Source: a virus (lineage: Duplodnaviria > Caudoviricetes). Taken from it: a DNA stretch of 64,000 nucleotides. Positions within the stretch are counted from its first letter, which is position 1. Each line of letters starts with the position of its first letter. The DNA lies in IMG/VR virus record IMGVR_UViG_3300014204_000154, positions 19,666 through 83,665 of that record; one strand, written 5' to 3'. Below the pieces are notes generated by a model. It searched no databases. It was not told the origin of the DNA and saw only the letters and a list, made by a program, of their open reading frames with translations. The translations under genes and the position numbers were made by a program. Positions 1-64,000 of the stretch are shown one piece after another.

Positions 1-411
1 GGAGAAGTGGATCAAACGTTGAAATCTCCCCTTCCAAAGTATATAACAAAGATTGTTAACAATAGCGACATCTGCATCAATATTTTGACGCGGTTGAGTT
101 AGTGATTGCGGAAGAGGCAAGACGGCAAGATTGAAAACAATCTCTGGAGAAATACGTTTGATAAACCCAGACAGTTCCATCAAATCACAGGCATCTATCT
201 TTGCAAATGGAACTGCATCTGATAAAAAATTCCCTCTGGTCCATGAATTCATTGCGACAATCTCTTTGGGAAGGTTTTCCAACTTCCCTAAAGACAAATC
301 ATCGACAACAGAAACCTTGGCACCAACTGCCAACAATCCATCAACAAGATGCGATCCAATAAATCCCGCACCCCCAACAACTAGCACTTTCTTCCCGGAT
401 AGGCTTTCCAT
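1..411 (-). CDS. NAD-dependent epimerase/dehydratase (extended SDR), N-terminal part, truncated by window edge
   Basis: Not in ORF track. ATG at 411 after GGGGGTG SD; reads MESLSGKKVLVVGGAGFIGSHLVDGLL...VVDDLSLGK...VFNLAV (GxGxxG Rossmann motif); open to position 1. Confidence 0.9.
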   Translation of the reverse strand, partial: MESLSGKKVLVVGGAGFIGSHLVDGLLAVGAKVSVVDDLSLGKLENLPKEIVAMNSWTRGNFLSDAVPFAKIDACDLMELSGFIKRISPEIVFNLAVLPLPQSLTQPRQNIDADVAIVNNLCYILWKGRFQRLIHFS

Positions 412-659
412 ATCACCCCCCTACATTTTAGTCTGAAGTTATTATACCGTGGATGAGGGTTTTCTTTGAATTTAATCGATTTTGGACGTGGATGGGATTG
501 AATGGGGGAATATTTTTTATACCTGAAAAAATCACACAATCTCATTAACTCATGAAATGAAATGCCACTATAAGAAAGAGAAAAGCTGCCCAATATTGAA
601 TCATTGGCGCAATCTTCATCTCCAACAACACTACATGTTGCGGGATAATATGGTGCCAT
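381..659 (-). CDS. hypothetical protein
   Basis: ORF fills the gap between co-oriented genes; its 3' end overlaps the epimerase start, so the C-terminus is uncertain. Confidence 0.4.
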   Translation of the reverse strand: MAPYYPATCSVVGDEDCANDSILGSFSLSYSGISFHELMRLCDFFRYKKYSPIQSHPRPKSIKFKENPHPRYNNFRLKCRGVIWKAYPGRKC

Positions 660-663
660 ATTA

Positions 664-948
664 TCAATCTCCCCAGACTTGATTCTGCGGATCTACGAAA
701 TGATGGAACATTCCCTGACCCACCATTTCGGCATCGGCGAAGATTGGCCCCATTCCCGGTTCATCCAGCTGCATCTGGACGCTGATCAATTCCGTATATT
801 CCACGATCCGACCGTCAACCAGTTCCGCAAAGGTCCGGTCCCGGCCTTCGTCCCTGAGCTTGCGCCATTGAAGCTTCGAAAAATACAGATCCCCCGTAAT
901 GTCCACCTTCGATCTTACCACACCCAACTGAACTCCTGCCATCGTCAA
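664..948 (-). CDS. hypothetical protein
   Basis: 94 aa; ATGA overlap with upstream aminotransferase stop. Confidence 0.7.
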   Translation of the reverse strand: MTMAGVQLGVVRSKVDITGDLYFSKLQWRKLRDEGRDRTFAELVDGRIVEYTELISVQMQLDEPGMGPIFADAEMVGQGMFHHFVDPQNQVWGD

Positions 949-2816
949 TTCCCTTTCCCCGTTATCCCCAGATTGTTGACCACAAGATTCTGAAACATTG
1001 GCAACGATATCGCGTTGTCAAACAAAAGATCTGAAATGGGAAATGTTGCCCCTTTTCGAATATATTTCTGAAACAGCGGCTGACGATGGCATGCATAAGT
1101 TCCAATCCCCGTCTCCATTCCCTGAGTACCAAACCACTTGATTGCTTCGTCCCTGTTCCAGTTCTTTAGAAGGCAAACGAAAGATTGATACGCATGCCGT
1201 TTATTGGCAAGCGCTACCGGAGGAATGATTTCAAACTCTCCTCCATCTGGCCGCAACCAAGTCGCTGCTTCGATAATCCTCCGCCAGTCGTTTGCGATCT
1301 TCTGACGTTCTTCAATAATTGAATCCAGCCGGCGCATCTGAGCCACACCGATGGCTGCGGTCAAATCGCTCATTTTGAAGTTGAATCCCATCTCCGTGAA
1401 GGAAGGGACAGCCCCCCGGCCATGAGCATCTTCTATGCCAAAGTTTGAGGCTTTTCTGACATAGTCTGCGATGGCTTTATCGTCAGTCGTAATAAAGCCG
1501 CCTTCTCCGGTGGTCAAAACCTTCCGGGCATGAAGAGAGAAGCAACCAACGTCGCCCAATTTCCCAGCCGGAAATCCGAAGTGTCTGGCCCCCAGAGCGC
1601 AAGCCGCATCTTCGACCACCTTCAAGCCAAATCTCTTCGCCAATGAGGTAATGACCTGAATGTCAACCATCTGGCCAAAGAGGTGGACCGGGATGATGGC
1701 CACAGTCTTGTCCGTAATCTCACGGGTGATCAAATCGATATCGATGTTGTATGTCCTTTCGTTCACATCGACAAAGACCGGCTTCAACCCCGCCATGATA
1801 ACCGCCAGCGCCGTTGCCGGGAAGGTATAGTCAGGCACGATGACCTCCGATCCCTTCTTGAACCCGAAAGCCATCAGGGAAAGGTACAGTGCCGCAGTAC
1901 AGTTGGAAACCGTCACAGCGTACTGACACCCCGTCTCGGCACAAATCATCGCTTCCAATTCGGCGCACTTGGGTCCGCGGGATACCCACCCCGAAACCAT
2001 GACCTTGCGAACCTCCTCAAGATCATCAACCTCGAAATATGGTCTAGCTAATGGAATCATATAATCATCCTCCTTTCGATTGCAAAAACCATTCTTGTCG
2101 CAATCCTCTTCAGAAACTCCAGCCCGAATAAGACTGCCCCGATCCCTACATGAACGAATTGAAATATCAATACCCATCGGATGGGCCAATAAAAGCTTTC
2201 TTCCATCGCTCAACGATGCTCTCATTGCAAGATATTCTTCCCCATGCTCCCCCAGACACGCACCAAGATCCTCCAAATGAAGAATCTTCGGCTTCATGAT
2301 TTCTCCTCTTTCGCATTGAACACATGGCAAAATGATCCGCCGCGCTGGATTCCCAATAACCCTCCATCCAGATGGGATATCCTCTGTCACAATTGTCCCA
2401 GCTCCAATCAGTGCCTTCTCTCCAATCACAACGCCTGGAAGAATTACAGATCCAGCGCCGATAGAAGCGCCTTGCTGAACCAATATCTTTCCCCAGCCAT
2501 CCTTTCCCTTCGAAGGAGGATATTTGTCATTGGTAAAAACGCAGCCCGGCCCGATAAAACAATCATCTTCGATTGTCACGCCTTCTGGAATAAAACAATG
2601 AGCAGCGATGCGAACGCAATTGCCGATAACAACTCCAGGACCAATCTCAACGAAAGATCCGATATTACAATTGGCGCCAATGATACAATTGCCATAAATA
2701 TTGCAAAGTTTTGGATGCCAGATTTTTGTTGTTCTATGAATCCATGGTCCGAGAGGATCATATGATGGATTGTAGCTAGTATTGATATGATTGAAAGGAA
2801 AAGGAGGGTTGTTCAT
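945..2816 (-). CDS. in-frame fusion: hexapeptide-repeat N-acetyltransferase (WbpD-like) + ~79-aa unknown segment + DegT/DnrJ/EryC1/StrS sugar aminotransferase (WbpE-like)
   Basis: Hexapeptide repeats (CIIGANCNIG, VFTND, GNPAR); aminotransferase motifs PVHLFGQ, VVEDAACALG, CFSLHARKVLTTGEGG, GFNFKMSD; internal SD+ATG at 2297 and 2060. Confidence 0.9.
   Translation of the reverse strand: MNNPPFPFNHINTSYNPSYDPLGPWIHRTTKIWHPKLCNIYGNCIIGANCNIGSFVEIGPGVVIGNCVRIAAHCFIPEGVTIEDDCFIGPGCVFTNDKYPPSKGKDGWGKILVQQGASIGAGSVILPGVVIGEKALIGAGTIVTEDIPSGWRVIGNPARRIILPCVQCERGEIMKPKILHLEDLGACLGEHGEEYLAMRASLSDGRKLLLAHPMGIDISIRSCRDRGSLIRAGVSEEDCDKNGFCNRKEDDYMIPLARPYFEVDDLEEVRKVMVSGWVSRGPKCAELEAMICAETGCQYAVTVSNCTAALYLSLMAFGFKKGSEVIVPDYTFPATALAVIMAGLKPVFVDVNERTYNIDIDLITREITDKTVAIIPVHLFGQMVDIQVITSLAKRFGLKVVEDAACALGARHFGFPAGKLGDVGCFSLHARKVLTTGEGGFITTDDKAIADYVRKASNFGIEDAHGRGAVPSFTEMGFNFKMSDLTAAIGVAQMRRLDSIIEERQKIANDWRRIIEAATWLRPDGGEFEIIPPVALANKRHAYQSFVCLLKNWNRDEAIKWFGTQGMETGIGTYACHRQPLFQKYIRKGATFPISDLLFDNAISLPMFQNLVVNNLGITGKGN
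2057..2206 (-). CDS. possible 49-aa hydrophobic peptide in an alternative frame inside the fusion ORF
   Basis: MEESFYWPIRWVLIFQFVHVGIGAVLFGLEFLKRIATRMVFAIERRMII; its TGA forms an ATGA overlap with the internal aminotransferase start; weak SD. Confidence 0.3.
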   Translation of the reverse strand: MEESFYWPIRWVLIFQFVHVGIGAVLFGLEFLKRIATRMVFAIERRMII

Positions 2817-2836
2817 ATTATCGAGTCTCCATTTTA

Positions 2837-2940
2837 TGGTTCATAGGAAAGGATTTGAACCTTTAATGCGCTGGTTTTGGCTACAGTTAAGATTGGTGGA
2901 TTTCACGGTCGTTCTCATTTATGGTAGTTTAAACCTATGG
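2837..2940 (-). pseudogene. tRNA-Trp(CCA)-like element with intact 3' half and aberrant, over-long 5' half
   Basis: Minus strand: CCA-AA-ACCAG, T-arm AAAGG/TTCAAAT/CCTTT, acceptor 3' strand CCTATGA, A, CCA end; CCATAGG at 2934-2940 can pair with acceptor; D-arm not recognisable. Confidence 0.45.
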
Positions 2941-2987
2941 GTTGCTTGCCATATTTGATCTATCACCAATCTCATATTATATAAAAT

Positions 2988-3064
2988 TGGTCGAGGCGGC
3001 AGGATTTGAACCTGCGACATCTTGCTCCCAAAGCAAGCGCGCTACCGGGCTGCGCCACGCCCCG
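2988..3064 (-). tRNA. trnP: tRNA-Pro (anticodon TGG) with encoded CCA
   Basis: 77-nt cloverleaf: acceptor CGGGGCG/CGCCTCG, anticodon arm CTTGC-TT-TGG-GA-GCAAG, T-arm GCAGG-TTCAAAT-CCTGC. Confidence 0.97.
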
Positions 3065-3076
3065 GTTTAAAACAAT

Positions 3077-3125
3077 GCCTTCCGGAGGTAAAGTGTTTCA
3101 ATCAATAATAACTCCTCCGGAAGGC
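3077..3125. repeat. perfect 12-bp inverted repeat just upstream of tRNA-Pro
   Basis: GCCTTCCGGAGG (3077-3088) / CCTCCGGAAGGC (3114-3125), 25-nt loop. Confidence 0.75.
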
Positions 3126-3263
3126 CAAAGAACATCGTCATAATCCCCAAAAGGTGCGTATGGCCGCCGCCTCTAGTTAATCATTGGTCGATCCTCCATA
3201 TTCAAGTTGCTTATAATGGCCCTTTTTGATCATTTCATTCCTGCTTTTATTCAACCGGATAAA

Positions 3264-3282
3264 GATATTATACCCTGCTTTT
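3264..3282 (-). promoter_or_regulatory. recurrent promoter-like motif AAAA(G)CAGGGTATAATATC, upstream of the tRNA region
   Basis: Near-identical copies at 31091-31108, 6001-6017 and 8684-8695. Confidence 0.55.
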
Positions 3283-3289
3283 CTGTTTC

Positions 3290-4279
3290 TTAATAGATAT
3301 TTTTCGCCCCAATAAAACCATTCTGTTGCGCTTGACGATTCATTATCAAATCAATCAGGTACATATACCTCTTGATGATCGTGCGTGTATTGAAATTGGT
3401 GTAGGCAAAATCCTGACTCTCCTGACTCAAGAGGAGTCTCTGCTGAAAATCCATATGACAGATTTCCCAGATCTTCTGTTTCAACGTTTCTTTCTTGATA
3501 TGGATCGTCGGTGATTCCGGATACATGGAGAGAATCCACGGATCAAGACAACTCATGACCAGATGACCCATCAGCATCGACTCAATTCCGGAGATGCCCC
3601 ATGCTCCGTGAAGACTGGTGAAAGTGACCCAACTGGCCCTTTTCCGATCAAGGCAAGCTTCGTTCTTGATCCCCTGGATAACGTCCAATTCAACCTTCTC
3701 CCCTTCCGCCCGAAGTTCATCAACCGCCTTTTTCAGAAGATCATACCTCTTCAGCGGCGATCCAGCTGACCCACAACAGATCCTGACCGGCTTTCTATCT
3801 TCCATAATGGAAGGGTCAATCCCCGGCAAGTCGCAAAACGGCATATCCCCATACCGTGTAAAGTATGATCCCAAATGGTAGAAAGCACCGGGAAGGAGAG
3901 AGGCAATGGACCAGTCTGTGCCGGCGATCGCTGCGATTCCAGAATTGGCATGAAATTTGGCAATCTCTCCCGGATTGTTTCGCAACTCTGATCCATAGTA
4001 TTTGATACAGCAATTGTCCTTCGTAATGATCTTGTTCCAATCGATTCCCGGCCATCCGATAATACCCCGGCCAAAGTGGAAGAAATCGCACTGCTTCACC
4101 CATGCAGTCGCTTCTTCCATCGCTTCCTTCGTATTGACAATAATGTCCCTATCATATGACAGGAAATCGTCTGTTCCAATGATGCATCTGGCCTGATGCG
4201 GAGTGTACTTGTTGATGGCCCTCATAAGCGCCGTTGGCTGTCCCGCAATATTGTAGTCGCTGATGATTGCTATCTTCAT
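3290..4279 (-). CDS. GT-B fold glycosyltransferase (GT4-like)
   Basis: MKIAIISD N-terminus; C-terminal WGISGIESMLMGHLV resembles the GT4 E-x7-E region; neighbours sugar-nucleotide genes. Confidence 0.7.
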   Translation of the reverse strand: MKIAIISDYNIAGQPTALMRAINKYTPHQARCIIGTDDFLSYDRDIIVNTKEAMEEATAWVKQCDFFHFGRGIIGWPGIDWNKIITKDNCCIKYYGSELRNNPGEIAKFHANSGIAAIAGTDWSIASLLPGAFYHLGSYFTRYGDMPFCDLPGIDPSIMEDRKPVRICCGSAGSPLKRYDLLKKAVDELRAEGEKVELDVIQGIKNEACLDRKRASWVTFTSLHGAWGISGIESMLMGHLVMSCLDPWILSMYPESPTIHIKKETLKQKIWEICHMDFQQRLLLSQESQDFAYTNFNTRTIIKRYMYLIDLIMNRQAQQNGFIGAKNIY

Positions 4280-4407
4280 AAAAATAACCTCCTCAATGCC
4301 GAATCAAATATGGCATCAAGATGTTCGAACGCGGAAATGGCACCCAATATAATCAAGCACCATTTAATGATTTTGCCCAATCCGCTGCGAAACGTCTTGT
4401 GAGTCAT
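4276..4407 (-). CDS. small membrane peptide (43 aa)
   Basis: Not in track; MTHKTFRSGLGKIIKWCLIILGAISAFEHLDAIFDSALRRLFL; ATGA overlaps at both ends. Confidence 0.6.
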   Translation of the reverse strand: MTHKTFRSGLGKIIKWCLIILGAISAFEHLDAIFDSALRRLFL

Positions 4408-4628
4408 GAGCGAACCTTCCCTTTCGAAAGACGCATTGGCCAATCATGGATCATTGGATCGCATTTTTGATCCACGCCCCTAAGATTCATAAATTCTTTC
4501 AATGCTTCTACCATTGGCGCCGCATTACTGGAAGAGGAACAAATCAATTTCTCTTTGCGGGTGGTTAAAAAACCCGCAAAGTCGAATAAAACCCCAGATA
4601 CAACATGGTCCAAAGATTCTTGACTCAT
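4404..4628 (-). CDS. hypothetical protein
   Basis: Start moved to MSQESL (AAGGAG SD); track ORF was 4404-4772. Confidence 0.7.
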   Translation of the reverse strand: MSQESLDHVVSGVLFDFAGFLTTRKEKLICSSSSNAAPMVEALKEFMNLRGVDQKCDPMIHDWPMRLSKGKVRS

Positions 4629-4645
4629 CTCTTTCTCCTTTTCAT

Positions 4646-4816
4646 TTATACCCCGAACCACCGGAGGATCTTGATAAGCATGTTGAGTAAATCCAGAACT
4701 GTCTGGACTATGCCAACAATGACCAGATATGAAATGGCCATCTTGACACCAAACTCTTTCCAGGCAACCCACTTTCCCCGAACCTGCTTAAACTTCACTC
4801 TCAACTCAATCTTCAT
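4646..4816 (-). CDS. small membrane protein
   Basis: Start at MKIELR by ATGA overlap; one hydrophobic segment. Confidence 0.6.
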   Translation of the reverse strand: MKIELRVKFKQVRGKWVAWKEFGVKMAISYLVIVGIVQTVLDLLNMLIKILRWFGV

Positions 4817-5526
4817 TTCATCACCCCATTCATCTTCAGGATAATCTCCGTGATCCAGGACGGCCACCATTTATGGAGAAGGATAGCGTTGGGAATAATA
4901 CAGTGTCCACCAATATTGCCAAGAGGAGCATGAAGAATATAACGCTGGTATTCTGGAACCCCCATGGCGCGATTCAGAGCATTGTAGTCTGAATCATACT
5001 CCATAATCCGATCATAATCCATCCCGATCATTTTTGCAGCCTTCCGGGATTGACGCGCAAACTCAATTGCCAGCCCATAAGCAGCGGTGGATCTGAGCTT
5101 CAAATATTCGGTTTGGCGGCTATCTTCCAACACTTTGACTTGAAACCCGACTTCCTGAAAGAACCAAACCGCCGTTTCATCCTGCGGAGCCATCCAGCGG
5201 GGCCAATGGAACATATAGCTGGCCATATTGTTGCTGTGCAGCGCCTCTATCGGGGAATGCACAGCGCCCAACTTTCGGCAAGTCCCCACCGGAACGGTAG
5301 AAAAGACGATGGTGACGATTGGCAAAAATCTCTCCTGCAATTTCTTAACGTCTTTTACAAAATTACTGGACCATGGAATGGCGATTAACAAAACCTCATC
5401 GCGGAAGGAAAAGCTGTCCACCACATATCCCTTCACCGGATCGTGGAATCGAAGAGAATGGATATGTTTCATTGAATCAAAAAGACAATGGCCAACTTCT
5501 CCAGCGCCAACAATAATGCCTTTCAT
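4813..5526 (-). CDS. UDP-glucose/GDP-mannose dehydrogenase family protein (short, WbpA-like; no C-terminal UDP-binding domain)
   Basis: IVGAGEVG Rossmann motif, STVPVGT, catalytic-type Lys in YLKL, GGHCI catalytic Cys motif; only 237 aa. Confidence 0.8.
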   Translation of the reverse strand: MKGIIVGAGEVGHCLFDSMKHIHSLRFHDPVKGYVVDSFSFRDEVLLIAIPWSSNFVKDVKKLQERFLPIVTIVFSTVPVGTCRKLGAVHSPIEALHSNNMASYMFHWPRWMAPQDETAVWFFQEVGFQVKVLEDSRQTEYLKLRSTAAYGLAIEFARQSRKAAKMIGMDYDRIMEYDSDYNALNRAMGVPEYQRYILHAPLGNIGGHCIIPNAILLHKWWPSWITEIILKMNGVMK

Positions 5527-5940
5527 CTATCGTCTTGCCTCCTGAGTCTGAGTCTTTGATAACACCTTTGTCATCTCCTTCTCTGCTTGTTGTTCCTGGC
5601 GAATCCGCAAACAGATATCAAGGAGACCCTTTCTAGCGACCAGCACCACAGCCCAGATAGCGACACAACGGGCGCAGAAAGATCCGAAGACTTCCTTGAC
5701 TCCAAAGAATGGAATGATGTGGCGCGGATCGGAAACTGCCGCCACTGGCGCTTCGCCCTTCTTTTTAAGCTTCGCCTTCTTCTTGGCTTCCTCCACCGCT
5801 TCCTTGATTGTATTGAAATTGATCATTGGCTGGAAATAGATCCGGAGAGGGACCGATTTGCTGTTCAAACAACGTGGGCATGAATCTCCATCAAACAATT
5901 CGTCGCAATCCAAGCAAATCTTGGCTGTTGATACTTTCAT
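5527..5940 (-). CDS. hypothetical protein with N-terminal Zn ribbon and hydrophobic segment
   Basis: CLDC...CPRC; GGAGG SD. Confidence 0.65.
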   Translation of the reverse strand: MKVSTAKICLDCDELFDGDSCPRCLNSKSVPLRIYFQPMINFNTIKEAVEEAKKKAKLKKKGEAPVAAVSDPRHIIPFFGVKEVFGSFCARCVAIWAVVLVARKGLLDICLRIRQEQQAEKEMTKVLSKTQTQEARR

Positions 5941-6032
5941 CGATCAAATCCTCCTTAACAGAATAACAGGGAAATCAAATCAAGTCCCGGTCTTGACTAA
6001 ATTATAACCCTGCTTTTGAAGATTCGCCGATT

Positions 6033-6239
6033 TTATTTGTCCCTCTTGATTGATGGCTTAGCCGCGGGGATAAGCTCCAGCGCCTGATCCACCAGACCCG
6101 CCAGCGCCGGAATGGTCCCCGTTGCCTCTCTGGCCATATCCTCGAAAGTGTTGTTGGGTTTCTTCCTCAGCGCGTTCCACTTCGCCACCGCCGCATCCGC
6201 CGCTTCCTTGATCTTCCGTTTCTCCTCTTCCATTTTCAT
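6033..6239 (-). CDS. hypothetical protein
   Basis: Start at MKMEEEK after GGAGG. Confidence 0.6.
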   Translation of the reverse strand: MKMEEEKRKIKEAADAAVAKWNALRKKPNNTFEDMAREATGTIPALAGLVDQALELIPAAKPSIKRDK

Positions 6240-6673
6240 TCCTCCATGATTTTCAAAATTTTGTTTTCCCATTCAAATGTGTATACAACCGCAATCCCGG
6301 CGTTGATTATCATTCTCGAACAGAGAAGGCATGGCTTGGCACAAATCAAATTTCCTGACACCATATCCTTCCCAACCAGATATAGCGTTGAACCAATGCA
6401 CCGTTCTCTTCCCGCTGCGATAATGGCGTTGGATTCGGCATGAACGCTGACGCAAAGCTCATAACGTTCTCCCGGCTTCGCACCAACCTCGTTCCGTTTA
6501 CAAGTATGAATATCACAACAATTTGTCTCTCCCCGCGGCGCTCCTGTATATCCAGTGCTGACAATTTGATCGTTTTTTACGATAACAGCGCCGTAATTCC
6601 GTCTAATACAAGTGCCACGCTCCAGAACAATCGTGGCAATCCGCATATAATATTCGATCTTGGATGGTCTCAT
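6236..6673 (-). CDS. dCMP deaminase (ComEB-like)
   Basis: HAESNAII and PCLLC zinc motifs; GYTGAPRG. Confidence 0.92.
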   Translation of the reverse strand: MRPSKIEYYMRIATIVLERGTCIRRNYGAVIVKNDQIVSTGYTGAPRGETNCCDIHTCKRNEVGAKPGERYELCVSVHAESNAIIAAGRERCIGSTLYLVGKDMVSGNLICAKPCLLCSRMIINAGIAVVYTFEWENKILKIMEE

Positions 6674-7305
6674 TTGTTTACCTTTTCAACGTTCTTTGCC
6701 TCGATGGCAAATTCCGCGTAAGTTGATTGATGCATCCTCCTGCCCCAATCCTCATCTTCTTCCATCGGGTGCGGCTCCATTGAACACAACATATCAATGC
6801 CACGGATCATAACGCAAAGAATCTTGTGAGTTTTCTCGTTCCCTAGCTCTGGCGGTTCATATTCTGGCTGTGAATCCCACGTTCCACTACTCCATCCGCC
6901 AGAATAATAATTGCCTGTCTTCACAATGAAAGAATCGACCACTTCAAGGATCGCACCTTTTAGGTGTGGTTTATCTGCGGTTATAATCCGCCTTTCCCGG
7001 CCACCAAACCCCTTCTGCTTGAGATATGCATAAGCCACCCCTCTCATGATTTCCTTATATTGTTTGGAAGCGGTTAGATCAATCTCCTGCATCATTAGCA
7101 ATTTGAATCTGACCGGATTTTCCTCTTTGGGATCAACTCCATTGTTAAAGACTTTTCGAATCAGGCGCAGAACGTCCTCTTTATAGATCTGTTCCACCTC
7201 CTTAAATGCCCCAAAAAGAGACAGCGGATAGCCGCACCTTACATATGTTAGCGGTTCTATGACCCGTACCCTGTCCCCAACCCTTATGATGTCTTTACGG
7301 CCCAT
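6670..7305 (-). CDS. hypothetical protein
   Basis: 211 aa, coupled to neighbours. Confidence 0.75.
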   Translation of the reverse strand: MGRKDIIRVGDRVRVIEPLTYVRCGYPLSLFGAFKEVEQIYKEDVLRLIRKVFNNGVDPKEENPVRFKLLMMQEIDLTASKQYKEIMRGVAYAYLKQKGFGGRERRIITADKPHLKGAILEVVDSFIVKTGNYYSGGWSSGTWDSQPEYEPPELGNEKTHKILCVMIRGIDMLCSMEPHPMEEDEDWGRRMHQSTYAEFAIEAKNVEKVNK

Positions 7306-7317
7306 TTTTCGATCCTT

Positions 7318-7539
7318 TCACTGAACCGTAATTGGCCCAGCTGAATTCTGTTTTTCTTCCAAATATACATCGATGCTAATCGATGGGCAAATAATTCCTT
7401 TTTTCCCACTCCGAACATTAAGCATATCAAGCAGCTTTTGCATTTCCTCTCGGCAATGCTGGAATTGTTTCTTTAATTCCGGATCGGAGATAATCAGAGA
7501 TTCCATCCAATAAGCTTCTTGTTCTTCTTTTGTTGACAA
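7318..7539 (-). CDS. hypothetical protein
   Basis: 73 aa, fits gene spacing. Confidence 0.65.
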   Translation of the reverse strand: MSTKEEQEAYWMESLIISDPELKKQFQHCREEMQKLLDMLNVRSGKKGIICPSISIDVYLEEKQNSAGPITVQ

Positions 7540-7544
7540 TGTAT

Positions 7545-7751
7545 TTACTCCTTAATATGCCATTTATCTCGATAAGCGATTTCCAACTTGACAAGATCAT
7601 AAAGGTCTTTGAATTTCTCCTCGAACCATTCCTGTTCCAAGATCCAATTCAGATACGACTTCGGAACGTCACAGATCAAAACATCTCTATGCGCTCCGAA
7701 GGGGAATGGTTTATCTTCATAGGTCCGTTTGTACTTTGGATCAATTTCCAC
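7545..7751 (-). CDS. DUF3820-like small protein
   Basis: FPFGAHRDVLICDVPKSYLNW resembles the MPFGKxKG...VPxxYLxW motif. Confidence 0.7.
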   Translation of the reverse strand: MEIDPKYKRTYEDKPFPFGAHRDVLICDVPKSYLNWILEQEWFEEKFKDLYDLVKLEIAYRDKWHIKE

Positions 7752-8109
7752 CTTTCTCCTCCTTCGCGGTCAGCGTCTGGGTTGCATAAACTGTTCCAAG
7801 ATCCTCTCCCTTAAAGGATCTAAGTTTTGCCCTCATATTAACTGGTTCCCCATTCTTATCGAATTCCCAAAATGGTTGAACATATCTTGTTCCCTCAACA
7901 ATTTCCAAATCAAATGTTCTCTTCACTTCACCAGATACGCCGTAAAGAGAAAGTTGAAATGTAACGGATTGGGGAGCCAATGGAATAACAACAGGCGGAA
8001 GAGAATAAGTCAATTTAACAAGGTTGGCCCTTTTCCGTATCCGCAAAAACAAAATAAATATCAAAAGATACAGAATAAGCCACAAAGACATCGTTTGAAA
8101 TTGATCCAT
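7741..8109 (-). CDS. membrane-anchored hypothetical protein
   Basis: N-terminal TM segment (LWLILYLLIFILFL). Confidence 0.65.
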   Translation of the reverse strand: MDQFQTMSLWLILYLLIFILFLRIRKRANLVKLTYSLPPVVIPLAPQSVTFQLSLYGVSGEVKRTFDLEIVEGTRYVQPFWEFDKNGEPVNMRAKLRSFKGEDLGTVYATQTLTAKEEKGGN

Positions 8110-8121
8110 TTCAATTCCCTC

Positions 8122-8379
8122 CTATGAAAAAAGTGCAGTTTGCATTCCGTGTAAGATTCCCTTTTCATCCAACCAAAGTGACTTTAATTCGGCATCATCT
8201 TTTATAACCCAAACTCCATCTATCCTAACGTCATAGTGAAGAGCCTTCCCTGCGATCCGAAAACGACAAACGCAACGGCCCAATCCACCCTTGATAAACT
8301 CTCCTGGATATATTTCAAGCCATCCTTGTCGGAGCAACCACCATTTGATCTGTTTTGATGTCATTGGGTCTTCGCCCAA
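8122..8379 (-). CDS. hypothetical protein
   Basis: 85 aa, co-oriented. Confidence 0.6.
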   Translation of the reverse strand: MGEDPMTSKQIKWWLLRQGWLEIYPGEFIKGGLGRCVCRFRIAGKALHYDVRIDGVWVIKDDAELKSLWLDEKGILHGMQTALFS

Positions 8380-8579
8380 TTCGTTGTGACATCTCTCTCG
8401 CTTTCCATATCAATCTTCAAATCGGATCGTAAAAGCTGTTCAACAGATCCATCCGGAAGACGGACCCAGACTTCATCGTCTCCACAATAACAAGATACCT
8501 TTACCAACCTCCCAATGAATGGATGTCCTGGCTTTATAATCTCAGCGATCCGATAAAGAATGTCTGTTTTTAATGGCAC
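8361..8579 (-). CDS. hypothetical protein (SH3-like beta pattern)
   Basis: 72 aa, GTG start. Confidence 0.55.
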   Translation of the reverse strand: MPLKTDILYRIAEIIKPGHPFIGRLVKVSCYCGDDEVWVRLPDGSVEQLLRSDLKIDMESERDVTTNWAKTQ

Positions 8580-8608
8580 AATAAACGCCCCATCAAATTA
8601 TTTGGATT

Positions 8609-8674
8609 GGGCAGGTCCGGGCTGGCTACCAGATGCGGAAGGCTTCCCTATATTCGCAAGATTAACTCCTGCCC
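8609..8674 (-). ncRNA. candidate 66-nt structured RNA/leader directly downstream of a promoter motif
   Basis: Closing stem GGGCAGG/CCTGCCC; inner hairpins GGAA-GCC-TTCC and TCTGG-TAGCCAGC-CCGGA; CAGGGATATAAT at 8684-8695. Confidence 0.3.
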
Positions 8675-8707
8675 ATTTCACTTATTATATCCCTGCCTGT
8701 TTATTTC

Positions 8708-9616
8708 TCAAAGAAAATCCTTCCCAATCTGGATCAACTGGTTCATCCCGCCCCGATATCCATACTTGTCGCTGTATCGATTCAGAACCCAAGTCAGATA
8801 AAACAGATCCTTCGGTTTGACCCCTTTGCCTTTTAGGATATCGGCATACATTCGATTGTAGCAGCCCTGCATATCGACCTTCATGATGTCGAATTCAACC
8901 GCTTGAATTCGTTCGGGCAAATCGATAGACCATTTCAATTGATCTGAACTGGGTCTGAATCCTGCCCGTATCCAATCTGTCGATGTAAAAATCCCCTCTT
9001 TCTTCATAGCCATCATTTCAAAAAGTTCAAATGTTTTTGTCTCTGCTGGCCGCTGTTCTGTATAAACAACCTTTCTTTCCTGAATACCCTTCGGTAAGAC
9101 AATCCCTTCAAACTCCGCTCCCAGCTGGATTGCCAGATCGATGTAGTGGATGAAGAATTCATAGAGGTTTCCTCCAGCCAATCTGGGATCGCCCTTCCAG
9201 GTCTTGAAAAATTCCCCATCCCGGATCATGACCGCCTTAACCAGATCCGCCTTCTTTGGCAAATCCTTGATCCACCGAAGCTGAAGCACGATGTTGATTC
9301 TGTCATCGTCAATCGGCGGCTCCCACGGAAGGCAAAGCGGCTTCTCACAGATCACATACTTGCCATGATCCAAAGCCATCTTGACATGTTCCCGATGAAG
9401 ATGAGTCGGCGAGCAGATCACGATATATTCGACATTATCATACATGCTTTCTGTGGGCAGAGCCTTGGAACAAAGCAAAAGAGGGGTTTTCAAATCAACA
9501 TAATTGTCCATAAATGCAGTATCATGGATCCACTGAAGCCTTCCACCAACCGCTTTAATGGCCTCCTTATGTCTGGCCGCAATCGTTCCGTTTCCGATCA
9601 ATCCGAAGTTAATCAT
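8708..9616 (-). CDS. Gfo/Idh/MocA oxidoreductase (WbpB-like UDP-sugar 3-dehydrogenase)
   Basis: MINFGLIGNGTIAARH, ICSPTHLH, VICEKP, NIVLQLR, WKGD...GG.L....IHYID; start moved from 9649 to 9616. Confidence 0.88.
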   Translation of the reverse strand: MINFGLIGNGTIAARHKEAIKAVGGRLQWIHDTAFMDNYVDLKTPLLLCSKALPTESMYDNVEYIVICSPTHLHREHVKMALDHGKYVICEKPLCLPWEPPIDDDRINIVLQLRWIKDLPKKADLVKAVMIRDGEFFKTWKGDPRLAGGNLYEFFIHYIDLAIQLGAEFEGIVLPKGIQERKVVYTEQRPAETKTFELFEMMAMKKEGIFTSTDWIRAGFRPSSDQLKWSIDLPERIQAVEFDIMKVDMQGCYNRMYADILKGKGVKPKDLFYLTWVLNRYSDKYGYRGGMNQLIQIGKDFL

Positions 9617-10425
9617 GACTTCTTCTCCTTCTCCCAGAATAACTCCCATTTATGGGAATGGCTATTGTAACAGTCAATCGAACACTTATCAAAACAACTT
9701 GATGCAAAGACGATGTTGGAAAAACGATCAAACAAAAACTCCTTCTTTTCCGAATCAAGCCAGAAACAACGCCTAATCCTCAACTTTAACGTATGCCCCG
9801 GACCTCTTCCCATAATGCTCTCAATCGCCATTTTACAACCATTCTTCGAAGCATGATGTTGAATTTGATAGCCAAGATTCTCCCCCAGATAGGTCCGGAC
9901 CAAGAAGCAAAACTCAACCTGATCTATGAAGTATTTGGATGCAATTGGCTCCAACGACGAAATGAGGATTGGTTTTCTCGATAGCGCCATCATCTTCATC
10001 CAAGGAATATTCCAGCAGACAACCATCTTCCCGAACACATTTGGATCTTTGATGTCGTTCAACTCCTCCACATCTTCGATGGAAAACAGATTGATATAAA
10101 CCTCAAAACCCGGAGGGAATGGGCCATCTTTCAGAATCCGCTTGTAATCCCCTATCCTGAGATTGGTTCGAAAGTTATCCAAGCAAGTATTGAAAAAGAT
10201 CCTATTAAATGAGGACCAATCAAACAGGCTGGAATCTCCAACGCCAAACATGATAATAGAGTGTGTCCTGGAATACTCCCAGAGAGACGGAAAGAGCGCC
10301 GCAACCATTTCAACATCCATGATCTTTGGATCTTGCCGCGGCGCTTCACAATCCAGATGACAACGATTCAAACAACCCTGAACCACTTCCAGAAATATTC
10401 CCGTTTTTCGATTCATCATCAACAT
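9613..10425 (-). CDS. divergent radical SAM-like protein (CX3CX3C)
   Basis: LEVVQGCLNRCHLDC; FGVGDS at the position of the GGEP motif; ATGA-coupled to the oxidoreductase. Confidence 0.45.
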   Translation of the reverse strand: MLMMNRKTGIFLEVVQGCLNRCHLDCEAPRQDPKIMDVEMVAALFPSLWEYSRTHSIIMFGVGDSSLFDWSSFNRIFFNTCLDNFRTNLRIGDYKRILKDGPFPPGFEVYINLFSIEDVEELNDIKDPNVFGKMVVCWNIPWMKMMALSRKPILISSLEPIASKYFIDQVEFCFLVRTYLGENLGYQIQHHASKNGCKMAIESIMGRGPGHTLKLRIRRCFWLDSEKKEFLFDRFSNIVFASSCFDKCSIDCYNSHSHKWELFWEKEKKS

Positions 10426-10793
10426 CTCCCCTCATGATCTGATTCCATAAAACCCCTCCAATAACAATGATAATAGACTTCTCGTTTTCCCTTGCATAAT
10501 AAACAATCGATCTTTTTTATTCCCTCTGTCTGTATATTTCCAGAGAATTGATTTGTTGACCCGATACCTTTACAAAAAGGACATTTGAAAGGACCGATTA
10601 GAATATCTTCATTGTCAATATTTTTCGGTTTATCTGGGGTAATATTGTCTGTATGAATAGTCATTGACTTTGAATGCTTTTTTCTTAGCTCTTCAATCTT
10701 CAAATTCCACCTATGATAAGATTGCGAATGCTCCAAATCGCATTTGTTTTCGACTTTCTTCATTTCAGCCGCGATATCTGATAATAAACTCAT
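10419..10793 (-). CDS. hypothetical protein with DnaJ-type Zn finger
   Basis: CPFCKGIG...CLLCKGK. Confidence 0.65.
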   Translation of the reverse strand: MSLLSDIAAEMKKVENKCDLEHSQSYHRWNLKIEELRKKHSKSMTIHTDNITPDKPKNIDNEDILIGPFKCPFCKGIGSTNQFSGNIQTEGIKKIDCLLCKGKREVYYHCYWRGFMESDHEGRC

Positions 10794-10984
10794 TTCAAAA
10801 TCCCCCTTTTGGCCAACTCTTCATACAATGCTGTCCCTGCCGACATATATCCAGATCCGGAAGACCATTGCGGATAATCGCCCCGAAGTCTGGCTGCATC
10901 ATTATCCCCTTGCATCTGAACTGCCTCCAAATTGGCTACCGCAGCCAATGCAATCAATTCAACGTCATTCATATAATTCCCCAA
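10790..10984 (-). CDS. hypothetical protein
   Basis: 64 aa, coupled. Confidence 0.6.
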   Translation of the reverse strand: MGNYMNDVELIALAAVANLEAVQMQGDNDAARLRGDYPQWSSGSGYMSAGTALYEELAKRGILK

Positions 10985-11750
10985 TGTGTTTTGCTATCCG
11001 CTGCCTGCCGATCTCAAAATAGGTTGGATCGCGCTCGATGCAGATGTATTTACGGTTGGTGTTTATGCAAGCGATGGCAGTGGTAAATGAGCCTGCAAAT
11101 GGGTCAAGGATTGTATCGCCGGGGTTACTCCACGAGAGGATATGGTCGGTGGCGAGTTGTTGTGGAAACGGAGCGGGATGGCCCTTGACGCTCTCGCTTA
11201 CCTGTTCCCATATATTAAATCTCTGCCCATTCTCAGCAATGGTGATTATTTTGCTCATTGGCTTTGTCGATCCATCGGCTTGCCGAATTGTCCCACGTCC
11301 GACATTTCCGGCACACTTATTCGGTTTATCTTTCAATGGGTTGAATGTTTTTATAGGGCCTTTTGTAAAAATAAACATGTATTCAAATACGGGAGCGTAT
11401 CGAGTCTTTAGCGCACCGATAGCACTAAATCTGCCCTTGTTCCAGATCATCGTATCGTGAATATTAAATCCTGCCTCCTTGAAATACAATGCCTGCTTGA
11501 ATGATGTTCCTGTTTCACTGCCTTTGATGGTTGCATCACCGACTACCCACACAACCACACCACCAGGTTTTGTCACTCTGAACAATTCCCGAATTACCGG
11601 CTTCCAGATATGCTCACCCCAATCAAGCGAATCATTATACGTCCTGAGATTATCGTATGGAGGCGAGGTTACAGTTAAATCCACATTCCCATCCTCAATC
11701 TTCTGCATTTCAATCAAACAATCACCAAGCAACCGCTTACCGTATCCCAT
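10965..11750 (-). CDS. DNA N4-cytosine/N6-adenine methyltransferase (beta class)
   Basis: TSPPY catalytic motif before DPFAGSFTT SAM motif; HPAPFP. Confidence 0.93.
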   Translation of the reverse strand: MGYGKRLLGDCLIEMQKIEDGNVDLTVTSPPYDNLRTYNDSLDWGEHIWKPVIRELFRVTKPGGVVVWVVGDATIKGSETGTSFKQALYFKEAGFNIHDTMIWNKGRFSAIGALKTRYAPVFEYMFIFTKGPIKTFNPLKDKPNKCAGNVGRGTIRQADGSTKPMSKIITIAENGQRFNIWEQVSESVKGHPAPFPQQLATDHILSWSNPGDTILDPFAGSFTTAIACINTNRKYICIERDPTYFEIGRQRIAKHIGELYE

Positions 11751-11765
11751 TTCAGGCTCCTTTGA

Positions 11766-12080
11766 TTAATTCTCGTTCCGGGTGCCAATCCCGTAATCGG
11801 CGCAAATTTTATTCCCGAAAGAGGAAAGATATGGTAATGGAAGGAGGATGGAAACGTAATGGGCGGAGAAGCGCCATCGGTGAGCTTGTTCTAAGACGGG
11901 AAGACCGAAGGCCAGCTTTGCTTCGATGGCCCAAATGATCTGGCCACGTTTCGCTACAAGGTCGCAAACGCCACAACCACCAGAGACTTCCTGATATACT
12001 TCCCAACCCCAATCCTTCAGAACGTCTACCAGTAAAGCGGCCAACTCAGATTCTGTGATTTGTACCTTATGCCGCCTCAT
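11766..12080 (-). CDS. PD-(D/E)XK nuclease-like protein, possibly C-terminally truncated
   Basis: YQEV...CDLVAKRG.IIWAIEAKL. Confidence 0.55.
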   Translation of the reverse strand: MRRHKVQITESELAALLVDVLKDWGWEVYQEVSGGCGVCDLVAKRGQIIWAIEAKLAFGLPVLEQAHRWRFSAHYVSILLPLPYLSSFGNKICADYGIGTRNEN

Positions 12081-12448
12081 CGGTTTATCCGTCTCCCGGC
12101 TCCTCTAAGCGCATCGAAAAGTTCCACCGCTTTCGCCAGCCCTTTGCTCCTAGTTGACTTTCCATACTCCACGCCATATCGTTCCTTGAATACGCTCCCA
12201 TCAACCGTACCGATCAAATATTCAGGCCGATAATATTTGTCATCCCCCTGGCCACACCAACAAGATCCTCCTCCAATCCGGAAGATGATTCTGTTGTCCT
12301 CCCTTTTGATGATTGATATCTTGCCGTGATACTCAAGGCCAGGGAAACAAATCCTTTGCGAATAGATCCTGAATTCCTGTCCACGATGAAACAGGCTGGC
12401 TTCCCTGACCTCGATATCATCCTTGCTGCTATCTGACCAGTGGGCCAT
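12077..12448 (-). CDS. hypothetical protein
   Basis: 123 aa, coupled. Confidence 0.65.
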   Translation of the reverse strand: MAHWSDSSKDDIEVREASLFHRGQEFRIYSQRICFPGLEYHGKISIIKREDNRIIFRIGGGSCWCGQGDDKYYRPEYLIGTVDGSVFKERYGVEYGKSTRSKGLAKAVELFDALRGAGRRINR

Positions 12449-12626
12449 GGGTCATCTCCATCAGCATCTTTCCAGCCCGATATCCCGCCATAAATATCAT
12501 CCTGTTTCTGGCCTTCCGATCCGGGAGACATTGCCAATTTTCCTCCTGTTCCTTCACGAAAGCCTCATATGCTTCACTGGCTTCCGTCTCTGGGTTTTCT
12601 TGGTCGATGGATTCTTGTTCCGACAT
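12429..12626 (-). CDS. hypothetical protein
   Basis: 65 aa, AAGGAG SD. Confidence 0.6.
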   Translation of the reverse strand: MSEQESIDQENPETEASEAYEAFVKEQEENWQCLPDRKARNRMIFMAGYRAGKMLMEMTHGPLVR

Positions 12627-12909
12627 GCCAAATCTCCTTCTTTTTCAATCGATGATAAAATCGATATTCATTGTTGATCTTCTCGTAACCTGGAGACAGC
12701 CGATTGCTCCATGTCATCCAAAGATCCCATTCTGAATGTTCCCTATTGAGGACCAACCCCCAAGCCATCGATGGAGACGGACAAAAACAGACATATGGCG
12801 GCTTCCATTGGCCGTCCCTCGATTTACAACCAGGGCAAAGACCGCGCTTCAGGATGCTCTGGCGACGTTCCACCGGCGACCAGTGAAAGAGAAGGAATGG
12901 CTGGCCCAT
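12574..12909 (-). CDS. putative ADP-ribosyltransferase-fold protein (Tpt1/DUF952/DarT-like)
   Basis: LFHWS...SILKRGL.PG...YVCF...P..AW resembles the ART H-x-[ST] and aromatic strand motifs. Confidence 0.4.
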   Translation of the reverse strand: MGQPFLLFHWSPVERRQSILKRGLCPGCKSRDGQWKPPYVCFCPSPSMAWGLVLNREHSEWDLWMTWSNRLSPGYEKINNEYRFYHRLKKKEIWHVGTRIHRPRKPRDGSQ

Positions 12910-12915
12910 GATGGC

Positions 12916-13215
12916 TTATTTGTCCATATCAACAACCATATAACCTCTGTTGCCTTCTAAAAGCGCGAATCCACTGACTATATGTGCAAAATGGGATGTT
13001 GCGATAACAACACTTGCCAATTCTCCAGGATTATCGGATGTTCCTGGACCAACTGCGAATCCTCTGGGGAACCTCTCCATCAACTCCCCAACTGTCGTCT
13101 TACTATCGACCTTCATATTGTTATACCCCCTTTCTAAAAATCCTTTTAAATCCGTTAGCGGCTCCATATTGTTCATTGAATTCTTCGTCAGGAAGATGCT
13201 GGATTTCTCCAACAA
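12916..13215 (-). CDS. hypothetical protein
   Basis: Likely true start at 13176 or 13167. Confidence 0.55.
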   Translation of the reverse strand: MLEKSSIFLTKNSMNNMEPLTDLKGFLERGYNNMKVDSKTTVGELMERFPRGFAVGPGTSDNPGELASVVIATSHFAHIVSGFALLEGNRGYMVVDMDK

Positions 13216-13333
13216 TCTTCTCGTGCATATATGTAATCGTCCGGAAAGGAGTCAACCCCGCATGTCTTCCGAAGATTTCAACTTCAATAAGCAGTTCATC
13301 CTCTCTGGTTGGTTTTCTCCTTCTGACTTCCAT
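13121..13333 (-). CDS. hypothetical protein
   Basis: 70 aa; AGGAGG SD; GGTATAAT upstream. Confidence 0.6.
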   Translation of the reverse strand: MEVRRRKPTREDELLIEVEIFGRHAGLTPFRTITYMHEKIVGEIQHLPDEEFNEQYGAANGFKRIFRKGV

Positions 13334-13356
13334 TTCCTCTTACCTCCTACTGGCTA

Positions 13357-13794
13357 TTATACCTTCTTCTTAACAATCTTCGGTTTCTTTTTAACGGCCA
13401 TCATTTCGCTGTATAACGCAATCAAACGCTGCGTGATGGCTTGGATCGAATAAGCCTCAAACTCCAGACTTGGTTCGTATTCACCTATACAATCGCAAAT
13501 CCGTTGCCAGACATGGACTGCCTCATGGACGATAAGACCGACAACTTCATTTGGATTTCTTTTGGGATCATACCGGGCGCAGACAATGATACAACGATGA
13601 AAATCTTCTTCCTCCTCAAAAACATGCACTTTGCCATCGCAACCATCTAAAATCCATTTCAACGGCTGTTGAGCAGGAGACACATTTAATCTCTTGATTG
13701 CTCTTTTAAATTGATCCTCATCAATACATAATCCGATACAATATGGAGATTGAACCATCTCCCTTGGAATCCAGCCAATGCCGTCTTTCATCAC
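13357..13794 (-). CDS. hypothetical protein with HExxH motif
   Basis: IVHEAVHVW...E.EAY. Confidence 0.7.
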   Translation of the reverse strand: MMKDGIGWIPREMVQSPYCIGLCIDEDQFKRAIKRLNVSPAQQPLKWILDGCDGKVHVFEEEEDFHRCIIVCARYDPKRNPNEVVGLIVHEAVHVWQRICDCIGEYEPSLEFEAYSIQAITQRLIALYSEMMAVKKKPKIVKKKV

Positions 13795-14114
13795 TTATAC
13801 CCATTCTCTTCCAGGAAGTCGAAGACCTCCTTTGCGTTCACCGTGCAAGACGGCCATGAATTGATGGTCCCGGCACAGATGCAAAACTTTTCGCTGTCGA
13901 TTGGATTCTTCAAAAGAGAGTCAATGAAATAATTCTCATATCCAGTTGGACCACCATGGAAGAGAAGAACCGGCCGTGGATTTCCATCTTTAGAGACAAT
14001 TTCCATCTCAATCTCTTTGGTAGATTGAACCGCTTTGATATCTCGATATTCCCCCGGAGGATCTGTCCAACGGCCGGTCTTCTTGACCCATATGGAATTG
14101 ATCTTCTGCTTCAT
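13791..14114 (-). CDS. hypothetical protein
   Basis: Start moved to MKQKINS (ATGA overlap). Confidence 0.6.
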   Translation of the reverse strand: MKQKINSIWVKKTGRWTDPPGEYRDIKAVQSTKEIEMEIVSKDGNPRPVLLFHGGPTGYENYFIDSLLKNPIDSEKFCICAGTINSWPSCTVNAKEVFDFLEENGYK

Positions 14115-14524
14115 TTCTTCCACCCTTCCTTCTCCACCAGGATCGTGGGGAAATCGTCGCCGTTCTTCAGTCGGACAAGGCTCAGCAATTCTCTCATCGG
14201 ATCTGAGCCCAACGCGGCTTGGAAAGCGATCCTCATTGCTGGAGTAACAAGATCGAATGGAAGGCGAACCGATATGTGGCAAGCCGGCAATCCAGATTTG
14301 GATGCCCAGCATTTGATTAACTCCCGATCAAGGCCAACAATATTCCGTTCCAAGATTTCCAGCTGTTGGAGGAATGTATTGTATTGATCTGTTGTATCAA
14401 TATCAATCAACAACTCGTTTGCCTCTGGATAGTTGATGACCATCCCTTTGGCTTCCTGCCTCTTTATGAAATCCAACCGCTCCGTATTGGCATATGATTC
14501 GTCGTCATACTCTTCCATTTCCAT
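14111..14524 (-). CDS. hypothetical protein, weak AEP primase-like motifs
   Basis: LLIDID and SKSG...HI, GSD. Confidence 0.6.
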   Translation of the reverse strand: MEMEEYDDESYANTERLDFIKRQEAKGMVINYPEANELLIDIDTTDQYNTFLQQLEILERNIVGLDRELIKCWASKSGLPACHISVRLPFDLVTPAMRIAFQAALGSDPMRELLSLVRLKNGDDFPTILVEKEGWKK

Positions 14525-14531
14525 AATCTCC

Positions 14532-15098
14532 TCACTTCTGGAATTCGACTGCTCCCCGCTGGATGCGCGGCCGGGAAGGAACCACCGGCGCTTCCTTCTT
14601 CGCCTCCGCTTCTTGCTCGTATGCCAATTTGACGATTTCAGCCACCCGATTTGCCCAGCCAGGTTCGTCCTTGTTCAAGGAGACTTCAATGGCAAAATCC
14701 TCAATATCGTGTGGCAAAACCTGCCAGCAATTCTTGGAGTCCGGATTGTAAAGAATATGGCGCAACTCGTGACGGATCAACCGGATCTTATCCAGCACAT
14801 CCGTAAGGGTCCACGCCTTCTTATCGATGAACATGATGTAATCGCAGCCCAGAGACACTAGATGCTCCGTAAGGTTGCGGATAAGATCGTTGGCCTTCAT
14901 GATCCGACCCAAAACCAGCTTGGGGCCAACCATCCTCTTCTTCAGATCGAACAGGGATTTGATAACAGGGCCAGCGTCTTCCTCCTGCACGAAGTGCGGG
15001 AAGTATTGGATCAAGACCTCCTTGATCATTTCATCCACGGCCGCAGGAGCGTTCTCAAATCTGATACCGTTGTCTTGATTGTTATCCTCTGTTTCCAT
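14532..15098 (-). CDS. putative phage metallopeptidase
   Basis: LIRHELRH...HDIEDF. Confidence 0.75.
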   Translation of the reverse strand: METEDNNQDNGIRFENAPAAVDEMIKEVLIQYFPHFVQEEDAGPVIKSLFDLKKRMVGPKLVLGRIMKANDLIRNLTEHLVSLGCDYIMFIDKKAWTLTDVLDKIRLIRHELRHILYNPDSKNCWQVLPHDIEDFAIEVSLNKDEPGWANRVAEIVKLAYEQEAEAKKEAPVVPSRPRIQRGAVEFQK

Positions 15099-15140
15099 TG
15101 TCGATCCTCCCTTTTCAAATTACCATTTATGAATTAATGC

Positions 15141-15174
15141 AAAAATATGGGCTGGCGTTTATTCCAGCCCATAT
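15141..15174 (-). terminator. rho-independent terminator
   Basis: 11-bp stem ATATGGGCTGG/CCAGCCCATAT followed by a T run on the minus strand. Confidence 0.85.
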
Positions 15175-15285
15175 CTGCGGGTGATGGGGATGCTCGGTGA
15201 TCGAAGTCGCTGGAGCATCCGCTGGCGAACCCGACTTGACCTGTATTACAGGGCGTCAAAAATACAGCCGATGGCTGGTGAACGT

Positions 15286-15333
15286 CTATCCGATGGTCAG
15301 AGCATCGGGGTGCCGTTTGGTTTCCCACTTCAT
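15286..15333 (-). CDS. micro-ORF MKWETKRHPDALTIG (15 aa)
   Basis: AAGGAGG SD 5 nt before ATG; ATG and part of the SD lie in hairpin GGTTCCCAT/GTGGGAAACC. Confidence 0.35.
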   Translation of the reverse strand: MKWETKRHPDALTIG

Positions 15334-15381
15334 GGGAACCTCCTTGATTGATTGGTGGCCAACATGGTGGCCTTTTGGGGG

Positions 15382-15477
15382 TCAGGCCGATGCCGTGGAG
15401 CTGGCGACGATGATGAGCAACTGGTTATCAAGGCATATGGTGGTGTTTACCCAAGGCGGCGACTTACATTTCTTCAT
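15382..15477 (-). CDS. micro-ORF MKKCKSPPWVNTTICLDNQLLIIVASSTASA (31 aa)
   Basis: AGGAGGAG SD immediately upstream. Confidence 0.4.
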   Translation of the reverse strand: MKKCKSPPWVNTTICLDNQLLIIVASSTASA

Positions 15478-15546
15478 AACTCCTCCTTTCTGTCCGCTTA
15501 ATGATCCAACTGGTTTAACTGCTTTGAAACTCCCTCCACCAAATGA

Positions 15547-15887
15547 ACGGGAAGGGACCATTTGTCTATTATTCCCTCAAGGCTTCATCGCCTAAGACTC
15601 TTTTTGGGAATTAATAGCAGGTGTTGCCGTCTGTCCTCCTTGGCACCTTTTGCAAGTTGTTTCGGTGTCAGCCACAGAAAAGAATCGCCGCATACAGCGC
15701 CTGAAATGCTTGTGTCCGACCTTCAACGTTACAGACATCGCTCCCATTGTTATCCGGGCACGCCTATGGCGTTTTCCAGCCTGTCGTTCACGCTTTCCAG
15801 GGTTATTGCGTCTCATCGTTCTGTTACCTCATCTGCCTACTCTTCCCCGCATGCGCCAACCGCACGAACAAATGGAACCCTTCCCGT
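15547..15887 (-). ncRNA. candidate ~340-nt RNA closed by an 18-bp long-range stem
   Basis: ACGGGAAGGG-TT-CCATTTGT at the predicted 5' end pairs with ACAAATGG-T-CCCTTCCCGT at 15547-15565. Confidence 0.4.
15592..15816 (-). CDS. basic hypothetical ORF inside the candidate RNA (degenerate Zn-ribbon-like C-terminus)
   Basis: RRCMRRFFS...TCKRC; poor SD; may not be coding. Confidence 0.3.
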   Translation of the reverse strand: MRRNNPGKRERQAGKRHRRARITMGAMSVTLKVGHKHFRRCMRRFFSVADTETTCKRCQGGQTATPAINSQKES

Positions 15888-15896
15888 CTCAAATCT

Positions 15897-15926
15897 ATTA
15901 TACTCGGAGAATCGATTTCTTGTCTA
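15897..15926 (-). promoter_or_regulatory. sigma70-like promoter
   Basis: TAGACA-18 bp-TATAAT just after the terminase stop. Confidence 0.65.
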
Positions 15927-15931
15927 AAAAA

Positions 15932-17422
15932 TTACACGCCACCAACCACAGCCATTCCGCCGCCGATATTGTGGACTGGAAACTCCTTATGGAAATAGTA
16001 ACCAACTGCGTCTGATATGTGGGTCAGCGTGATATCATGCTTCTTGTCTATTTCCCCACTTCCACCCTCGATAAGCCGAACCCCTTCAAAATCCCGGACC
16101 ACATGGGGCGCTTTGGATGGATCGATCAAAGCGCGTACCTTTCCACTCATAGTCAGGAAACGAGAGTTGACAGCATTGATCCGATCCCGTTCTGGTGGAT
16201 TCCCTTTGGCGACATGGAAATGAACCCGCTCCTCTCCAAAGTGGGCATAAAGGATTCTCTTTACAATATCCCAATCCGATCCAGCAAGCTTGGCGCTTCC
16301 TTTATTCCCGCCTGTCGCATCGCCATATACTAGGATATGGCCCTGATGTGCACCCCAATCCCTGATGAATCGGTTACAAACCAATTGCGTGTTGGAATTG
16401 CGTGGAATATAGACCTCTCCAATCACTGCAGATACGGATTCCCCAATTAGGACCGCCCCTGTACCAATTTCCCTTACAGTCTTTTCCTGGATAATCGCCG
16501 CAACGCCTGGAGCCACGTTAAAGTCCAGACAAAGGATCAATGGTTGCTTCGGATCGTATAGGATCTTGGCCAGATGTCTCCGCTCATCGTATGCGTAGTA
16601 TGCGCGGCCCTGGAAATTGATAAATGAAGCGCAATACTCCTGCAAATAAGTCAACTCATCCAAATCCCGCTTCGCCGCATCGATTTCACTCTTGGGCAAT
16701 ATGTCGGCACTGATCCACCAGAAATAATCCCATTCCCCAGTAGTATCGGCCTTGGCCTTCTGCGCTAAATCATAATAATGGTTTCTTCCTTCTGGTACTC
16801 CAATGAAATCGCACCAACCTAGCCGATCCGATAAAGCTGGCCGAACATGCATTGGCCAAGCTTCCTTCTTCATATTGCCATATTCGTCCAGACCGCCGCC
16901 ATCCCATGGCCGTCCTTCGATCCGCTCCGGCTTATCCATTCCCAAAACTTGGACCATAGATCCGATCTTGAACCTGATAATCAGGTCAGATTCGTTCGGA
17001 ACTCCTAACATGGCCCACTTCGGCGTCAATCGCTTTAAATCATCCCAATATATCTGCTTGGCCTGATCCCGTGTGGGTGCAGCTGCGAAAAAACGTGGAT
17101 CATCAAATGCAGTACCCTTCATAGCTGCTCGAATAAGCTTGCGTTTAAATATCTCCGTCTTTCCACTGCGCCTTCCAGCTGGATTAACATTAAAGCGCTT
17201 TGGTTGGGTCCGGAGACGATACTGTTCAGGATGATATCGCAACAGCGTCCATCGAGAGGTTGTATATTCAAATTGTTGCACAGGTAGTTTAGATTGCTTC
17301 TGATTACATTGTGGAATAGCTGGAGTTTTGTAATGTTTGTAACTTGGATCTTTGGTTTTGCGCCATCGTTCCAGGGCTGCGGCCTGTTTAACTGGATCTT
17401 TGGTGGATGAATCCTTAGCCAT
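15932..17422 (-). CDS. terL: terminase large subunit
   Basis: Walker A AGRRSGKT, Walker B GLDEY, nuclease LCLDFN and HISDAVGY. Confidence 0.95.
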   Translation of the reverse strand: MAKDSSTKDPVKQAAALERWRKTKDPSYKHYKTPAIPQCNQKQSKLPVQQFEYTTSRWTLLRYHPEQYRLRTQPKRFNVNPAGRRSGKTEIFKRKLIRAAMKGTAFDDPRFFAAAPTRDQAKQIYWDDLKRLTPKWAMLGVPNESDLIIRFKIGSMVQVLGMDKPERIEGRPWDGGGLDEYGNMKKEAWPMHVRPALSDRLGWCDFIGVPEGRNHYYDLAQKAKADTTGEWDYFWWISADILPKSEIDAAKRDLDELTYLQEYCASFINFQGRAYYAYDERRHLAKILYDPKQPLILCLDFNVAPGVAAIIQEKTVREIGTGAVLIGESVSAVIGEVYIPRNSNTQLVCNRFIRDWGAHQGHILVYGDATGGNKGSAKLAGSDWDIVKRILYAHFGEERVHFHVAKGNPPERDRINAVNSRFLTMSGKVRALIDPSKAPHVVRDFEGVRLIEGGSGEIDKKHDITLTHISDAVGYYFHKEFPVHNIGGGMAVVGGV

Positions 17423-17645
17423 CGTCTCTCTCCGCTAATAACTGGCGAAGATACATGGCTGCATCTAATATCTCCTGATAAGCATCCATCAACGCATCCC
17501 GACCATTGTGCGATTCCAGCGTTGTGCCATACTTTTTTATGCCAACATAATTTCTCTGTTTTAAATCATTAATCACTAGTGGCAGGATCGCGTCTTTTCC
17601 GACGATTGGCATTGGTTCTTTCTTTGATGCATCTTTTTTTGTCAT
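17415..17645 (-). CDS. MazG-like all-alpha nucleotide pyrophosphohydrolase-type phage protein
   Basis: GIKKYGTTL...DAYQEILDAAMYL. Confidence 0.6.
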   Translation of the reverse strand: MTKKDASKKEPMPIVGKDAILPLVINDLKQRNYVGIKKYGTTLESHNGRDALMDAYQEILDAAMYLRQLLAERDDG

Positions 17646-18292
17646 GATGGACTCCCACTTTTCTCATCCATTTCACGCAAAGCTGCTTTTGTCATTCTAG
17701 CCAGCTCTATTGGGTCTTCTTTATCATTCTTTCCACCACCATTTCCGTTGCCAAAACTGTCCGAGACCAAGCCTACGTGGCGCGCGACAAGATTCAGTGA
17801 ATCTTGCTTGTTGTACGTGCGAAACTTGATTCCAACCCCATAATTACCAGGAATGATTTGTATTTCCGAAATAACAGCCACTTGGTCTCTTGTTAGCTCA
17901 TCGAATGGTTTTAATATAAAATTATTTCCATCCCAATCAGAAATATCTTTCATATTTTGAAACGCTATAAGGGATAGCTCCTTTAGGACTCTCTCTTGGG
18001 TTATTTCGACCGCTTTAGCTCTTTTGTCCATTCCCTCCGCTATTAACTGTTGTACATCTGGTCTCTGGAAAGCTCTGTTGGCTTGTATCCTATCTTCCTG
18101 ATTTGTGAACTTTCCATAACCACATCTCTCCCATGCTTTATATATATTCAAATCGACTAGATATTCATCCACAAACCTCTTGATTTTAAAGTATTTTTTT
18201 TGGTTTGTGGGGTTCTTAAAGTCATGGCGTTGTTTGGGTTTTATTGGCTCCGGGATGGGATTAGATTGCGTATTGTCTCGGTAGATTCTCAT
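17642..18292 (-). CDS. terS: terminase small subunit
   Basis: FVDEYLVDLN..KA..R.GY HTH; ITQERVLKELSLIAF; KQDSLNLVARHVGL. Confidence 0.9.
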   Translation of the reverse strand: MRIYRDNTQSNPIPEPIKPKQRHDFKNPTNQKKYFKIKRFVDEYLVDLNIYKAWERCGYGKFTNQEDRIQANRAFQRPDVQQLIAEGMDKRAKAVEITQERVLKELSLIAFQNMKDISDWDGNNFILKPFDELTRDQVAVISEIQIIPGNYGVGIKFRTYNKQDSLNLVARHVGLVSDSFGNGNGGGKNDKEDPIELARMTKAALREMDEKSGSPS

Positions 18293-18528
18293 ACAAACGA
18301 ATTTAACCGATAATTGGTTATAAATAAAGATATTTTAGATATCTTTTCCTGGATAATTTCCGGAAATCTTTTCCTGGCATTTATAAATATATAAAATTAC
18401 TTAGAAATCATCCACAGGATTTTATAAGCAGGATACATGCGATAACATTTATAACCGTTACGCCATGACTTATATTATATGATTTTATTTCGTTGATCTT
18501 CTGTAAACATGATGCGCTCCTTTTTGAT
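18293..18528. other. AT-rich intergenic region with short direct repeats upstream of terS
   Basis: ATCTTTTCCTGG twice; several TTATAA units; visibly more AT-rich than coding DNA. Confidence 0.5.
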
Positions 18529-18565
18529 AAAAAAGAAGGGGTGGCTTGTCGCGTCCACCCCTTCT
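18529..18565 (-). terminator. rho-independent terminator
   Basis: AGAAGGGGTGG/CCACCCCTTCT stem + T6 on minus strand. Confidence 0.85.
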
Positions 18566-18606
18566 CTCCCTTCTTCCCCTTGGGCTGGTAATGCGATGAC
18601 CAATGG

Positions 18607-18792
18607 CTATTTGGCCGCTTTGCCCAGGGACTGGAGCTTGATGTTCTTGATGATCGGTGCTACCTGGGCGATCCCTGCCCGGAGACGAACGCCGGCCGCT
18701 TTGTTGCCCTTGTCTACCTTGGTGCCATGATCTTTGGCGTCCTGTAAAACGGCGATTGCATCATCCAACTGTTCAACGATTGTTTTGGGCAT
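18607..18792 (-). CDS. histone H1-like (Hc1-family) small protein
   Basis: KVDKGNKAAGVRLR motif; GC-rich codons; AAGGAGG SD; followed by a terminator. Confidence 0.75.
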   Translation of the reverse strand: MPKTIVEQLDDAIAVLQDAKDHGTKVDKGNKAAGVRLRAGIAQVAPIIKNIKLQSLGKAAK

Positions 18793-18833
18793 CTTCTTCT
18801 TTCCTCCTTCATTCGTTCATTCGTTTTGGTTTT

Positions 18834-19058
18834 TTACATCTGGAAATCACTGCCATCAAAGGAAAACGTGACCTTGGGCTTGTATGCGAAGATCCGGCGA
18901 TCATCGACCATGGTTTGACCCCATTCCATCCGGATTCCTACCGGCCGCAAACCCGTCTTTGTTTCGAATTCCTCCAGGATTGGCTCCAGTTTCTCCTTGA
19001 GCATCCTGACGTCTTCCCTCAACTCCGGATATTTCGTCTTTTCCCCCATTTCAATCAC
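18834..19058 (-). CDS. hypothetical protein
   Basis: 74 aa, coupled. Confidence 0.65.
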   Translation of the reverse strand: MIEMGEKTKYPELREDVRMLKEKLEPILEEFETKTGLRPVGIRMEWGQTMVDDRRIFAYKPKVTFSFDGSDFQM

Positions 19059-19233
19059 GCTCCTTTGTTCCTACCGTGTTTGTTTCCCTCAGCCATGGCT
19101 TCGGATGGCTGGCCCCTTTATGATCGCCTCCATCCATTCCTTGCCCCGATCCTTTACAGTTGGGGCACGTTCTTAATCCGTATGATTTCAGCTTCAAATA
19201 ACCATTACCCTCACACCAGATGCATCGCTTCAT
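19051..19233 (-). CDS. DnaJ-type Zn-finger small protein
   Basis: CIWCEGNG...CPNCKGSG. Confidence 0.65.
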   Translation of the reverse strand: MKRCIWCEGNGYLKLKSYGLRTCPNCKGSGQGMDGGDHKGASHPKPWLRETNTVGTKERD

Positions 19234-19258
19234 TCCTCCTTTCCTTTCGCCATCATTG

Positions 19259-20602
19259 TCATTGTTCCGTCTTCTTCATGATCAGGGCGGCGGCCAATTC
19301 CAGCCATGAGCTGTCCATAATCCCATCTATAACCTTTCTTATCTGTTTCTCAATCCTCTTGCCATCAACTTCCAGGGAGAGAAAGACGGATTTTGGCAAC
19401 GGTTTCTTTCTTTCATAATGATACTCTTTGGATTCCTTGAATTTCAAACCATCCATCGGCGACCTCGATGCGATGCCGCCCTTGGCATTGTCCCAGTAAT
19501 TCCAAAGAACAGCAAATGGCGGCCAATCTGAATAGGATGAATCAAATATCGGTTTGATGTTACAATGGCACCGAAATCTGGGCAGTGGCGGAGGAGGAGG
19601 GACCTGTTTGTAAAAATAATCAAAATAACTCTTCGCCGTCAAATCATTTCCGGTAAAACATGGAGGAAATGCCAATTCCGTTTTCAACAGACTTTCCTCT
19701 TCCTTCTTCCGGATCTCCTGCGCCCGATCCTTGCAAATGTCAATCGCTGGACCAATCCACGACTGAGCACCGCAATCACATCCCTCCACCAGTTTCTCCT
19801 GGCATTTCTCCAGCGTCTTCCGGATATAGGCCCATTCTGCCGCTTCCAACTCCGGACCTGTAAAATCCTTGAACGCCTTATGCTCGGCGATATGAGGAGT
19901 GACGATCAACCCCATGAATTCCTTGTTCGGATCATAAGGATTGAATGACGGATCGGAGAAATTTTTTGAAAAGAAGGCTGGATAATCCTTCCGTGGGTTT
20001 TCCTTATCCAGCCTTGAACAACTATTTGCGTTTCTTACCACAAGACATCTCTTGCAACCAACGCCCATCTTCAAGGCCAGATCATAGATCTCCTCATAAT
20101 CGTCCGCATTGGTCAATTTCCTATTTTCAATCGCATCTCTCAATGCTCCTGCATTTTCTCCGCCACATTCCGCCATAACCTTGATGCGGACCATTCCCCC
20201 ACCAATGCTCACAATGGAAATCAATGCTGGGATTTGATTGCCATCTTTGATTGGGATTTGGATAACCCGAAGATAATAAGAGCTTCCGCCGGCCCAACGA
20301 GGATTGAAACGAGGATCTGAAAATGTCGCCATATGCCGATCAAAAAGATCGGAATCCAAACTGGCCTTTTTCCCTTCCCACCAGATATATCGGTTATTCA
20401 TGACAACCAAATCGGATTCGCTGCCAAACCCGACTTGAAGGGCTATGGCGTAGATATTTAGCAATGAATCCTTCTCTGTTATTTTTCTTCTTTTGATCTC
20501 ATCGATCAATTTGTCTACATTGTAGCCATTGCTCCCGGCGACAACCTTGATAACCGTCTTCCCATCCTTATCTACCAATGAAAGCAATCCTTGCGTTGCC
20601 AT
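19259..20602 (-). CDS. hypothetical protein with two tandem homologous N-terminal domains
   Basis: IKVVAGSNG...IYAIALQVG...FSDPRFNP versus IKVMAECGG...IYDLALKMG...FSDPSFNP; start moved to MATQG. Confidence 0.75.
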   Translation of the reverse strand: MATQGLLSLVDKDGKTVIKVVAGSNGYNVDKLIDEIKRRKITEKDSLLNIYAIALQVGFGSESDLVVMNNRYIWWEGKKASLDSDLFDRHMATFSDPRFNPRWAGGSSYYLRVIQIPIKDGNQIPALISIVSIGGGMVRIKVMAECGGENAGALRDAIENRKLTNADDYEEIYDLALKMGVGCKRCLVVRNANSCSRLDKENPRKDYPAFFSKNFSDPSFNPYDPNKEFMGLIVTPHIAEHKAFKDFTGPELEAAEWAYIRKTLEKCQEKLVEGCDCGAQSWIGPAIDICKDRAQEIRKKEEESLLKTELAFPPCFTGNDLTAKSYFDYFYKQVPPPPPLPRFRCHCNIKPIFDSSYSDWPPFAVLWNYWDNAKGGIASRSPMDGLKFKESKEYHYERKKPLPKSVFLSLEVDGKRIEKQIRKVIDGIMDSSWLELAAALIMKKTEQ

Positions 20603-20704
20603 TGTCTCACTCCTTTTCTTTCTACCATCCAATTAATACCCCGACCAAGATTATAAAAATAATTTCTTCCATCGCCAATCTCCCGGTTGGTTCTTTGGAA
20701 AGAA

Positions 20705-21244
20705 TTACATCTTTATCTTTTTCAGAATGTCCAGAATCTCCTTGATTTTTCGGCGAAGATAAGGTTCAAGGGGTTCATAAATCTTCCTCTTTCGTTCCCC
20801 CTCCTCAATATAATCCCTTTCATCATTCACATTGTTCCAAATCTCGATGCCACAGAATTCCAAAACTATCATGTTACAAGCCGTTTTGGTAAGGAGAAAC
20901 GTTGGACGAAATCCTTCCGATGAGATCTGATGGAAAATGTCCCGGTTGATCCTCCAAATAACTTCCACCACTTCATTGAAGGCGCTTTCTGGAGATTCGC
21001 GCATATCACTGATACAAAGCTGATCTTCATTGCCGATAAAAAACTTTGATACATCCTCTTTGCGATATTCATTCCATTTTCCACCAAGCAACTTTTCGCT
21101 GACCATCATATCTCCGAAAAAACTACGCCGAAAACCATTAAAACCATAAATGCCGCTAGGTTCTTTTCGAAGATAAACTTCAGTCCCTTTCTGATTACGA
21201 TATTGATGTCGCAAAAGCCATTGAATCATCGCTTCTTTTTTCAT
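20705..21244 (-). CDS. hypothetical protein
   Basis: 179 aa. Confidence 0.7.
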   Translation of the reverse strand: MKKEAMIQWLLRHQYRNQKGTEVYLRKEPSGIYGFNGFRRSFFGDMMVSEKLLGGKWNEYRKEDVSKFFIGNEDQLCISDMRESPESAFNEVVEVIWRINRDIFHQISSEGFRPTFLLTKTACNMIVLEFCGIEIWNNVNDERDYIEEGERKRKIYEPLEPYLRRKIKEILDILKKIKM

Positions 21245-21258
21245 CCATCAACCCTCTT

Positions 21259-21786
21259 TCATCTTGTCCATCCCGGCCTTTCAACTCTAGCCGCCACGGT
21301 TGCCCCACATTCGTCGCAAACTCTCCCGGCGAAGCCAACCCGATGCGTCTCAACATTTTCCTTGCCGCAATAGTTGCAACGGCGCTGACCAGCTGTTATC
21401 TTCTCCCAATCATAAAACTCAGGAGGAATAATGGCCAGCCCGTCTGGACCCCAAATGTTAATATCCACTCGATACTCGTATTTGGCACAAACTCCGGTGC
21501 GAGTCAGGATCATGCACTTGAATCCTTCCTTTTCAAGATCCGTTGCCCGTTCCAATGATTCATTATCGAAAGACGGTTTGATGCTCCATCCATCGGCAAC
21601 CATCGCTTCCCGGAATTGAACTGCCTTCTCATAATACTCTTTGTCATTTGTCAAACCGAATTTGTCAGCCACTTTTCTGACCTCCTTTTCCGGTATTATA
21701 ACCGCTCCCGGTGGGAATTGCGGAAATAAATTTAGGGCAACTGTCTTTTCACCCCTTCTTGACGGGACAACAACAATCTTTTTCAT
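21259..21786 (-). CDS. hypothetical protein with C-terminal Zn ribbon
   Basis: CNYC...CDEC; possible internal GTG start after AAGGAGG. Confidence 0.7.
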   Translation of the reverse strand: MKKIVVVPSRRGEKTVALNLFPQFPPGAVIIPEKEVRKVADKFGLTNDKEYYEKAVQFREAMVADGWSIKPSFDNESLERATDLEKEGFKCMILTRTGVCAKYEYRVDINIWGPDGLAIIPPEFYDWEKITAGQRRCNYCGKENVETHRVGFAGRVCDECGATVAARVERPGWTR

Positions 21787-22349
21787 CTCTTCTCGGTCAC
21801 CAGATAATACAATTCCCTGGCCTTCTGCGCATCATACAACGCATCATGAAGTTTGGTTGCATCGTATGGGATCTTGAAATATTCCAGCGCAGTTTCCAAT
21901 TTAAAATTCCGGACCTCTTGCCGCCGTCCAACCAGATATTGCATCGCCAGAACCATGACGTCAATGGGCGGGTGCCAGAACCATGACCCATAATAATCGT
22001 CACCGTTCTTCAACCACCACTGCCTCATCACTTCGGCGTCGAATTCCGCCCCGTAGTTGATGAAATAAAACTTGTCCTTCTTGTCGAATTTGTCAACAAA
22101 CCTTCCCAACATCTCCTGAAATTGACCGAAGATCCTTCCCGGATCTGGCTTGGCGGCCAGCGCTTCAATGCTCAATTTATGCATCTCAAGCGCTTCTTTG
22201 TTGACTTCGTCTTCGCTGAAGATATCGCATTCCAAAAGGAATTCTTCGCAACGCTTCCCGACCTCGATAATGCCGCCAATTTGCCAGACTCCGCAGGTCA
22301 TTCGATTAACGCTTGTGGTTTCTGTATCCAAAAATATTCTTTTCACCAT
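21783..22349 (-). CDS. dnaQ: DEDDh 3'-5' exonuclease (Pol III epsilon-like)
   Basis: IFLDTETT, YGAEFD, HDALYDA. Confidence 0.88.
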   Translation of the reverse strand: MVKRIFLDTETTSVNRMTCGVWQIGGIIEVGKRCEEFLLECDIFSEDEVNKEALEMHKLSIEALAAKPDPGRIFGQFQEMLGRFVDKFDKKDKFYFINYGAEFDAEVMRQWWLKNGDDYYGSWFWHPPIDVMVLAMQYLVGRRQEVRNFKLETALEYFKIPYDATKLHDALYDAQKARELYYLVTEKR

Positions 22350-22431
22350 GTTGCAACTCCCTTCTGATCTTCATCAATAAACGTCCAAGGTGATTATATC
22401 CCCGATTTTTACAAACCCTGAAATTCCCGAA

Positions 22432-22974
22432 TCATAATAAAGCCTCATCAATTGATCCTGTTTCCATAAACTGATTAACCATTTGACAAGTAGGGCAAAC
22501 CCGATCATACAACCGACCATCCGCAGAACGGATCTTGGATTCAAAAGACTTCTCGCAACGTAAACAGAGAGTCAAGACCGTTCCAAAACTCTCCGTTTTC
22601 CGCACCATCTTCCGCTTTTTTCTTTGATAAGGATCTTTCCCTGCCTTCCTTCGACAAAGAAGACACCAGTCATCAGATTCATCTGGTTCCTTCTCCGGCT
22701 CTGCCCCCGGCTTTCGAATCCTGAAAAGGTTGATGGGCAGCGACTTCCCGCACTTGGGACAAGGCCGTTTGCGACCATAGTTGTTGATTTTCAGAATGTC
22801 CTTGCGAATCAGGCACACATCCTTGATTGTCATCTCGCAAATGCCGGCAATCTCCGCATCTGTCTTCCCTTGATTCAAGACCAGATCGCGGATCTTATCG
22901 TGCAATTCTACGTTTGACAGGCTTGGCGACTTCTGTTGGTTCTCCCTCAATTCTTCTGGCATCGGCGCACTCAC
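22432..22974 (-). CDS. HTH + Zn-finger putative transcription regulator
   Basis: GKTDAEIAGICEMT HTH; CPKC, CLLC, CLRC...CPTC; GGGGATATAAT downstream. Confidence 0.65.
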   Translation of the reverse strand: MSAPMPEELRENQQKSPSLSNVELHDKIRDLVLNQGKTDAEIAGICEMTIKDVCLIRKDILKINNYGRKRPCPKCGKSLPINLFRIRKPGAEPEKEPDESDDWCLLCRRKAGKDPYQRKKRKMVRKTESFGTVLTLCLRCEKSFESKIRSADGRLYDRVCPTCQMVNQFMETGSIDEALL

Positions 22975-23596
22975 CCTTGATACATTTCACCAGGGATTTT
23001 GTCCCATCGTGGCTTATCTGATAAACCTTATCGCCAATTTCAATCAATTCATCGTCATGTGTGATGATAATCAATTGGATTCCCAACCCGTGAGAGATTT
23101 CCCTGAGAACTTTACCGCCCAGAGTAATCATCTTGCCCATATTTTTCAATGGTTCGTCAAGGATGATAACTGGACGGCAAGGTGGTTTTTGAAGAGACAA
23201 AAGAACAACCCGAAAGGCGAAGGAAATGATATCAAGAAGACCGCCGCCAACGTCATACTCCGGATCATCATATGTATTTGTAACATCCTTGTCCCCTTCA
23301 GAGATAACCGGCCGACACTCCAGCTTGTTTCTCTTCCGTTCAAATTCCAGCTGAAAGGAAAACGGCCGATCAAAAACGCTCCGGATTGCGCTGGTCACCA
23401 ACGTTTCAACCTTGGCCTTAAAACGCAGCTGAGTTTGCTTCGCAACTTCGGTTATCGCCCACCTTGCTTTTATCTGCCGCGCAACGTCTTCCCGTAATGA
23501 GACAAGAGTGGCGTTCTTTTGGCGCAGGTTGGTTTGAAGGATGTCCCTTTGGGCCGTTACCCGCGTCAATGTATCAACAACGTCCTGAGTGGTCAT
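22895..23596 (-). CDS. SbcC/Rad50-like ATPase, C-terminal half
   Basis: Signature-like VGGGLLDIISFAFR, Walker B IILDEP, IIITHD. Confidence 0.85.
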   Translation of the reverse strand: MTTQDVVDTLTRVTAQRDILQTNLRQKNATLVSLREDVARQIKARWAITEVAKQTQLRFKAKVETLVTSAIRSVFDRPFSFQLEFERKRNKLECRPVISEGDKDVTNTYDDPEYDVGGGLLDIISFAFRVVLLSLQKPPCRPVIILDEPLKNMGKMITLGGKVLREISHGLGIQLIIITHDDELIEIGDKVYQISHDGTKSLVKCIKGECADARRIEGEPTEVAKPVKRRIAR

Positions 23597-23629
23597 TTTA
23601 TGAACGATCCTTTCCCTGCCGAATCGTGC

Positions 23630-23905
23630 TCAAATGCGGTATTTTGAAAGCTTCTCTTCCGCCTCTTTCAACAATTCCGCCCTTTGCTCCGTGGCAATCT
23701 CAATATCTGCCTTCATCTGTTCCAGAAGGGCATAAGCGCCATCCAAGTCTTTGACCCCAAATTCCTTGATCAATCGGTCAAGGATTGACTTCAACGCCCC
23801 TTCCCCTTGAGCCTTTTCGGTCTTGATTTTTTCAATCGTCGCCTTCAGACTCTCCAAAATCTTGGCTTCTCTTTGATTATCGATCTTTTCCATTTTTCTC
23901 TCCAA
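23630..23905 (-). CDS. coiled-coil protein, probable SbcC arm segment
   Basis: Heptad-rich 91 aa between SbcD and the SbcC C-terminal half. Confidence 0.65.
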   Translation of the reverse strand: MERKMEKIDNQREAKILESLKATIEKIKTEKAQGEGALKSILDRLIKEFGVKDLDGAYALLEQMKADIEIATEQRAELLKEAEEKLSKYRI

Positions 23906-24863
23906 TCTTCGCTTGAAGGTCCGTTATTATTTCAGCCAGCAAATCTATAACACCCTGATCAATATTATTGTTTCTGATGAATTCCCAAAGATTCTCGACA
24001 AAAGAAACGCCATCGCCAACGTCCTCCATTTCCGGGTGCGCTTCCTTCATCGAACCGACAAACTCATCCAGAAGGTTCTGGGCCGCAATTTTCTTCTCAA
24101 TATGAGCCCTGCTCAGGATATCTTCGGCCGGTACGCAAGGAATATCAATCCATTCTAATTCTCCGTTGTCTGTATTCAAAATAGCCAATCCCGGACGATG
24201 AATGAAATTGTATTCCGTAGCTTCCAACCGGAGCAATGGCCCCGTATTCAGTATGCGCCGCCCAGCCTTCCCCTCCACGTTAAACGACTGCGGCATGTCC
24301 ATGTAAAACATGCGGTGGATATCGCCGCAAAGAATGAAATCATATGAACTGTTTTCCTCAATAAAATCTGATGGCTTCGAAAAGACGTGCCCCGGATACA
24401 TTGCCCTGTCAGAAATTGATGCGTGGATAACGCCCAACGTGAAGCCATTGCGCATCACCTTGCCCAATTTCTGGCCGAAATTCGCACCGAATATTTGAAC
24501 CTTCCCCCCACCTAAGATCGCCGGGCAATCCGGCCGCAGGAGAGTGATCAACCCCGCCTTTGCCAAAATGCCAATATTCGTCCGGTCCCGCGTCTCTTCC
24601 GAATACATATATGTGTCGTGCTGCCCATACACTGCATAATAGTCAACCCCGTGTCGCTTCCAGAACTCTATCAAGACAGGAAGCAATCCCCAGCTTCTCG
24701 GTTTGTCGCAAAGATCCCCCGCTTGAACGATTGGCGCATTGTACCTTTTTGCCGTTTCGAAAACGAAGGCCAGCTTGTCAAACTGAGTTTCTATCAGGTT
24801 ATCCTGACGGGCAACCGGATTATCGAAAACCAAATGAACATCAGAAATAAGCGCCAGATTCAT
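23877..24863 (-). CDS. sbcD: SbcD/Mre11-like metallophosphoesterase nuclease
   Basis: SDVH, AGDL, GQHD, GDIH, LNTG motifs. Confidence 0.9.
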   Translation of the reverse strand: MNLALISDVHLVFDNPVARQDNLIETQFDKLAFVFETAKRYNAPIVQAGDLCDKPRSWGLLPVLIEFWKRHGVDYYAVYGQHDTYMYSEETRDRTNIGILAKAGLITLLRPDCPAILGGGKVQIFGANFGQKLGKVMRNGFTLGVIHASISDRAMYPGHVFSKPSDFIEENSSYDFILCGDIHRMFYMDMPQSFNVEGKAGRRILNTGPLLRLEATEYNFIHRPGLAILNTDNGELEWIDIPCVPAEDILSRAHIEKKIAAQNLLDEFVGSMKEAHPEMEDVGDGVSFVENLWEFIRNNNIDQGVIDLLAEIITDLQAKIGEKNGKDR

Positions 24864-26107
24864 ATTTCCCTCTCGATTCTTGCCATCTGATCTTCGGTCA
24901 ATTTCTCAGTCAAACATGAGGGGCACTGCCCGATCTTTCTCAAATGTTCAACGTATTGCGCCCTGGAATCGGCCAAACATTTAGACAACGTTGCCCCAGA
25001 CTCCTGCAATTGATTCAAATCCTTTGTCAAGGAAAACAGAATCATCATTTTCGTCCGGTCAACCTTCGCCTTGTCTATTTTATCCTGAATCAAAGAAAGG
25101 TCTAAAATTTCCTTCCCCAATACTTCTTGACGCTGAGACAACGCTTTGCCTCTCTCGCAAAGAGATATGAAAGAATCATTCCGATTTCCAGTATAAATCG
25201 AATCTTCCAGCTGAACCAGAACGACTTCCAACGATTGATAATTCAACCCCGTAATCTTCAACGCTCCCGCTTCGTATTCCGACAATATTGAAACAAGCCG
25301 ATCATACTTGTTGATCTCAGCTTGCAATTTATCTATCTTGATAAGGTATCTTTCACAACGCGCAAATTCTTCAATCCTGTCCTGACTCCTTCTTTTCGTC
25401 TCGTACTCAACCAATAATGCGTCAAGAATCTTCTCCCTTTGAACCAATTTATTCAAATTGGCCGATATGGCAGAAAGATCCGCAACAATCCTTCTTGTCT
25501 CCTCAAGATCGGAATATAATTCAAGATCGTCCTGAATCCCTTTTATTTCAGTTTCTAACAATACGATGTTTGCATTATTCTTGTCGATTTTGGAAGTTAA
25601 GGAAGAAACCCATTCATCAGTTTGTTCAAGATTTGTAATCCTGTTGATCGTCCGGGCAATCTCCCCAGCCGAAGTCGCCGAAGAAACCAGAAATGGAGGC
25701 TCAAATTGTCTTTGAAGATTCAAATCAGAAAGGTTAAGGGCGGCGGCAACAACGTCTGGAACATTCTCCCCAACACCATTAAAATCAAAATCCTTTCCCT
25801 CAAAATTGACTTTATAGTTTGTTGATAAAACGTCTTTCTTTCCGCTTTTCGTTTTATGAATCGATTTGATAAGAGAAACGGAAGCGCCGGTCATTCCCAG
25901 ATCAATCCTGGTCTCCCCGTTAAACCCCGCAAAATTGGAAAAGAATTTGCCCCCAGATGGGCGATTCTTCGTCAATAAACGATATGCCCTCAAAATGGAA
26001 GTCTTCCCCACCGTACTTGGACCCTGGATGACATTGACAAATGGAGAAAACTCAAACAACGAATCCTCGTGGGATTGAAAATTTCGAACCCTGAAATATT
26101 TAAACAT
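24860..26107 (-). CDS. sbcC: SbcC/Rad50-like ATPase, N-terminal half with Zn hook
   Basis: RNFQSH, Walker A GPSTVGKT, Q-loop QRQ, C-terminal CPSC. Confidence 0.85.
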   Translation of the reverse strand: MFKYFRVRNFQSHEDSLFEFSPFVNVIQGPSTVGKTSILRAYRLLTKNRPSGGKFFSNFAGFNGETRIDLGMTGASVSLIKSIHKTKSGKKDVLSTNYKVNFEGKDFDFNGVGENVPDVVAAALNLSDLNLQRQFEPPFLVSSATSAGEIARTINRITNLEQTDEWVSSLTSKIDKNNANIVLLETEIKGIQDDLELYSDLEETRRIVADLSAISANLNKLVQREKILDALLVEYETKRRSQDRIEEFARCERYLIKIDKLQAEINKYDRLVSILSEYEAGALKITGLNYQSLEVVLVQLEDSIYTGNRNDSFISLCERGKALSQRQEVLGKEILDLSLIQDKIDKAKVDRTKMMILFSLTKDLNQLQESGATLSKCLADSRAQYVEHLRKIGQCPSCLTEKLTEDQMARIEREI

Positions 26108-26366
26108 TTATCCTCTCCCAACAAACGTCTTTATCGTTCCATTTATACATCAAGCGGATCGAAGGAAGCTCAATAACAAACTGCCGTTTGCCCCCAACTT
26201 CCTTGAGACATTCCATAATATCTTCGAAAGGACCAGCAATCATTCCATATTCATTTATATCGTGCTTGATGCCAATCCCATACCGAACTGGCAACTCAAC
26301 GGGCAATCCTTTTTCCCCCAGGGGATAATACTTGGCTGGAAGGGGTTGATTTTTCTTCTCTGACAT
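26100..26366 (-). CDS. hypothetical protein
   Basis: 88 aa; GGGGTATAAT upstream. Confidence 0.6.
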   Translation of the reverse strand: MSEKKNQPLPAKYYPLGEKGLPVELPVRYGIGIKHDINEYGMIAGPFEDIMECLKEVGGKRQFVIELPSIRLMYKWNDKDVCWERINV

Positions 26367-27069
26367 AATTCGTCTCCGTTGATTCTATTATACCCCTAAT
26401 ATCTGGAATCCACTCAAAAAAATCCTTGAGTGAAAGAATACACATCTTCATCGAAATTTGTATCACAATAGCGCTTGGATATCCGAAGAAGTCCACCAGT
26501 TTCCCAAAGTAACCTCTGGAGAAACAAATGCACGCTTCCCTTCGATTCCTCCGGAAAACCATAACTGGAACCCGATGGGATAATTCAGCATCGCGCAACG
26601 CCTGTTTCCAAAACGTAATAATGACAGCTTCCTTCTGCCTTGAATCAACAATGTCCAGAAGATCCCAAAGGATGAGACTCTTTTTGTCTTTCCATCCAAT
26701 GATCTTCCGCTCAGAATCTGGCTTTTTCTTTTCTCCCTTCTTTGTAGGTTCAAAGATTGGAATTTTTATAACGTCTCCATCCGCATCCTTGACTTTACTC
26801 TTGTCGGCATATCCGGTCTTCAACTCGATGCTCCAACAACGCTCCAGCGGTTTTCCTTCCTCGCAAGTTGCGCAAATGTCTCCGTGTTGGGTTTCCGATT
26901 TCTTCCCATTCTTCAAGCGATTGGTGGCCATTCCGCCAGATCCGGCAGTATGCCAAAACCAATCGTCACTTACCCCCCATGAAAACCAAAGGGATAGTTT
27001 CCTAGAAAATGACCTTTCGAAGTCGCCACCCTTTGACATCATTTCACCCCAAAGAATGATTTCATCCAC
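26296..27069 (-). CDS. Holliday junction resolvase (Hjc-like PD-(D/E)XK)
   Basis: SKGGDFER, GDI, SIELKTGY, W.QA; true start probably 27042/27039. Confidence 0.75.
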   Translation of the reverse strand: MDEIILWGEMMSKGGDFERSFSRKLSLWFSWGVSDDWFWHTAGSGGMATNRLKNGKKSETQHGDICATCEEGKPLERCWSIELKTGYADKSKVKDADGDVIKIPIFEPTKKGEKKKPDSERKIIGWKDKKSLILWDLLDIVDSRQKEAVIITFWKQALRDAELSHRVPVMVFRRNRREACICFSRGYFGKLVDFFGYPSAIVIQISMKMCILSLKDFFEWIPDIRGIIESTETNYVREEKSTPSSQVLSPGGKRIAR

Positions 27070-27899
27070 TTTGCTTCCGCTTCCGCAGTCAATAAAGAAC
27101 GGAACCCATATTGACCAAATCCCGCTTTGAACTTGGTTGGCGAAATCTCATCTTCATCCAAATTAATCGGCTTGATCGGCTTCTTCCCGGCGAAGGGCAG
27201 ACCAACCAATCGCTGATTGAACTGTATGAGCTGTTTTGAATCCTCTATCAAACCCCGTTTACTGCCCAAAAGGATTTTTGCAACATACTTCGCCGCCGTA
27301 ATTTCCCCGACTCCCGGAACCCCAACCACATTGTCGCTTGTACAACCGCTGATCGCCTTAACGTTTGGCCAATCTATCGGCTTCAATCCAAACCAACTCT
27401 TTGAAAATTCCTCTTCGGTATTAATCACTTTAAAATTCCACATCCGCACAGGACAAAAGCGATCATTCTTCAACAACTGAAATAGATCGTTGTCAGCCGA
27501 AACGATCATTGTATCATCCGGGATGCGATAAACTATGTAAGCGATAAGATCATCGGCTTCATATCCTCCTTGATGGAATATGTTCTTGAATCCCAGATAT
27601 GGCAGAAACCTCTCCCTCAATTCGTCAAATTGAGCATAAGCATCCTCAAGGTCTGCCGTTTCTTCCTCTGTCATATCAACACGCCGATGCGCCTTATATT
27701 CCGGATATATCAATTTGCGATAGGAGTGCCGGGAATCCCAACAGAATATGAATTTGTTCGTCTTGAATTCGTCCGCCAACTTCAAGATTTGAAGCATAAA
27801 CCCGAAGATCACCCCAACCCTCTTTTCGTCATAAGACAACCCGCTCATCTTATGAAAGGATCGATATGCCAGATATGCGCAATCAACGACGATTCTCAT
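27039..27899 (-). CDS. 5'-3' exonuclease / flap endonuclease (T4 RNase H-like)
   Basis: IVVDC, YKAHR, YEADD, SADND, DNVVGVPGVGEITA. Confidence 0.92.
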   Translation of the reverse strand: MRIVVDCAYLAYRSFHKMSGLSYDEKRVGVIFGFMLQILKLADEFKTNKFIFCWDSRHSYRKLIYPEYKAHRRVDMTEEETADLEDAYAQFDELRERFLPYLGFKNIFHQGGYEADDLIAYIVYRIPDDTMIVSADNDLFQLLKNDRFCPVRMWNFKVINTEEEFSKSWFGLKPIDWPNVKAISGCTSDNVVGVPGVGEITAAKYVAKILLGSKRGLIEDSKQLIQFNQRLVGLPFAGKKPIKPINLDEDEISPTKFKAGFGQYGFRSLLTAEAEAKWMKSFFGVK

Positions 27900-27902
27900 T
27901 GA

Positions 27903-29111
27903 TTAATACCTCTTTTCACGATCCGTTTTGATAGCCGATTCAATTTCCAGCCAAGCCTCTTCCGCCCGATCCGCCAGAACGTCCTGAAGATGCTCCCTTT
28001 CAATCTTGGAAACCAAATCGGCTCTTTTATAACCGCCTCCAGCCTCTTCCAACTCCTTCTTGCTGAGATCGTCCCAATTGATTTTATCAACCTTTGGCCC
28101 ATAAAGATAGGCCAGACACGAAGAAATATCATCAACCCCGTAATCAAACAAAGCTTGAAATTCCGCTTCACGAAACGGCTTGCCCACTTTGTTTCGCTCA
28201 ATCCGGGCAAGAACACGAACACCATGCGGCCTTTTCTCCCCCCGGAATTGTGTTATCATCTTTTCCTGTTCGTATAGCCACGCAACAACATGGGTATAGA
28301 AATTGAGCGCCTTGCCACCATTCCGTTTATACTTCTTTCCATATGTGACGCCAATCGCTTCCCGAATCTGAGAAACGATCATAAGCGTGACATCCTTCCC
28401 AGACATGCGATCACAGATATTGTCAAAGAATGAATCGCTCAAATATTTCGCTTTTTCCGCTCCCGCTCCATAAGATCCTTCTTCTGCCTTATCGGTTTTT
28501 GCCGCCTTATCAAACCGTTCCTTTGCTTCTTCGGTCGAAGTCGCATCCAAAGAGTCCAAGATATAAAGCAACAACTCTCCCGGTTTATTGGCATCCAATG
28601 CCCTCGTAAACCGGCGACCAAACTGTTCCACCGTTCTTGACCGGACCCATTCAACAACGCGATTCGGATCAACTGGAATATTGGGGTTTATCTTCCCATC
28701 ATACCCATTGGCAAACTGTTCCCCGTACATCTCTGGCACTGGAAAGTCCATCACCCCCTCAACGTTGTCGTAAATGATCCTGATTTTCTTGACCCGCGGA
28801 AAATTGCGGGAGACTGATCCCATCATCTTGTAAAATACCCTTGCCGCCAATTCCAACATCAACAACGTCTTTCCGCTTGAACCGTCTCCAACAACATTTG
28901 ATATCCGGCCTCTGGGCCATCCACCCCTTCGACCCATACCGGAAATTGCCAAATTGATCATCGTACAACCGGAATGGAGAAAATCAATAACAGAATCAAC
29001 AATTGCTCCGCAAACCCCCTTGCGTTCTTCAATAATTTCCTTCGCAGGTTCCGGCCGTGATTCCTCCGCATGAAAAACTCCAACGCCGCCGCCATCCCGA
29101 TTGATTTTCAT
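27903..29111 (-). CDS. recA: RecA/UvsX-like recombinase
   Basis: GDGSSGKT, ILDSL, SQIR, GGKALNFY, RNKVGKPFRE. Confidence 0.9.
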   Translation of the reverse strand: MKINRDGGGVGVFHAEESRPEPAKEIIEERKGVCGAIVDSVIDFLHSGCTMINLAISGMGRRGGWPRGRISNVVGDGSSGKTLLMLELAARVFYKMMGSVSRNFPRVKKIRIIYDNVEGVMDFPVPEMYGEQFANGYDGKINPNIPVDPNRVVEWVRSRTVEQFGRRFTRALDANKPGELLLYILDSLDATSTEEAKERFDKAAKTDKAEEGSYGAGAEKAKYLSDSFFDNICDRMSGKDVTLMIVSQIREAIGVTYGKKYKRNGGKALNFYTHVVAWLYEQEKMITQFRGEKRPHGVRVLARIERNKVGKPFREAEFQALFDYGVDDISSCLAYLYGPKVDKINWDDLSKKELEEAGGGYKRADLVSKIEREHLQDVLADRAEEAWLEIESAIKTDREKRY

Positions 29112-29128
29112 AATTTCCTCTTCTCAAG

Positions 29129-29174
29129 AAAAATGGGGAAACCGGCCGATTCAATATGGTTGGCCGATTTCCCC
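29129..29174 (-). terminator. terminator-like hairpin after the SSB gene
   Basis: GGGGAAA-CGGCC/GGCCG-TTTCCCC interrupted stem followed by ATTTTT. Confidence 0.6.
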
Positions 29175-29189
29175 TGGGTTCAAATCCCG

Positions 29190-30386
29190 TTACCGTGCTG
29201 CGCGCTCAAGCCGGTCATTCTCCTTGGCGCAATCCTTCCATCTGGGGCACTTCTCGCATTCCGGCTTTTCATCGATATCCTTGCCGAAAACGTGGCCAGA
29301 CGGGCATCCATCCGTAGCCGCCCCGCCAACCGGCGCTGCCGATGCTGCTGATGTCGCCGCTATTGCCGCAGCGGACCCGGAAGGCTGTTGAGCAGGAGCT
29401 GCCGCTTGCTCCTTTTTCTTCTTCAAAGCGGCCAGCCTTGCCTCCAATTCCTCAGCCTCCAATTCTTCCGGAGACTTGGCCGGGGCAACGGGCTGAGCAA
29501 TGGTGGTTGGAACATCCTTTTCCGCCGCCGTGGTGGTTCCGGCATCATATTTCGCCGCTCTATCTGCATTTGTCTGGGCACCCCCCGAAGACGGAACAAA
29601 AACGCCGGCCGCATTCTTGTCCATCGGAATCCCATAGAACGATTCATATGCTGACGCAACCGTGGGCCAGGCAATGAGATCATCCAGGGCATGAGTCGCC
29701 TTCAAAACCTCATCCGGTATCGGGGTGCGACGATCTTCGAATTTAACCCCGATGAATTTGGTTTTCTCATCAGTGCCCTGCCGATCAAAGGCGATGGACC
29801 TGCCTTCGTCATCGTCCATATAAGGCACGTAATTCTCGATACCGGCCGCTTCTCCGGGCAAAACGGTCCTGCGGGAAATGGAATCCAGATATTGCTGGAG
29901 CAAATATGCCGATGTTTCGAAAACCTGAGCGCCATCCCCCGGATTGCGACGATCATAGACATTATAGATCGTCCGGGGCCAATTGGCGTACTTGAGTTTG
30001 TCAGTGACTTCCTTCCCCGCTCCTGCTGCCGACTTCAGGCGATATTCCTTGCAAACCGGGCAAAAGGCGCCATGACCAAAGATTTCTTCCCGCCGCCGTT
30101 GATCCTTGAACGTCTGCTCAATGCAAATGATGTCGCTTCCATCTGTTGCAGCGCCCCGATGGATAAAAATCCGAAGCACATAGGCCATCGAACAGGCATA
30201 GATCGGATCGAATTTTCCCGACATATACATCAAGATGTCGAAAAGGTTTGGCCCCTCCTTGCATTTGTAATACTTGACCCCCCGAACATCCGCCCGGAAA
30301 AGACTGCCGGTGCGCCGATAATACTGATTTTCGGTGTCCATCCGCTTTTGCATTTCCTCTTTCATTGAACGTCTTGATTCCCTCAT
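29190..30386 (-). CDS. gp32-like single-stranded DNA-binding protein with Cys-rich C-terminal domain
   Basis: CPVC; position between UvsY-like and RecA genes; Ala/Pro linker; C-terminal CPSGH...CEKC...C. Confidence 0.65.
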   Translation of the reverse strand: MRESRRSMKEEMQKRMDTENQYYRRTGSLFRADVRGVKYYKCKEGPNLFDILMYMSGKFDPIYACSMAYVLRIFIHRGAATDGSDIICIEQTFKDQRRREEIFGHGAFCPVCKEYRLKSAAGAGKEVTDKLKYANWPRTIYNVYDRRNPGDGAQVFETSAYLLQQYLDSISRRTVLPGEAAGIENYVPYMDDDEGRSIAFDRQGTDEKTKFIGVKFEDRRTPIPDEVLKATHALDDLIAWPTVASAYESFYGIPMDKNAAGVFVPSSGGAQTNADRAAKYDAGTTTAAEKDVPTTIAQPVAPAKSPEELEAEELEARLAALKKKKEQAAAPAQQPSGSAAAIAATSAASAAPVGGAATDGCPSGHVFGKDIDEKPECEKCPRWKDCAKENDRLERAAR

Positions 30387-30538
30387 ACTTCATTCCTCCT
30401 TCTTGATTGCTTTGATTTTCGATCAAACCATAATTTTGCCTGAAAGTAGCTTCTGAGCGCTCCATATGTCAAGATGCGCCAAACGATATACCCAATCAGG
30501 ATAGACGCCGGAACTATGAAAAGCCACTTTCCATCCAT
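30383..30538 (-). CDS. small membrane protein (51 aa)
   Basis: Not in track; MDGKWLFIVPASILIGYIVWRILTYGALRSYFQAKLWFDRKSKQSRRRNEV; AAGGAG SD. Confidence 0.6.
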   Translation of the reverse strand: MDGKWLFIVPASILIGYIVWRILTYGALRSYFQAKLWFDRKSKQSRRRNEV

Positions 30539-30539
30539 T

Positions 30540-31067
30540 TTATCTCCTTATCCCCACACGCCCCGTTGCCTGAGCCTTCTTCTCTTGCGCCTCTCTCTGA
30601 ACCCGCTCCTGCTCCACCGATTCCTCATTTTTCCGATCAATCGCCTCTTCGCGCTTCGCAGCGGTGTATCCTTCGGGCATTGTGCGTTTCCGATCCGAAT
30701 CATCAGAGAAATGATCCAAAGCCTTCTTCTTGTGCTCCATTGCCCATTTCAACCCGTCCAGGCGCTCATACTCCGCTTCGGCATCAATCAACGTTCTGGA
30801 CACCGCCTCATAACGCGGATCGGCGTGAACCTCATTGTCCACCCGCGTATCACTTGGCGGTTTCCCGTCCAAGGCGGTCAGAGCGGCCCGATGTTCCTTG
30901 AACAACTGCGCCTTGAGAACCTTCTTGTCCAGCCATGCCTCGTTCTTCTTCTTCAAAGCATCAGCACATTGATCCACATAGTTGGCATAGACTCCCGCCT
31001 GTCTGATCCACTCGCCATCCAGATCGTTTCGATTGACTTCAAAATCCTTTGAATTGCTTCCCAACAT
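30540..31067 (-). CDS. UvsY-like recombination mediator
   Basis: Helical protein, NDLDGEW..QA...; upstream of SSB/RecA. Confidence 0.6.
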   Translation of the reverse strand: MLGSNSKDFEVNRNDLDGEWIRQAGVYANYVDQCADALKKKNEAWLDKKVLKAQLFKEHRAALTALDGKPPSDTRVDNEVHADPRYEAVSRTLIDAEAEYERLDGLKWAMEHKKKALDHFSDDSDRKRTMPEGYTAAKREEAIDRKNEESVEQERVQREAQEKKAQATGRVGIRR

Positions 31068-31090
31068 AATTTCCTCCTTGACCTTTCTTA

Positions 31091-31108
31091 GATATTATAC
31101 CCTGTTTT
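31091..31108 (-). promoter_or_regulatory. copy of the AAAACAGGGTATAATATC promoter-like motif
   Basis: Matches 3264-3282; lies 5' of the uvsY-ssb genes. Confidence 0.55.
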
Positions 31109-31110
31109 AT

Positions 31111-32034
31111 TTATTTTTGAGGAAGATTCGATAACATATAACACGCATATGTTATCCCACTTTTCCCACTAAATGACGGCAACCTTAAAAACTCCTCCAA
31201 TATCAATGCCGCCATGTCGTCTTTTTTCCCATTTACAAGGATGGCGGCCACATATCCTTGAACCCCCATTCTGATTTTCTCCGCATCGTCAGTGAGTGAT
31301 CTTACAATCGCCGCTGTTTCCTTCCACGGCTTTCTGTTCAACAACGATTGAATCAGATCCTTTGTAACATGGCTCACGGCGGATCGAATCAATGAAATTG
31401 CTTCATCGTCATTTTCGATCCCGCGCACCGTATCCATAGTGACCAGGATTTCCCTTGGGATTCCTTCACATGAATCGATGATTGCTTGGCGAACAGCGGG
31501 AGATAGCCGGAACCCTTCCTCATGACAAACCATTTTGATCAAAAAGGCTTGATCAATAACGGTCAATGGCGCAACTTCATAAACCTTGGCGCGGCTCTTA
31601 ACCGTAGTTGGAACCTTGTTGAGATCTGTTGTACACAAGGCAAAATAGCAAAACTCAGGCGGATTTTCCAATGTCTTGAGAAGAGAATCTGCCGCCGCAC
31701 CAGAGAGACGATGACATTCGTCAATAATGTACATCTTATTTTTTCCATGAAGCGGATAACTTTGCGCAGCCTCCTTAATGGATCTGGCATTATCGACTCC
31801 GGTGTTGTCAGCAGCATCAATTTCCATCAAATCTAACCCTTTGGCGCCAACGCTATCCCCAATCAACCGGGCAATGGTGGTTTTCCCACACCCTCTCGGT
31901 CCACAAAGCAGGAACGTCCTTGTGCGGGGAATTGCTGGGACAAGAGACTTTTTCAAGACCTCATTGCCAATCAAATCATCAAACGTTGCCGGCCGATACT
32001 TCAAGTGAAGCTCAACTCTCTTCTCCTCTGTCAT
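31111..32034 (-). CDS. dnaX: DNA Pol III gamma/tau-like clamp loader
   Basis: KYRPATFDDLIG, GPRGCGKTT, IIDECH, LLKTLENPP, SR. Confidence 0.92.
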   Translation of the reverse strand: MTEEKRVELHLKYRPATFDDLIGNEVLKKSLVPAIPRTRTFLLCGPRGCGKTTIARLIGDSVGAKGLDLMEIDAADNTGVDNARSIKEAAQSYPLHGKNKMYIIDECHRLSGAAADSLLKTLENPPEFCYFALCTTDLNKVPTTVKSRAKVYEVAPLTVIDQAFLIKMVCHEEGFRLSPAVRQAIIDSCEGIPREILVTMDTVRGIENDDEAISLIRSAVSHVTKDLIQSLLNRKPWKETAAIVRSLTDDAEKIRMGVQGYVAAILVNGKKDDMAALILEEFLRLPSFSGKSGITYACYMLSNLPQK

Positions 32035-35000
32035 CTCAATCCTCCTATTGAATTAATCTTATCAGCAAAATTCCGTATACCCTCTTGAAATAATTTCTTA
32101 TTTTCTGGATTCCTTAAAACGGAAGACGGATGAAGACCCCAGCAAACCCACACTCCCTTGGAAGGTATCCATTCCGTTGTGCCACACAATTTCGTGATGC
32201 CGCCATCCTCGTTCTTGAAATACTTCAAAGCGACATTACCCAAAGCCAGACACAACCTCGTTCCGGTATTCTTGATTTCTTCGTCAAGCCATCGGGAACA
32301 GGCAGCAATATGGATATCCTTTGGAGTCCTTGTTATACTTGGGAAGCATTTAACCACATTCGTAACATGAAACTGCCTTCGCGTGAGACCATAGATGAAC
32401 AACGTCTCCCAAAGAAGATCGCCAGAGCGCCCAACAAACCCTTTCCCTTCAAGGTCTTCATTACTTCCCGGCGCTTCCCCGACAATCATTGCGTTGTAAA
32501 TACCCATCGAAGGAAGCACCGGCTGTCTGGCTTCCCCCCTCAAGGCGCAATCCTTACAATAAAGCAATTCGACATCTCTCCAGCGTCTCTGAAGCACAAA
32601 GCATTCCCGGTCCTGCGGCTTTCCGATAATCGAAACGATATCAAATGAAAAATATTTGGCCAAATCGCCAGTCGGTTCAGATCCGTCTAAACCGACCTCT
32701 TTGATGATTTTATCCATCTTGACAGAATGTTTCACCGGCTCAAGATCGCCCAAGCTAAATGCCCTTTCATCCTTGACTCTATATTGAGCATAATCCCCAG
32801 CAGTTTTGTCTCCTATGCCTTTGATTTCTACAAATGGGACATATATGTTGCCGTCTCTGGAAATCCATTGTTTGGCATCAGAAATCCCAAGCCGGGGCAA
32901 GATAACTTTCAACCCTCTTCGAAGCGCCTCTTTCACCAAATCGTCTTTCTTGTCATCCTTCCCTAATGTAAGGTTGGCACAGATGAATTCGGCCGGGAAA
33001 AATAGTTTCAAAAAGGCGCACCAATAGGCAATTATGGAATACTCAACTGAATGAGATTTATTGAAGGAATATCTCGCATGATTCTGAAGGGCTTCCCAAA
33101 ATTCTATGGCTTCCTGCTCGTTAAACGTCTTCTGTTCCAAACATCCGTTAATGAATGCTTCTTCGTATGGCTTGAACTCCTTCGCATCCCTCTTCTTTCC
33201 AATAACCTTCCGGATCTTATCTGCTGTCGAATAAGGCAACCCTGCCACCAGATTGATCACCTGCATCACTTGTTCTTGATAAACGACGATTCCATATGTA
33301 TTCTTTGTAATATTTTCATAAATCCGATTCTTCTTCTGCCATTTCGCTCCATGCTTCCTCTTAACATAATCATCAGTGAGACCACTATCCGATGGCCCCG
33401 GACGAACCAAAGCAATGACATCGCTCATCAACCCGAAATTTTCAATCCCAACCTGTTTTACAAGCTTGGTGGTCGAATATGTATTGAATTGAAAAACTCC
33501 TTCAGTTTCTCCTTTTGAGAGCATTTCAAATACTTGAGGGTTATCCAAGGAAATATGATCGAAATCAATTTCTTTTCCATGGTTTTTCAAAATCAATCGC
33601 CGACTCTCATTTAAAATTGAAAGAGTATTAAGACCAAGAGCGTCAAGCTTCATCAAGCCCATATATTCTGCGTCATCTTTTGCCCAATTGATAACATCCT
33701 GGTCTGATCTGATCGCAAGATTTCCTCTAGTCCCCAAAGTCAAATCTTCTGCAGAAACTATAATTGCTGCAGCATGCTGCGAATATCCTCGAATTTGGCC
33801 CTCAAGCCGAACAGCATAATCAACGACATTTGGATACTTATCAACAAACGGATGGCGTTGTTCTTCAATCGATTGTTGAACAGAATTGTTATCATTACCT
33901 TCGTCTTCAATAATTTTGACAAATTCATTTACTTCTGAAATCGGGACATCGAAAACCCGCGAAACATCCCTAACAATCCCCCTCCCCTTCATTCTTTGAA
34001 AAGTCGTAACCGATGCAATATGATTCTTCCCATACAATTCCTCAAGATGCTGCCGAACCAATGGCCGTTTAACATCTTCGAAGTCAATATCAATATCTGG
34101 CAACCCTTGCCTTTCCTCGTCAATAAATCGAGAGAAGAGAAGGTCATACTTAATTGGATCGGCAACCCTAGTTATCCCCATCAAATAAGCAATCAAACTG
34201 CCCCCAACCGATCCGCGGCCAGGTCCTACGAAAATGTCATTTTCTTTACACCATAATATCAACTCGTGGATTAAAAGGAAATAACGGATGAATTTTTTCT
34301 TCTTGATCAATTCAAACTCTTCCCAGAAACGATCCAGATATTTTTGATCCCATTCGGAAGATCCGAACAGCCGTTCATAGCCTTCAAAACATAACTTCTT
34401 CAAAAAATCTGGTTCTTGATCCTCTGGAACTGATTTAAGTGTTGGCAACCAAATGCTCTTTTCTTGAATAAAAAAAGACGAACACTTTTCAGCAATTGCC
34501 ATTGCGTTCCGCATTGCCAAAAGATACTGACCCCTTAACAATACTCCTTGAGCAGCAAAAGCGTCCTTCATTTCCTGCTCGGATCGAAGGAAAAGACCTT
34601 GGATTTTGAATTTGAAACGGTCCTCCTCATTCCATGTTTTCTTGGTCTGAATCGCCAACAAGACCTCTTGAAGATCACTATCGCCTTCATCAACATAATG
34701 GCAATCATTGGTAGCCACCATCTCTATTCCATATGTTTCATGAATCGAAACGCAAAATTGATTAACAGACAATTGATCCGGGAATGAATGCGGCATAACT
34801 TCCAGATAAACGTCGCCTGGGATCTTCTCATTCAATCGAAGAATAAAGTTATATCCAGACTTATCCAACAATGGCGTGGCCGCACAGCCGGAGAGGAAAA
34901 CAAGACCGTCACAATGATCCAGAATGAAATTGAAATCCGCTCTTGGCCTTGAATAGAATCCTTTCAAATTTGCCACAGTAAGAATCTGACAAAGGTTCTG

Positions 35001-35285
35001 GAATCCTTTCTCATCCTTGATTAACGCCGTAACATGAAAGCGGTGATCAGAAGGAATCTTAACAACCATATCCGGAACAACATATAATTCACAACCATAT
35101 ATCGGAGTTATCCCGGCCTTCTTCGACTCTGATTGAAAATTCAACAACCCGTCTATATTGGCGTGATTGGTAAGAGCCAAATGGGTTTGCCCCAATTCCT
35201 TGGCCCTTTTCAGATATTGATCCGCTTTTCCAACGCCATCAAGGATAGAATACTCATTGTGGACGTGAAGATGGCAAAATGACAT
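32031..35285 (-). CDS. dnaE: DNA polymerase III alpha fused to C-terminal family-4 uracil-DNA glycosylase
   Basis: PHP HLHVH/TNH; GPGRGS; PDIDIDF; KLDALGL; YSFNKSH; then CKDC.L...VGEAPG..E..EGKGFVG.SG...NVVKC...C...HPS. Confidence 0.95.
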   Translation of the reverse strand: MSFCHLHVHNEYSILDGVGKADQYLKRAKELGQTHLALTNHANIDGLLNFQSESKKAGITPIYGCELYVVPDMVVKIPSDHRFHVTALIKDEKGFQNLCQILTVANLKGFYSRPRADFNFILDHCDGLVFLSGCAATPLLDKSGYNFILRLNEKIPGDVYLEVMPHSFPDQLSVNQFCVSIHETYGIEMVATNDCHYVDEGDSDLQEVLLAIQTKKTWNEEDRFKFKIQGLFLRSEQEMKDAFAAQGVLLRGQYLLAMRNAMAIAEKCSSFFIQEKSIWLPTLKSVPEDQEPDFLKKLCFEGYERLFGSSEWDQKYLDRFWEEFELIKKKKFIRYFLLIHELILWCKENDIFVGPGRGSVGGSLIAYLMGITRVADPIKYDLLFSRFIDEERQGLPDIDIDFEDVKRPLVRQHLEELYGKNHIASVTTFQRMKGRGIVRDVSRVFDVPISEVNEFVKIIEDEGNDNNSVQQSIEEQRHPFVDKYPNVVDYAVRLEGQIRGYSQHAAAIIVSAEDLTLGTRGNLAIRSDQDVINWAKDDAEYMGLMKLDALGLNTLSILNESRRLILKNHGKEIDFDHISLDNPQVFEMLSKGETEGVFQFNTYSTTKLVKQVGIENFGLMSDVIALVRPGPSDSGLTDDYVKRKHGAKWQKKNRIYENITKNTYGIVVYQEQVMQVINLVAGLPYSTADKIRKVIGKKRDAKEFKPYEEAFINGCLEQKTFNEQEAIEFWEALQNHARYSFNKSHSVEYSIIAYWCAFLKLFFPAEFICANLTLGKDDKKDDLVKEALRRGLKVILPRLGISDAKQWISRDGNIYVPFVEIKGIGDKTAGDYAQYRVKDERAFSLGDLEPVKHSVKMDKIIKEVGLDGSEPTGDLAKYFSFDIVSIIGKPQDRECFVLQRRWRDVELLYCKDCALRGEARQPVLPSMGIYNAMIVGEAPGSNEDLEGKGFVGRSGDLLWETLFIYGLTRRQFHVTNVVKCFPSITRTPKDIHIAACSRWLDEEIKNTGTRLCLALGNVALKYFKNEDGGITKLCGTTEWIPSKGVWVCWGLHPSSVLRNPENKKLFQEGIRNFADKINSIGGLR

Positions 35286-35314
35286 TTCCCGCTCCTCTTT
35301 TCAATCAACCGAAT

Positions 35315-36364
35315 CTATTTGACCAGCGCGATGACTCCGGCAAACTTGCCCGACTTGAAAAGAAGATAACGGTCATCCTTGGGATAATACTCCCGGCCTT
35401 GGGATAGGATGTTCATCAGAAAATTCGGATTGACCTTTAAGGAAGCTCCGGGAGGAAACGACCACTTGTCACTCTTGAGGAATTTCTCATTGATTTCTCC
35501 AAACTGCCGTTCTCCGTGAATAATCAAATTCCCCTTGGGATCAAGCGACAACAAAACAAACTCTCCCCCGTTTTCCCCGGCAGAGGAAAGGACAGCGGCC
35601 CGATCCAACGATTTGATCATGTCTTCCGGAAAAAGAAATGGCGCCCCCAACCCATCAAAATTGAGAAGGTTCTTGATTCCCTCCCTTGGGAAATCGCCTT
35701 TCCTCTTCCGAACACTAAACAAAACTCCGTCTTGTGATCGGAAATGAAGCCAACCCTCAACGGACGAAAACGATTCCATGTTACCAAATTTCAAGATTTC
35801 GCCAACCGCCTTGATGGGCAAAATCGATTCGTCTTCAACCGGGATTGACATTTCGTAAAATCCTGCGCGGAACCCGTCCGTGGCCGCCAATCCATCCGGT
35901 CCAATTGACACGCCGCATCGCGCAGGGAATGCTGAATTGGTTGCCGCAAAGCCTTCTACCAATGCCAGCCCATTCGTGAAATCCGCTGGCAATTTGACCC
36001 ATTTAATGTCAGAGAGAGACAGGTTATCCACCATGGCAAGGATCGAAGCTGGATTTGACGACACCATCTTCAAAACCGTCTTCCCCCCGGAAACTTGAAT
36101 TTTGTTCTCATCAAGCAGCACAAGCCTGATTTCTTCCGTATCGATCTTGGAAACGATCTTGAAGAATTCGACTGCCCGAACAAGGCAACGGACCTCTGCC
36201 TTAAACGGTATCGAAACGGAAATGTCATCATTGAAGGTCTTGATCCATTCCGTATCGAACATGAAAGAATCCGCCCCTTCAAGCAATACATTCTTACTTT
36301 CCACTCCCGGCATAACCTTCTTCAACGCTTCCAGCAATTCAACCCTCTTCATAAACCCCTCCAT
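35315..36364 (-). CDS. dnaN: DNA Pol III beta sliding clamp-like protein
   Basis: 349 aa; LAATDGFRA, GDFP, NPNFL patterns; adjacent to dnaE. Confidence 0.8.
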   Translation of the reverse strand: MEGFMKRVELLEALKKVMPGVESKNVLLEGADSFMFDTEWIKTFNDDISVSIPFKAEVRCLVRAVEFFKIVSKIDTEEIRLVLLDENKIQVSGGKTVLKMVSSNPASILAMVDNLSLSDIKWVKLPADFTNGLALVEGFAATNSAFPARCGVSIGPDGLAATDGFRAGFYEMSIPVEDESILPIKAVGEILKFGNMESFSSVEGWLHFRSQDGVLFSVRKRKGDFPREGIKNLLNFDGLGAPFLFPEDMIKSLDRAAVLSSAGENGGEFVLLSLDPKGNLIIHGERQFGEINEKFLKSDKWSFPPGASLKVNPNFLMNILSQGREYYPKDDRYLLFKSGKFAGVIALVK

Positions 36365-37100
36365 TCGATGCCAAAGAAAAGACCTTGAAAACCCGGAATG
36401 GGCGCAACTTCATCTTAAAATGATAAAGATTGTCATCCCCCAAACAACCGCCATCGTTGACCAACTTATCGTCGCCAATATGGGTATAGAACAAAAGCCG
36501 CATATATTCGCTCAAGAATTGCCCCGGATAGCAAAAGCAATACCGATAATTCACAAATCTATGATTTGAATCCCAAATATTCACGCCATATATCGCGCCG
36601 TTCTGATCAACCAAAACCCAACGATTCTTCCCCGAATCGATATATTTCAAAATGACATCGGCATCCTGAACAATTCTTTCCCGACCTTCTAGCCAAGAAA
36701 CCATCAAGGCGCTCAAATCATCGGTGGGGGTGGCTTCTCTATACAGGAGGGTCAATTCAGGATGTCTAGCCGCAAATTTGCGCGAATTCTTGCGAAAAAC
36801 GGCAACGTCCCCTCCCGTCAAATTGCGGAACAACGCCGGCATATACAAAAAATTATAATCAAGAAACTCCCCGGAAGATAAACCCGGCAAGGAAGACCAA
36901 ACGGGAACTGAACAATGATGAACAATCCCCGTCTTCAATTCTATCGGCGGCAACATCAAGTGGCCTTCTGAATCGGAAACGTACACCGAACCGCCTGAAG
37001 TGTACGTTTCCCATCCAGCCGCTTCAAAATATTCTTCAGAGCACCAAAAATTCGGATCGATTCGAAAGCGCTCCAAAGTCTCAAGGTATTTATTTGTCAT
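36339..37100 (-). CDS. GNAT-fold protein resembling DUF2156 / aminoacyl-tRNA-dependent transferases
   Basis: C-terminal LVNDGGCLGDDNLYHFKMKLRP resembles the DUF2156 motif; start moved to MTNKYL. Confidence 0.5.
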   Translation of the reverse strand: MTNKYLETLERFRIDPNFWCSEEYFEAAGWETYTSGGSVYVSDSEGHLMLPPIELKTGIVHHCSVPVWSSLPGLSSGEFLDYNFLYMPALFRNLTGGDVAVFRKNSRKFAARHPELTLLYREATPTDDLSALMVSWLEGRERIVQDADVILKYIDSGKNRWVLVDQNGAIYGVNIWDSNHRFVNYRYCFCYPGQFLSEYMRLLFYTHIGDDKLVNDGGCLGDDNLYHFKMKLRPFRVFKVFSLASNGGVYEEG

Positions 37101-37218
37101 CAAGACCCAATCCCTTGTCTGCCGCCTTTTGCGTTGCGTTCTTACTGGCCTTGCCACTCTTGATCTTATCGATCAACTTCTTTGATATCGTTCCAGTTTT
37201 CCGACTCTTTCCGCCCAT
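37090..37218 (-). CDS. 42-aa Lys-rich peptide
   Basis: Not in track; MGGKSRKTGTISKKLIDKIKSGKASKNATQKAADKGLGLDDK; AAGGAGG SD; 3' end overlaps the GNAT start. Confidence 0.7.
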   Translation of the reverse strand: MGGKSRKTGTISKKLIDKIKSGKASKNATQKAADKGLGLDDK

Positions 37219-37236
37219 AATCACAATCCTCCTTAA

Positions 37237-38018
37237 TTATAATTTTAATCCTCTTGTAAGGATTTTCCATGCCAATTCAACCACTGATGGAATTTGCCCA
37301 TTGCCAATGGCTTTAATTCTGTCCAGTTTATCGGCCAATCCATCATCCATTCGGCAAAGCAAGGGTGAACATGTATATGCTTCTCTGGGCATTTTTGATG
37401 GTTCTTCAAATTCAATTCCATTCCAATTAAATAATGGGAAAGGCGGGTAGTCGATTGCCAAGTTTCTGTTGTCCGGATATTCCCATTGGCAAATTGAATC
37501 GCTTCTGAACTCATGACTGTAGGCAAGAATCCACAATCGTTTCCTCTCATGCGGTGCTCCAACATTATCCCCTCCCACAAGGCACCATCGACAATCATAC
37601 CCAATTGAGGAAATATCTGCAAGGATTCTTCCGAAATAAATGGTAGAGATGAGCCCTGAAACATTTTCCAAAAATGCAAATTTTGGTCGTATTTTCCCAA
37701 TAACCTCAAAAGTTTCAGGCCACATATTGCGACTATCCAATTCTTTTTTACGCTGCCCTGACATTGAGAATGGTTGACATGGGAATCCTCCTGAGACAAC
37801 ATCAACCAATCCCTTATAGCTGTCGGCGAACCCTTCATCAATGAATGTTTTGATATCGCTGAATATGGGAGCATCATCTAAAATACCATCCTGAATTCTT
37901 TGAGCAATTAATCTTTGACAAAAATCATTCCATTCAACATAACCTAATGTTTTCCAGCCCAACAATTTAGAACCAAGAAGACCGCCACCCCCCCAGAAAA
38001 CAAAGATAATTCCTTCAT
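37237..38018 (-). CDS. C5-cytosine DNA methyltransferase alpha subunit, frameshifted in a G7 tract
   Basis: ATG 38018 gives MKELSLFSG; G8 instead of G7 (37988-37994) restores LFSGGGGGLLG in frame with GGFPCQPFS, ENV, PHERKR, KAIGNG. Confidence 0.85.
37245..37877 (-). CDS. overlapping-frame beta polypeptide of the C5 methyltransferase (M.EcoHK31I-beta-like)
   Basis: Long alternative-frame ORF with KMFQ...GMIVDGALW...LEH, FLPT and motif IX-like HPCFAEWMMDWPINWT. Confidence 0.75.
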   Translation of the reverse strand: MMLPYSAISKHSLMKGSPTAIRDWLMLSQEDSHVNHSQCQGSVKKNWIVAICGLKLLRLLGKYDQNLHFWKMFQGSSLPFISEESLQIFPQLGMIVDGALWEGIMLEHRMRGNDCGFLPTVMSSEAIQFANGNIRTTETWQSTTRLSHYLIGMELNLKNHQKCPEKHIHVHPCFAEWMMDWPINWTELKPLAMGKFHQWLNWHGKSLQED

Positions 38019-38021
38019 TTT

Positions 38022-38729
38022 TTACTTTCCCAAAACTTCAATCCTGCCCAACTCATCAAAAAGACACCAACTTAACAGACCAGTCAAGTCGGTTGTCTTT
38101 CCCTTCACAATGAAATAATTTCCGCCCGGAACGAACGAAAAGGACAATTCCTGATCATAATTGAACAGAGCGTCCAAATCAACCGTCCGGATACCGATTG
38201 GCTCAAACCTCTCCAACTTCTCCTGAGACGCAAAATCAAGACCGCTGGCGTCATTTACAATTTCAATGATGGTTCCTGAAAAGATATCGCGCTGGACAAC
38301 CTTCAACCCGTTGTCCCAATGAATCTCCACATGGCTTAAATCATCCTGCAAGGCGCTCATAATCGCCTTCCGGAGAGTAAATCTTGAAGTCGCCTTCTTC
38401 CGGGCATAACGATAATACAACCGAAATATTTCATCAAAGGAAAGCGACTTACTTGACCCACACTTCTTCTTCCGAACATAGCCGTCTTGAACCGTCTTGA
38501 AAACAATTGAATCCCCTTCAACGTAAAAATTCGCCGAATCATAATCATTGGCGTCAAAAATGACGGTTTCCTTAAACGCGGCGCTTGTCTCCGGAAGGGC
38601 AAACCTCAACAGAATCGTCCTATCAGAATTGATAACCAAAACGTCACGCTCATTGCAAAGAATGGTGTTTCTCATCCTTCCACTCTGGTCAAGCGCCGCC
38701 GCATATGAAAAAATTTCTTCCCTGTCCAC
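38022..38729 (-). CDS. hypothetical protein
   Basis: 235 aa; GGAGG SD. Confidence 0.75.
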   Translation of the reverse strand: MDREEIFSYAAALDQSGRMRNTILCNERDVLVINSDRTILLRFALPETSAAFKETVIFDANDYDSANFYVEGDSIVFKTVQDGYVRKKKCGSSKSLSFDEIFRLYYRYARKKATSRFTLRKAIMSALQDDLSHVEIHWDNGLKVVQRDIFSGTIIEIVNDASGLDFASQEKLERFEPIGIRTVDLDALFNYDQELSFSFVPGGNYFIVKGKTTDLTGLLSWCLFDELGRIEVLGK

Positions 38730-38743
38730 TTTATTCCCTCCGT

Positions 38744-39427
38744 TTAATCAAATAGACCATTTTCTTCTTTACAGAACTTTTCGCATCCCAACCGTCCTGC
38801 TGCTCCGGCGCAATATTCCTCATCGATTTCAAAAGCATCCAACTTAAATCCCAAATCCCGACAAGCAATGGCGCTTGATCCACTACCCAAATGGGTATCG
38901 ATAATAGTATAACCCGGTTTTGCGTATTTCTTTAATAACCATTTATATAAAGCAACTGGTTTTTGCGTTGGATGAATTCTCTTTTCTTTGTTTTTCATAT
39001 CTCCTTGTAAAAAACCTTGCCAACGATATGAAAACATGCGAGTTGATGTATCAAAAGAAGTCCAAGCCAATTCGCAATCAGCAAAATTATTTTTTCCATT
39101 AACTTTATCCCATACAATAAAACAATTTGTGTTTCTTAAAAATTCTATAAAATAATTACCCCCAAAAACAATCTGATGTTTGCTTATCCGAAATAATTCA
39201 ACAAAAAAATCTCCTTTAGGAACTAAAGAATCCCAATTTTTATATTCAATGTCTCTTCTAACAGAAGCCAAGCTGTCAAATTGCATTTTATAAGCTGCTT
39301 GAAAATTTTCAACATATGGAGGATCGACAATTGCCAAATCATACTTCTTATCTGGCATCAATTTCATTTCTGGAAGACAATCGCAACAAAAGATTCTTAT
39401 GTCATCCTGTTCATAAAAAGGGTTCAA
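38744..39427 (-). CDS. DNA N6-adenine methyltransferase (beta class)
   Basis: VDPPY, HPTQKP, DTHLGSGSS. Confidence 0.92.
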   Translation of the reverse strand: MNPFYEQDDIRIFCCDCLPEMKLMPDKKYDLAIVDPPYVENFQAAYKMQFDSLASVRRDIEYKNWDSLVPKGDFFVELFRISKHQIVFGGNYFIEFLRNTNCFIVWDKVNGKNNFADCELAWTSFDTSTRMFSYRWQGFLQGDMKNKEKRIHPTQKPVALYKWLLKKYAKPGYTIIDTHLGSGSSAIACRDLGFKLDAFEIDEEYCAGAAGRLGCEKFCKEENGLFD

Positions 39428-40837
39428 TCAAACAACCCTCCTCAGCATTTCCTCTCGGAAATCGTATTTTGGATCATAGACCCAAACAAGGCCATCCCTA
39501 TCCTGCCCCACCGGCCGCAGACCTGCCGCCCAATCGATGGAAAATGAAGTGTCTCCCATAAGGTTCCAAAGATGCTTCACTTCATCCCGGAACGAATTGG
39601 ACAGAAACCCATTCCCCTCGTTGACCCACTTCTCAAAATCGCTCCACGCCGTCTTCGCTCCCTTCCGGCTCACGATAAAACGGATGGCGCTGGTGGTATT
39701 CCCTGAACAAAACTTGGCGCGGCCAAACAGATCGCTGACCGAACAACAAATATCATCGTCGTTGGTTGGAACGTTCCCGGCATCGAAGGTGGAACACTCG
39801 ATTCCACACTGCCGGAAATAATCCATATATTTCCCTAACAATAAAGACCCCAAAAATTGAGCCTTCGACATCATTTCATACATCCGTTCAAAGTCGTGAC
39901 CCAGACGGGCGAAACTGTTCTTGATCCCCGATCCCGCCGCTGAATAGGAATAACAGTCAAACGTCATATGGCGAATTCCGGCTTCAAGAATCTGCTCAAT
40001 ATAATCGTCCGTCATTCCCTTCTCGTCATTCAAGAAGACCATGAACGGTTCAATCCTTGCGACAACCCGGACACCAGCATCACAAAGATTTTTGCACCCA
40101 CGAATTCTCTCCTTGAAAGTCGGCGCTCCCGGCTCCAAACCTTTCAAGAAAGCTTCGTTGGATGAAATCATCGTAACGTGGACCGCCGCCCCTGCCCTAT
40201 TCCGGGCAAACGCTTTCACATATTCATCATCGCCAACAAGATCCGACTTCGTATTGACCATGATTGGATATTCGGCATCAGCAAGGAAATTCAGCATCTC
40301 CAGAGCTATCCTGTTTTTCGTCTCTATCGGCCGGACAAAATCCTCAAAGCGAATTCCCAGCCGCAATGGCATCTCCATTGCTATCGCCTTTGAAACGTCC
40401 GCCAGATCCTTCTTCGATCCCCGATGCTTGAACAACTCTGTCAATTCCTTCTTGAAGAAATCCGGAGAACAAACCCGCATCCCCATCCCCTTCGTATTGT
40501 CAAAAAAGGAAGAGTAAAGGCTGGCCCTGGCATAATCGGCGAAGCAATACCGGCAACGATACGGGCAAAGCTTGGAGTCATAGATGTCCAGATTTAATGA
40601 CATCGGACAAGCTTGAGACCTCAAGCTCACTTCGATAAATGATTGCATTTCCTCAAGATTCAAAAGGCGCTCTTTCTTGATCATTTCGCCTTTCTCAAGA
40701 TCAAACTGGAAATAATTCGACTTTCTCCCCTTCTCCTTAACGAGACTCTGCTTGTCCCGTTCTTCAACGAATACCGAAAGACGCGGAATTATTTTTGAAA
40801 CCAGCTTTCTCAATTCCCAATAATTCATGTTATTCAC
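39428..40837 (-). CDS. radical SAM enzyme (SPL-like family), paralog 1
   Basis: CPYRCRYC; VNTKS; LEPGAPT..ER; RIEPF. Confidence 0.9.
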   Translation of the reverse strand: MNNMNYWELRKLVSKIIPRLSVFVEERDKQSLVKEKGRKSNYFQFDLEKGEMIKKERLLNLEEMQSFIEVSLRSQACPMSLNLDIYDSKLCPYRCRYCFADYARASLYSSFFDNTKGMGMRVCSPDFFKKELTELFKHRGSKKDLADVSKAIAMEMPLRLGIRFEDFVRPIETKNRIALEMLNFLADAEYPIMVNTKSDLVGDDEYVKAFARNRAGAAVHVTMISSNEAFLKGLEPGAPTFKERIRGCKNLCDAGVRVVARIEPFMVFLNDEKGMTDDYIEQILEAGIRHMTFDCYSYSAAGSGIKNSFARLGHDFERMYEMMSKAQFLGSLLLGKYMDYFRQCGIECSTFDAGNVPTNDDDICCSVSDLFGRAKFCSGNTTSAIRFIVSRKGAKTAWSDFEKWVNEGNGFLSNSFRDEVKHLWNLMGDTSFSIDWAAGLRPVGQDRDGLVWVYDPKYDFREEMLRRVV

Positions 40838-40902
40838 GTGGCGGTCCTTTCACAAGATCGTCTAATGCAATAAAGTGGATTTGGATGCGGATGGGGAGGT
40901 TT

Positions 40903-41454
40903 TCATGGCTGCGCCGCCTCCAAAACTATATCGCTTTCTACCTCATTGCCCCACACATCCCATCCTTCAGTTTTCTGGCGAGCAAACAATTCGATACGAT
41001 TCCCGCATGGATATAAACTTTCGATCATCCTGCGAGCAATTATCGGCTTACGAGAATGGATAGTTGCTGCTTCTCTCAAAACAGTTGTATATTTCCCTCT
41101 TTGCTCAACCGCCACTGGAATAAACTTACCCTTGTAAAGCCAAAGTAAATATTCATGTGAATATCTTACTGTAAAACAAGGGGCAACTCCATTTTCCTTA
41201 TCCCATATAATCCGAGCATGAAGTCGATGCTGAGAGAAAAGTCTTTCCGCGTCCATTAGATATTTATCTATCGTCCAGAGAAAAAGAATATAATTGTCCT
41301 CAACGGGAACACTTTCAATAATGTTTTTAATGTCAGCGAGTTCTAACGTATTATAATCTAAACTTCTGCCTTGATGGGGCCTGCAATTCCTTAGTCCGCC
41401 TTTTTTTTGAACCCAAGGAGGATCAGCATAAATTACTTGATATTTTTTATTCAA
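40903..41454 (-). CDS. MT-A70 family adenine methyltransferase
   Basis: YADPPW, LFLW, HSRKP, IELFAR...GW..WGNE. Confidence 0.92.
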   Translation of the reverse strand: MNKKYQVIYADPPWVQKKGGLRNCRPHQGRSLDYNTLELADIKNIIESVPVEDNYILFLWTIDKYLMDAERLFSQHRLHARIIWDKENGVAPCFTVRYSHEYLLWLYKGKFIPVAVEQRGKYTTVLREAATIHSRKPIIARRMIESLYPCGNRIELFARQKTEGWDVWGNEVESDIVLEAAQP

Positions 41455-41616
41455 TTTACTCCTCCAATCCCGCGTTACTTACCTTGCCAAATCCAAGCAG
41501 GCCGATCAACAGCAGCATCTCGATCTCGGGGCATGCCGCATTCGTCGCAAACCTCGATGCCGCCACCATCGGGCCAATCTTCGTTGTGAGTTTTCAAATG
41601 GCCGCATTTATCCATA

Positions 41617-42429
41617 TCACGCTCCTATATTCCAAAAAAGGATTGGCCCCTCAAGACTGTTTTTGTTTTGCTTTAACCAAGACCATGCTTTCAAATCGTA
41701 ATACGGATTGCAAGGGAATGGACACCCCGTCACAACTCTATCCGTGTATTCATATCCCATATCAATTAGTTTGAAATCCGGATCGTCCAATAAATAACCG
41801 GCCGCACCAACAATCTTCTCTCTTTTCTTGTTTTGTTGACAAGATTCTCTACAAAGAACCCCTCTAACTTTTATATTATACCCCTTTTCTCGGATTCCTC
41901 TTAAAACTCCTGCCGCCATCGTTCCAGAACCAATACACATAACTATCGTCTGGAATCTATCCACGTTTGAGCACTTGACTTCCTTTGCAACCTCAACAAC
42001 CGTCTCCAATAGCGGAAGACCCAATGGCAATAAGACAGCCTTGGGCCCAAATTCCTCCGCAAGAGCGTTCCGGCTGATATAATAATTCACCTTCGCCATA
42101 CCGGCCTTGACGTTCCTGATCTCAGCGCCGAATTCAATCCACTTGCTTTTATGATATTCAAGAACCTCGTGTGACTCTTTATAGACAGGGTTGTAAATAA
42201 CGGCCGTCATGCCCAATTCTCTGGCTATGGCGCAAATGCCAATGCCTGCCATAGAAATCGATGTTTCTGTATATCCAACAACAGTCACCCCTTCCCTCTT
42301 TAATTTCTGAAGATGTTTCTCCAATCCTCTTACCTTAGCAAAAGGAGGAAGAGGAGGAAGTGCACATAAATCTTCCCTTTTAACGTAAATCCCGTCATAT
42401 TCCTCGATTGGAGTGTTATTTATTATCAT
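41617..42429 (-). CDS. PLP-dependent enzyme, fold type II (TrpB/ACC-deaminase-like phage family)
   Basis: TPIE...YVKREDL...AKVRG, IGSGTMAAG, YYDLKAW, LFWNIG. Confidence 0.85.
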   Translation of the reverse strand: MIINNTPIEEYDGIYVKREDLCALPPLPPFAKVRGLEKHLQKLKREGVTVVGYTETSISMAGIGICAIARELGMTAVIYNPVYKESHEVLEYHKSKWIEFGAEIRNVKAGMAKVNYYISRNALAEEFGPKAVLLPLGLPLLETVVEVAKEVKCSNVDRFQTIVMCIGSGTMAAGVLRGIREKGYNIKVRGVLCRESCQQNKKREKIVGAAGYLLDDPDFKLIDMGYEYTDRVVTGCPFPCNPYYDLKAWSWLKQNKNSLEGPILFWNIGA

Positions 42430-42986
42430 TCGTTAACCGCCTTTGATGTCTTTCTTCGCTTTTGGGCAGCAAATTTAAGTTTATTGACATGTTCCTCAGA
42501 AAGCTTCTTCCCTTTCCAAAACGATCCTCCTCCGGGATGTCTCGCATGGTTTCTTCTATATACATCATCCTGCCATAATTTCTTAGTCAATGCGCTTTGC
42601 TTCTCTCGTTCACCATCATTTTCATATCTTCTCAACGTAACAATCCTTGCTTTCTCTGATTGAGATTTTCTCATACTTTCAGTCCAATTAATTATTCCCA
42701 ATCCTCCTTCCACCATATTATATCCATTAGGAACAATGGAATTGTTTTCTTTGATATAATCTCGTTCCAACTCTCCAGCTTCCTCCGGAGTCAATCCACT
42801 ATGCAATAAAACCATATAGAAATTATTGATGCCGTATTTCCGAATAGAACTATGAAGGGCATACAAACTTCCAGATTTAACTTTATCCAAATGAGCCTTC
42901 CAACGACTCTTAATTGATTGGCTAGTAACGCCAAAATACTTTTTATGATTTATATTATTTTCAATAACATAAACAATATACTTCAT
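42426..42986 (-). mobile_element. free-standing GIY-YIG homing endonuclease with NUMOD3-like tail
   Basis: YIVYVIEN..NHKKYFGVT...RW..H...E...NGYN; KGKKLSEEH. Confidence 0.85.
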
Positions 42987-44029
42987 AATAGTCCGCAATC
43001 CTTTAGCGAATACATATCTGGTTCCTTGCCATCAAAAACTCTTCTGCCCTGTTCAAGATCGCCGATCCCATCCCAACTCGATTGAAAGACCTCTTCCCGG
43101 TCTTCCCCCGCTAAGATCCGCCGTTTAAAATTGATCAAATTGAATGTAGTGGGATTTGGCACCGTAACGCCGCAACAGGTGTTTGTTGATTCCCTATACA
43201 GACCGGAGTTAACAAAGTCAGGACAGCCCAAAACGATGCCATATTTCTTGGCAATCTCGATAAGCTGAACCAAGATCGGTTTCCAATATTGATCCCGGTT
43301 ATGAAACCAAATCTTCTCAATATCAATCCCGATCCCATGGAGGCGCTTAGCAACGAAGTCGTTGAAGTGAAAATTGTAGGTGTTATAATTCAAGATCCCA
43401 TGGGATTTTAGCCGACGCATTAAGGATCGGAATTGAGCCACGGTATGATACCCTGGAATGAAAGGTTCTCCGTTGACTCCCACCCTAACGCCGTTGCTCT
43501 TCAAAAGCAATATGTGAACAATCCGATCCTCAACCGGAGTCGTGCACCGCCGTTCTAATACCTCCCAATCGCTTTCCGCTCCCGGAGATATAATTGGCTG
43601 GACAATGCAAAGATCCTTCATCCGGACGATATCATCAAAATAATCCATCATGACTTCGGTGAACATGGTCTGAATCAAAAACGACCACCGATGCCCCTCA
43701 AGAATTTTCAAGACCTCTCCGGATACGCGGTGAATCCGCTCCGCTGATTGAAACGGATCTGCTTTGTTGCCAAACCGAATTGTCTTCTTATGATGCAGCG
43801 CCCAAGCCAGAGAGGATCGCGGATTTTTGTTTTTCAACCCGTTTGACAATGTTCTTGAAAAGGATTCGATATCCAGAGGCTTCAAATCGTACCCCCAGAT
43901 GTGATTAAGACGGCGAAGATAGCAATGAAGGCAATCCGCCTCGCAATTGCCATATGAATCAAGAGAAAATGACAATGGACAATAAATGGAATCGCCCCTG
44001 ATTGTTAAGCCTTGTTTCAATCTTTCCAA
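42983..44029 (-). CDS. radical SAM enzyme (SPL-like family), paralog 2
   Basis: CEADCLHC; RFGNKADPF; VNGEPFIPG. Confidence 0.9.
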   Translation of the reverse strand: MERLKQGLTIRGDSIYCPLSFSLDSYGNCEADCLHCYLRRLNHIWGYDLKPLDIESFSRTLSNGLKNKNPRSSLAWALHHKKTIRFGNKADPFQSAERIHRVSGEVLKILEGHRWSFLIQTMFTEVMMDYFDDIVRMKDLCIVQPIISPGAESDWEVLERRCTTPVEDRIVHILLLKSNGVRVGVNGEPFIPGYHTVAQFRSLMRRLKSHGILNYNTYNFHFNDFVAKRLHGIGIDIEKIWFHNRDQYWKPILVQLIEIAKKYGIVLGCPDFVNSGLYRESTNTCCGVTVPNPTTFNLINFKRRILAGEDREEVFQSSWDGIGDLEQGRRVFDGKEPDMYSLKDCGLL

Positions 44030-44056
44030 TGACTTATGTCCTCTGAAAAATAGGCG

Positions 44057-44090
44057 AAAAAGAAGGGGGCAGAACTTCCTGCCCCCTTCT
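44057..44090 (-). terminator. rho-independent terminator
   Basis: 12-bp stem AGAAGGGGGCAG/CTGCCCCCTTCT + T run. Confidence 0.85.
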
Positions 44091-44113
44091 CCGAAAACGT
44101 GGACCGGCCGGGG

Positions 44114-44653
44114 TTACTTGCGGGTGATTTTCCCATCGGCGATGGCGAAAAGGTCGAACGCTTCCACGGCCGCCAGGACTGTCTTCATGGCCCAAGCCGC
44201 CTCTTTCTCATTGGCCTTGCCGCCCTCTTTGGCGTACTCCGCATCTGCCGCCTTGATGAGATCTGTCACCGTTTCGCCCTTGGCCTTGGCAAGAATGGAT
44301 GCGGAAATGAAAAGCCGCCCCTTCTTCTTCTCCTTCGGCTCTTTGGGCGCGGACGGCGTCTTGGTCTTGGCCGCCCCGCCCTTCTTGGTGCCCGCGGCGG
44401 GTGCGGCCGGCGCTTCATCCGGCACGGTGATCTTCTGATAATACTCGGCCGCGGCATCCGGTCCCGTCCACGTTCCGTCCTCGGCATCGGGAATGGCCTG
44501 GACCGCCCCGATGAACAGGTTGACCAGATCCTCCTTCGACTTCCCGACTGCGACGATCTTGTCCGGAAGCTTCCCGCTGTCGTTGATGGCCTTGATTGCT
44601 GCGGATAATTCCTTGAACTTGATGTCCTCGATTTTGATGATCTTCACTGCCAT
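44114..44653 (-). CDS. Lys/Ala-rich putative nucleoid-associated protein
   Basis: APAAGTKKGGAAKTKTPSAPKEPKEKKK linker; strongly GC3-biased; own promoter and terminator; start moved to MAVKII. Confidence 0.75.
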   Translation of the reverse strand: MAVKIIKIEDIKFKELSAAIKAINDSGKLPDKIVAVGKSKEDLVNLFIGAVQAIPDAEDGTWTGPDAAAEYYQKITVPDEAPAAPAAGTKKGGAAKTKTPSAPKEPKEKKKGRLFISASILAKAKGETVTDLIKAADAEYAKEGGKANEKEAAWAMKTVLAAVEAFDLFAIADGKITRK

Positions 44654-44728
44654 GATACTCACCTTTTCCTTTCTATTTTTCATCTCCGGTTTATTTTTGG
44701 AACCCCTTTTCCTTTGCTCTTGAAACCT

Positions 44729-44756
44729 ATTATATAACCAGAATGAAAAAAGTCAA
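44729..44756 (-). promoter_or_regulatory. strong sigma70-like promoter
   Basis: TTGACT-16 bp-TATAAT. Confidence 0.75.
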
Positions 44757-44775
44757 GAAATATTTTTGATAATTT

Positions 44776-46293
44776 TCAAATTATTTTTATCCATTGATCC
44801 TCTAGGAACGGTTGGCCCAACGCAAGTGATTGTAAAACCATCACTTCTCCCAAAAATGTAAACTCCTCGTGACGATGTGCAATGGTGCTTATTCTTGACA
44901 CCCCCTGATCTTTTTCCTCCGGAGTCTGATTCACACCGAACAATTCATCGACATGGGCCAATTTCCTAATATCTTCAGCTGTATCCTCTTGTTCTAAGCT
45001 TTTTTTGCTGATTGATTTTCGGTTGCTCTGAAGAACCGTCGCCATTAAAGCGTGCCTTCGGGAAGCCAGACCCTTCCCACGTTTCCAAACATAGTCTGCG
45101 ACTCCGCGCTCAGAAAAACCACTTGTCCCCGATCCCGGCGCTGAGATATCGAAATAATCATGAGCAATAACGTCGCTCACGAACCCTTCCCGATCTTCCA
45201 GCTCATCAAGATCCCTTTCACAATCATCAAATGAAGCGGAGAAAGCCGGATAGGACATCACCCGGAAATTATCACCGTAAAGGGTTTTAAAATGCTTCAC
45301 CTTCCGGGCAACCGAAGCGGAATCAAAATCTTTTGTCTGATGCATCGGCAACCACCAAGTCGCCAAAACATAATTATTCTCGGATTTCCCACGGCAAACC
45401 TGACACGGACGATACCCTTTTATGATCTTAAATTCTGGGGTCTTTCCTCCCGGCGCTTTGATTCCAATGCTACATGCGCGTTCATCTTTCCGGCAAGACC
45501 CGTCCTGATTTCTCTGACAATCAAACACTGGATATTTATGATCACCTGCAAAAGAGGCAAGTGCCGCGATCCGTTTATATATCCGCTTTGATATTGCAAT
45601 TTTATTCATCTCCAACGAGAATAAGGAAACCTTCAACCCGGCCATCAAAGCATAAATAGCCAATTCCTGAAGCCAAAAGCTCTTTCCTCTTTTCATGGGA
45701 GCCATAAAGGCCACAAGCCAATCCCGTTCAAAATATCCAGCCATATCTCCCAGAGCGCCGGGAAACCGAAAGAGACGGTTTGTTTCATTTTCAGAAAAGA
45801 CCTGATTCACATTTGCAACATCAAGCGGATTGAACCATTGACTCGTATCTTTTGAAATCCGGCTATAACTCCTTGCAGCTTCTTCGGCCTCATCAATCCG
45901 CCCTCTGGCCAATTCCCCCTTTATCCGGTCTGCCAACATATCAAGATTTCTCTCCCGGATATAATCACGGGATTGGTCAACAAGATAGGGGGTGGCTTTG
46001 TCGCTGTTATCGGATAACTGCTGAAGGAATTCCCGGACCAGATCAGCCTCTGCTTCCTTGAGACTTTCCTGTTCCGTCATGAATATGTTCCGGATCTCAT
46101 TCCCTGGCGCCTTTTTGTAAAGGCGATAATAATCTTCAACCCATTGAAAAACAGTCCTTGCAAAATCGATCTTGAAGTGATGCTTCTTGGCCATCTTGAT
46201 AAGCTGGCTGCAATAATTGTCATCAACAATCGCTCCGGTGATTATTCGTTTCTCAATATCTCCGCTTACAACGTGCCTTCGAATTGAAGCCAT
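44776..46293 (-). CDS. dnaB: DnaB-like replicative helicase
   Basis: APMKRGKS Walker A variant, LFSLEM, HDYFD, LQSNR, AEDI. Confidence 0.85.
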   Translation of the reverse strand: MASIRRHVVSGDIEKRIITGAIVDDNYCSQLIKMAKKHHFKIDFARTVFQWVEDYYRLYKKAPGNEIRNIFMTEQESLKEAEADLVREFLQQLSDNSDKATPYLVDQSRDYIRERNLDMLADRIKGELARGRIDEAEEAARSYSRISKDTSQWFNPLDVANVNQVFSENETNRLFRFPGALGDMAGYFERDWLVAFMAPMKRGKSFWLQELAIYALMAGLKVSLFSLEMNKIAISKRIYKRIAALASFAGDHKYPVFDCQRNQDGSCRKDERACSIGIKAPGGKTPEFKIIKGYRPCQVCRGKSENNYVLATWWLPMHQTKDFDSASVARKVKHFKTLYGDNFRVMSYPAFSASFDDCERDLDELEDREGFVSDVIAHDYFDISAPGSGTSGFSERGVADYVWKRGKGLASRRHALMATVLQSNRKSISKKSLEQEDTAEDIRKLAHVDELFGVNQTPEEKDQGVSRISTIAHRHEEFTFLGEVMVLQSLALGQPFLEDQWIKII

Positions 46294-46309
46294 ATCTTTC
46301 CCCGGTCAA

Positions 46310-47773
46310 TTATAAAAAGTCAGAATTTCCAAGCGCCGCAGCCCGTTCTTGTTCTTCCCGTTCCTGTCTGCCAAAATCTTTCCGCTTCTCCTCTTCAATC
46401 TGTCCAAGCCGGTATGAATCCCATCCATCCACTACATAACCAATCTCCTTCAAATACGGTCCCATGCTCTCCACAAAGAAATCTGGCGATTGGATCCAAT
46501 ACGGAACTGATCCAAAGTCAAAAGACTTCTTCTCAGCCAACAAACGCCATAAAAACTTGACGCATGTATATGGGTACGTTTTGTTGTATGTGAGATCTGA
46601 CTTAAAATCCTTCAAGGTAACAAAGTAATTATACAGCCTTTCTGCCGTTTTACGCAAAATATTTTCTTCCCGGATAGTAAACTCACGTCTTTCCCCAGGC
46701 CATTCCTGTTTCAACGCTTCGGTAACGTCCGGATACTTGTTTGGATATTCCTTGCTATATCTATCTTCAAGAGTCAACCATTGATTTTTTGAGCATTCAA
46801 GGAACCAAGATTTGAACCGCAATTCCATTATATCCATTTTCTCCCGGATATATGGTTTTGGTTCAAAGAAATCCGCCATCCCAACCGACAATGCAGCATT
46901 TGTTCGGGCATAACGGGGATGATCCAAATTAAGGATCTTTGCAAAATTATCCATCGCGTTGCAAATAATGTTTAATGTTGCTCCTCGATTAATCGCCCGA
47001 TCTGCCGCCTCAAGAGACTCAATAAATGTTTTGCTGCTAGGATCAAGGCGGTGTGACCCAGAATGTTTTGGCAAAGCGTTCCAATACAATAACGCTTCCT
47101 TTGCTTCCTTTGTATAACCTGGGAGCATCATAAATTCTTCTTCGGATAAGATTGTTGAAGGTTTCTTGATAGGATTTTGTGGTGGAACATAAGGACGGTT
47201 GATTCTAATCCCTGAAGAGTTATGAATCATAGGGCGGGCAGGTCCATCGCCCGTCTCATCTTTAGATGAGATAAAAGGTTCTTTATAAGACGGTTCTTTA
47301 GTATTTATAGTTACCGGATTTGCGGGAGCTAGTTCCCGTATTTGCGGTAACTGGCTATCATCCATTTCCTCTGTGGTTGACCTACCTTGCGGGAACAAGT
47401 TACCGGATTTGCGGGAACTGGGATTTTCTCCATTTCCAGCATATATGAATTCCATCAACCTTATCGGGTCAAGTTCATAAAATATCCGACAAGGTAATCC
47501 TTTTCTTTCTATCCGAAGATACCCATTATCAATTGCTTTTTGAATAAATAGATTTTGTTTCTCAGGACTTATTTTGCTGTCTTGTTGAATCCGTTCTTGG
47601 GAAACAGAAAATGATTCTTTTTCTTTGATATCCCCTTTATTTAGAAGCATCATCCGAAATTCATATAAATAGAAGATCCAAAATGATTCCTCGATACCAA
47701 GAACTTTTACCATCTCTTTAGGAATGCCCCAAAATCCACCACCAAATAATCTTGATAAATGCTCGTTTTCCAT
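46310..47773 (-). CDS. phage replication initiator / replisome organiser-like protein
   Basis: N-terminal winged-helix-like region (GYLRIERKGLPCRIFY), central low-complexity linker with repeats, INTKEP/KEP motif; directly upstream of the helicase; ATG at 47773 after GGAG. Confidence 0.65.
   Translation of the reverse strand: MENEHLSRLFGGGFWGIPKEMVKVLGIEESFWIFYLYEFRMMLLNKGDIKEKESFSVSQERIQQDSKISPEKQNLFIQKAIDNGYLRIERKGLPCRIFYELDPIRLMEFIYAGNGENPSSRKSGNLFPQGRSTTEEMDDSQLPQIRELAPANPVTINTKEPSYKEPFISSKDETGDGPARPMIHNSSGIRINRPYVPPQNPIKKPSTILSEEEFMMLPGYTKEAKEALLYWNALPKHSGSHRLDPSSKTFIESLEAADRAINRGATLNIICNAMDNFAKILNLDHPRYARTNAALSVGMADFFEPKPYIREKMDIMELRFKSWFLECSKNQWLTLEDRYSKEYPNKYPDVTEALKQEWPGERREFTIREENILRKTAERLYNYFVTLKDFKSDLTYNKTYPYTCVKFLWRLLAEKKSFDFGSVPYWIQSPDFFVESMGPYLKEIGYVVDGWDSYRLGQIEEEKRKDFGRQEREEQERAAALGNSDFL
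47309..47419. repeat. iteron-like 22-bp repeats inside the initiator gene
   Basis: AGTTACCG-N6-CGGGA(A/G)CT at 47309-47330, 47398-47419 and inverted at 47331-47352; half copy at 47387-47396. Confidence 0.7.
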
Positions 47774-47790
47774 TTGACTAATCTCCAATA

Positions 47791-47965
47791 AAAAAAGCCT
47801 TACTCAGCAGGTCTGGTTGACTTGCCGGCGGGCACAAAGGAATAGAAGATTGGTGGAAAGGGCGCAAATCAATCTATTCAAAGAATGCCAACCAGCCCTG
47901 CTCAATAAGGCTTCATTTAGCACGCTTTCCAAAAATTATCTTCTAAAATCCAGTGCCCGCCAGCA
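47791..47965 (-). promoter_or_regulatory. structured 5' leader of the initiator gene with crossing long helices
   Basis: 47953-47965 pairs with 47823-47835; 47888-47913 pairs with 47795-47820 followed by a U tract. Confidence 0.6.
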
Positions 47966-48009
47966 CGAGAGAGATATTAAAGGATTTTTTCGAAGAGTAA
48001 AAGATATTT

Positions 48010-48996
48010 TTATTTGAATAATTCCAATCGGATACGTGCCGATTCATCTTGACTAAACTCTCCGGGATCTTTCGCATTCTCTTCTTCCAGATCCTTTTCT
48101 ATCTCAATAATCTCAACATACGGAAGCACCCCGCATAGATTATCAGCCAACATTTTCGCTTGCTTTATCGCGTCAGGATCGTACATCAGAAAGGTCTTCT
48201 TCGGCCGTTTATGAACCAATAATTGAATCTGCTCTGGCGTCATTCCCTTTCGGAAGGAGGCAATGAAGCCATCCCCATTCCTCCAAACATCGGTTATCCC
48301 TTCAACAACTACAGCAATGTCCTTGACAGTATCGATATTGTAAAGACAGTTGTTCACCGGAACAATGGATTCCTCCGGATCACTATTGATATATGGAATG
48401 ACACCTTCTTTCCGGATAACCGCCGCCGCGATAAATGAGACCATCTTTCGATCAAGGAAAATGGGAACGATGATTCTGAATTTGTATTTCCATTCGCCGA
48501 TATTATAGACGGCTTGAAGCTTATATTTCTTGATCAAAAAATCCGGATCAAACCCTCTTCCAACAAGGTAATTCCGATGTGGGATTGGTAGATCCGGAAT
48601 AAGGCATTCAGGCATGCGCAGTTTATGCCCATTTTTCGTTGGAGGATGGGCAAGGTTTGTTTCCACATACCCCGTTTGGCCGGATATATCCCCCGACTTA
48701 AACGGCGCAATGATTTTACCGGGATACTGGCCTTTGAAAACGTCCATTGCCCGGATCAATTTGAAGAAAGCCCAATTGTTTTGGTTGTCCAGATCCGGGA
48801 CAAGAGACGGCTTCATATCGCAAACCCAGCAATGCCAGGTTAGCGTCTCAATACTTATCCCGAAGTGGAAAGAGGAATCGCCGCAAAATGGGCAAATCTC
48901 CAGGTTAAGCCATCCTTTTGAGACGTTCTTGCCACGATCCCGGAACGATATTTCATAATGTTCAAGAAACGCCTTGATGTCAAGATTATCGCTCAT
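48010..48996 (-). CDS. DNA primase (Zn finger + TOPRIM)
   Basis: CPFCGD...HCWVC; VVVEGITD; MYDPD. Confidence 0.88.
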   Translation of the reverse strand: MSDNLDIKAFLEHYEISFRDRGKNVSKGWLNLEICPFCGDSSFHFGISIETLTWHCWVCDMKPSLVPDLDNQNNWAFFKLIRAMDVFKGQYPGKIIAPFKSGDISGQTGYVETNLAHPPTKNGHKLRMPECLIPDLPIPHRNYLVGRGFDPDFLIKKYKLQAVYNIGEWKYKFRIIVPIFLDRKMVSFIAAAVIRKEGVIPYINSDPEESIVPVNNCLYNIDTVKDIAVVVEGITDVWRNGDGFIASFRKGMTPEQIQLLVHKRPKKTFLMYDPDAIKQAKMLADNLCGVLPYVEIIEIEKDLEEENAKDPGEFSQDESARIRLELFK

Positions 48997-49226
48997 GATT
49001 TCTTTGATTCTATTTTGAACAAATATTTTCCTTCTGGATAAGATGGATCCCAGATGGTAATTTTAGTCATCCAATAGTCTTCCCCCCGGACACCAAGAAC
49101 AGAATTTGCAAAAGGAATCAAACGAGGATGTTGCCACCAACATCCTCCAAACTTGATTCTTCCACCGCTTCTGACTTTTCTGTCTCCATAATAAATCAAT
49201 CCATCAGGCGCTTTTTTATCGCTCAT
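48993..49226 (-). CDS. hypothetical protein
   Basis: 77 aa, coupled. Confidence 0.65.
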   Translation of the reverse strand: MSDKKAPDGLIYYGDRKVRSGGRIKFGGCWWQHPRLIPFANSVLGVRGEDYWMTKITIWDPSYPEGKYLFKIESKKS

Positions 49227-50145
49227 AGATTCGGCGCATCTTCTTTTTGTCTTTTTCTTCCTGCTTGATTATAACGTCCATCTTATCTTGATCGATGGTC
49301 GCTGAAAAAGCTTCGTGGATTATTTCCGCCAATACTTCTGGAGGAAGTGCGTCAACCTCCCAAGACGAATCGCCATGAATGTCCACGTATCCTTTGGCGC
49401 GTGGATCTTTCATCTTTGCTGGGTTGGGAGGAGGATTATATTTGACAATCTGGTCCATTGTTAGCGCCAGTTTCTCAACGCGGATATCGGAAACCCCAAA
49501 CATCAAAAGCCTGTCCTCAATATCGCGCACCATATCCTCTCCGCTTGGATCATGATCGCCCAGGTAAAAGAGGATTGGTTCTTGATTCTCATGAGAAACC
49601 ATAAAACGCTTCGCCGATTCGAACATTGCGGATTGGGAGGAATATCCACGATTGACCATCATCGTAACGTGGAATTGACGGGCCAATGGTTCAAGAACCC
49701 CTGCCAGAGCATCTTTTTCAACCCACAACTCAGCATAAAACTTTTGCCCCTTCCATCTTGGAAGGCGATAGCAAGAAATGGCTGATTCCACCAGTTGGCG
49801 AAGATCCCGGAATTCTCCCGGATAAACCGGTTTGCGCGTTCTGTCCTCAATGGCATCCCAATCCACATATCCGGCCAGACGACCGTTGGAAACGATGGCG
49901 CTCAACCAACTGTAATTCGGTTCAGCGTTTATCGTCCCTGCCGGATTTTTCACCCACTTCCCGTTGGCATTTCTTAACCACTTGTGAGATTCCGGGAAGA
50001 GATTGTGAGACACAAACTGGTAATAAAGCTGGCGGAGAGTCAATCGGAGTCCCTGCGCTTGGTATGCTTCTATGACCTTATTACAACGATTGATCATAAG
50101 CATCGATTCCCGGTGAAATCGAATTTCTTTAAATGCAACTTTCAT
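49216..50145 (-). CDS. Topo VI-A/Spo11-like TOPRIM-domain protein
   Basis: LTLRQLYY, LWVEKDAL, GYSS, YLGDHDPSG, WEVDAL. Confidence 0.85.
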   Translation of the reverse strand: MKVAFKEIRFHRESMLMINRCNKVIEAYQAQGLRLTLRQLYYQFVSHNLFPESHKWLRNANGKWVKNPAGTINAEPNYSWLSAIVSNGRLAGYVDWDAIEDRTRKPVYPGEFRDLRQLVESAISCYRLPRWKGQKFYAELWVEKDALAGVLEPLARQFHVTMMVNRGYSSQSAMFESAKRFMVSHENQEPILFYLGDHDPSGEDMVRDIEDRLLMFGVSDIRVEKLALTMDQIVKYNPPPNPAKMKDPRAKGYVDIHGDSSWEVDALPPEVLAEIIHEAFSATIDQDKMDVIIKQEEKDKKKMRRIYER

Positions 50146-50157
50146 GTTGGCATCCTC

Positions 50158-51675
50158 CTATAACCATTTATTGTCCACGTAAATCTTCAAGCGCTGGATC
50201 GTATGTTGCGCAACATAATCGTATGGGTCAAGAAGATCAACAAGGATCAATTCCGTCTTCCCATCCGTCGTTCTTAATCCCCGGCCGATAGCCTGAAGTG
50301 TCATTATTTCCGACTTTCCACCACAAGCGTTGATAACGCAATCCAGAGATTTGATATTGATGGCTTCCCGCCAGACGGCCGTTGCGATTGCTGCCATGAT
50401 CTGTTTAGATTCTAACCCCTGTTTGATTTTTTCCCGTTCTTTATTTCCTGTCGCCCCTTCCACATAAGCAACATCGATGCCATAGACTGATTTTGCGATA
50501 TCAATTATTTGTTCCGCGTGGCCAAATGATACATCTTGGATCATTACCAAGACCGACTTCCCATCAGCCACCTGAGCAGCAATTTCCTTGGCTATTAGCC
50601 GATTTCTTGCCTTGTTTAAGACGATTCCTTGTCGATAGATGGTCTTGTATGTTTTCATCCGGTTTATTTCCGGATTGATTGGAACTGGAATCAATTTGAG
50701 CTTTGGCATCGCCAATATTCCTTTCGCTATTCCTTCTTGCAATTCAAACTTCCCAATAATCGGCCCAACCAATCCTTCGCAGACAAGCGCAGCCTTCCCT
50801 CGTTTCAATTCCGTTGCGGTCATTCCAATTCGAACCGGAGCAAAACAATTTTCAAACACTTTTCTATAATGGCCCTCTTCTCCGGTAACATGATGAACCT
50901 CGTCAGTGATAAGGGCATCGCAATCGCCCAAAATCTCTTCAACAATTCCTCTTTGATAAAGACGGGTTTCCACTCTTTTCTCTGCTTCTTTCCGCCTCCG
51001 CTCCAATTCTCTTGCTGATGGCGGCTTCGCCCCTTCTTTCTGCTTCCTTGGTTTGGGCGGTTTCCGTTTCTTATCTGTCAAAAGATTGTTGACAGATTGA
51101 ACCATCATTACATTGATTTTCCGGAATTCGGACAAATTGAAATCCGTATCTCCCAACCAACCAACATTAGCCTCTCCGAACCAACCTTGAAATTCCTTGA
51201 TGGATTGTGTAAAAAGGGAAGACGTATGAACAATAAAGACAGCCGACGATTCATGAGGAATCATTGATATAACAGCTGCAGCTAGGACAGTTTTGCCCGA
51301 TCCGGTGGGAGAAACGACAACACCCCTCAAATTATTTCGAATACAACCAATCAAATCCCACTGATCATCCCGGAATATAATGCCAGGAAGAGACGGCTTG
51401 CGAAGTTTTATTGGATTGTCCTTTGATTGGATTATTTGATAAGGAATGCTTTTATCATTGCAATATTTCTCGATATGAGGGATAAGACCAGTCAAAAACT
51501 CCCCATTCCTGGCCCCTTTTCTTTGTTCACAAAGATATGCCTCAGCAGCCATTCTCTTGTGACAGAATGGCCCTTGTTTCCAATATTCGGATTCATATTT
51601 GAGACAATCTTTGATTTCCTTGATATCCCGGCAAATACTGTAGATGGGATTTTTAACTTCAATGGTTATCATCAA
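50158..51675 (-). CDS. SF2 helicase (UvsW/DEAD-like)
   Basis: SPTGSGKT, DEVHH, GMTAT, QAIGRGLR. Confidence 0.92.
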   Translation of the reverse strand: MMITIEVKNPIYSICRDIKEIKDCLKYESEYWKQGPFCHKRMAAEAYLCEQRKGARNGEFLTGLIPHIEKYCNDKSIPYQIIQSKDNPIKLRKPSLPGIIFRDDQWDLIGCIRNNLRGVVVSPTGSGKTVLAAAVISMIPHESSAVFIVHTSSLFTQSIKEFQGWFGEANVGWLGDTDFNLSEFRKINVMMVQSVNNLLTDKKRKPPKPRKQKEGAKPPSARELERRRKEAEKRVETRLYQRGIVEEILGDCDALITDEVHHVTGEEGHYRKVFENCFAPVRIGMTATELKRGKAALVCEGLVGPIIGKFELQEGIAKGILAMPKLKLIPVPINPEINRMKTYKTIYRQGIVLNKARNRLIAKEIAAQVADGKSVLVMIQDVSFGHAEQIIDIAKSVYGIDVAYVEGATGNKEREKIKQGLESKQIMAAIATAVWREAINIKSLDCVINACGGKSEIMTLQAIGRGLRTTDGKTELILVDLLDPYDYVAQHTIQRLKIYVDNKWL

Positions 51676-51775
51676 TTATTCCTTTGATGAAAATATGGAA
51701 GGGGTGGTCGGCCTTGAAACTCCATCGGAACCCTGACGGATGTTTCGCCGGTTATTCAACCCCTTCCGATTCGGA

Positions 51776-52162
51776 TCAATCAAATGTTCCCACAAATATT
51801 TGAATTTCTTCGATGGTCTTCCGGGCATAACGTCGATCCTTCCACTGGCGTGCCAAGGTAAGAAAGAGACGATTGCGGCAAACATCTCCCTTGGCCATAC
51901 GACCGGAAGGAGTGAGGAAGACAGAAGCCAATTCCTGTGGGCTGTTGATAATAATATCGATGATCTGTTTTGCTTCATCTGACATGGATTCGAATGCGTT
52001 ATTTCTGGTTTCTTCTTTCTCCTTCCTCTCCAGTATTTCTTCCGGAGTAACTGTGTCCACCAGCAATTCTTCCATTTCTGGCTGATCATGAGGAACGTAA
52101 CTGTTGGGATTGAATGCCACTATTGCCGCCCTTATAGCAGATTTCCTCGCCCCGGTTTTCAT
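51776..52162 (-). CDS. hypothetical protein
   Basis: 128 aa. Confidence 0.65.
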   Translation of the reverse strand: MKTGARKSAIRAAIVAFNPNSYVPHDQPEMEELLVDTVTPEEILERKEKEETRNNAFESMSDEAKQIIDIIINSPQELASVFLTPSGRMAKGDVCRNRLFLTLARQWKDRRYARKTIEEIQIFVGTFD

Positions 52163-52165
52163 ATC

Positions 52166-52516
52166 TCACTCGCCTTTCTTGATCATGCCATTCTTTTCAA
52201 ACTGGATATTCTTTCCCGCGATAAAGATTGAAAGACAATCGCCATCTCCACATCGGCCGCAATCATCTGTTCCTTTTCCCCTCCGACTCTGACAGGAAAT
52301 TACATCCATTTGACAGCTAAGTCTATCGCAGTAAAAATATCTGTTTAGTTCCACATCCGCACAGGAGATTGTATGCGCTTTGACATTTCTTTTCAGCGTT
52401 GGGCAGTAGCGTTCCCCGTCTTTGGGAAAACGCAAATCAGCTGGGCAGGTCATGTATATTTCGCAGAATTTACATTCAATCATTGGATTAAACGGCCGGT
52501 TAATTTTAAACGCCAT
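52166..52516 (-). CDS. Cys-rich hypothetical protein
   Basis: CKFC, multiple Cys; AAGGAGG SD. Confidence 0.65.
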   Translation of the reverse strand: MAFKINRPFNPMIECKFCEIYMTCPADLRFPKDGERYCPTLKRNVKAHTISCADVELNRYFYCDRLSCQMDVISCQSRRGKGTDDCGRCGDGDCLSIFIAGKNIQFEKNGMIKKGE

Positions 52517-52673
52517 CCTTTGCCTCCTTTATGGGAAACCGCTTTGCGGCTCTTTCCAAGATTTCAGAAGCCAATCGGGTTGCATTGGTATTCCGTTTGG
52601 CTGCTTCCTGATCCAGAGCCTCCTTGGCGGGGATTGAAATATATGTTCCTTGAACAGTTTTCTTCTTTGTCAT
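52506..52673 (-). CDS. ribbon-helix-helix (Arc/CopG-like) DNA-binding protein, 55 aa
   Basis: Not in track; MTKKKTVQGTYISIPAKEALDQEAAKRNTNATRLASEILERAAKRFPIKEAKDGV; AAGGAGG SD. Confidence 0.7.
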   Translation of the reverse strand: MTKKKTVQGTYISIPAKEALDQEAAKRNTNATRLASEILERAAKRFPIKEAKDGV

Positions 52674-52747
52674 ATGGTTAAACCTCCTTCTTTCCCTAAT
52701 TCAAGAGAAGGTATTTTAAAACTTTTTTAAAGAAAGGGAAAGAATTT

Positions 52748-53584
52748 TTAAAAACGGAATGAGCGGCGCATGGCGGATTCTACAGCGGCACGCTTGAGGT
52801 GACTTTTCATCTCGTGTGTGATGTACTGACAAAGGATATTGAAGAACAACCAGACAGACAGTGTCTTGACCTTAATGTCGGATAATCTGGCGCCGGACGA
52901 TACTTCAACCTGTTCTCCAATCGCTTCGATATCCTTGTTGGCCAGAGGCAACGCCATCATCACCCTCTCGTATTCGTTGGGCATCGTGAGCCGATCCACC
53001 CATTGCTCCCAGATCCGCTGCTGTTCAGAGAATCCGTTCATGGCCATCATAAGCGTTTCCTTCACGGAAGTCTCATCAAAGATCGTGTCGTGCCTGGTCC
53101 GGTACGCAAAGACCTTTTCGCCGATGGTCAACCCGTTCTTACAAATCAGCCGGTATGCACCAAAGAAGATCCGCCGTGACCAGCCGGAATCATAGCTGTT
53201 GAAGACTTCAATCTGAGGGTGAAGCTTGTCCGGCTTTCCGGAAGGCATGCCCCATCGCCGCCCCTTGATTGTTGCTTCGACTTCCTTGAAAACGTATGTT
53301 GCGCGCATTTTAGCGCCGTTGTCGTATAGGTTGATGGTTTCGGTTGGCGCCCCGAATTCGGGCATGTCCTTAACCACTTTCTGGATGGTTTCCAGCATCT
53401 GCTCATGCGGAGTCAGAATGTAATCCGCGCTGACCACCCCAAAGACCAAGTCCCGATCCGGATCAACGATGGCTTTGTATCCATCGATCCTTGAACCCGG
53501 ACGATTAATGCTGCTCAAAAAAACAGGCTTCTGCTGAACTTTCGGGAACGTCGGAACTACAATCAAGCTTTTCTCTTCTTCCAT
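52748..53584 (-). CDS. DUF932-family protein
   Basis: NSYDSGWS...GAYRLICKNG...RH pattern. Confidence 0.75.
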   Translation of the reverse strand: MEEEKSLIVVPTFPKVQQKPVFLSSINRPGSRIDGYKAIVDPDRDLVFGVVSADYILTPHEQMLETIQKVVKDMPEFGAPTETINLYDNGAKMRATYVFKEVEATIKGRRWGMPSGKPDKLHPQIEVFNSYDSGWSRRIFFGAYRLICKNGLTIGEKVFAYRTRHDTIFDETSVKETLMMAMNGFSEQQRIWEQWVDRLTMPNEYERVMMALPLANKDIEAIGEQVEVSSGARLSDIKVKTLSVWLFFNILCQYITHEMKSHLKRAAVESAMRRSFRF

Positions 53585-53834
53585 GATAAAACCTCCTCAA
53601 AATATTTTTTGAAGTTTCGATTCTAATTGCCTTTGCTATGGATTCAAAAAACTCCACATCCCTTTCCGTTCCTTCGATAAGGACCGCTTCATCATTCGAT
53701 TCGACCAGAAATTCACGGCCCAAAAGGAAAATACGCGCTGGTTCAAAACAGAACAGAGACTTGTCTGTTGAAATAACGAAGGCGGTGGAATCCACCGCCT
53801 CTGGGCATTTCCTGATTTCAAGATAGGTTTTCAT
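53505..53834 (-). CDS. hypothetical protein
   Basis: 109 aa; 3' end overlaps DUF932 gene. Confidence 0.55.
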   Translation of the reverse strand: MKTYLEIRKCPEAVDSTAFVISTDKSLFCFEPARIFLLGREFLVESNDEAVLIEGTERDVEFFESIAKAIRIETSKNILRRFYHGRREKLDCSSDVPESSAEACFFEQH

Positions 53835-54055
53835 TGAGCCCTCCTCCTGTTCCGCCTGACAGGTCTTGAATCGCCATCGAATGGCCTTCCAAAAAAATCG
53901 GCCGCTTCGTTGGCAAGATCCATCAATGAGAGAACAACAAAAGAGACGGCGTTAAACATCAAAAGGATTGAAAGCCAAATTGGAATTTTGCCTAATGTTT
54001 CGATGAAGACAACAATGAGCAAAAAATAAACAACAAACACCACAAATTTGATCAC
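53831..54055 (-). CDS. small membrane protein (2 TM)
   Basis: Two hydrophobic segments; AAGGAGG SD. Confidence 0.65.
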   Translation of the reverse strand: MIKFVVFVVYFLLIVVFIETLGKIPIWLSILLMFNAVSFVVLSLMDLANEAADFFGRPFDGDSRPVRRNRRRAQ

Positions 54056-54056
54056 T

Positions 54057-54536
54057 TCAAATTCCTCCTTTCCGGAATTCCAATTCTGTACTGTATTTCT
54101 GTTCCACCAACGCCTTGTATGGATACAAATCCTTCAATTCCTCTTTAAGATTCCTGTTCTCATCCGCAAGATCCTCTATCAGCCGCAGGATCTTGGCGGA
54201 TGCTCTCCGCTCTGCCTGGCGCATTTCCATTTGGATTATGCCCACAATCTGATCGAAAATCCGGCCTTTCGTAAACCTAGCCGGAACCCGATTGGATGGT
54301 TTGCGGTTTCTATTCCGAAGAGGAGCGGAAATGACTTCCATTGCAATCCCCTTCTTTTTCGCAAGCCGTTTCGTATGGGCGAAGAGAGCAAAGGCGGTTT
54401 TTTTCTGGCCTCCAAAAAACCCAGGCCAAAATTCCTCCAACGTCACGAATTCTTCCCGCTTCGCTTTATTCCCGTTTTCCGCTAATTGATCCAAAAGAAA
54501 TTGATTTTGAGCGCTTGTGTAATTTTCTCCAGGCAT
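54057..54536 (-). CDS. hypothetical protein, C-terminal coiled coil
   Basis: 159 aa. Confidence 0.7.
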   Translation of the reverse strand: MPGENYTSAQNQFLLDQLAENGNKAKREEFVTLEEFWPGFFGGQKKTAFALFAHTKRLAKKKGIAMEVISAPLRNRNRKPSNRVPARFTKGRIFDQIVGIIQMEMRQAERRASAKILRLIEDLADENRNLKEELKDLYPYKALVEQKYSTELEFRKGGI

Positions 54537-54551
54537 CGAGAACCCCCTTTT

Positions 54552-54728
54552 TTAGCTCCAGCAATGACGACGCATTTGACGATCCAGCTGCTTTTTGGTC
54601 ATACCGGCTTTGATCCCGATCTTGGGATTGTCAACATAATTCCGCTTGACGCTTTCCAGATTGCTATCGTCTATGAAGGCGGAAATCCTCTTGACAATCT
54701 CCTGTTCCGAAAGTCTCTTTGCGGCCAT
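54552..54728 (-). CDS. hypothetical protein (58 aa)
   Basis: Not in track; MAAKRLSEQEIVKRISAFIDDSNLES...; GGAGG SD. Confidence 0.6.
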   Translation of the reverse strand: MAAKRLSEQEIVKRISAFIDDSNLESVKRNYVDNPKIGIKAGMTKKQLDRQMRRHCWS

Positions 54729-54729
54729 C

Positions 54730-54975
54730 TCATCCCTCCAGAAATGTTTTTAAATCGTCATTGAGCTGATCGCCCCGAAGGAAGACGGGGCACAATTTCA
54801 TTTCTACTTCCGATGCCGGGATGGAAAGAGAAACCAGCGGACCTTTGCGCCGGGGCAACACCGCAACCGTGGCTGTAGGATCGCTTGATTGAACGACGAT
54901 CTTGGCAACGGCAAAGCTTCCTCTCCATTTAATCACTGCGATTCCTCTTTGGCCCATAAATATCCTCCTTTTCAA
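54730..54975 (-). CDS. hypothetical protein
   Basis: AAGGAGG SD; first gene downstream of the hammerhead. Confidence 0.6.
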   Translation of the reverse strand: MKRRIFMGQRGIAVIKWRGSFAVAKIVVQSSDPTATVAVLPRRKGPLVSLSIPASEVEMKLCPVFLRGDQLNDDLKTFLEG

Positions 54976-55001
54976 ATAAAGTAAATTGTTTTTTTTGTTC
55001 C

Positions 55002-55060
55002 ACCCTCATCAGTGCCAGCATAACTAGCATACCGGCGATCCTCCAGCGCCGGTTTCGGGT
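55002..55060 (-). ncRNA. type II hammerhead ribozyme
   Basis: ACCC-GAAA-CCGGCG-[CTGGAGGAT]-CGCCGG-TA-TGCTAG-[TTATG]-CTGGCA-CTGATGA-GGGT: all core nucleotides and three stems present. Confidence 0.9.
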
Positions 55061-55064
55061 TGTC

Positions 55065-55211
55065 TTACTTCAGGCAGTCAGCGCACCGGAATCCGGCGTT
55101 GGGCCGCTTGGTTTCCTTGCGGATGCGCTCAATCTTCTTCCGGACGATATCTGCCGGCACCCACTTCGTCTCCCTGCACTTGGTGCACTTCACCTTGATT
55201 TTCCCCTTCAT
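55065..55211 (-). CDS. 48-aa basic Zn-finger protein
   Basis: Not in track; MKGKIKVKCTKCRETKWVPADIVRKKIERIRKETKRPNAGFRCADCLK; AAGGAGG SD; GC3-biased. Confidence 0.75.
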   Translation of the reverse strand: MKGKIKVKCTKCRETKWVPADIVRKKIERIRKETKRPNAGFRCADCLK

Positions 55212-55441
55212 TTTCTTTCCTCCTTTTTAGAATAATGCATTTGTATTCTCCTTGCTTCTGATATCGCGTTTTCCTTTCTCGTTCCCAAATCATAAACCAC
55301 CATTTCGGGAACGTCTATTCCAAACGTTTGCATTTTTGCTTCATGCTCTGTTTCCACCTTTATTGCCATCCGCCACGTGCTATCCAAATTTTCCTCCCCT
55401 TGAGTGGTTGGCCATTCAACCAACATAAACGACTTTTTCAT
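55208..55441 (-). CDS. hypothetical protein
   Basis: Start moved to MKKSFML. Confidence 0.6.
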   Translation of the reverse strand: MKKSFMLVEWPTTQGEENLDSTWRMAIKVETEHEAKMQTFGIDVPEMVVYDLGTRKENAISEARRIQMHYSKKEERK

Positions 55442-55463
55442 TTTCCCCTCCTGTCCCAATCGA

Positions 55464-55889
55464 TCAAAATTTGTGTTGATATTCTTCCACCGCTTGACGG
55501 ATCGTCGTGAGCGCCCTAAATTTTTCAACCAGCAATTTGTTTTCCTCTTCGACCTTTGCCAACCGCACTTCCAACTCCGCTTTCTCCTTTTTCAAGGCTT
55601 GATACTCTTCCTTGACAGCCGCAACGTGATCGCAAAAAGACATCGCTTTCCCAACAACTTTCTTTTCCGTTATCGGCTGTGCATTGGCCGCAAATCGCTT
55701 CCTTCTCTGAAAAAAAGTCGAATAAATCCCGGTCTTGGGGCGCTGCGGTTGATTCTCTGTCAAATTGATTTTAAGAATCGCTTCATACAGCGCATCGGCG
55801 ACTCCATCCGTTATTGGTTCGTTGACATATGCCCTTGCAAAATCATTGATCTCCTTGTTTTCCGCTGCGCTGTATTGTCTTGACCCCAT
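55464..55889 (-). CDS. hypothetical protein, coiled-coil C-terminus
   Basis: AAAGGGAGG SD. Confidence 0.7.
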   Translation of the reverse strand: MGSRQYSAAENKEINDFARAYVNEPITDGVADALYEAILKINLTENQPQRPKTGIYSTFFQRRKRFAANAQPITEKKVVGKAMSFCDHVAAVKEEYQALKKEKAELEVRLAKVEEENKLLVEKFRALTTIRQAVEEYQHKF

Positions 55890-55901
55890 TGTATCCTCCC
55901 T

Positions 55902-56282
55902 TTAGAAAGCGCCTGGAATTTCGATGCTGTCCAGATCGATGTTGTCCATGTCGTCAAACGCGCTCCGGAGATTGTCCGCGGCCGTTTCGGTATCGGAAAA
56001 CTTGTCTGTTCCCTGAAGGTTTTCCGGGAAATTGTCCCGGCGCTCCTCCATCTTGTCGGCCAATTCCTCGATGATCGACTGCGCCAGTGATTTTGCCTCA
56101 TTCGCTTCCGCCAGCTGTTCCATCATCGTTGGCGCCTCGTTGATCTTCTTAATGGAAACGCTTGGCATCGCATCTCCCAGCCGTTCCCGGAGAAGAGCAA
56201 TGGCCATCCCTACAACCTCATGAACCTTTTCCTTCCGAAGACCTTTCTTGGTCACATTAATTTCGATTTTGAACTTTGCCAT
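55902..56282 (-). CDS. hypothetical acidic protein
   Basis: Start moved to MAKFKIE; NFPENLQG motif. Confidence 0.7.
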   Translation of the reverse strand: MAKFKIEINVTKKGLRKEKVHEVVGMAIALLRERLGDAMPSVSIKKINEAPTMMEQLAEANEAKSLAQSIIEELADKMEERRDNFPENLQGTDKFSDTETAADNLRSAFDDMDNIDLDSIEIPGAF

Positions 56283-56295
56283 GATCGTTCTCCTT

Positions 56296-56577
56296 TCAAT
56301 CGCAATCTCTATCGTCAAAAGATATATTTTCAAAATCAACCTTGGCCGCACTTTTGAAACTCTTTTCAAATTCGTTTCTGGCAAAAGCCGCCAGTTTCTT
56401 CCCTACAGCGATATACAAATCATAATACCCATCTTGGTGACCCGTTGTGAACTCGGCAACTGCCAAAATCCTCCGGCTTTCTTCGCAATCGCCGATCTTT
56501 TCCCCGTATCCGACAACCCTGATTCCCTTCCAACTCTTCCTTGCCACCATCTCCTTTTCGAATGTCTTGAAATCCAT
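56296..56577 (-). CDS. hypothetical protein
   Basis: Start moved to MDFKTF (GGGAGG SD). Confidence 0.65.
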   Translation of the reverse strand: MDFKTFEKEMVARKSWKGIRVVGYGEKIGDCEESRRILAVAEFTTGHQDGYYDLYIAVGKKLAAFARNEFEKSFKSAAKVDFENISFDDRDCD

Positions 56578-56578
56578 T

Positions 56579-57262
56579 TCATCCTCCCACAGAGATTTGA
56601 AACCCAAAATTAATGAGAATTCCCTTGACTGCCTGGACCGTTTCCAGCTTGTTGGCCTTCCGCTCCGCAAGTAACTTTCCAACGACACCTACAGCAATTT
56701 TCATGGATTCGTCGGCAACTTCTAACAAGATTTCCTCTACAACCTCGTCAACGATCCGCTCCAGATCCGCTTCTGTCTTCTTGACCGGCATAGCCGCGGA
56801 ATCAACCGTGTCTTCGATATCGGTGAAAAACTTCTTTGGCATAATGATCGGCTTTGTATACGCCTTTTTAGGCTTAACAACTTCGGCCGCTTGTTCGATC
56901 TTGAAATAAGCCTTGAATTCCTTCTCCCAGAGGTCCAGGAGCATAAGGTGAGCGGATTTGAAGGAATCGTCGTGCCGATGCCCCTTTATATGGGCCAACT
57001 CGTGAAGAATCGTGGAAACCCGTTCCCCGCTCAGGTGGACAATCATTCGCTTCTTATCTTTCCAAACCGTCGCGTTTCTTGCCACCGTAACCCTCTTGGT
57101 GTACTCACAACTGAAGAGCGGCCACCCCATCTTCTTGGAGACCAGTTTGCAAAGAAGATTCGCTTCACTCTCGTTTAGATGGATCATCTTGGTTGGGTGC
57201 CCCGCAAGGCTGTGATGCTCTCCCCTACTCTTGCCGGATTTCATCGCTTTATTCTCCGTCAT
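56579..57262 (-). CDS. HExxH (zincin-like) protein
   Basis: STILHELAH...HDDSF; AGGAGGAGG SD. Confidence 0.7.
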   Translation of the reverse strand: MTENKAMKSGKSRGEHHSLAGHPTKMIHLNESEANLLCKLVSKKMGWPLFSCEYTKRVTVARNATVWKDKKRMIVHLSGERVSTILHELAHIKGHRHDDSFKSAHLMLLDLWEKEFKAYFKIEQAAEVVKPKKAYTKPIIMPKKFFTDIEDTVDSAAMPVKKTEADLERIVDEVVEEILLEVADESMKIAVGVVGKLLAERKANKLETVQAVKGILINFGFQISVGG

Positions 57263-57346
57263 AGCCTCCTCCTATTCCGATAATCGATTGATTGAAATAC
57301 CAATCAGAAGATCCATTCCGGTTGGATCTTCCTCAGACGCTTCAAA

Positions 57347-57613
57347 TCAATAAAGTTGCTTGTGAAACGATTTGCCGCAACGGGCGCACGTTCCCGCCAT
57401 ACACCCACTGTCTGGTCCGCCATAACTTTCGTCTATCCACTTGTGACCGAATTTGTTGCAGACCTTGGTCAGAATGGCTATTTTGATAAGCCACCCGATG
57501 GTGTAGAAGAAGTTTGTGAAGAGCAGAATCCTATAAGGAAGCTTGCTGCCCATCGCATACTTGTCCGCCGCTGCGTTGAAAGAGATTTCCTGAAAAAATT
57601 CTTTTGCGTTCAT
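57347..57613 (-). CDS. hypothetical membrane-anchored protein with Zn motif
   Basis: TM segment; C...H...CARC; first ORF after the early leader. Confidence 0.65.
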   Translation of the reverse strand: MNAKEFFQEISFNAAADKYAMGSKLPYRILLFTNFFYTIGWLIKIAILTKVCNKFGHKWIDESYGGPDSGCMAGTCARCGKSFHKQLY

Positions 57614-57958
57614 CGTCTTTCTCCTTTCGTCTCGTAAGTGTCGCGCTTTTCAGATCCTTGATTTGATATAGCGCCGGGAGATTTTTCAATCTCCCACAGG
57701 ATCTATCGCTGAAGTATCATCCAGCATTAACCTACACCGTGGCCAGCCATCTTGTATGTAGGATTTGGGTGCCTCTCCGTTTCCTATCCGGAGTGTTCCT
57801 GCCCCCGTTCTCTTTAGTGTTTTGAAAAGCGCTTCCGCTTTCTCCGTATTCTTGGGCGGGATTGGTCCTGCTCGCCTTTGTTCGCTGCTCCCCGTCTATT
57901 TTCAATCGGCTTTCTATCGATGACCTTTGGTTGCCGTTCCCTTTGTTTTCTCCTTTCT
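57614..57958 (-). ncRNA. candidate ~345-nt structured, purine/GGA-rich RNA downstream of the early promoter
   Basis: No convincing ORF after the first SD; hairpins CTCCG/CGGAG, GGGAGATT-GAAA-AATCTCCC, CCTACA/TGTAGG, GATCCT/AGGATC. Confidence 0.4.
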
Positions 57959-57965
57959 TGATGCT

Positions 57966-57993
57966 AGTTTACCGAAATCTAAAGAGAAGTCAA
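57966..57993 (-). promoter_or_regulatory. strong sigma70-like early promoter with phased A/T tracts upstream
   Basis: TTGACT-16 bp-TAAACT; TTT(T)AAA(A) palindromes at 57998-58029 about 12 bp apart. Confidence 0.7.
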
Positions 57994-58092
57994 GGAATTT
58001 TTTAAAGGATTTTTAAAAATCTTTTAAAACTCAATCGAAACGAGGATTTAGAACAGAAAATATTTTTCTACCCAGGACGATACTAAAGGAAG

Positions 58093-58122
58093 AAAAGGCC
58101 ATCTTTCGGAACCGATGGCCTT
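58093..58122 (-). terminator. terminator after the lysis cassette
   Basis: AAGGCCATC/GATGGCCTT stem + TTTT. Confidence 0.7.
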
Positions 58123-58200
58123 AACTTATTGATATGATTATTGATTTACGAGAATTTTTTAAAAGAATCTTCGAAGATGGGAAAGGATCATCATAAATGG

Positions 58201-58638
58201 TTATAATACAAGGAGAATTACCAGAGCGCCAACCCCGATTCCGCCCAGGAATATTTTGGCATTATCGAAGAAAGACGGCTTGGCCGCGTCCACCTGTTGT
58301 TTCCAGATCTGGTCCTTGGCGACACTGATCTGATTCTTCATTTCGATCATATTTTTGCTCACCTCATCGATCTGTTTGTAGACCTCGATTTGGTCTTGCA
58401 ACAACTGGATCGTTCCCTTCAGAATCGTCAGCTGTTGTTTCAGCTCTTCACTTCCCTCTGCGGCGACAACCAGCTGTTGCTCTGCGATTTTCGCCCTCTC
58501 CAGATCAACAACGATCTTCCCGGCCGTCCCTTCGTCAAAACAGATTTCCTCCGCGCTACTGCTTTGGGGGAAGAGGAGTGCGATCAAGAGCAATAAAACG
58601 ATCCCGAATCTCAGTATTGCTTTTTGGTGGGGGGACAT
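58201..58638 (-). CDS. spanin-like membrane protein
   Basis: N-terminal signal/TM, coiled coil, C-terminal TM; start moved to MSPHQK. Confidence 0.55.
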   Translation of the reverse strand: MSPHQKAILRFGIVLLLLIALLFPQSSSAEEICFDEGTAGKIVVDLERAKIAEQQLVVAAEGSEELKQQLTILKGTIQLLQDQIEVYKQIDEVSKNMIEMKNQISVAKDQIWKQQVDAAKPSFFDNAKIFLGGIGVGALVILLVL

Positions 58639-58951
58639 CTCTTTTCTCCTTTTCAAGATCGCTGTATTTCTTCGCCAGCGTCTCATATTTCGCTTCAGAA
58701 ACTTTTAGCCTTGATTTGAAATCATTGATTTGTCTGTTTTGAGTCAAGATTGTCTCTTCCTTCGCCTTTAACGTCCTCTCATATTGATCTTTCAACGTCT
58801 GCCCAATTGTGGAATCGATAACCGCTGGGGCATCAATCGGCTTGGGAGAAGAGGGCCAAAGCCATATGGCCAAAGCGATAATCGAAGCCAGAATGATAAC
58901 CCCCTTCACAACTGCCCCTTTGTTTTTTTTGATCCATTCTTTCATCACCAA
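58556..58951 (-). CDS. i-spanin-like protein
   Basis: N-terminal TM followed by coiled coil; follows the endolysin. Confidence 0.55.
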   Translation of the reverse strand: MVMKEWIKKNKGAVVKGVIILASIIALAIWLWPSSPKPIDAPAVIDSTIGQTLKDQYERTLKAKEETILTQNRQINDFKSRLKVSEAKYETLAKKYSDLEKEKRDVPPPKSNTEIRDRFIALDRTPLPPKQ

Positions 58952-59529
58952 TACCTCATTTGATCTGGCCCACGTCGGTATTCATTCCCATACCTTGCAA
59001 TCTTTTTCGAATAATCATAATTCACTTCACAAAGGTCCAGCACGCCCCATTTCATTTTGATCTTCTTGCGCTGGCACGAAAGTTTCATCAAATCCCAATC
59101 AAGAATCTTTGCCCGTTGATACTCCGCAAACAAGGTTCCTTTTCCCCCGTTGTAAATCTGAGCATCTATCCATAAAGGTTTATCCTTTGCCCAATTCTCA
59201 ATCCTATGAATCCGATACATATAGAAAGCTTGCATACAGATAGCATGTTGTGGGTTGTAAGGATCTAGCGTCTGGCCCATCAATGATTGAATGTAGGTGG
59301 AAGTCCGTGGCATAAATTGGGCAACTCCTTGCCCAGCATCGAAGGCGGTTGCATTGGACCGGCAAGCCGACTCCGTTTTGAGCTGACCAACCCCGTACCA
59401 ATATGGATACATCATCCCAAATTGTTTCGTGTATTCTATCCTGACGTCATTAACCAAAAGGGCGCAACGATCCGCCGCCCAGGCAGGGAGAGAGAAAAAG
59501 ACAATGATTATGATCAAGACATTTTTCAA
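58945..59529 (-). CDS. endolysin, SLT lytic transglycosylase with N-terminal signal
   Basis: QLKTES, GQGVAQFMPRT, YNGG, NYDYSKKI. Confidence 0.9.
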   Translation of the reverse strand: MKNVLIIIIVFFSLPAWAADRCALLVNDVRIEYTKQFGMMYPYWYGVGQLKTESACRSNATAFDAGQGVAQFMPRTSTYIQSLMGQTLDPYNPQHAICMQAFYMYRIHRIENWAKDKPLWIDAQIYNGGKGTLFAEYQRAKILDWDLMKLSCQRKKIKMKWGVLDLCEVNYDYSKKIARYGNEYRRGPDQMRYW

Positions 59530-59535
59530 GGCTTA

Positions 59536-59856
59536 TTATCCCCCAGAGGAAATCGCATGGATCACAATCATGTAAATTCCCAGAAGGAATATGACCCCAG
59601 CCCAATTCTTCTCCCTGATCAATATCTCAAGATCAAGATAGTGCCATTTCCAATGCCGGAATATATCGACAAGGAGAAGTCCCCAGAGCGCCCCGTTGGT
59701 CTTAACGACAAACAATGCCAGCATGTTGGTCAAAGATCCGGCCTGTTCCGCCTCCTCCTTGGTCGATGGCAAGAGAAAGGAAAGGGAAAACATAACTGCC
59801 ATGACTGCGATTTCAACCCAGATCCGCTTCGCTTTTTTGAATAATTTCTCAAACAT
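59536..59856 (-). CDS. putative holin (3 TM)
   Basis: Three hydrophobic segments; adjacent to the endolysin. Confidence 0.6.
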   Translation of the reverse strand: MFEKLFKKAKRIWVEIAVMAVMFSLSFLLPSTKEEAEQAGSLTNMLALFVVKTNGALWGLLLVDIFRHWKWHYLDLEILIREKNWAGVIFLLGIYMIVIHAISSGG

Positions 59857-59859
59857 TGT

Positions 59860-60258
59860 TTATTCTCCGTCAGAAATAATCACCCCTGTTGTTTCCAGCA
59901 CGCATTGTCCACTGCTGCAATGAATTTGATGTTTATGCTTGTTGATACGATTCCACTTTTCTCCGCTTTCCCTCTTATAATCATCAATATTTATTTTTTT
60001 ATGTATCTCGCTTTGAACCGAAGTCACACATTGCTCGATTCGCCCAACGGTTTTCTTCAATTCATTATGTCTTTCAATCGCCCCTTCCTGCCATATTTTG
60101 AGCGATTCAGCTGCGCTTTTATCCTTTGAAATGATAAGCCGCTTTATGTACCAACCAAGTGTTGGAATTCCGATCACCGAAATCACAGCAAAGACCAAAC
60201 TCAGCAAAAGAGATTCTATGGAAACCGTAACTGGAGTGGATGGGATGGCGGAAAGCAT
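59860..60258 (-). CDS. membrane protein, holin/antiholin-like
   Basis: One TM + coiled coil. Confidence 0.55.
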   Translation of the reverse strand: MLSAIPSTPVTVSIESLLLSLVFAVISVIGIPTLGWYIKRLIISKDKSAAESLKIWQEGAIERHNELKKTVGRIEQCVTSVQSEIHKKINIDDYKRESGEKWNRINKHKHQIHCSSGQCVLETTGVIISDGE

Positions 60259-60283
60259 TTTTGAATCCTCCTGACCTTTTTAT

Positions 60284-60634
60284 TTAATCATTAATCAACA
60301 TTTTATAGATTTCTTCTTCACTCACATCCAGCCCATAATTCGTCGCAATCGCACAGGCGTAGTCTCTCCGGTATTCATCCGATCCGTTGGCTGGTGGATA
60401 CTTTAACTGTTCTCTGTATGCCTTCAACTCAGACCATAACCGATACTTTTTGACGCATAGATAAAGCAATCCATGAAGTCCAAGAGTGATCCAAAAATAA
60501 TTGACATGGATTTTTTCGTGCTCAAGGATGCCAGCATCATCCCGGTACTTTGGGCGAATCCGGATCATCCAGGCGCGGGAGTAGCCGCCTTGCCAATCGG
60601 GCATGTTGTCGGTGTATTTTAACGAGTAGATCAT
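60284..60634 (-). CDS. hypothetical protein with HExxH motif
   Basis: ILEHEKIH...E..AY. Confidence 0.65.
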   Translation of the reverse strand: MIYSLKYTDNMPDWQGGYSRAWMIRIRPKYRDDAGILEHEKIHVNYFWITLGLHGLLYLCVKKYRLWSELKAYREQLKYPPANGSDEYRRDYACAIATNYGLDVSEEEIYKMLIND

Positions 60635-60643
60635 GGCAGCTCC

Positions 60644-61234
60644 TTATGGTTGGATGGCGGATTTCTTATTTACCGTCTGCCCAAAGACATCTTCTAATCG
60701 TGAATGACAAGACCGGCATAAAGTCATCCATGCTTCAGGTATGAGCATCTTATAGTTCTTCGGGTTAAGGACGTTGTGCATATCGAAATGAGAATTTCCA
60801 AAAGCCTTATTGTACGCTTCTATTTCTATTCCACATCCTTTACACGAATCCTTCATGAACAATTCAGCAGCTTTCTCATGCCAATAGGCATAAGTGCCAC
60901 CTACCCACTTGGGAGATTTTTCTGCGGTCTTCCCATGCCAGAAATTGCGTTCACCGGAATTGACTATACTGAGGTTATGTCTAAAGGCATCACTTCTCAC
61001 CTTTCCTATATTCGCTATCCCCAAATTACGGCAATGTTATTCTGAACGAATGTGCAACTTCAAGGAATCACCAGACTTACGCGCTACTTCTGGTCGGCAC
61101 ATCGGAGGGGAAACCTTGGCATTGTGGCCAGTAATAAACTTACGCGGTCTCCACTGTATATCAAATCTTTCGAGTGCCTCACCGCAACCACAAGCGCATT
61201 TGATAATCTCTTGCTGCCTGTTTAATTTTCTCAT
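60644..61234 (-). pseudogene. HNH-type homing endonuclease interrupted by a single in-frame TAA
   Basis: Track ORFs 61037-61234 (CACGCG...GHN) and 60644-61024 (CKGC...H...LCRSCH) share one frame; stop at 61037-61039. Confidence 0.65.
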
Positions 61235-62844
61235 GTCTCAATCCCCGTCACATAGAGGCTGTATGCCGACCAGTTGGCGTCTTCCACATCAATGTACATA
61301 TCTCCGTTGGCATCACATTTTACTTCATATCCAGATGATACAGGGCCAGCCGCAACCTGAGAAATAAGGTGGCTGTTCACGACCCCGGATGAAGTGCAGA
61401 GCTTCAAATATTTTGCCGCCGCAGAGTTTGTCCCGATATGGTAGCCGTAAACTTTTTTGACACCCTTGCCAATCTTCCCATCGCTTGCAGCTTCCAAGTT
61501 GATTGTGGCGTCGGCAGGCACGGCAGCACTATATCCAGTCAGAACGAAGGGAGTCTGGTATCCGATACGCTCGTTTCCGATTGGAGCGAAATTCCCTTGC
61601 CCACAATAACTTCCCAGTACGAGCATGGGTTGGGAGAAGTAGGCGGTTTTTCCGGATGTAGTGTTTTCCAAGCTGATGCAGGTTTGCGTAGATGCGGAGG
61701 CCACTGTAAAAGTAACTTCTATCCATTGCCAGCCAGCCACACCGGTATGGAAAGAGCTATATCTCCACCCATTAACAGAATCATAAGCACCAAGCCGGGC
61801 ATGGGAAGCATCGGTAGCGTATATCCATGCGCCTATGGTAGCTGTTCTGCCTGCAAATCTTTTCAAATGATTTGGTTCAGTAGATGTAACGGGCCACTTG
61901 CAGCTATCATTTGCTGCACCAGAGTTCATCTTAAGTGTGTAAAAGCTGCCATCTTTTGTATAAGTTGAATCGTTATGCTGCCTAAATATATCAAGGGTTG
62001 AATCTTTTTCCCACCCATCCGGAGCCAAGGTATCCGCCGCGACGTATCCGGGGGTGACTTCGTAGAGGGTGACGGAGTCGAAGAGCATGGTGCCTGCGGT
62101 GGCGGTGTTTTTCCATAAATAGATAAGGGTTGTTGTGCCTGTAGCTTCAAATACGGTGCTCGCCATTACCCATGATGCTGATGATGCTCCTACTATTGCG
62201 GCAATTTGTGTAGCGCCATTCTTAACAACGACATCATATTCCTCGTTACCCGATGTTCCAGACTTTACATACGCTGACACATAATATAATTTCCCCGGAA
62301 CCGTAGTCACCTGTTGATACGCATGTTGGCCACTATTACCAACTCTTGTAATTTCGAGACAGTTACCAGTCTTCCCTCCGGCTACACTTGCAAGGGTAGA
62401 ATCACCAGCCGTCCACCCCGTAGTCGCACTATCAAACCCACCATTGGTCAGCAGATTATTAACCAGCGCAGCGTTTGCCCCATCAGTCACCGGAGCCGCA
62501 CCACCCACAGCTTCAACCAACGTGCTCCCGCTCATCGCCTTCCATTCGGTGTTGGAGAGGAGGTTTTGAAGAGAAAATAACCTGACTGGCGTTTGCAATA
62601 TCCATCGACCCGCGCCCGGTGTACCGACAACAGGAGTAATTACATTCAACCCATCATCGGTCAATCCAGAATCGGCATCATACATATATGGAAAAAGAAC
62701 TCCGCTTTCATAAACTGAACATGGATCTCCATCCGCAAGTAGATGACCATTGGAATCAGGGGTGGATGCGCTAATCCCATCCATTGCCGTCGCACCGCCA
62801 CCCGTCTTCAATAATTTGATGTATACTTGCCTTGGCGTAGTCAT
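61231..62844 (-). CDS. tail fibre / receptor-binding protein with CBM4/9-like domains
   Basis: NLLTNGGFDS...GW...YYVSAYVK...LFDSV; second module NLLSN...APDGW. Confidence 0.75.
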   Translation of the reverse strand: MTTPRQVYIKLLKTGGGATAMDGISASTPDSNGHLLADGDPCSVYESGVLFPYMYDADSGLTDDGLNVITPVVGTPGAGRWILQTPVRLFSLQNLLSNTEWKAMSGSTLVEAVGGAAPVTDGANAALVNNLLTNGGFDSATTGWTAGDSTLASVAGGKTGNCLEITRVGNSGQHAYQQVTTVPGKLYYVSAYVKSGTSGNEEYDVVVKNGATQIAAIVGASSASWVMASTVFEATGTTTLIYLWKNTATAGTMLFDSVTLYEVTPGYVAADTLAPDGWEKDSTLDIFRQHNDSTYTKDGSFYTLKMNSGAANDSCKWPVTSTEPNHLKRFAGRTATIGAWIYATDASHARLGAYDSVNGWRYSSFHTGVAGWQWIEVTFTVASASTQTCISLENTTSGKTAYFSQPMLVLGSYCGQGNFAPIGNERIGYQTPFVLTGYSAAVPADATINLEAASDGKIGKGVKKVYGYHIGTNSAAAKYLKLCTSSGVVNSHLISQVAAGPVSSGYEVKCDANGDMYIDVEDANWSAYSLYVTGIET

Positions 62845-63281
62845 TTGCTCTCCTCCATTTTGGCTTTGAATTCTCGCCCTTGATTTACAATAGATTCAAC
62901 GTATGATTGATATTCATTCCAGCCGGTATCATCGCCGGATAACTTGAGCCGCATGAGTTTGTTTTCATCGCTGAGAGAATACTTTTCCGCTATTAATTGC
63001 CTCGTAACGGCATTGACATCTTCAGGGGTGGATACGACCCGGCCTTGGTAGAGTTTCGCTGCTGAGAGGTCAGGGATTGATTTATTCCAGCCTATTTGAT
63101 TGCCATCCTTGTCGATAATTGGATCTGCAATGTCATCGGTCCATTTGGTATCGAATAAATGTTCCTTGACGCCTGTAACTGAACCGTTGGAGCCTCGGAA
63201 ATCGCGGCCTGACTGGATGCAATCACGGAGAAAATAGGTGATGGAGTCAGAACCTTTTTCGTGGATCGCACAGTTAGCCAT
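62841..63281 (-). CDS. tail-associated hypothetical protein (assembly chaperone-like C-terminus)
   Basis: IAEKYSLSDE.KL...W.EY..YVE pattern; adjacent to the fibre gene. Confidence 0.55.
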   Translation of the reverse strand: MANCAIHEKGSDSITYFLRDCIQSGRDFRGSNGSVTGVKEHLFDTKWTDDIADPIIDKDGNQIGWNKSIPDLSAAKLYQGRVVSTPEDVNAVTRQLIAEKYSLSDENKLMRLKLSGDDTGWNEYQSYVESIVNQGREFKAKMEESK

Positions 63282-63283
63282 GA

Positions 63284-63529
63284 TCAGACCTCTCTTTTCA
63301 ACAGCTTAATCGGATTCTTGCAGATTCCACATCGGGCCACGAGCGATACCGTCTCTTTGACATTATGCATGGGGAAAATGCGTGTTATCACAATCTCCCC
63401 CTGATCGGAATAGATGTCTCCCGTTTCCACCTTCTTACCGCCGCACACGGGGCAGGGGCAGACGTAGATTTCCGTTTTACCGAAACTGAGAATAATCTGC
63501 TCGTCTCCGTCATAAATAAAAGTGTTCAT
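63284..63529 (-). CDS. hypothetical protein with Zn ribbon
   Basis: CPVC...CGIC. Confidence 0.6.
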   Translation of the reverse strand: MNTFIYDGDEQIILSFGKTEIYVCPCPVCGGKKVETGDIYSDQGEIVITRIFPMHNVKETVSLVARCGICKNPIKLLKREV

Positions 63530-64000
63530 TACACATCCTGTCCCGTTACAGCATTCCCTGTTCCACTATCGGCAATACTTGTCCCACAGTTATATGTGAT
63601 GTTATCTCCGCCCTGATTGTTATTGCTGCCAGAACTTAAACTAATTCCCTTGTCTTTTGCGTTGTTATTCACCATATCAATATTATTCCCTGCAATAACA
63701 TTCCTTGATGACTGAAAAAGGTTTATTCCATATCTACTAAATGTATTATCTAAATTTGATATTTTTATACTATTCCCTTTTATCGTCCCATCACTTCCAA
63801 CATACCAAAAAATACCATAAGCAGATAATGAAGTATTCACATTTAAGGTTATTTTATTACTAATGGCCTCGTTTCTGTCCGCTAGAGCATAAGATGATGT
63901 ATTTTGAATCCCGATAACAAATGCATCGGCTCTTGTTGGATTCATAACAATATCATTTTCTGATATAATGGATTCCCCTCCACTCAATAAAATGGCAGTA
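63529..64000 (-). CDS. C-terminal part of a right-handed beta-helix (tailspike/NosD-like) protein, truncated by window edge
   Basis: Repeating GI.L..S..N.I..N pattern; frame stays open to 64000, so the track start at 63987 is not the true start. Confidence 0.75.
   Translation of the reverse strand, partial: TAILLSGGESIISENDIVMNPTRADAFVIGIQNTSSYALADRNEAISNKITLNVNTSLSAYGIFWYVGSDGTIKGNSIKISNLDNTFSRYGINLFQSSRNVIAGNNIDMVNNNAKDKGISLSSGSNNNQGGDNITYNCGTSIADSGTGNAVTGQDV

Follow-up and report, generated by a model that had tools for sequence, protein, structure and literature searches.

A conserved cassette in the DNA-replication operon of uncultured phages, a candidate for DNA hypermodification drawing on aminoacyl-tRNA

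Gene content and setting of the cassette

Uncultured phages of a widespread group have, within the DNA-replication operon, a conserved candidate modification cassette. It was analyzed here in a window of 64,000 nucleotides of the viral record IMGVR_UViG_3300014204_000154, where its core, all on the minus strand, consists of two radical SAM enzymes (rSAM-B and rSAM-A), a predicted sliding-clamp-fold protein, a 42-aa peptide and a DUF2156/MprF-type transferase (Table 1). All genes named in a preliminary description of the locus were found where it had placed them and on the minus strand, and the flanking genes, a DnaB-like helicase on one side and a DnaN-like factor and a DnaE-UDG fusion on the other, agree with its placement between dnaB and dnaN/dnaE. 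The cassette proved to be more extensive than that description had it, and can now be defined better. In most loci the DnaN-like gene is located immediately 3′ of the transferase gene. The source data for the cassette and its relatives are assembled contigs only, and our literature search found no paper describing the cassette.

Table 1. Features of the cassette and its borders in the window.
Feature	Position	Strand	Place	Evidence
DnaN-like processivity factor, 349 aa	35315..36364	-	downstream border	phrog_947, E 7e-25
Soluble DUF2156 / LPG_synthase_C-like tandem-GNAT, 253 aa	36339..37100	-	core	family and fold evidence
42-aa peptide, MGGKSRKTGTISKKLIDKIKSGK...GLGLDDK	37090..37218	-	core	conserved ORF, Shine-Dalgarno
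C5 cytosine DNA methyltransferase, N-terminus truncated	37237..37965	-	insertion	PF00145; phrog_363
Predicted two-domain sliding-clamp (PCNA / 9-1-1 / beta-clamp) fold protein, 235 aa	38022..38729	-	core	AF2 model, Foldseek
N6/N4 DNA methyltransferase	38744..39427	-	insertion	PF01555; phrog_23224
rSAM-A, 469 aa	39428..40837	-	core	CPYRCRYC; PF04055 34.5 bits; phrog_13321
MT-A70 family DNA methyltransferase	40903..41454	-	insertion	PF05063; phrog_359
Fold-II PLP enzyme, 270 aa	41617..42429	-	variable tailoring slot	PF00291; phrog_7093 full length
GIY-YIG homing endonuclease, free-standing	42426..42998	-	insertion	PF01541; phrog_314
rSAM-B, SPL-clade-like, 348 aa	42983..44029	-	core	CEADCLHC; phrog_13321
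Lys/Ala-rich protein, 189 aa	44114..44683	-	between DnaB and rSAM-B	no family match
DnaB-like replicative helicase	44776..46293	-	upstream border	phrog_19, E 1.6e-33

The cassette order between DnaB and DnaN recurs in about 77 dereplicated viral lineages, and the co-occurrence of the genes in other phages is far beyond chance: among 100 locus records that cover the stretch from DnaB to DnaN, 97 kept the order rSAM-B(-like), rSAM-A, clamp and transferase. Of the 77 dereplicated lineages, 72 have rSAM-A, 74 the clamp and 68 the rSAM-B class. Where an rSAM-A-seeded locus offered at least 2.5 kb of downstream sequence, the transferase was always found (68 of 68). The order persists while the polymerase shifts from DnaE-UDG to UDG plus PolA, and even though the replisome proteins drop to 25-30% identity. 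As the related loci all belong to one broad phage lineage, common descent rather than selection may account for part of this synteny. Loci L045 and L057/L058 carry the transferase without rSAMs, clamp or peptide, indicating that it is able to work in another context, a point against the DNA hypermodification reading.

Three methyltransferases had been counted as part of the system. All three are present, but they are not members of it: the C5 and MT-A70 genes, like the GIY-YIG gene, were each found in none of the first 80 related loci, and homologues of the N6/N4 methyltransferase were seen in a few loci only, mostly elsewhere in position. Judged from this comparison, the three methyltransferases and the endonuclease are lineage-specific insertions outside the core. 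Nor do the rSAM genes flank the PLP gene directly, as had been stated, since the endonuclease and the MT-A70 gene intervene; in relatives, rSAM-B directly adjoins the PLP gene. The Lys/Ala-rich protein gave no match in family searches. Its identity to the corresponding L004 gene is 44%, and tblastn detected it in about 9 loci; it is a frequent but non-universal neighbour.

Core proteins and the tailoring slot

The two rSAM genes have a CxxxCxxC motif in common. They had been described as clearly paralogous and SPL-like, and they are indeed paralogues, but only distant ones (20% identity over 311 aa, E 7e-8). Of the cassette's enzymes, rSAM-A shows the highest conservation, with more than 120 positions at least 93% conserved among 43 orthologues, including C77, C91, C95, C98, C123, C364 and C365; among 185,579 species genomes it was found in only 5 MAG contigs. 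In rSAM-B the conserved cysteines are C17, C29, C33, C36, C269, C285 and C286, and the motif of its C-terminal tail (...YSLKDCGLL) is kept in orthologues. A PDB sequence search with the rSAMs gave no match. All of them match COG1533-type PA0069/Rv2578c families, with NCBIfam scores far under the cut-off in every case and sub-threshold matches for rSAM-B. The comparison made earlier with the rSAM isomerase of phage M6 is borne out as a distant kinship to gp53, by hhalign for rSAM-A (77% probability, E 2e-5, 214 columns) and by 21% identity for rSAM-B (E 1e-5). This likeness to gp53 and SPL is weak, which counts against a role in DNA hypermodification. As links to DNA we counted the inteins that, like endonuclease inserts, occur in rSAM-A of relatives, and the GLL/GLF/GFF-type tails that terminate both rSAM-B and the 42-aa peptide.

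The position of the rSAMs in the COG1533 'DNA repair photolyase' clade, and of the cassette in a replication/recombination module beside RecA, a 5'-3' exonuclease and an SbcCD-like pair, would also be in line with SPL-like enzymes performing DNA repair for anoxic hosts, with the clamp, peptide and transferase as replication factors and no programmed modification. We consider this very improbable, as it leaves unexplained the obligatory tRNA-dependent transferase fold, the presence of two or three paralogous rSAMs in each phage and the variable amino-acid-tailoring slot (PLP decarboxylase, DAO-like FAD enzyme, AKR or methyltransferase).

The clamp-fold protein has 49 homologues, and Pfam and PHROG searches with it gave no match. 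Its AF2 model (pLDDT 84) matched PCNA and the beta clamp in Foldseek with E about 1e-8, and Rad9 and PCNA (VIA) with Z 15-16, while a BFVD search returned phage clamps. According to the model, the product is a dedicated clamp-fold protein, which the preliminary description had overlooked, and not an enzyme. That a PCNA-like clamp is encoded within the cassette despite the existing DnaN-like clamp was counted as a further link to DNA, and the gene is lost jointly with the rSAMs in L045 and L057/L058. The clamp could be merely a replisome part, which counts against DNA hypermodification.

A Pfam search with the window's own transferase gave no match. The protein has 119 homologues. The only Pfam family that its relatives match is PF09924, the MprF C-domain family (16 of 31 homologues), and the family profile matches PDB 2hqy, a soluble DUF2156 protein of B. 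thetaiotaomicron that has a basic R-x-N helix motif in common with the phage protein. The AF2 model (pLDDT 92) had as top fold matches 2hqy, MprF C-domains, L-PGS/A-PGS, Sbb17/Sba18 and FemX, the best being 2hqy and the C-domain of MprF / aminoacyl-phosphatidylglycerol synthase (DUF2156); N-myristoyl transferases and Ate1 were also among the neighbours. The earlier GNAT/DUF2156 call therefore holds at the level of family and fold, and the product is probably an aminoacyl-tRNA-dependent transferase. In contrast to MprF, it is soluble, 253 aa long, devoid of a flippase domain, viral and encoded in a replisome operon, and a lipid substrate is implausible. Longer fused forms were looked for and none were found.

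A precedent for tRNA-dependent DNA modification by a GNAT is Mom of phage Mu, which is Gly-tRNA-dependent and modifies N6 of adenine in dsDNA (PMC13219725). Mom, likewise of the GNAT superfamily, places an amino acid from charged tRNA onto DNA after replication, followed by an on-base rearrangement. However, the two proteins have no detectable sequence relation (hhalign probability 0.9%), and Mom is a single GNAT domain working alone, whereas the phage enzyme is an MprF/DUF2156-type tandem GNAT that, in the full cassette, is always accompanied by rSAMs, clamp and peptide.

The Lys-rich peptide noted earlier proved to be a real conserved gene. With a strict proximity filter its ORF was found in 69 of 80 loci (53 distinct sequences), the L021 group having a copy further from the transferase gene, and a profile search gave 306 cluster representatives. 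The peptide begins with an invariant N-terminus, MGGKSRK, which a Lys-rich linker connects to a hydrophobic C-terminal tail, with M1, G2, G3, K4, S5, R6, K7, G9 and L15 invariant in 41 aligned members. Among the 150 matches listed, all are stand-alone and of 40-73 aa, and the motif starts at residue 1-4 in nearly all. The gene has a Shine-Dalgarno sequence, AAGGAGG, and shares 11 nt with the start of the transferase gene.

The main alternative to DNA hypermodification is that the cassette modifies this peptide, or another protein: the invariant N-terminus would receive an aminoacyl group from the DUF2156-type enzyme (at the Gly2 amine, Lys4/Lys7 or Ser5), the rSAM and PLP enzymes would remodel the added residue, and the finished product would have its role at the replisome or in countering a host defence. 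FemX, L/F-transferase and Ate1 act on peptides, and the fold neighbours of the transferase include FemX, Ate1, Sbb17/Sba18 and N-myristoyl transferases. The position of the peptide gene directly upstream of the transferase gene and its absence from rSAM-less loci also speak for this alternative, and the invariant N-terminus and the translational coupling fit a peptide substrate equally well. On the other hand, a Pfam search of the rSAMs found only PF04055 and no SPASM or RRE domains, the homologues of the tailoring enzymes are known only from DNA thymidine pathways, the cassette lies in a replisome operon alongside a clamp, and the peptide gene of the L033 and L021 groups comes after the clamp gene and not the transferase gene. 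We consider a peptide or protein substrate unlikely.

The enzymes found in the variable slot are ones that act on free alpha-amino acids. This phage has the PLP enzyme there, present in 37 of the 77 lineages, and its earlier comparison with the M6 decarboxylase was confirmed: it belongs to the gp52 clade (38.6% identity, full length, E 9e-56), the top hits among its 67 phage matches are M6-like Pseudomonas and Bordetella phages, its K32 aligns with the Schiff-base Lys K36 of gp52, and the SGT loop is conserved. In relatives, the slot is filled by an FAD enzyme, an aldo-keto reductase or a methyltransferase. The FAD enzyme, found in L043, L054, L065 and L087, is 28% identical (E 6e-30) to a Pseudomonas phage Ab20 ORF between ADDT and kinase, the position of the PaMx11 flavin lyase gp47, which converts Nalpha-GlyT to 5-aminomethyl-dU. 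It is not encoded in this window, and in the variants it is paired with the aldo-keto reductase and not with an acetyltransferase. Other DNA-modification genes also occupy the slot, namely methyltransferases in this phage and a TET-associated glycosyltransferase in L045.

Absence of the hydroxymethyl-uracil route

In phage M6, 5-(2-aminoethyl)uracil is made by gp51 (ADDT), gp52 (PLP decarboxylase, acting on Calpha-glycinyl-thymidine in DNA), gp53 (rSAM isomerase), gp54/55 (5-hmdU DNA kinase) and gp58 (hmdUMP synthase) (PMC8989533). The cassette resembles this system in its full-length gp52 homologue with the catalytic Lys, its SPL-like rSAMs distantly related to gp53, its closeness to replication genes and the combinatorial variation of tailoring enzymes among relatives. 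In contrast, the hmdUMP synthase, 5-hmdU kinase and ADDT/aGPT-Pplase2 are missing, and in their place are the DUF2156-type tandem GNAT, another rSAM (in some cases two), the clamp-fold protein and the conserved peptide. Their absence, reported before for the window, extends to the 94%-complete phage genome and about 150 related loci. The genome contained no match to PF00303, PF02511, PF12851, PF18724, PF18748 or PF18723 and no thymidylate-synthase-like, ThyX, TET/JBP, 5-hmdU kinase or amino-acid:DNA transferase gene; M6 ADDT, kinase and TS as queries had no match in the first 80 related loci and were not among the matched families of 79 rSAM-A-seeded loci. Given this replacement, the pathway must start from another base and use another amino-acid donor than in M6.

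Modification could instead take place before replication, on free nucleotides or a small molecule (a modified dNTP or cofactor), with the clamp and peptide as merely syntenic replisome accessories. Many phage base modifications arise at the nucleotide level, all polymerases of the lineage have a UDG domain, which may indicate an unusual pyrimidine pool, and in one subgroup a ThyX gene adjoins the transferase. We nevertheless regard this as improbable: the 94%-complete genome yielded neither a nucleotide kinase nor a dNTPase or TS-like gene, the clamp is lost jointly with the rSAMs, and SPL-clade rSAMs of known function, to our knowledge, act on DNA. Furthermore, the substrates of gp52 and gp47 are the DNA polymer (PMC8989533).

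Proposed pathway

From the observed gene content, homologies, folds, synteny and lack of hydroxymethyl-uracil genes, we infer a pathway with its chemical steps, DNA target, amino-acid donor and clamp binding. We put it at somewhat better than even that the cassette is a hydroxymethyl-uracil-independent, clamp-tethered DNA hypermodification system drawing on aminoacyl-tRNA. Ordinary dNTPs would be used for DNA synthesis and modification would follow replication. An SPL-clade rSAM, which the dedicated two-domain clamp would keep on the DNA, would activate a pyrimidine, preferably at the thymine C5-methyl group, which is the radical site in SPL chemistry. The soluble DUF2156-type tandem-GNAT would then take an aminoacyl group off charged tRNA and deliver it, in the manner of Mom with Gly-tRNA, and the second rSAM, distantly related to the M6 gp53 isomerase, would form or rearrange the base-amino-acid bond so that a free alpha-amine and alpha-carboxylate remain. 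In this phage, the gp52-like PLP enzyme would finally decarboxylate the product to an aminoalkyl base. Since acyl transfer from tRNA uses up the carboxyl needed by a gp52-type decarboxylase, an additional hydrolysis or rearrangement step must be assumed. The 42-aa peptide would be an obligatory partner and may serve as a clamp-binding adaptor or an aminoacyl carrier.

Elp3, which combines radical SAM and GNAT/KAT domains, places a carboxymethyl group onto C5 of tRNA U34, a precedent for building a C-C bond at pyrimidine C5 by radical chemistry with an activated acyl donor. It uses acetyl-CoA and acts on tRNA, and the likeness is in logic only, a radical SAM being paired with a GNAT-fold carrier-binding module. 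If the proposed pathway is true, these phages would possess an amino-acid-derived DNA base modification made without any known hydroxymethyl-uracil enzyme.

Gene content and conservation of the cassette

The window covers bases 19666-83665 of an 83.7-kb IMG/VR virus record. The record (CheckV completeness 94%) has near-identical DNA in a landfill metagenome, the probable source, and in an independent groundwater metagenome (Logan contigs), while none was found among phage records. Every gene of the cassette region lies on the minus strand, and the table follows the order of transcription.

Genes of the cassette and its surroundings in the window
Feature	Position	Strand	Remarks
DnaB-like helicase	44776-46293	minus	phrog_19
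Lys/Ala-rich 189-aa protein	44114-44683	minus	no family match
Radical SAM enzyme rSAM-B	42983-44029	minus	CxxxCxxC
GIY-YIG homing endonuclease	42426-42998	minus	
Fold-II PLP enzyme	41617-42429	minus	
MT-A70 methyltransferase	40903-41454	minus	
Radical SAM enzyme rSAM-A	39428-40837	minus	PF04055, CxxxCxxC
N6/N4 methyltransferase	38744-39427	minus	
235-aa protein (predicted clamp fold)	38022-38729	minus	no family match
C5 methyltransferase	37237-37965	minus	
42-aa peptide ORF	37090-37218	minus	
253-aa protein (putative transferase)	36339-37100	minus	no family match for the window protein
DnaN-like processivity factor	35315-36364	minus	phrog_947
DnaE fused to family-4 UDG domain	32031-35285	minus	
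Clamp loader	31111-32034	minus	

Two sets of viral loci, 80 collected with the transferase as seed and 79 new ones with rSAM-A, were mapped by tblastn. Among the 100 locus records spanning DnaB to DnaN, 97 had the order rSAM-B (or an rSAM-B-like protein), slot, rSAM-A, clamp and transferase, the slot being a variable position between the two radical SAM (rSAM) genes; the remaining three had the transferase alone. The linkage of rSAM and GNAT/DUF2156 genes, which the preliminary description had proposed from this DNA, thus recurs in other phages. Dereplication at 90% transferase identity gave 77 lineages: 72 have rSAM-A, 74 the clamp, 68 a member of the rSAM-B class and 37 the PLP gene, several of the misses being due to truncated contigs. 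Conversely, wherever an rSAM-A locus extended far enough downstream (68 loci), the transferase was found. The order was kept despite a switch of the polymerase from DnaE-UDG to UDG-exonuclease and PolA, and with replisome proteins down to 25-30% identity. rSAM-A is essentially viral, with only five MAG contigs among 185,579 species genomes.

In the window phage, every one of the four internal junctions of the cassette (37237-44029) carries one inserted gene, coding for the GIY-YIG endonuclease and the MT-A70, N6/N4 and C5 methyltransferases. The same arrangement, GIY-YIG junction included, was 100% identical in the groundwater contigs. Joints in the metagenome contig matches had short sides and low likeness and were treated as methyltransferases of other organisms. 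The methyltransferases had previously been counted as members of the system, which could not be upheld, as neither the C5 and MT-A70 genes nor the GIY-YIG gene occurred in any of the first 80 related loci. The called C5 methyltransferase ORF lacks motif I, its match to the Pfam model starting only at position 27 (window 37965-38020).

Several further features of the neighborhood were recorded. A family-4 UDG domain is coupled to the polymerase in every phage of the lineage (window 32031-35285; related loci L004, 13579-16830, and L006, 12614-15722), either fused at the DnaE C-terminus or as a UDG and exonuclease protein upstream of a separate PolA, and may be related to an unusual pyrimidine in the DNA. 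Downstream of the replisome, a module at 23877-29111 encodes an SbcD-like phosphoesterase, an SbcC-like AAA_23 ATPase, a PDDEXK nuclease, a 5'-3' exonuclease and a RecA homologue. One subgroup (L026, 5188-5943; also L021-L025 and L071) has a ThyX gene (PF02511, E 3e-47) directly after the transferase gene, and in L044 (9572-9991) and L056 (9547-9987) the peptide and transferase genes are separated by the gene of an HU-family DNA-binding protein whose N-terminal tail is Lys/Ala-rich. In L085, a Vut_1/YhhQ-type transporter (1758-2450; PF02592, E 2e-51) and a 319-aa ORF (2588-3547), DpdA-like by eye and with no Pfam match, follow the transferase; the pair may point to the presence of a 7-deazaguanine module in this island as well.

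Radical SAM enzymes and the variable slot

The CxxxCxxC motifs of both rSAMs of the window are conserved in 43 rSAM-A and 38 rSAM-B orthologues. In Pfam, rSAM-A matched PF04055 alone, above the cut-off, rSAM-B matched nothing, and no SPASM or RRE domains were found on either. The two genes had been called clearly paralogous; the paralogy is real (20% identity, E 7e-8) but only distant. All the rSAMs, including a third paralogue present in some relatives, match the PA0069/Rv2578c models of the 'DNA repair photolyase' clade, far under their cut-offs (48-60 bits vs 360-430), and TIGR03886 was matched only by the third paralogue. Searches of PDB sequences with rSAM-A, as a single sequence or as a profile, returned nothing, tblastn against phage records gave one weak match, and viral radical SAM clusters were the sole return of protein-atlas look-ups. 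The rSAM isomerase gp53 of the thymidine pathway of phage M6 shares 21% identity with rSAM-B (E 1e-5) and was matched by the rSAM-A profile in hhalign (77% probability, E 2e-5). Judging from these comparisons, the window rSAMs appear to be related to gp53, whether or not as orthologues. Each rSAM family also has extra conserved cysteines beyond the SAM cluster, which would fit a second Fe-S cluster such as gp53 reportedly contains.

In many relatives (L064, L068-L070, L073, L080, L084, L087, L019, L022, L033) the rSAM-A gene is split by inserts of 0.4-2 kb. The insert in L070 is an intein (Hint/Intein_splicing domains), and in others it contains a GIY-YIG gene or an uncharacterized 381-aa ORF. 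The rSAM-A gene is thus a target of mobile elements, as DnaB, DnaE or RNR are. Some relatives (L004, 8895-9140 and 10779-12493; L008, L063, L073, L081, L082) encode a Cys-rich 81-aa protein after rSAM-A, as well as an 85-aa protein and the third SPL-like rSAM (~486 aa) between the transferase and DnaN.

The PLP enzyme in the slot of the window phage is 38.6% identical to M6 gp52 over the full length (E 9e-56), and its K32 aligns with gp52 Lys36, the proposed Schiff-base residue. All 67 tblastn matches in phage records were to cultured phages, with M6-like Pseudomonas and Bordetella phages at the top. M6 gp52 decarboxylates Cα-glycinyl-thymidine in DNA (PMC8989533). In relatives, the slot is empty or contains the PLP gene, an aldo-keto reductase (PF00248), a weak FtsJ-like methyltransferase, a DAO-like FAD enzyme (always together with the reductase), or a DUF362 protein with a variant rSAM. 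The FAD enzyme is 28% identical (E 6e-30) to an ORF that in Pseudomonas phage Ab20 is flanked by the ADDT and kinase genes, the position held by the flavin lyase gp47 in PaMx11 (PMC8989533). The PLP and FAD homologies suggest that the slot enzymes work on a free alpha-amino acid group, two of them probably deriving from DNA thymidine pathways.

Putative transferase, clamp-fold protein and peptide

The 253-aa protein of the window had no match in Pfam, PF09924 included, even at E ≤ 10. The transferase has 119 metagenomic homologues, and 16 of the 31 aligned family members matched PF09924 (LPG_synthase_C/DUF2156; best E 1e-6), while the family profile matched the DUF2156 structure 2hqy. With the AlphaFold (AF2) model (pLDDT 92), the top Foldseek match was again 2hqy (E 2e-8, TM 0.72), followed by MprF C-domains and L-PGS/A-PGS, with 4v36, 5vrv and 4v35 among the top entries; the tRNA-dependent peptide synthases Sbb17/Sba18 and FemX were further fold matches. 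The model thus predicts a tandem-GNAT fold like that of the MprF C-domain. On the strength of the family matches and the model similarities, the earlier GNAT/DUF2156 assignment of this gene proved right. The search returned no longer, fused forms of the transferase, which is weak evidence. A kinship with Mom of phage Mu was rejected, as hhalign with the family profile gave a probability of 0.9%.

Some loci have the transferase but neither rSAMs nor clamp nor peptide, and in one of them, L045, it lies beside a TET-associated glycosyltransferase, so a simpler stand-alone activity on DNA may exist. This glycosyltransferase (TAGT, 4710-5855; PF20691, E 5e-40) occupies the cassette slot of L045, where rSAMs, clamp and a typical peptide are missing. 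Pfam Tet_JBP and thymidylate synthase are absent in the L045 (60-kb) and L057 records. A 206-aa ORF upstream of the transferase in L057 was compared with the clamp as a candidate divergent copy, with no significant result.

For the 235-aa protein, 49 homologues but no family were found, and its profile had no match among PDB sequences. Its model (pLDDT 84) has a two-domain sliding-clamp fold, with two predicted clamp domains per chain. Foldseek matched the model to PCNA and the beta clamp at E ~1e-8, VIA-align gave Z 15.8 vs Rad9 and 15.1 vs PCNA over ~205 residues, and the viral structural neighbors were phage sliding clamps. Since a DnaN-like clamp is already present, the predicted fold would make the 235-aa protein the second clamp of the phage.

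The 42-aa ORF is equipped with a strong Shine-Dalgarno sequence and shares 11 nt with the start of the transferase gene. Among 80 related loci, at least 69 have the same ORF behind the clamp gene (53 distinct sequences); in the L021 group a copy lies farther away. The invariant residues are M1, G2, G3, K4, S5, R6, K7, G9 and L15; a variable Lys-rich linker makes up the middle, and the sequences usually end in GLL, GLF, GFF, PLF or GLDL. Searching 1.84 billion proteins with a profile gave 306 cluster representatives. The 150 representatives listed were all free-standing proteins 40-73 aa long, and in nearly all of them the motif began at residue 1-4; two distant members likewise lay between a clamp and a transferase gene. 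At their C-termini, the rSAM-B orthologues carry the conserved motif ...YTLKDAGL(L) or additional KGLLF/GFFL tails, and we infer that these tails are putative clamp-binding motifs.

In the main alternative reading, the system may act on the peptide, as would fit the invariance of the N-terminus and the coupling of the peptide gene to that of the transferase. However, the rSAMs lack RiPP-type domains, the tailoring enzymes are of DNA-pathway origin and the cassette includes a clamp, all of which speak against a peptide substrate.

Missing hydroxymethyl-uracil genes and a possible pathway

The preliminary description had seen no hmdUMP synthase, hmU kinase or aGPT-Pplase2 transferase in the window, and the search of the rest of the 94%-complete, 83.7-kb genome revealed none either. 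Thymidylate synthase (the homologue of hmdUMP synthase, PF00303) had no match at E ≤ 1, 5-hmdU DNA kinase (PF18748, PF18723) and ADDT/aGPT-Pplase2 (PF18724) had none at E ≤ 10, and ThyX and Tet_JBP were not matched in the genome. M6 gp51 (ADDT), gp54 and gp55 (kinase) and gp58 (hmdUMP synthase) had no match in the first 80 related loci and were not among the matched families of the 79 rSAM-A-seeded loci. The 235-aa and 253-aa proteins were rejected as a divergent ADDT or kinase, BLAST against gp51, gp54 and gp55 showing no relation.

No published description of this cassette was found in full-text literature searches. To our knowledge, all known thymidine hypermodification pathways start from 5-hydroxymethyl-uracil, which is provided by a thymidylate-synthase homologue before replication or by oxygen-dependent dioxygenases after it. 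The cassette shares the gp52-type PLP decarboxylase with the M6-type pathway but not hmdUMP synthase, 5-hmdU kinase or ADDT. As far as homology can tell, it contains downstream tailoring enzymes of thymidine pathways without any of their entry steps, and its entry chemistry could prove categorically new.

For a replisome-embedded cassette that combines a clamp with SPL-like rSAMs and tailoring enzymes of the thymidine-pathway type, post-replicative DNA hypermodification is the best explanation. The amino acid would be supplied from charged tRNA and, since no hmU source is encoded, we infer that a radical SAM enzyme would activate the base directly. Acyl transfer would consume the carboxyl needed by the decarboxylase, so an extra step must be assumed, either an ester-to-amine rearrangement or hydrolysis after C-C bond formation, for which Elp3-like logic is a model. 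Mom takes glycine from Gly-tRNA and places it on adenine in dsDNA, after which the product rearranges on the base (PMC13219725); it is a precedent for a tRNA-derived amino acid on DNA, although it is unrelated in sequence to the cassette transferase. Phage 5mYOX dioxygenases make hmU after replication, some requiring a ParB partner (PMC13229309), so post-replicative entry steps with a protein cofactor exist; the cassette would be an oxygen-free counterpart of this route. If the landfill and groundwater source samples were anoxic, as we assume, oxygen-dependent enzymes could not work there.

A joint reading of the data, possible but on balance rather doubtful, is a hypermodification independent of oxygen and hmU, in which a clamp-riding SPL-like rSAM would functionalize thymine or another pyrimidine in duplex DNA, an amino acid from charged tRNA would be supplied by the MprF-type enzyme, and the universally conserved 42-aa peptide would act as clamp adaptor or aminoacyl carrier. 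If this is true, the cassette would stand as the anaerobic equivalent of the TS/kinase/ADDT and 5mYOX routes.

Should the reading as DNA hypermodification be right, the cassette would provide a new, radical-based way into DNA base chemistry, a second use of charged tRNA for DNA modification that is unrelated to the first, the first modification machinery to have a sliding clamp of its own, and a conserved micro-protein of a kind often missed by gene callers. The core is small, with five genes, and present in many viral contigs, and such DNA chemistries are also relevant to restriction evasion and as enzyme tools.

Follow-up and report, generated by a model that had tools for sequence, protein, structure and literature searches.

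Introduction

The closest described relatives of the element reported here are the type II hammerhead ribozymes of phages and prophages. Hammerheads that flank prophage genes cleave in vitro during transcription of polycistronic constructs of about 2 kb (PMC3088659), and Perreault et al. (2011) proposed that long phage transcripts are processed into shorter mRNAs (PMC3088659). A review from 2019 repeats this mRNA-processing reading as still unproven (PMC6765202). The pseudoknot of type II hammerheads is formed by loop I pairing with the 3' tail, and a pseudoknot is found in about 40% of hammerheads (PMC3088659).

Evidence from living cells comes from Desulfovibrio vulgaris, where three type II hammerheads close to phage genes were shown to cleave in vivo (PMC8782182). 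For these loci, termed loc 1-3, the fragments with a 2',3'-cyclic phosphate and those with a 5'-OH were both captured from total RNA (PMC8782182), and the type II class is therefore active in vivo. In the HHphage hammerhead of the haloviruses HF1 and HF2, a mapped transcript 5' end lies within 3 nt of the cleavage site (PMC3088659).

The DNA analysed here, referred to as the window, makes up the right-hand 64 kb of an IMG/VR virus record of 83,665 bases, rated 94% complete. The minus strand carries nearly all of its genes, and among them lies one type II hammerhead motif. The arrangement in phages has been described since 2011, and the motif in the window is a good but ordinary example of it.

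Results and discussion

Organisation of the motif

The sequence-only reading of this DNA had described a complete type II hammerhead at 55002-55060. Direct reading of the minus strand bears out every one of its coordinates, and gives the following features.

55002-55060, minus strand: type II hammerhead ribozyme, 59 nt (sequence, Rfam, fold, shuffles and leave-one-out covariance model)
55057-55060, minus strand: 11.x strand of stem II, ACCC, pairing with GGGU at 55005-55002 (direct reading)
55053-55056, minus strand: core G12, A13 and A14 with A15.1, GAAA (direct reading; invariant in a 33-sequence alignment)
55031-55052, minus strand: stem III hairpin and U16.1 (direct reading and fold)
55052-55047, minus strand: 5' strand of stem III, CCGGCG
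55046-55038, minus strand: 9-nt loop of stem III, CUGGAGGAU
55037-55032, minus strand: 3' strand of stem III, CGCCGG
55031 and 55030, minus strand: U16.1 and A17, followed by the cut (direct reading)
55029-55030, minus strand: predicted scissile bond, 3' of A17 (55030) and 5' of U1.1 (55029) (hammerhead numbering)
55013-55029, minus strand: stem I hairpin, UGCUAG(U)-UAU-(G)CUGGCA (direct reading and fold)
55006-55012, minus strand: core C3 to A9, CUGAUGA (direct reading; invariant in the 33-sequence alignment)
55002-55005, minus strand: 10.x strand of stem II, GGGU (direct reading)

The order of the strands, read directly, is 11.x, GAAA, hairpin III, UH, hairpin I, CUGAUGA and 10.x. Stems I and III are capped by loops and stem II is open, which is the type II topology, and the hammerhead core (C3 U4 G5 A6 N7 G8 A9 and G12 A13 A14) is complete. 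Stem II has 4 bp, stem III has 6 bp plus the A15.1-U16.1 pair, and stem I has 6 bp, or 7 with its closing U-G. These stem lengths, the core and the GUA cleavage triplet had all been given in the sequence-only reading, and they are confirmed both by reading the strand and by the minimum free energy (MFE) fold, which for 81 nt is exactly the hammerhead three-way junction.

Published acceptance criteria ask for three helices around the core, with standard pairs at 10.1-11.1 and 1.1-2.1 (PMC3088659). The motif has three such helices, and the pairs adjacent to its core are standard ones, namely G10.1 (55005)-C11.1 (55057), U1.1 (55029)-A2.1 (55013) and A15.1-U16.1. The last of these is formed by A 55053 and U 55031, and is followed by A17 at 55030, in keeping with the H (not G) required at the cleavage site. 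A cut between 55030 and 55029, as had been predicted, is correct by hammerhead numbering, and the product ends predicted with it (an upstream hairpin ending in a cyclic phosphate, and a downstream 5'-OH) follow from hammerhead chemistry.

It is worth adding that loop III holds a GGAGG sequence (55044-55040), and 9 nt 3' of it the cleavage site is spanned by an AUG (55030-55028). This AUG opens an open reading frame of 33 residues (55030..54929, minus strand), which overlaps the next gene's start and its Shine-Dalgarno sequence, and cleavage would abolish the AUG. The arrangement is probably due to chance, because neither the GGAGG in loop III nor the AUG at the site is conserved among the hammerheads found with stem I left free in the search.

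Statistical support

A search of Rfam, which had been proposed as a check on the type, names type II as the best match but does not reach the threshold of the family. The match is to RF02276 (Hammerhead_II), covers model positions 1-66, and at 29.0 bits is the best of the hammerhead clan, CL00010, and the sole ribozyme match reported by Rfam, whereas the gathering score of RF02276 is 37 bits. The E-value is 5.4e-4 when 401 nt are searched and 0.087 for the whole window. The Rfam alignment takes GGGU as an insertion and cuts loop I from 10 to 5 nt. Clearly genuine hammerheads that are arrayed in other phages (see below) score 25-51 bits against RF02276, about half of them below 37. The 29 bits of the window motif are therefore typical of a short-loop subclass, and are not counter-evidence. 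The gathering threshold is conservative for hammerheads of this kind, with short loops and a 4-bp stem II.

Other measures show the motif to be statistically significant. A purpose-built descriptor gave one match in the window; in 300 dinucleotide shuffles, scanned on both strands, it gave two loose matches and none equally good. A covariance model was then built from 32 other phage hammerheads, with the window's own sequence excluded. This leave-one-out model scores the window motif at 62.2 bits (E about 1e-16), and with filters off the motif is its only match across the 83.7-kb genome. No further ribozyme was found in the 83.7 kb, either by Rfam at E up to 1 or by two custom covariance models with filters off.

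Genomic context

The motif lies between two small genes, as follows.

55065-55211, minus strand: upstream open reading frame, 48 residues, CxxC...CxxC zinc-ribbon protein (open reading frame list)
54958-55001, minus strand: A-rich spacer, 44 nt, with the Shine-Dalgarno sequence AAGGAGG at 54970-54964 (sequence)
54730-54957, minus strand: downstream open reading frame, 75 residues, orphan, ATG at 54957 (open reading frame list; also gene-called on contigs L043 and L044)

The upstream gene has a Shine-Dalgarno sequence of its own (AAGGAGG) and ends in UAA at 55067-55065. The four nucleotides GACA then separate it from the motif, which is the 4-nt spacing given previously. Its protein has Pfam zinc-binding matches that are weak and under the cut-off, and the gene is also called on two further contigs. 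Among 5.8 billion proteins, the flanking proteins of 48 and 75 residues matched only themselves, and are orphans.

The hammerhead is on the sense strand of a long string of co-oriented genes, after a stop codon and ahead of the next ribosome-binding site. According to the gene calls it occupies a gap of 107 nt, the largest intergenic gap in this tightly packed part of the string. Further small genes, a DUF932 gene and a helicase/replication block follow downstream, with the helicase gene about 3.3 kb from the hammerhead. The small genes around the motif are upstream of this block, which makes the earlier placement of the motif in an early operon plausible. A scan for consensus promoters and terminators between 52.5 and 58.5 kb gave counts equal to those of shuffled sequences. 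Stem III was considered as an intrinsic terminator and ruled out, as it is not followed by a run of U.

Also among the small genes upstream of the ribozyme, at 56579-57262 of the window (minus strand), is a gene for a protein of 227 residues with an HExxH motif (LHELAHIKGH). It has weak matches to Peptidase_M78/IrrE-like and WLM domains, under the cut-off, and is possibly a metalloprotease.

A blastn search with 3 kb of the locus gave no match among GenBank phages. Two other contigs, L043 (ENA ERZ27247350, 72 kb) and L044 (JGI 3300035208, 7.3 kb), are 100% and 99.97% identical to window positions 51700-58000 over 6.2 and 3.9 kb, and are the same phage, independently assembled. The DUF932-like neighbour finds one related phage, L002, with 64% amino acid identity (53% for the helicase). 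When L002:544-4840 is compared with window positions 53585-60283, the block from DUF932 to the helicase is kept and the genes upstream of it are entirely different. L002 has neither the hammerhead nor any part of the small-gene block, and the hammerhead is therefore located in a hypervariable region of orphan small genes. No diverged copy of the locus was found in the collections searched, and a metagenome pattern scan for such copies returned only the contig of L005, which is discussed next.

Related hammerheads in other phages

IMG/VR was scanned with patterns that each left one of the stems unconstrained, giving about 42 loci; for each of the two broadest patterns the estimated number of chance matches is less than one. 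Among these loci the descriptor detects 57 hammerheads, of which 36 are unique. The layout common to the 36 is a stop codon, the hammerhead, a Shine-Dalgarno sequence and a start codon. The hammerhead starts between -2 and +8 nt from the stop of the upstream open reading frame in 31 of 37 unique placements, and the next start codon usually follows 0-35 nt after it. The window motif is a member of this widespread phage class.

In an alignment of 33 sequences, 94% of cells are paired, 17 of the 20 pairs have double-sided changes and stem II covaries across the class. Neither shuffles nor slid registers of the alignment come near the observed pairing, although the patterns and the descriptor used for choosing the set require part of the structure, so that the pairing statistics are partly circular. 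Judged from these sequences, the class is a real and diverse family of hammerheads; the alignment does not prove the copy in the window.

The closest look-alike, L005:5684-5738, belongs to an unrelated phage; relative to the window motif it has two compensatory changes, a G-C pair replaced by U-A in stem I and a C-G pair by G-C in stem II. Other unrelated phages have near-identical stems, and several bacterial phyla have members with the same pattern. The loci that carry these hammerheads have essentially no homology to the phage of the window. Many of the look-alikes are arrayed, whereas the phage of the window carries a single copy.

Some of the related loci are of interest in themselves. 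L008:2150-5077 (plus strand; IMGVR_UViG_3300014059_000106) has ten type II hammerheads in 2.9 kb, roughly one for each intergenic gap. Most have GGAGAAC and the next start codon within a few nucleotides on their 3' side, and those reported by Rfam score 25-36 bits, all under the gathering cut-off. L005 (IMGVR_UViG_3300014204_000260) has four type II hammerheads, at 5684, 7058, 7853 and 9351. About 900 nt downstream of the last of these, on the same strand, is a Twister-P5 ribozyme (L005:10302-10356, plus strand; RF02684, 59.3 bits against a gathering score of 37.6), which makes five self-cleaving ribozymes in less than 5 kb. In the L006-L037 family (for example L009:4911-4970), a near-invariant type II hammerhead is very widespread, with about 25 IMG/VR contigs carrying it. 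The sequence AGCCG immediately 5' of its stem II is the complement of its loop I, CGGCU, and in variants with AGCCA 4 bp are retained. Such a contact would be a pseudoknot with the 5' flank, unlike the 3'-tail pseudoknot of the literature.

Tertiary contact and translation

The consensus pseudoknot of type II hammerheads, in which loop I forms 4 bp or more with the 3' tail that follows stem II, is common and not obligatory. It is absent in the window, where the best complementarity between these two elements is 2 bp. Because there is no recognisable tertiary contact, the rate of cleavage at physiological Mg2+ could be low, and this is the main ground for doubting that cleavage is fast at the Mg2+ concentration of the cell. 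The 3' tail does not appear to mask the core: by eye, its 44 nt hold no complement of CUGAUGA.

A different contact had been suggested in the sequence-only reading, in which UUAU of loop I could pair with GUAA (55068-55065), the sequence that spans the upstream stop codon; the same reading also raised a coupling to the termination of translation. The match has 4 bp including one G-U, and it consumes a base of stem I. Matches between loop and flank of at least 4 bp, with G-U allowed, are present in 58% of real pairs and in 43% of mismatched controls. The UUAU/GUAA pairing is at chance level and carries no weight.

Folding of the motif within its surroundings gave a similar outcome. In a 186-nt context the predicted MFE fold is not the hammerhead, and the 5' half of the ribozyme is instead paired with coding sequence from upstream. 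However, the same is seen across the class: for 36 hammerheads, the median probability of the hammerhead fold is 0.36 for the motif alone and about 0.02 with its flanks, with a drop in nearly all of them. A switch specific to the window and dependent on translation or context was therefore rejected. The closeness of the stop codon is sufficiently explained by the compactness of the gaps and by the need for the stop codon to stay on the 5' product. Both observations being class-wide, nothing specific supports a coupling to termination at this locus.

Proposed function

We propose, with a probability of about 0.72, that the motif is a genuine type II hammerhead self-cleaving ribozyme in a minus-strand polycistronic phage mRNA, and that constitutive processing by it splits the message. 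Cutting in vivo, the speed of the reaction and its consequences for expression are what we infer here. In the transcript, the 59-nt motif would fold into the three-way junction, and the backbone would be cut between A17 (55030) and U1.1 (55029), during or after transcription. The upstream RNA would retain its stop codon and end 35 nt later in the GC-rich hairpin of stem III, with a 2',3'-cyclic phosphate. The downstream RNA would begin with a 5'-OH and the 7-bp hairpin of stem I, followed by a largely unstructured, A-rich leader of 55 nt with a strong Shine-Dalgarno sequence. Each product would thereby carry a protective terminal hairpin. Because only the 4-bp stem II joins the two pieces after cleavage, they would be expected to part, making the cut effectively irreversible. 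It is likely that the stability and translation of the downstream genes (the small genes, DUF932 and the helicase/replication block) would then be independent of the upstream block of small genes.

The motif might instead be able to cleave and yet be a passenger, brought in on a mobile cassette of small genes or left over from a former array, with little or no regulatory benefit. Its solitary occurrence in the 83.7-kb genome, when look-alikes are so often arrayed, speaks for this, as do its position in a hypervariable block of orphan genes that the one related phage lacks entirely, the near-identical stems in unrelated phages and in bacteria of several phyla, and the lack of an obvious tertiary contact. 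However, a perfect core and three undamaged stems speak for continuing selection, and the position between a stop codon and a Shine-Dalgarno sequence fits the rule for the class. On balance we think it unlikely that the ribozyme is of so little use to the phage. That the whole motif is a chance match to the consensus, without ribozyme activity, is very improbable indeed. The score under the RF02276 gathering threshold and a fold energy that is unexceptional (z = -0.93 for the 81-nt fold) would be compatible with such a match; on the other side are the 300 shuffles of which none was equally good, the E-value of about 1e-16 from the leave-one-out model, and the location in a gap between genes, on the sense strand and with the layout typical of the class. 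A rough analytical estimate, based on 11 fixed core bases and 17 pairs, puts chance occurrence at about 1e-7 per 64-kb window.

It could also be that the ribozyme cleaves only under certain conditions, set by translation of the upstream open reading frame, with the contact between loop I and GUAA linking the stop codon to the active fold. In variants of this idea, a terminating ribosome melts stem II and the GAAA strand, or ribosomes clear the competing pairing between the 3' end of the open reading frame and the 5' half of the hammerhead. With a stop codon 4 nt from stem II, a terminating ribosome must overlay part of the ribozyme, and both the possible UUAU/GUAA pairing and the 186-nt fold are in keeping with a coupling of this kind. 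Yet, as described above, the pairing is no better than chance, the loss of the fold is generic and the closeness of the stop is to be expected; moreover, the known type II pseudoknot employs the 3' tail (PMC3088659). We consider coupling at this locus quite improbable. A broader form of the idea, that short-loop type II hammerheads lacking a pseudoknot and lying behind phage stop codons are a distinct subclass gated by the ribosome that terminates upstream, with the GUAA/loop I contact contributing here, seems to us a long shot. If it were true, cleavage would be confined to translated messages, or else to untranslated ones, and the element would be a natural translation-sensing ribozyme switch. 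Constitutive processing of the message remains the reading that we prefer.

Comparison with known systems

The motif has much in common with the type II hammerheads of RF02276 (PMC3088659). It shares with them the identical 11-nt catalytic core, the A15.1-U16.1 pair and a GUH triplet, as well as capped stems I and III, an open stem II and a location in an intergenic gap between co-oriented phage genes. It differs from them in that it scores below the gathering cut-off (29 against 37), has a short loop I (3-5 nt), has no pseudoknot joining loop I to the 3' tail, and is present as a single copy and not in a cluster. The gathering score of RF02276 misses this subclass with short loops and a 4-bp stem II.

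The three D. vulgaris loci, examined by cyPhyRNA-seq, are likewise type II hammerheads near hypothetical and phage-like genes (PMC8782182). They are chromosomal or prophage copies in a cultured bacterium, whereas the copy in the window comes from the genome of an uncultivated phage. HHphage of HF1 and HF2 is alike in being upstream of early or replication genes, 13 nt before the start codon of a helicase (PMC3088659). However, HHphage, a structural variant, requires high salt and is located at the head of its transcript, while the ribozyme of the window has a canonical core and is internal.

RiboJ-type insulators offer a comparison from synthetic biology. In these, a hammerhead is placed before a ribosome-binding site, and its cleavage leaves a defined 5'-OH leader with a hairpin, so that expression is uncoupled from the upstream sequence. 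RiboJ is synthetic and derives from the type III hammerhead of a satellite RNA, and its likeness to the window motif is a functional analogy and not homology.

As a lone ribozyme at the largest gap of a co-oriented gene string, the motif provides a simple test case for differences in mRNA stability between upstream and downstream genes. It is a further clean example, with the full consensus, among the many phage hammerheads, which are functionally still unexplained, and set beside the systems already described it leaves current knowledge unchanged.
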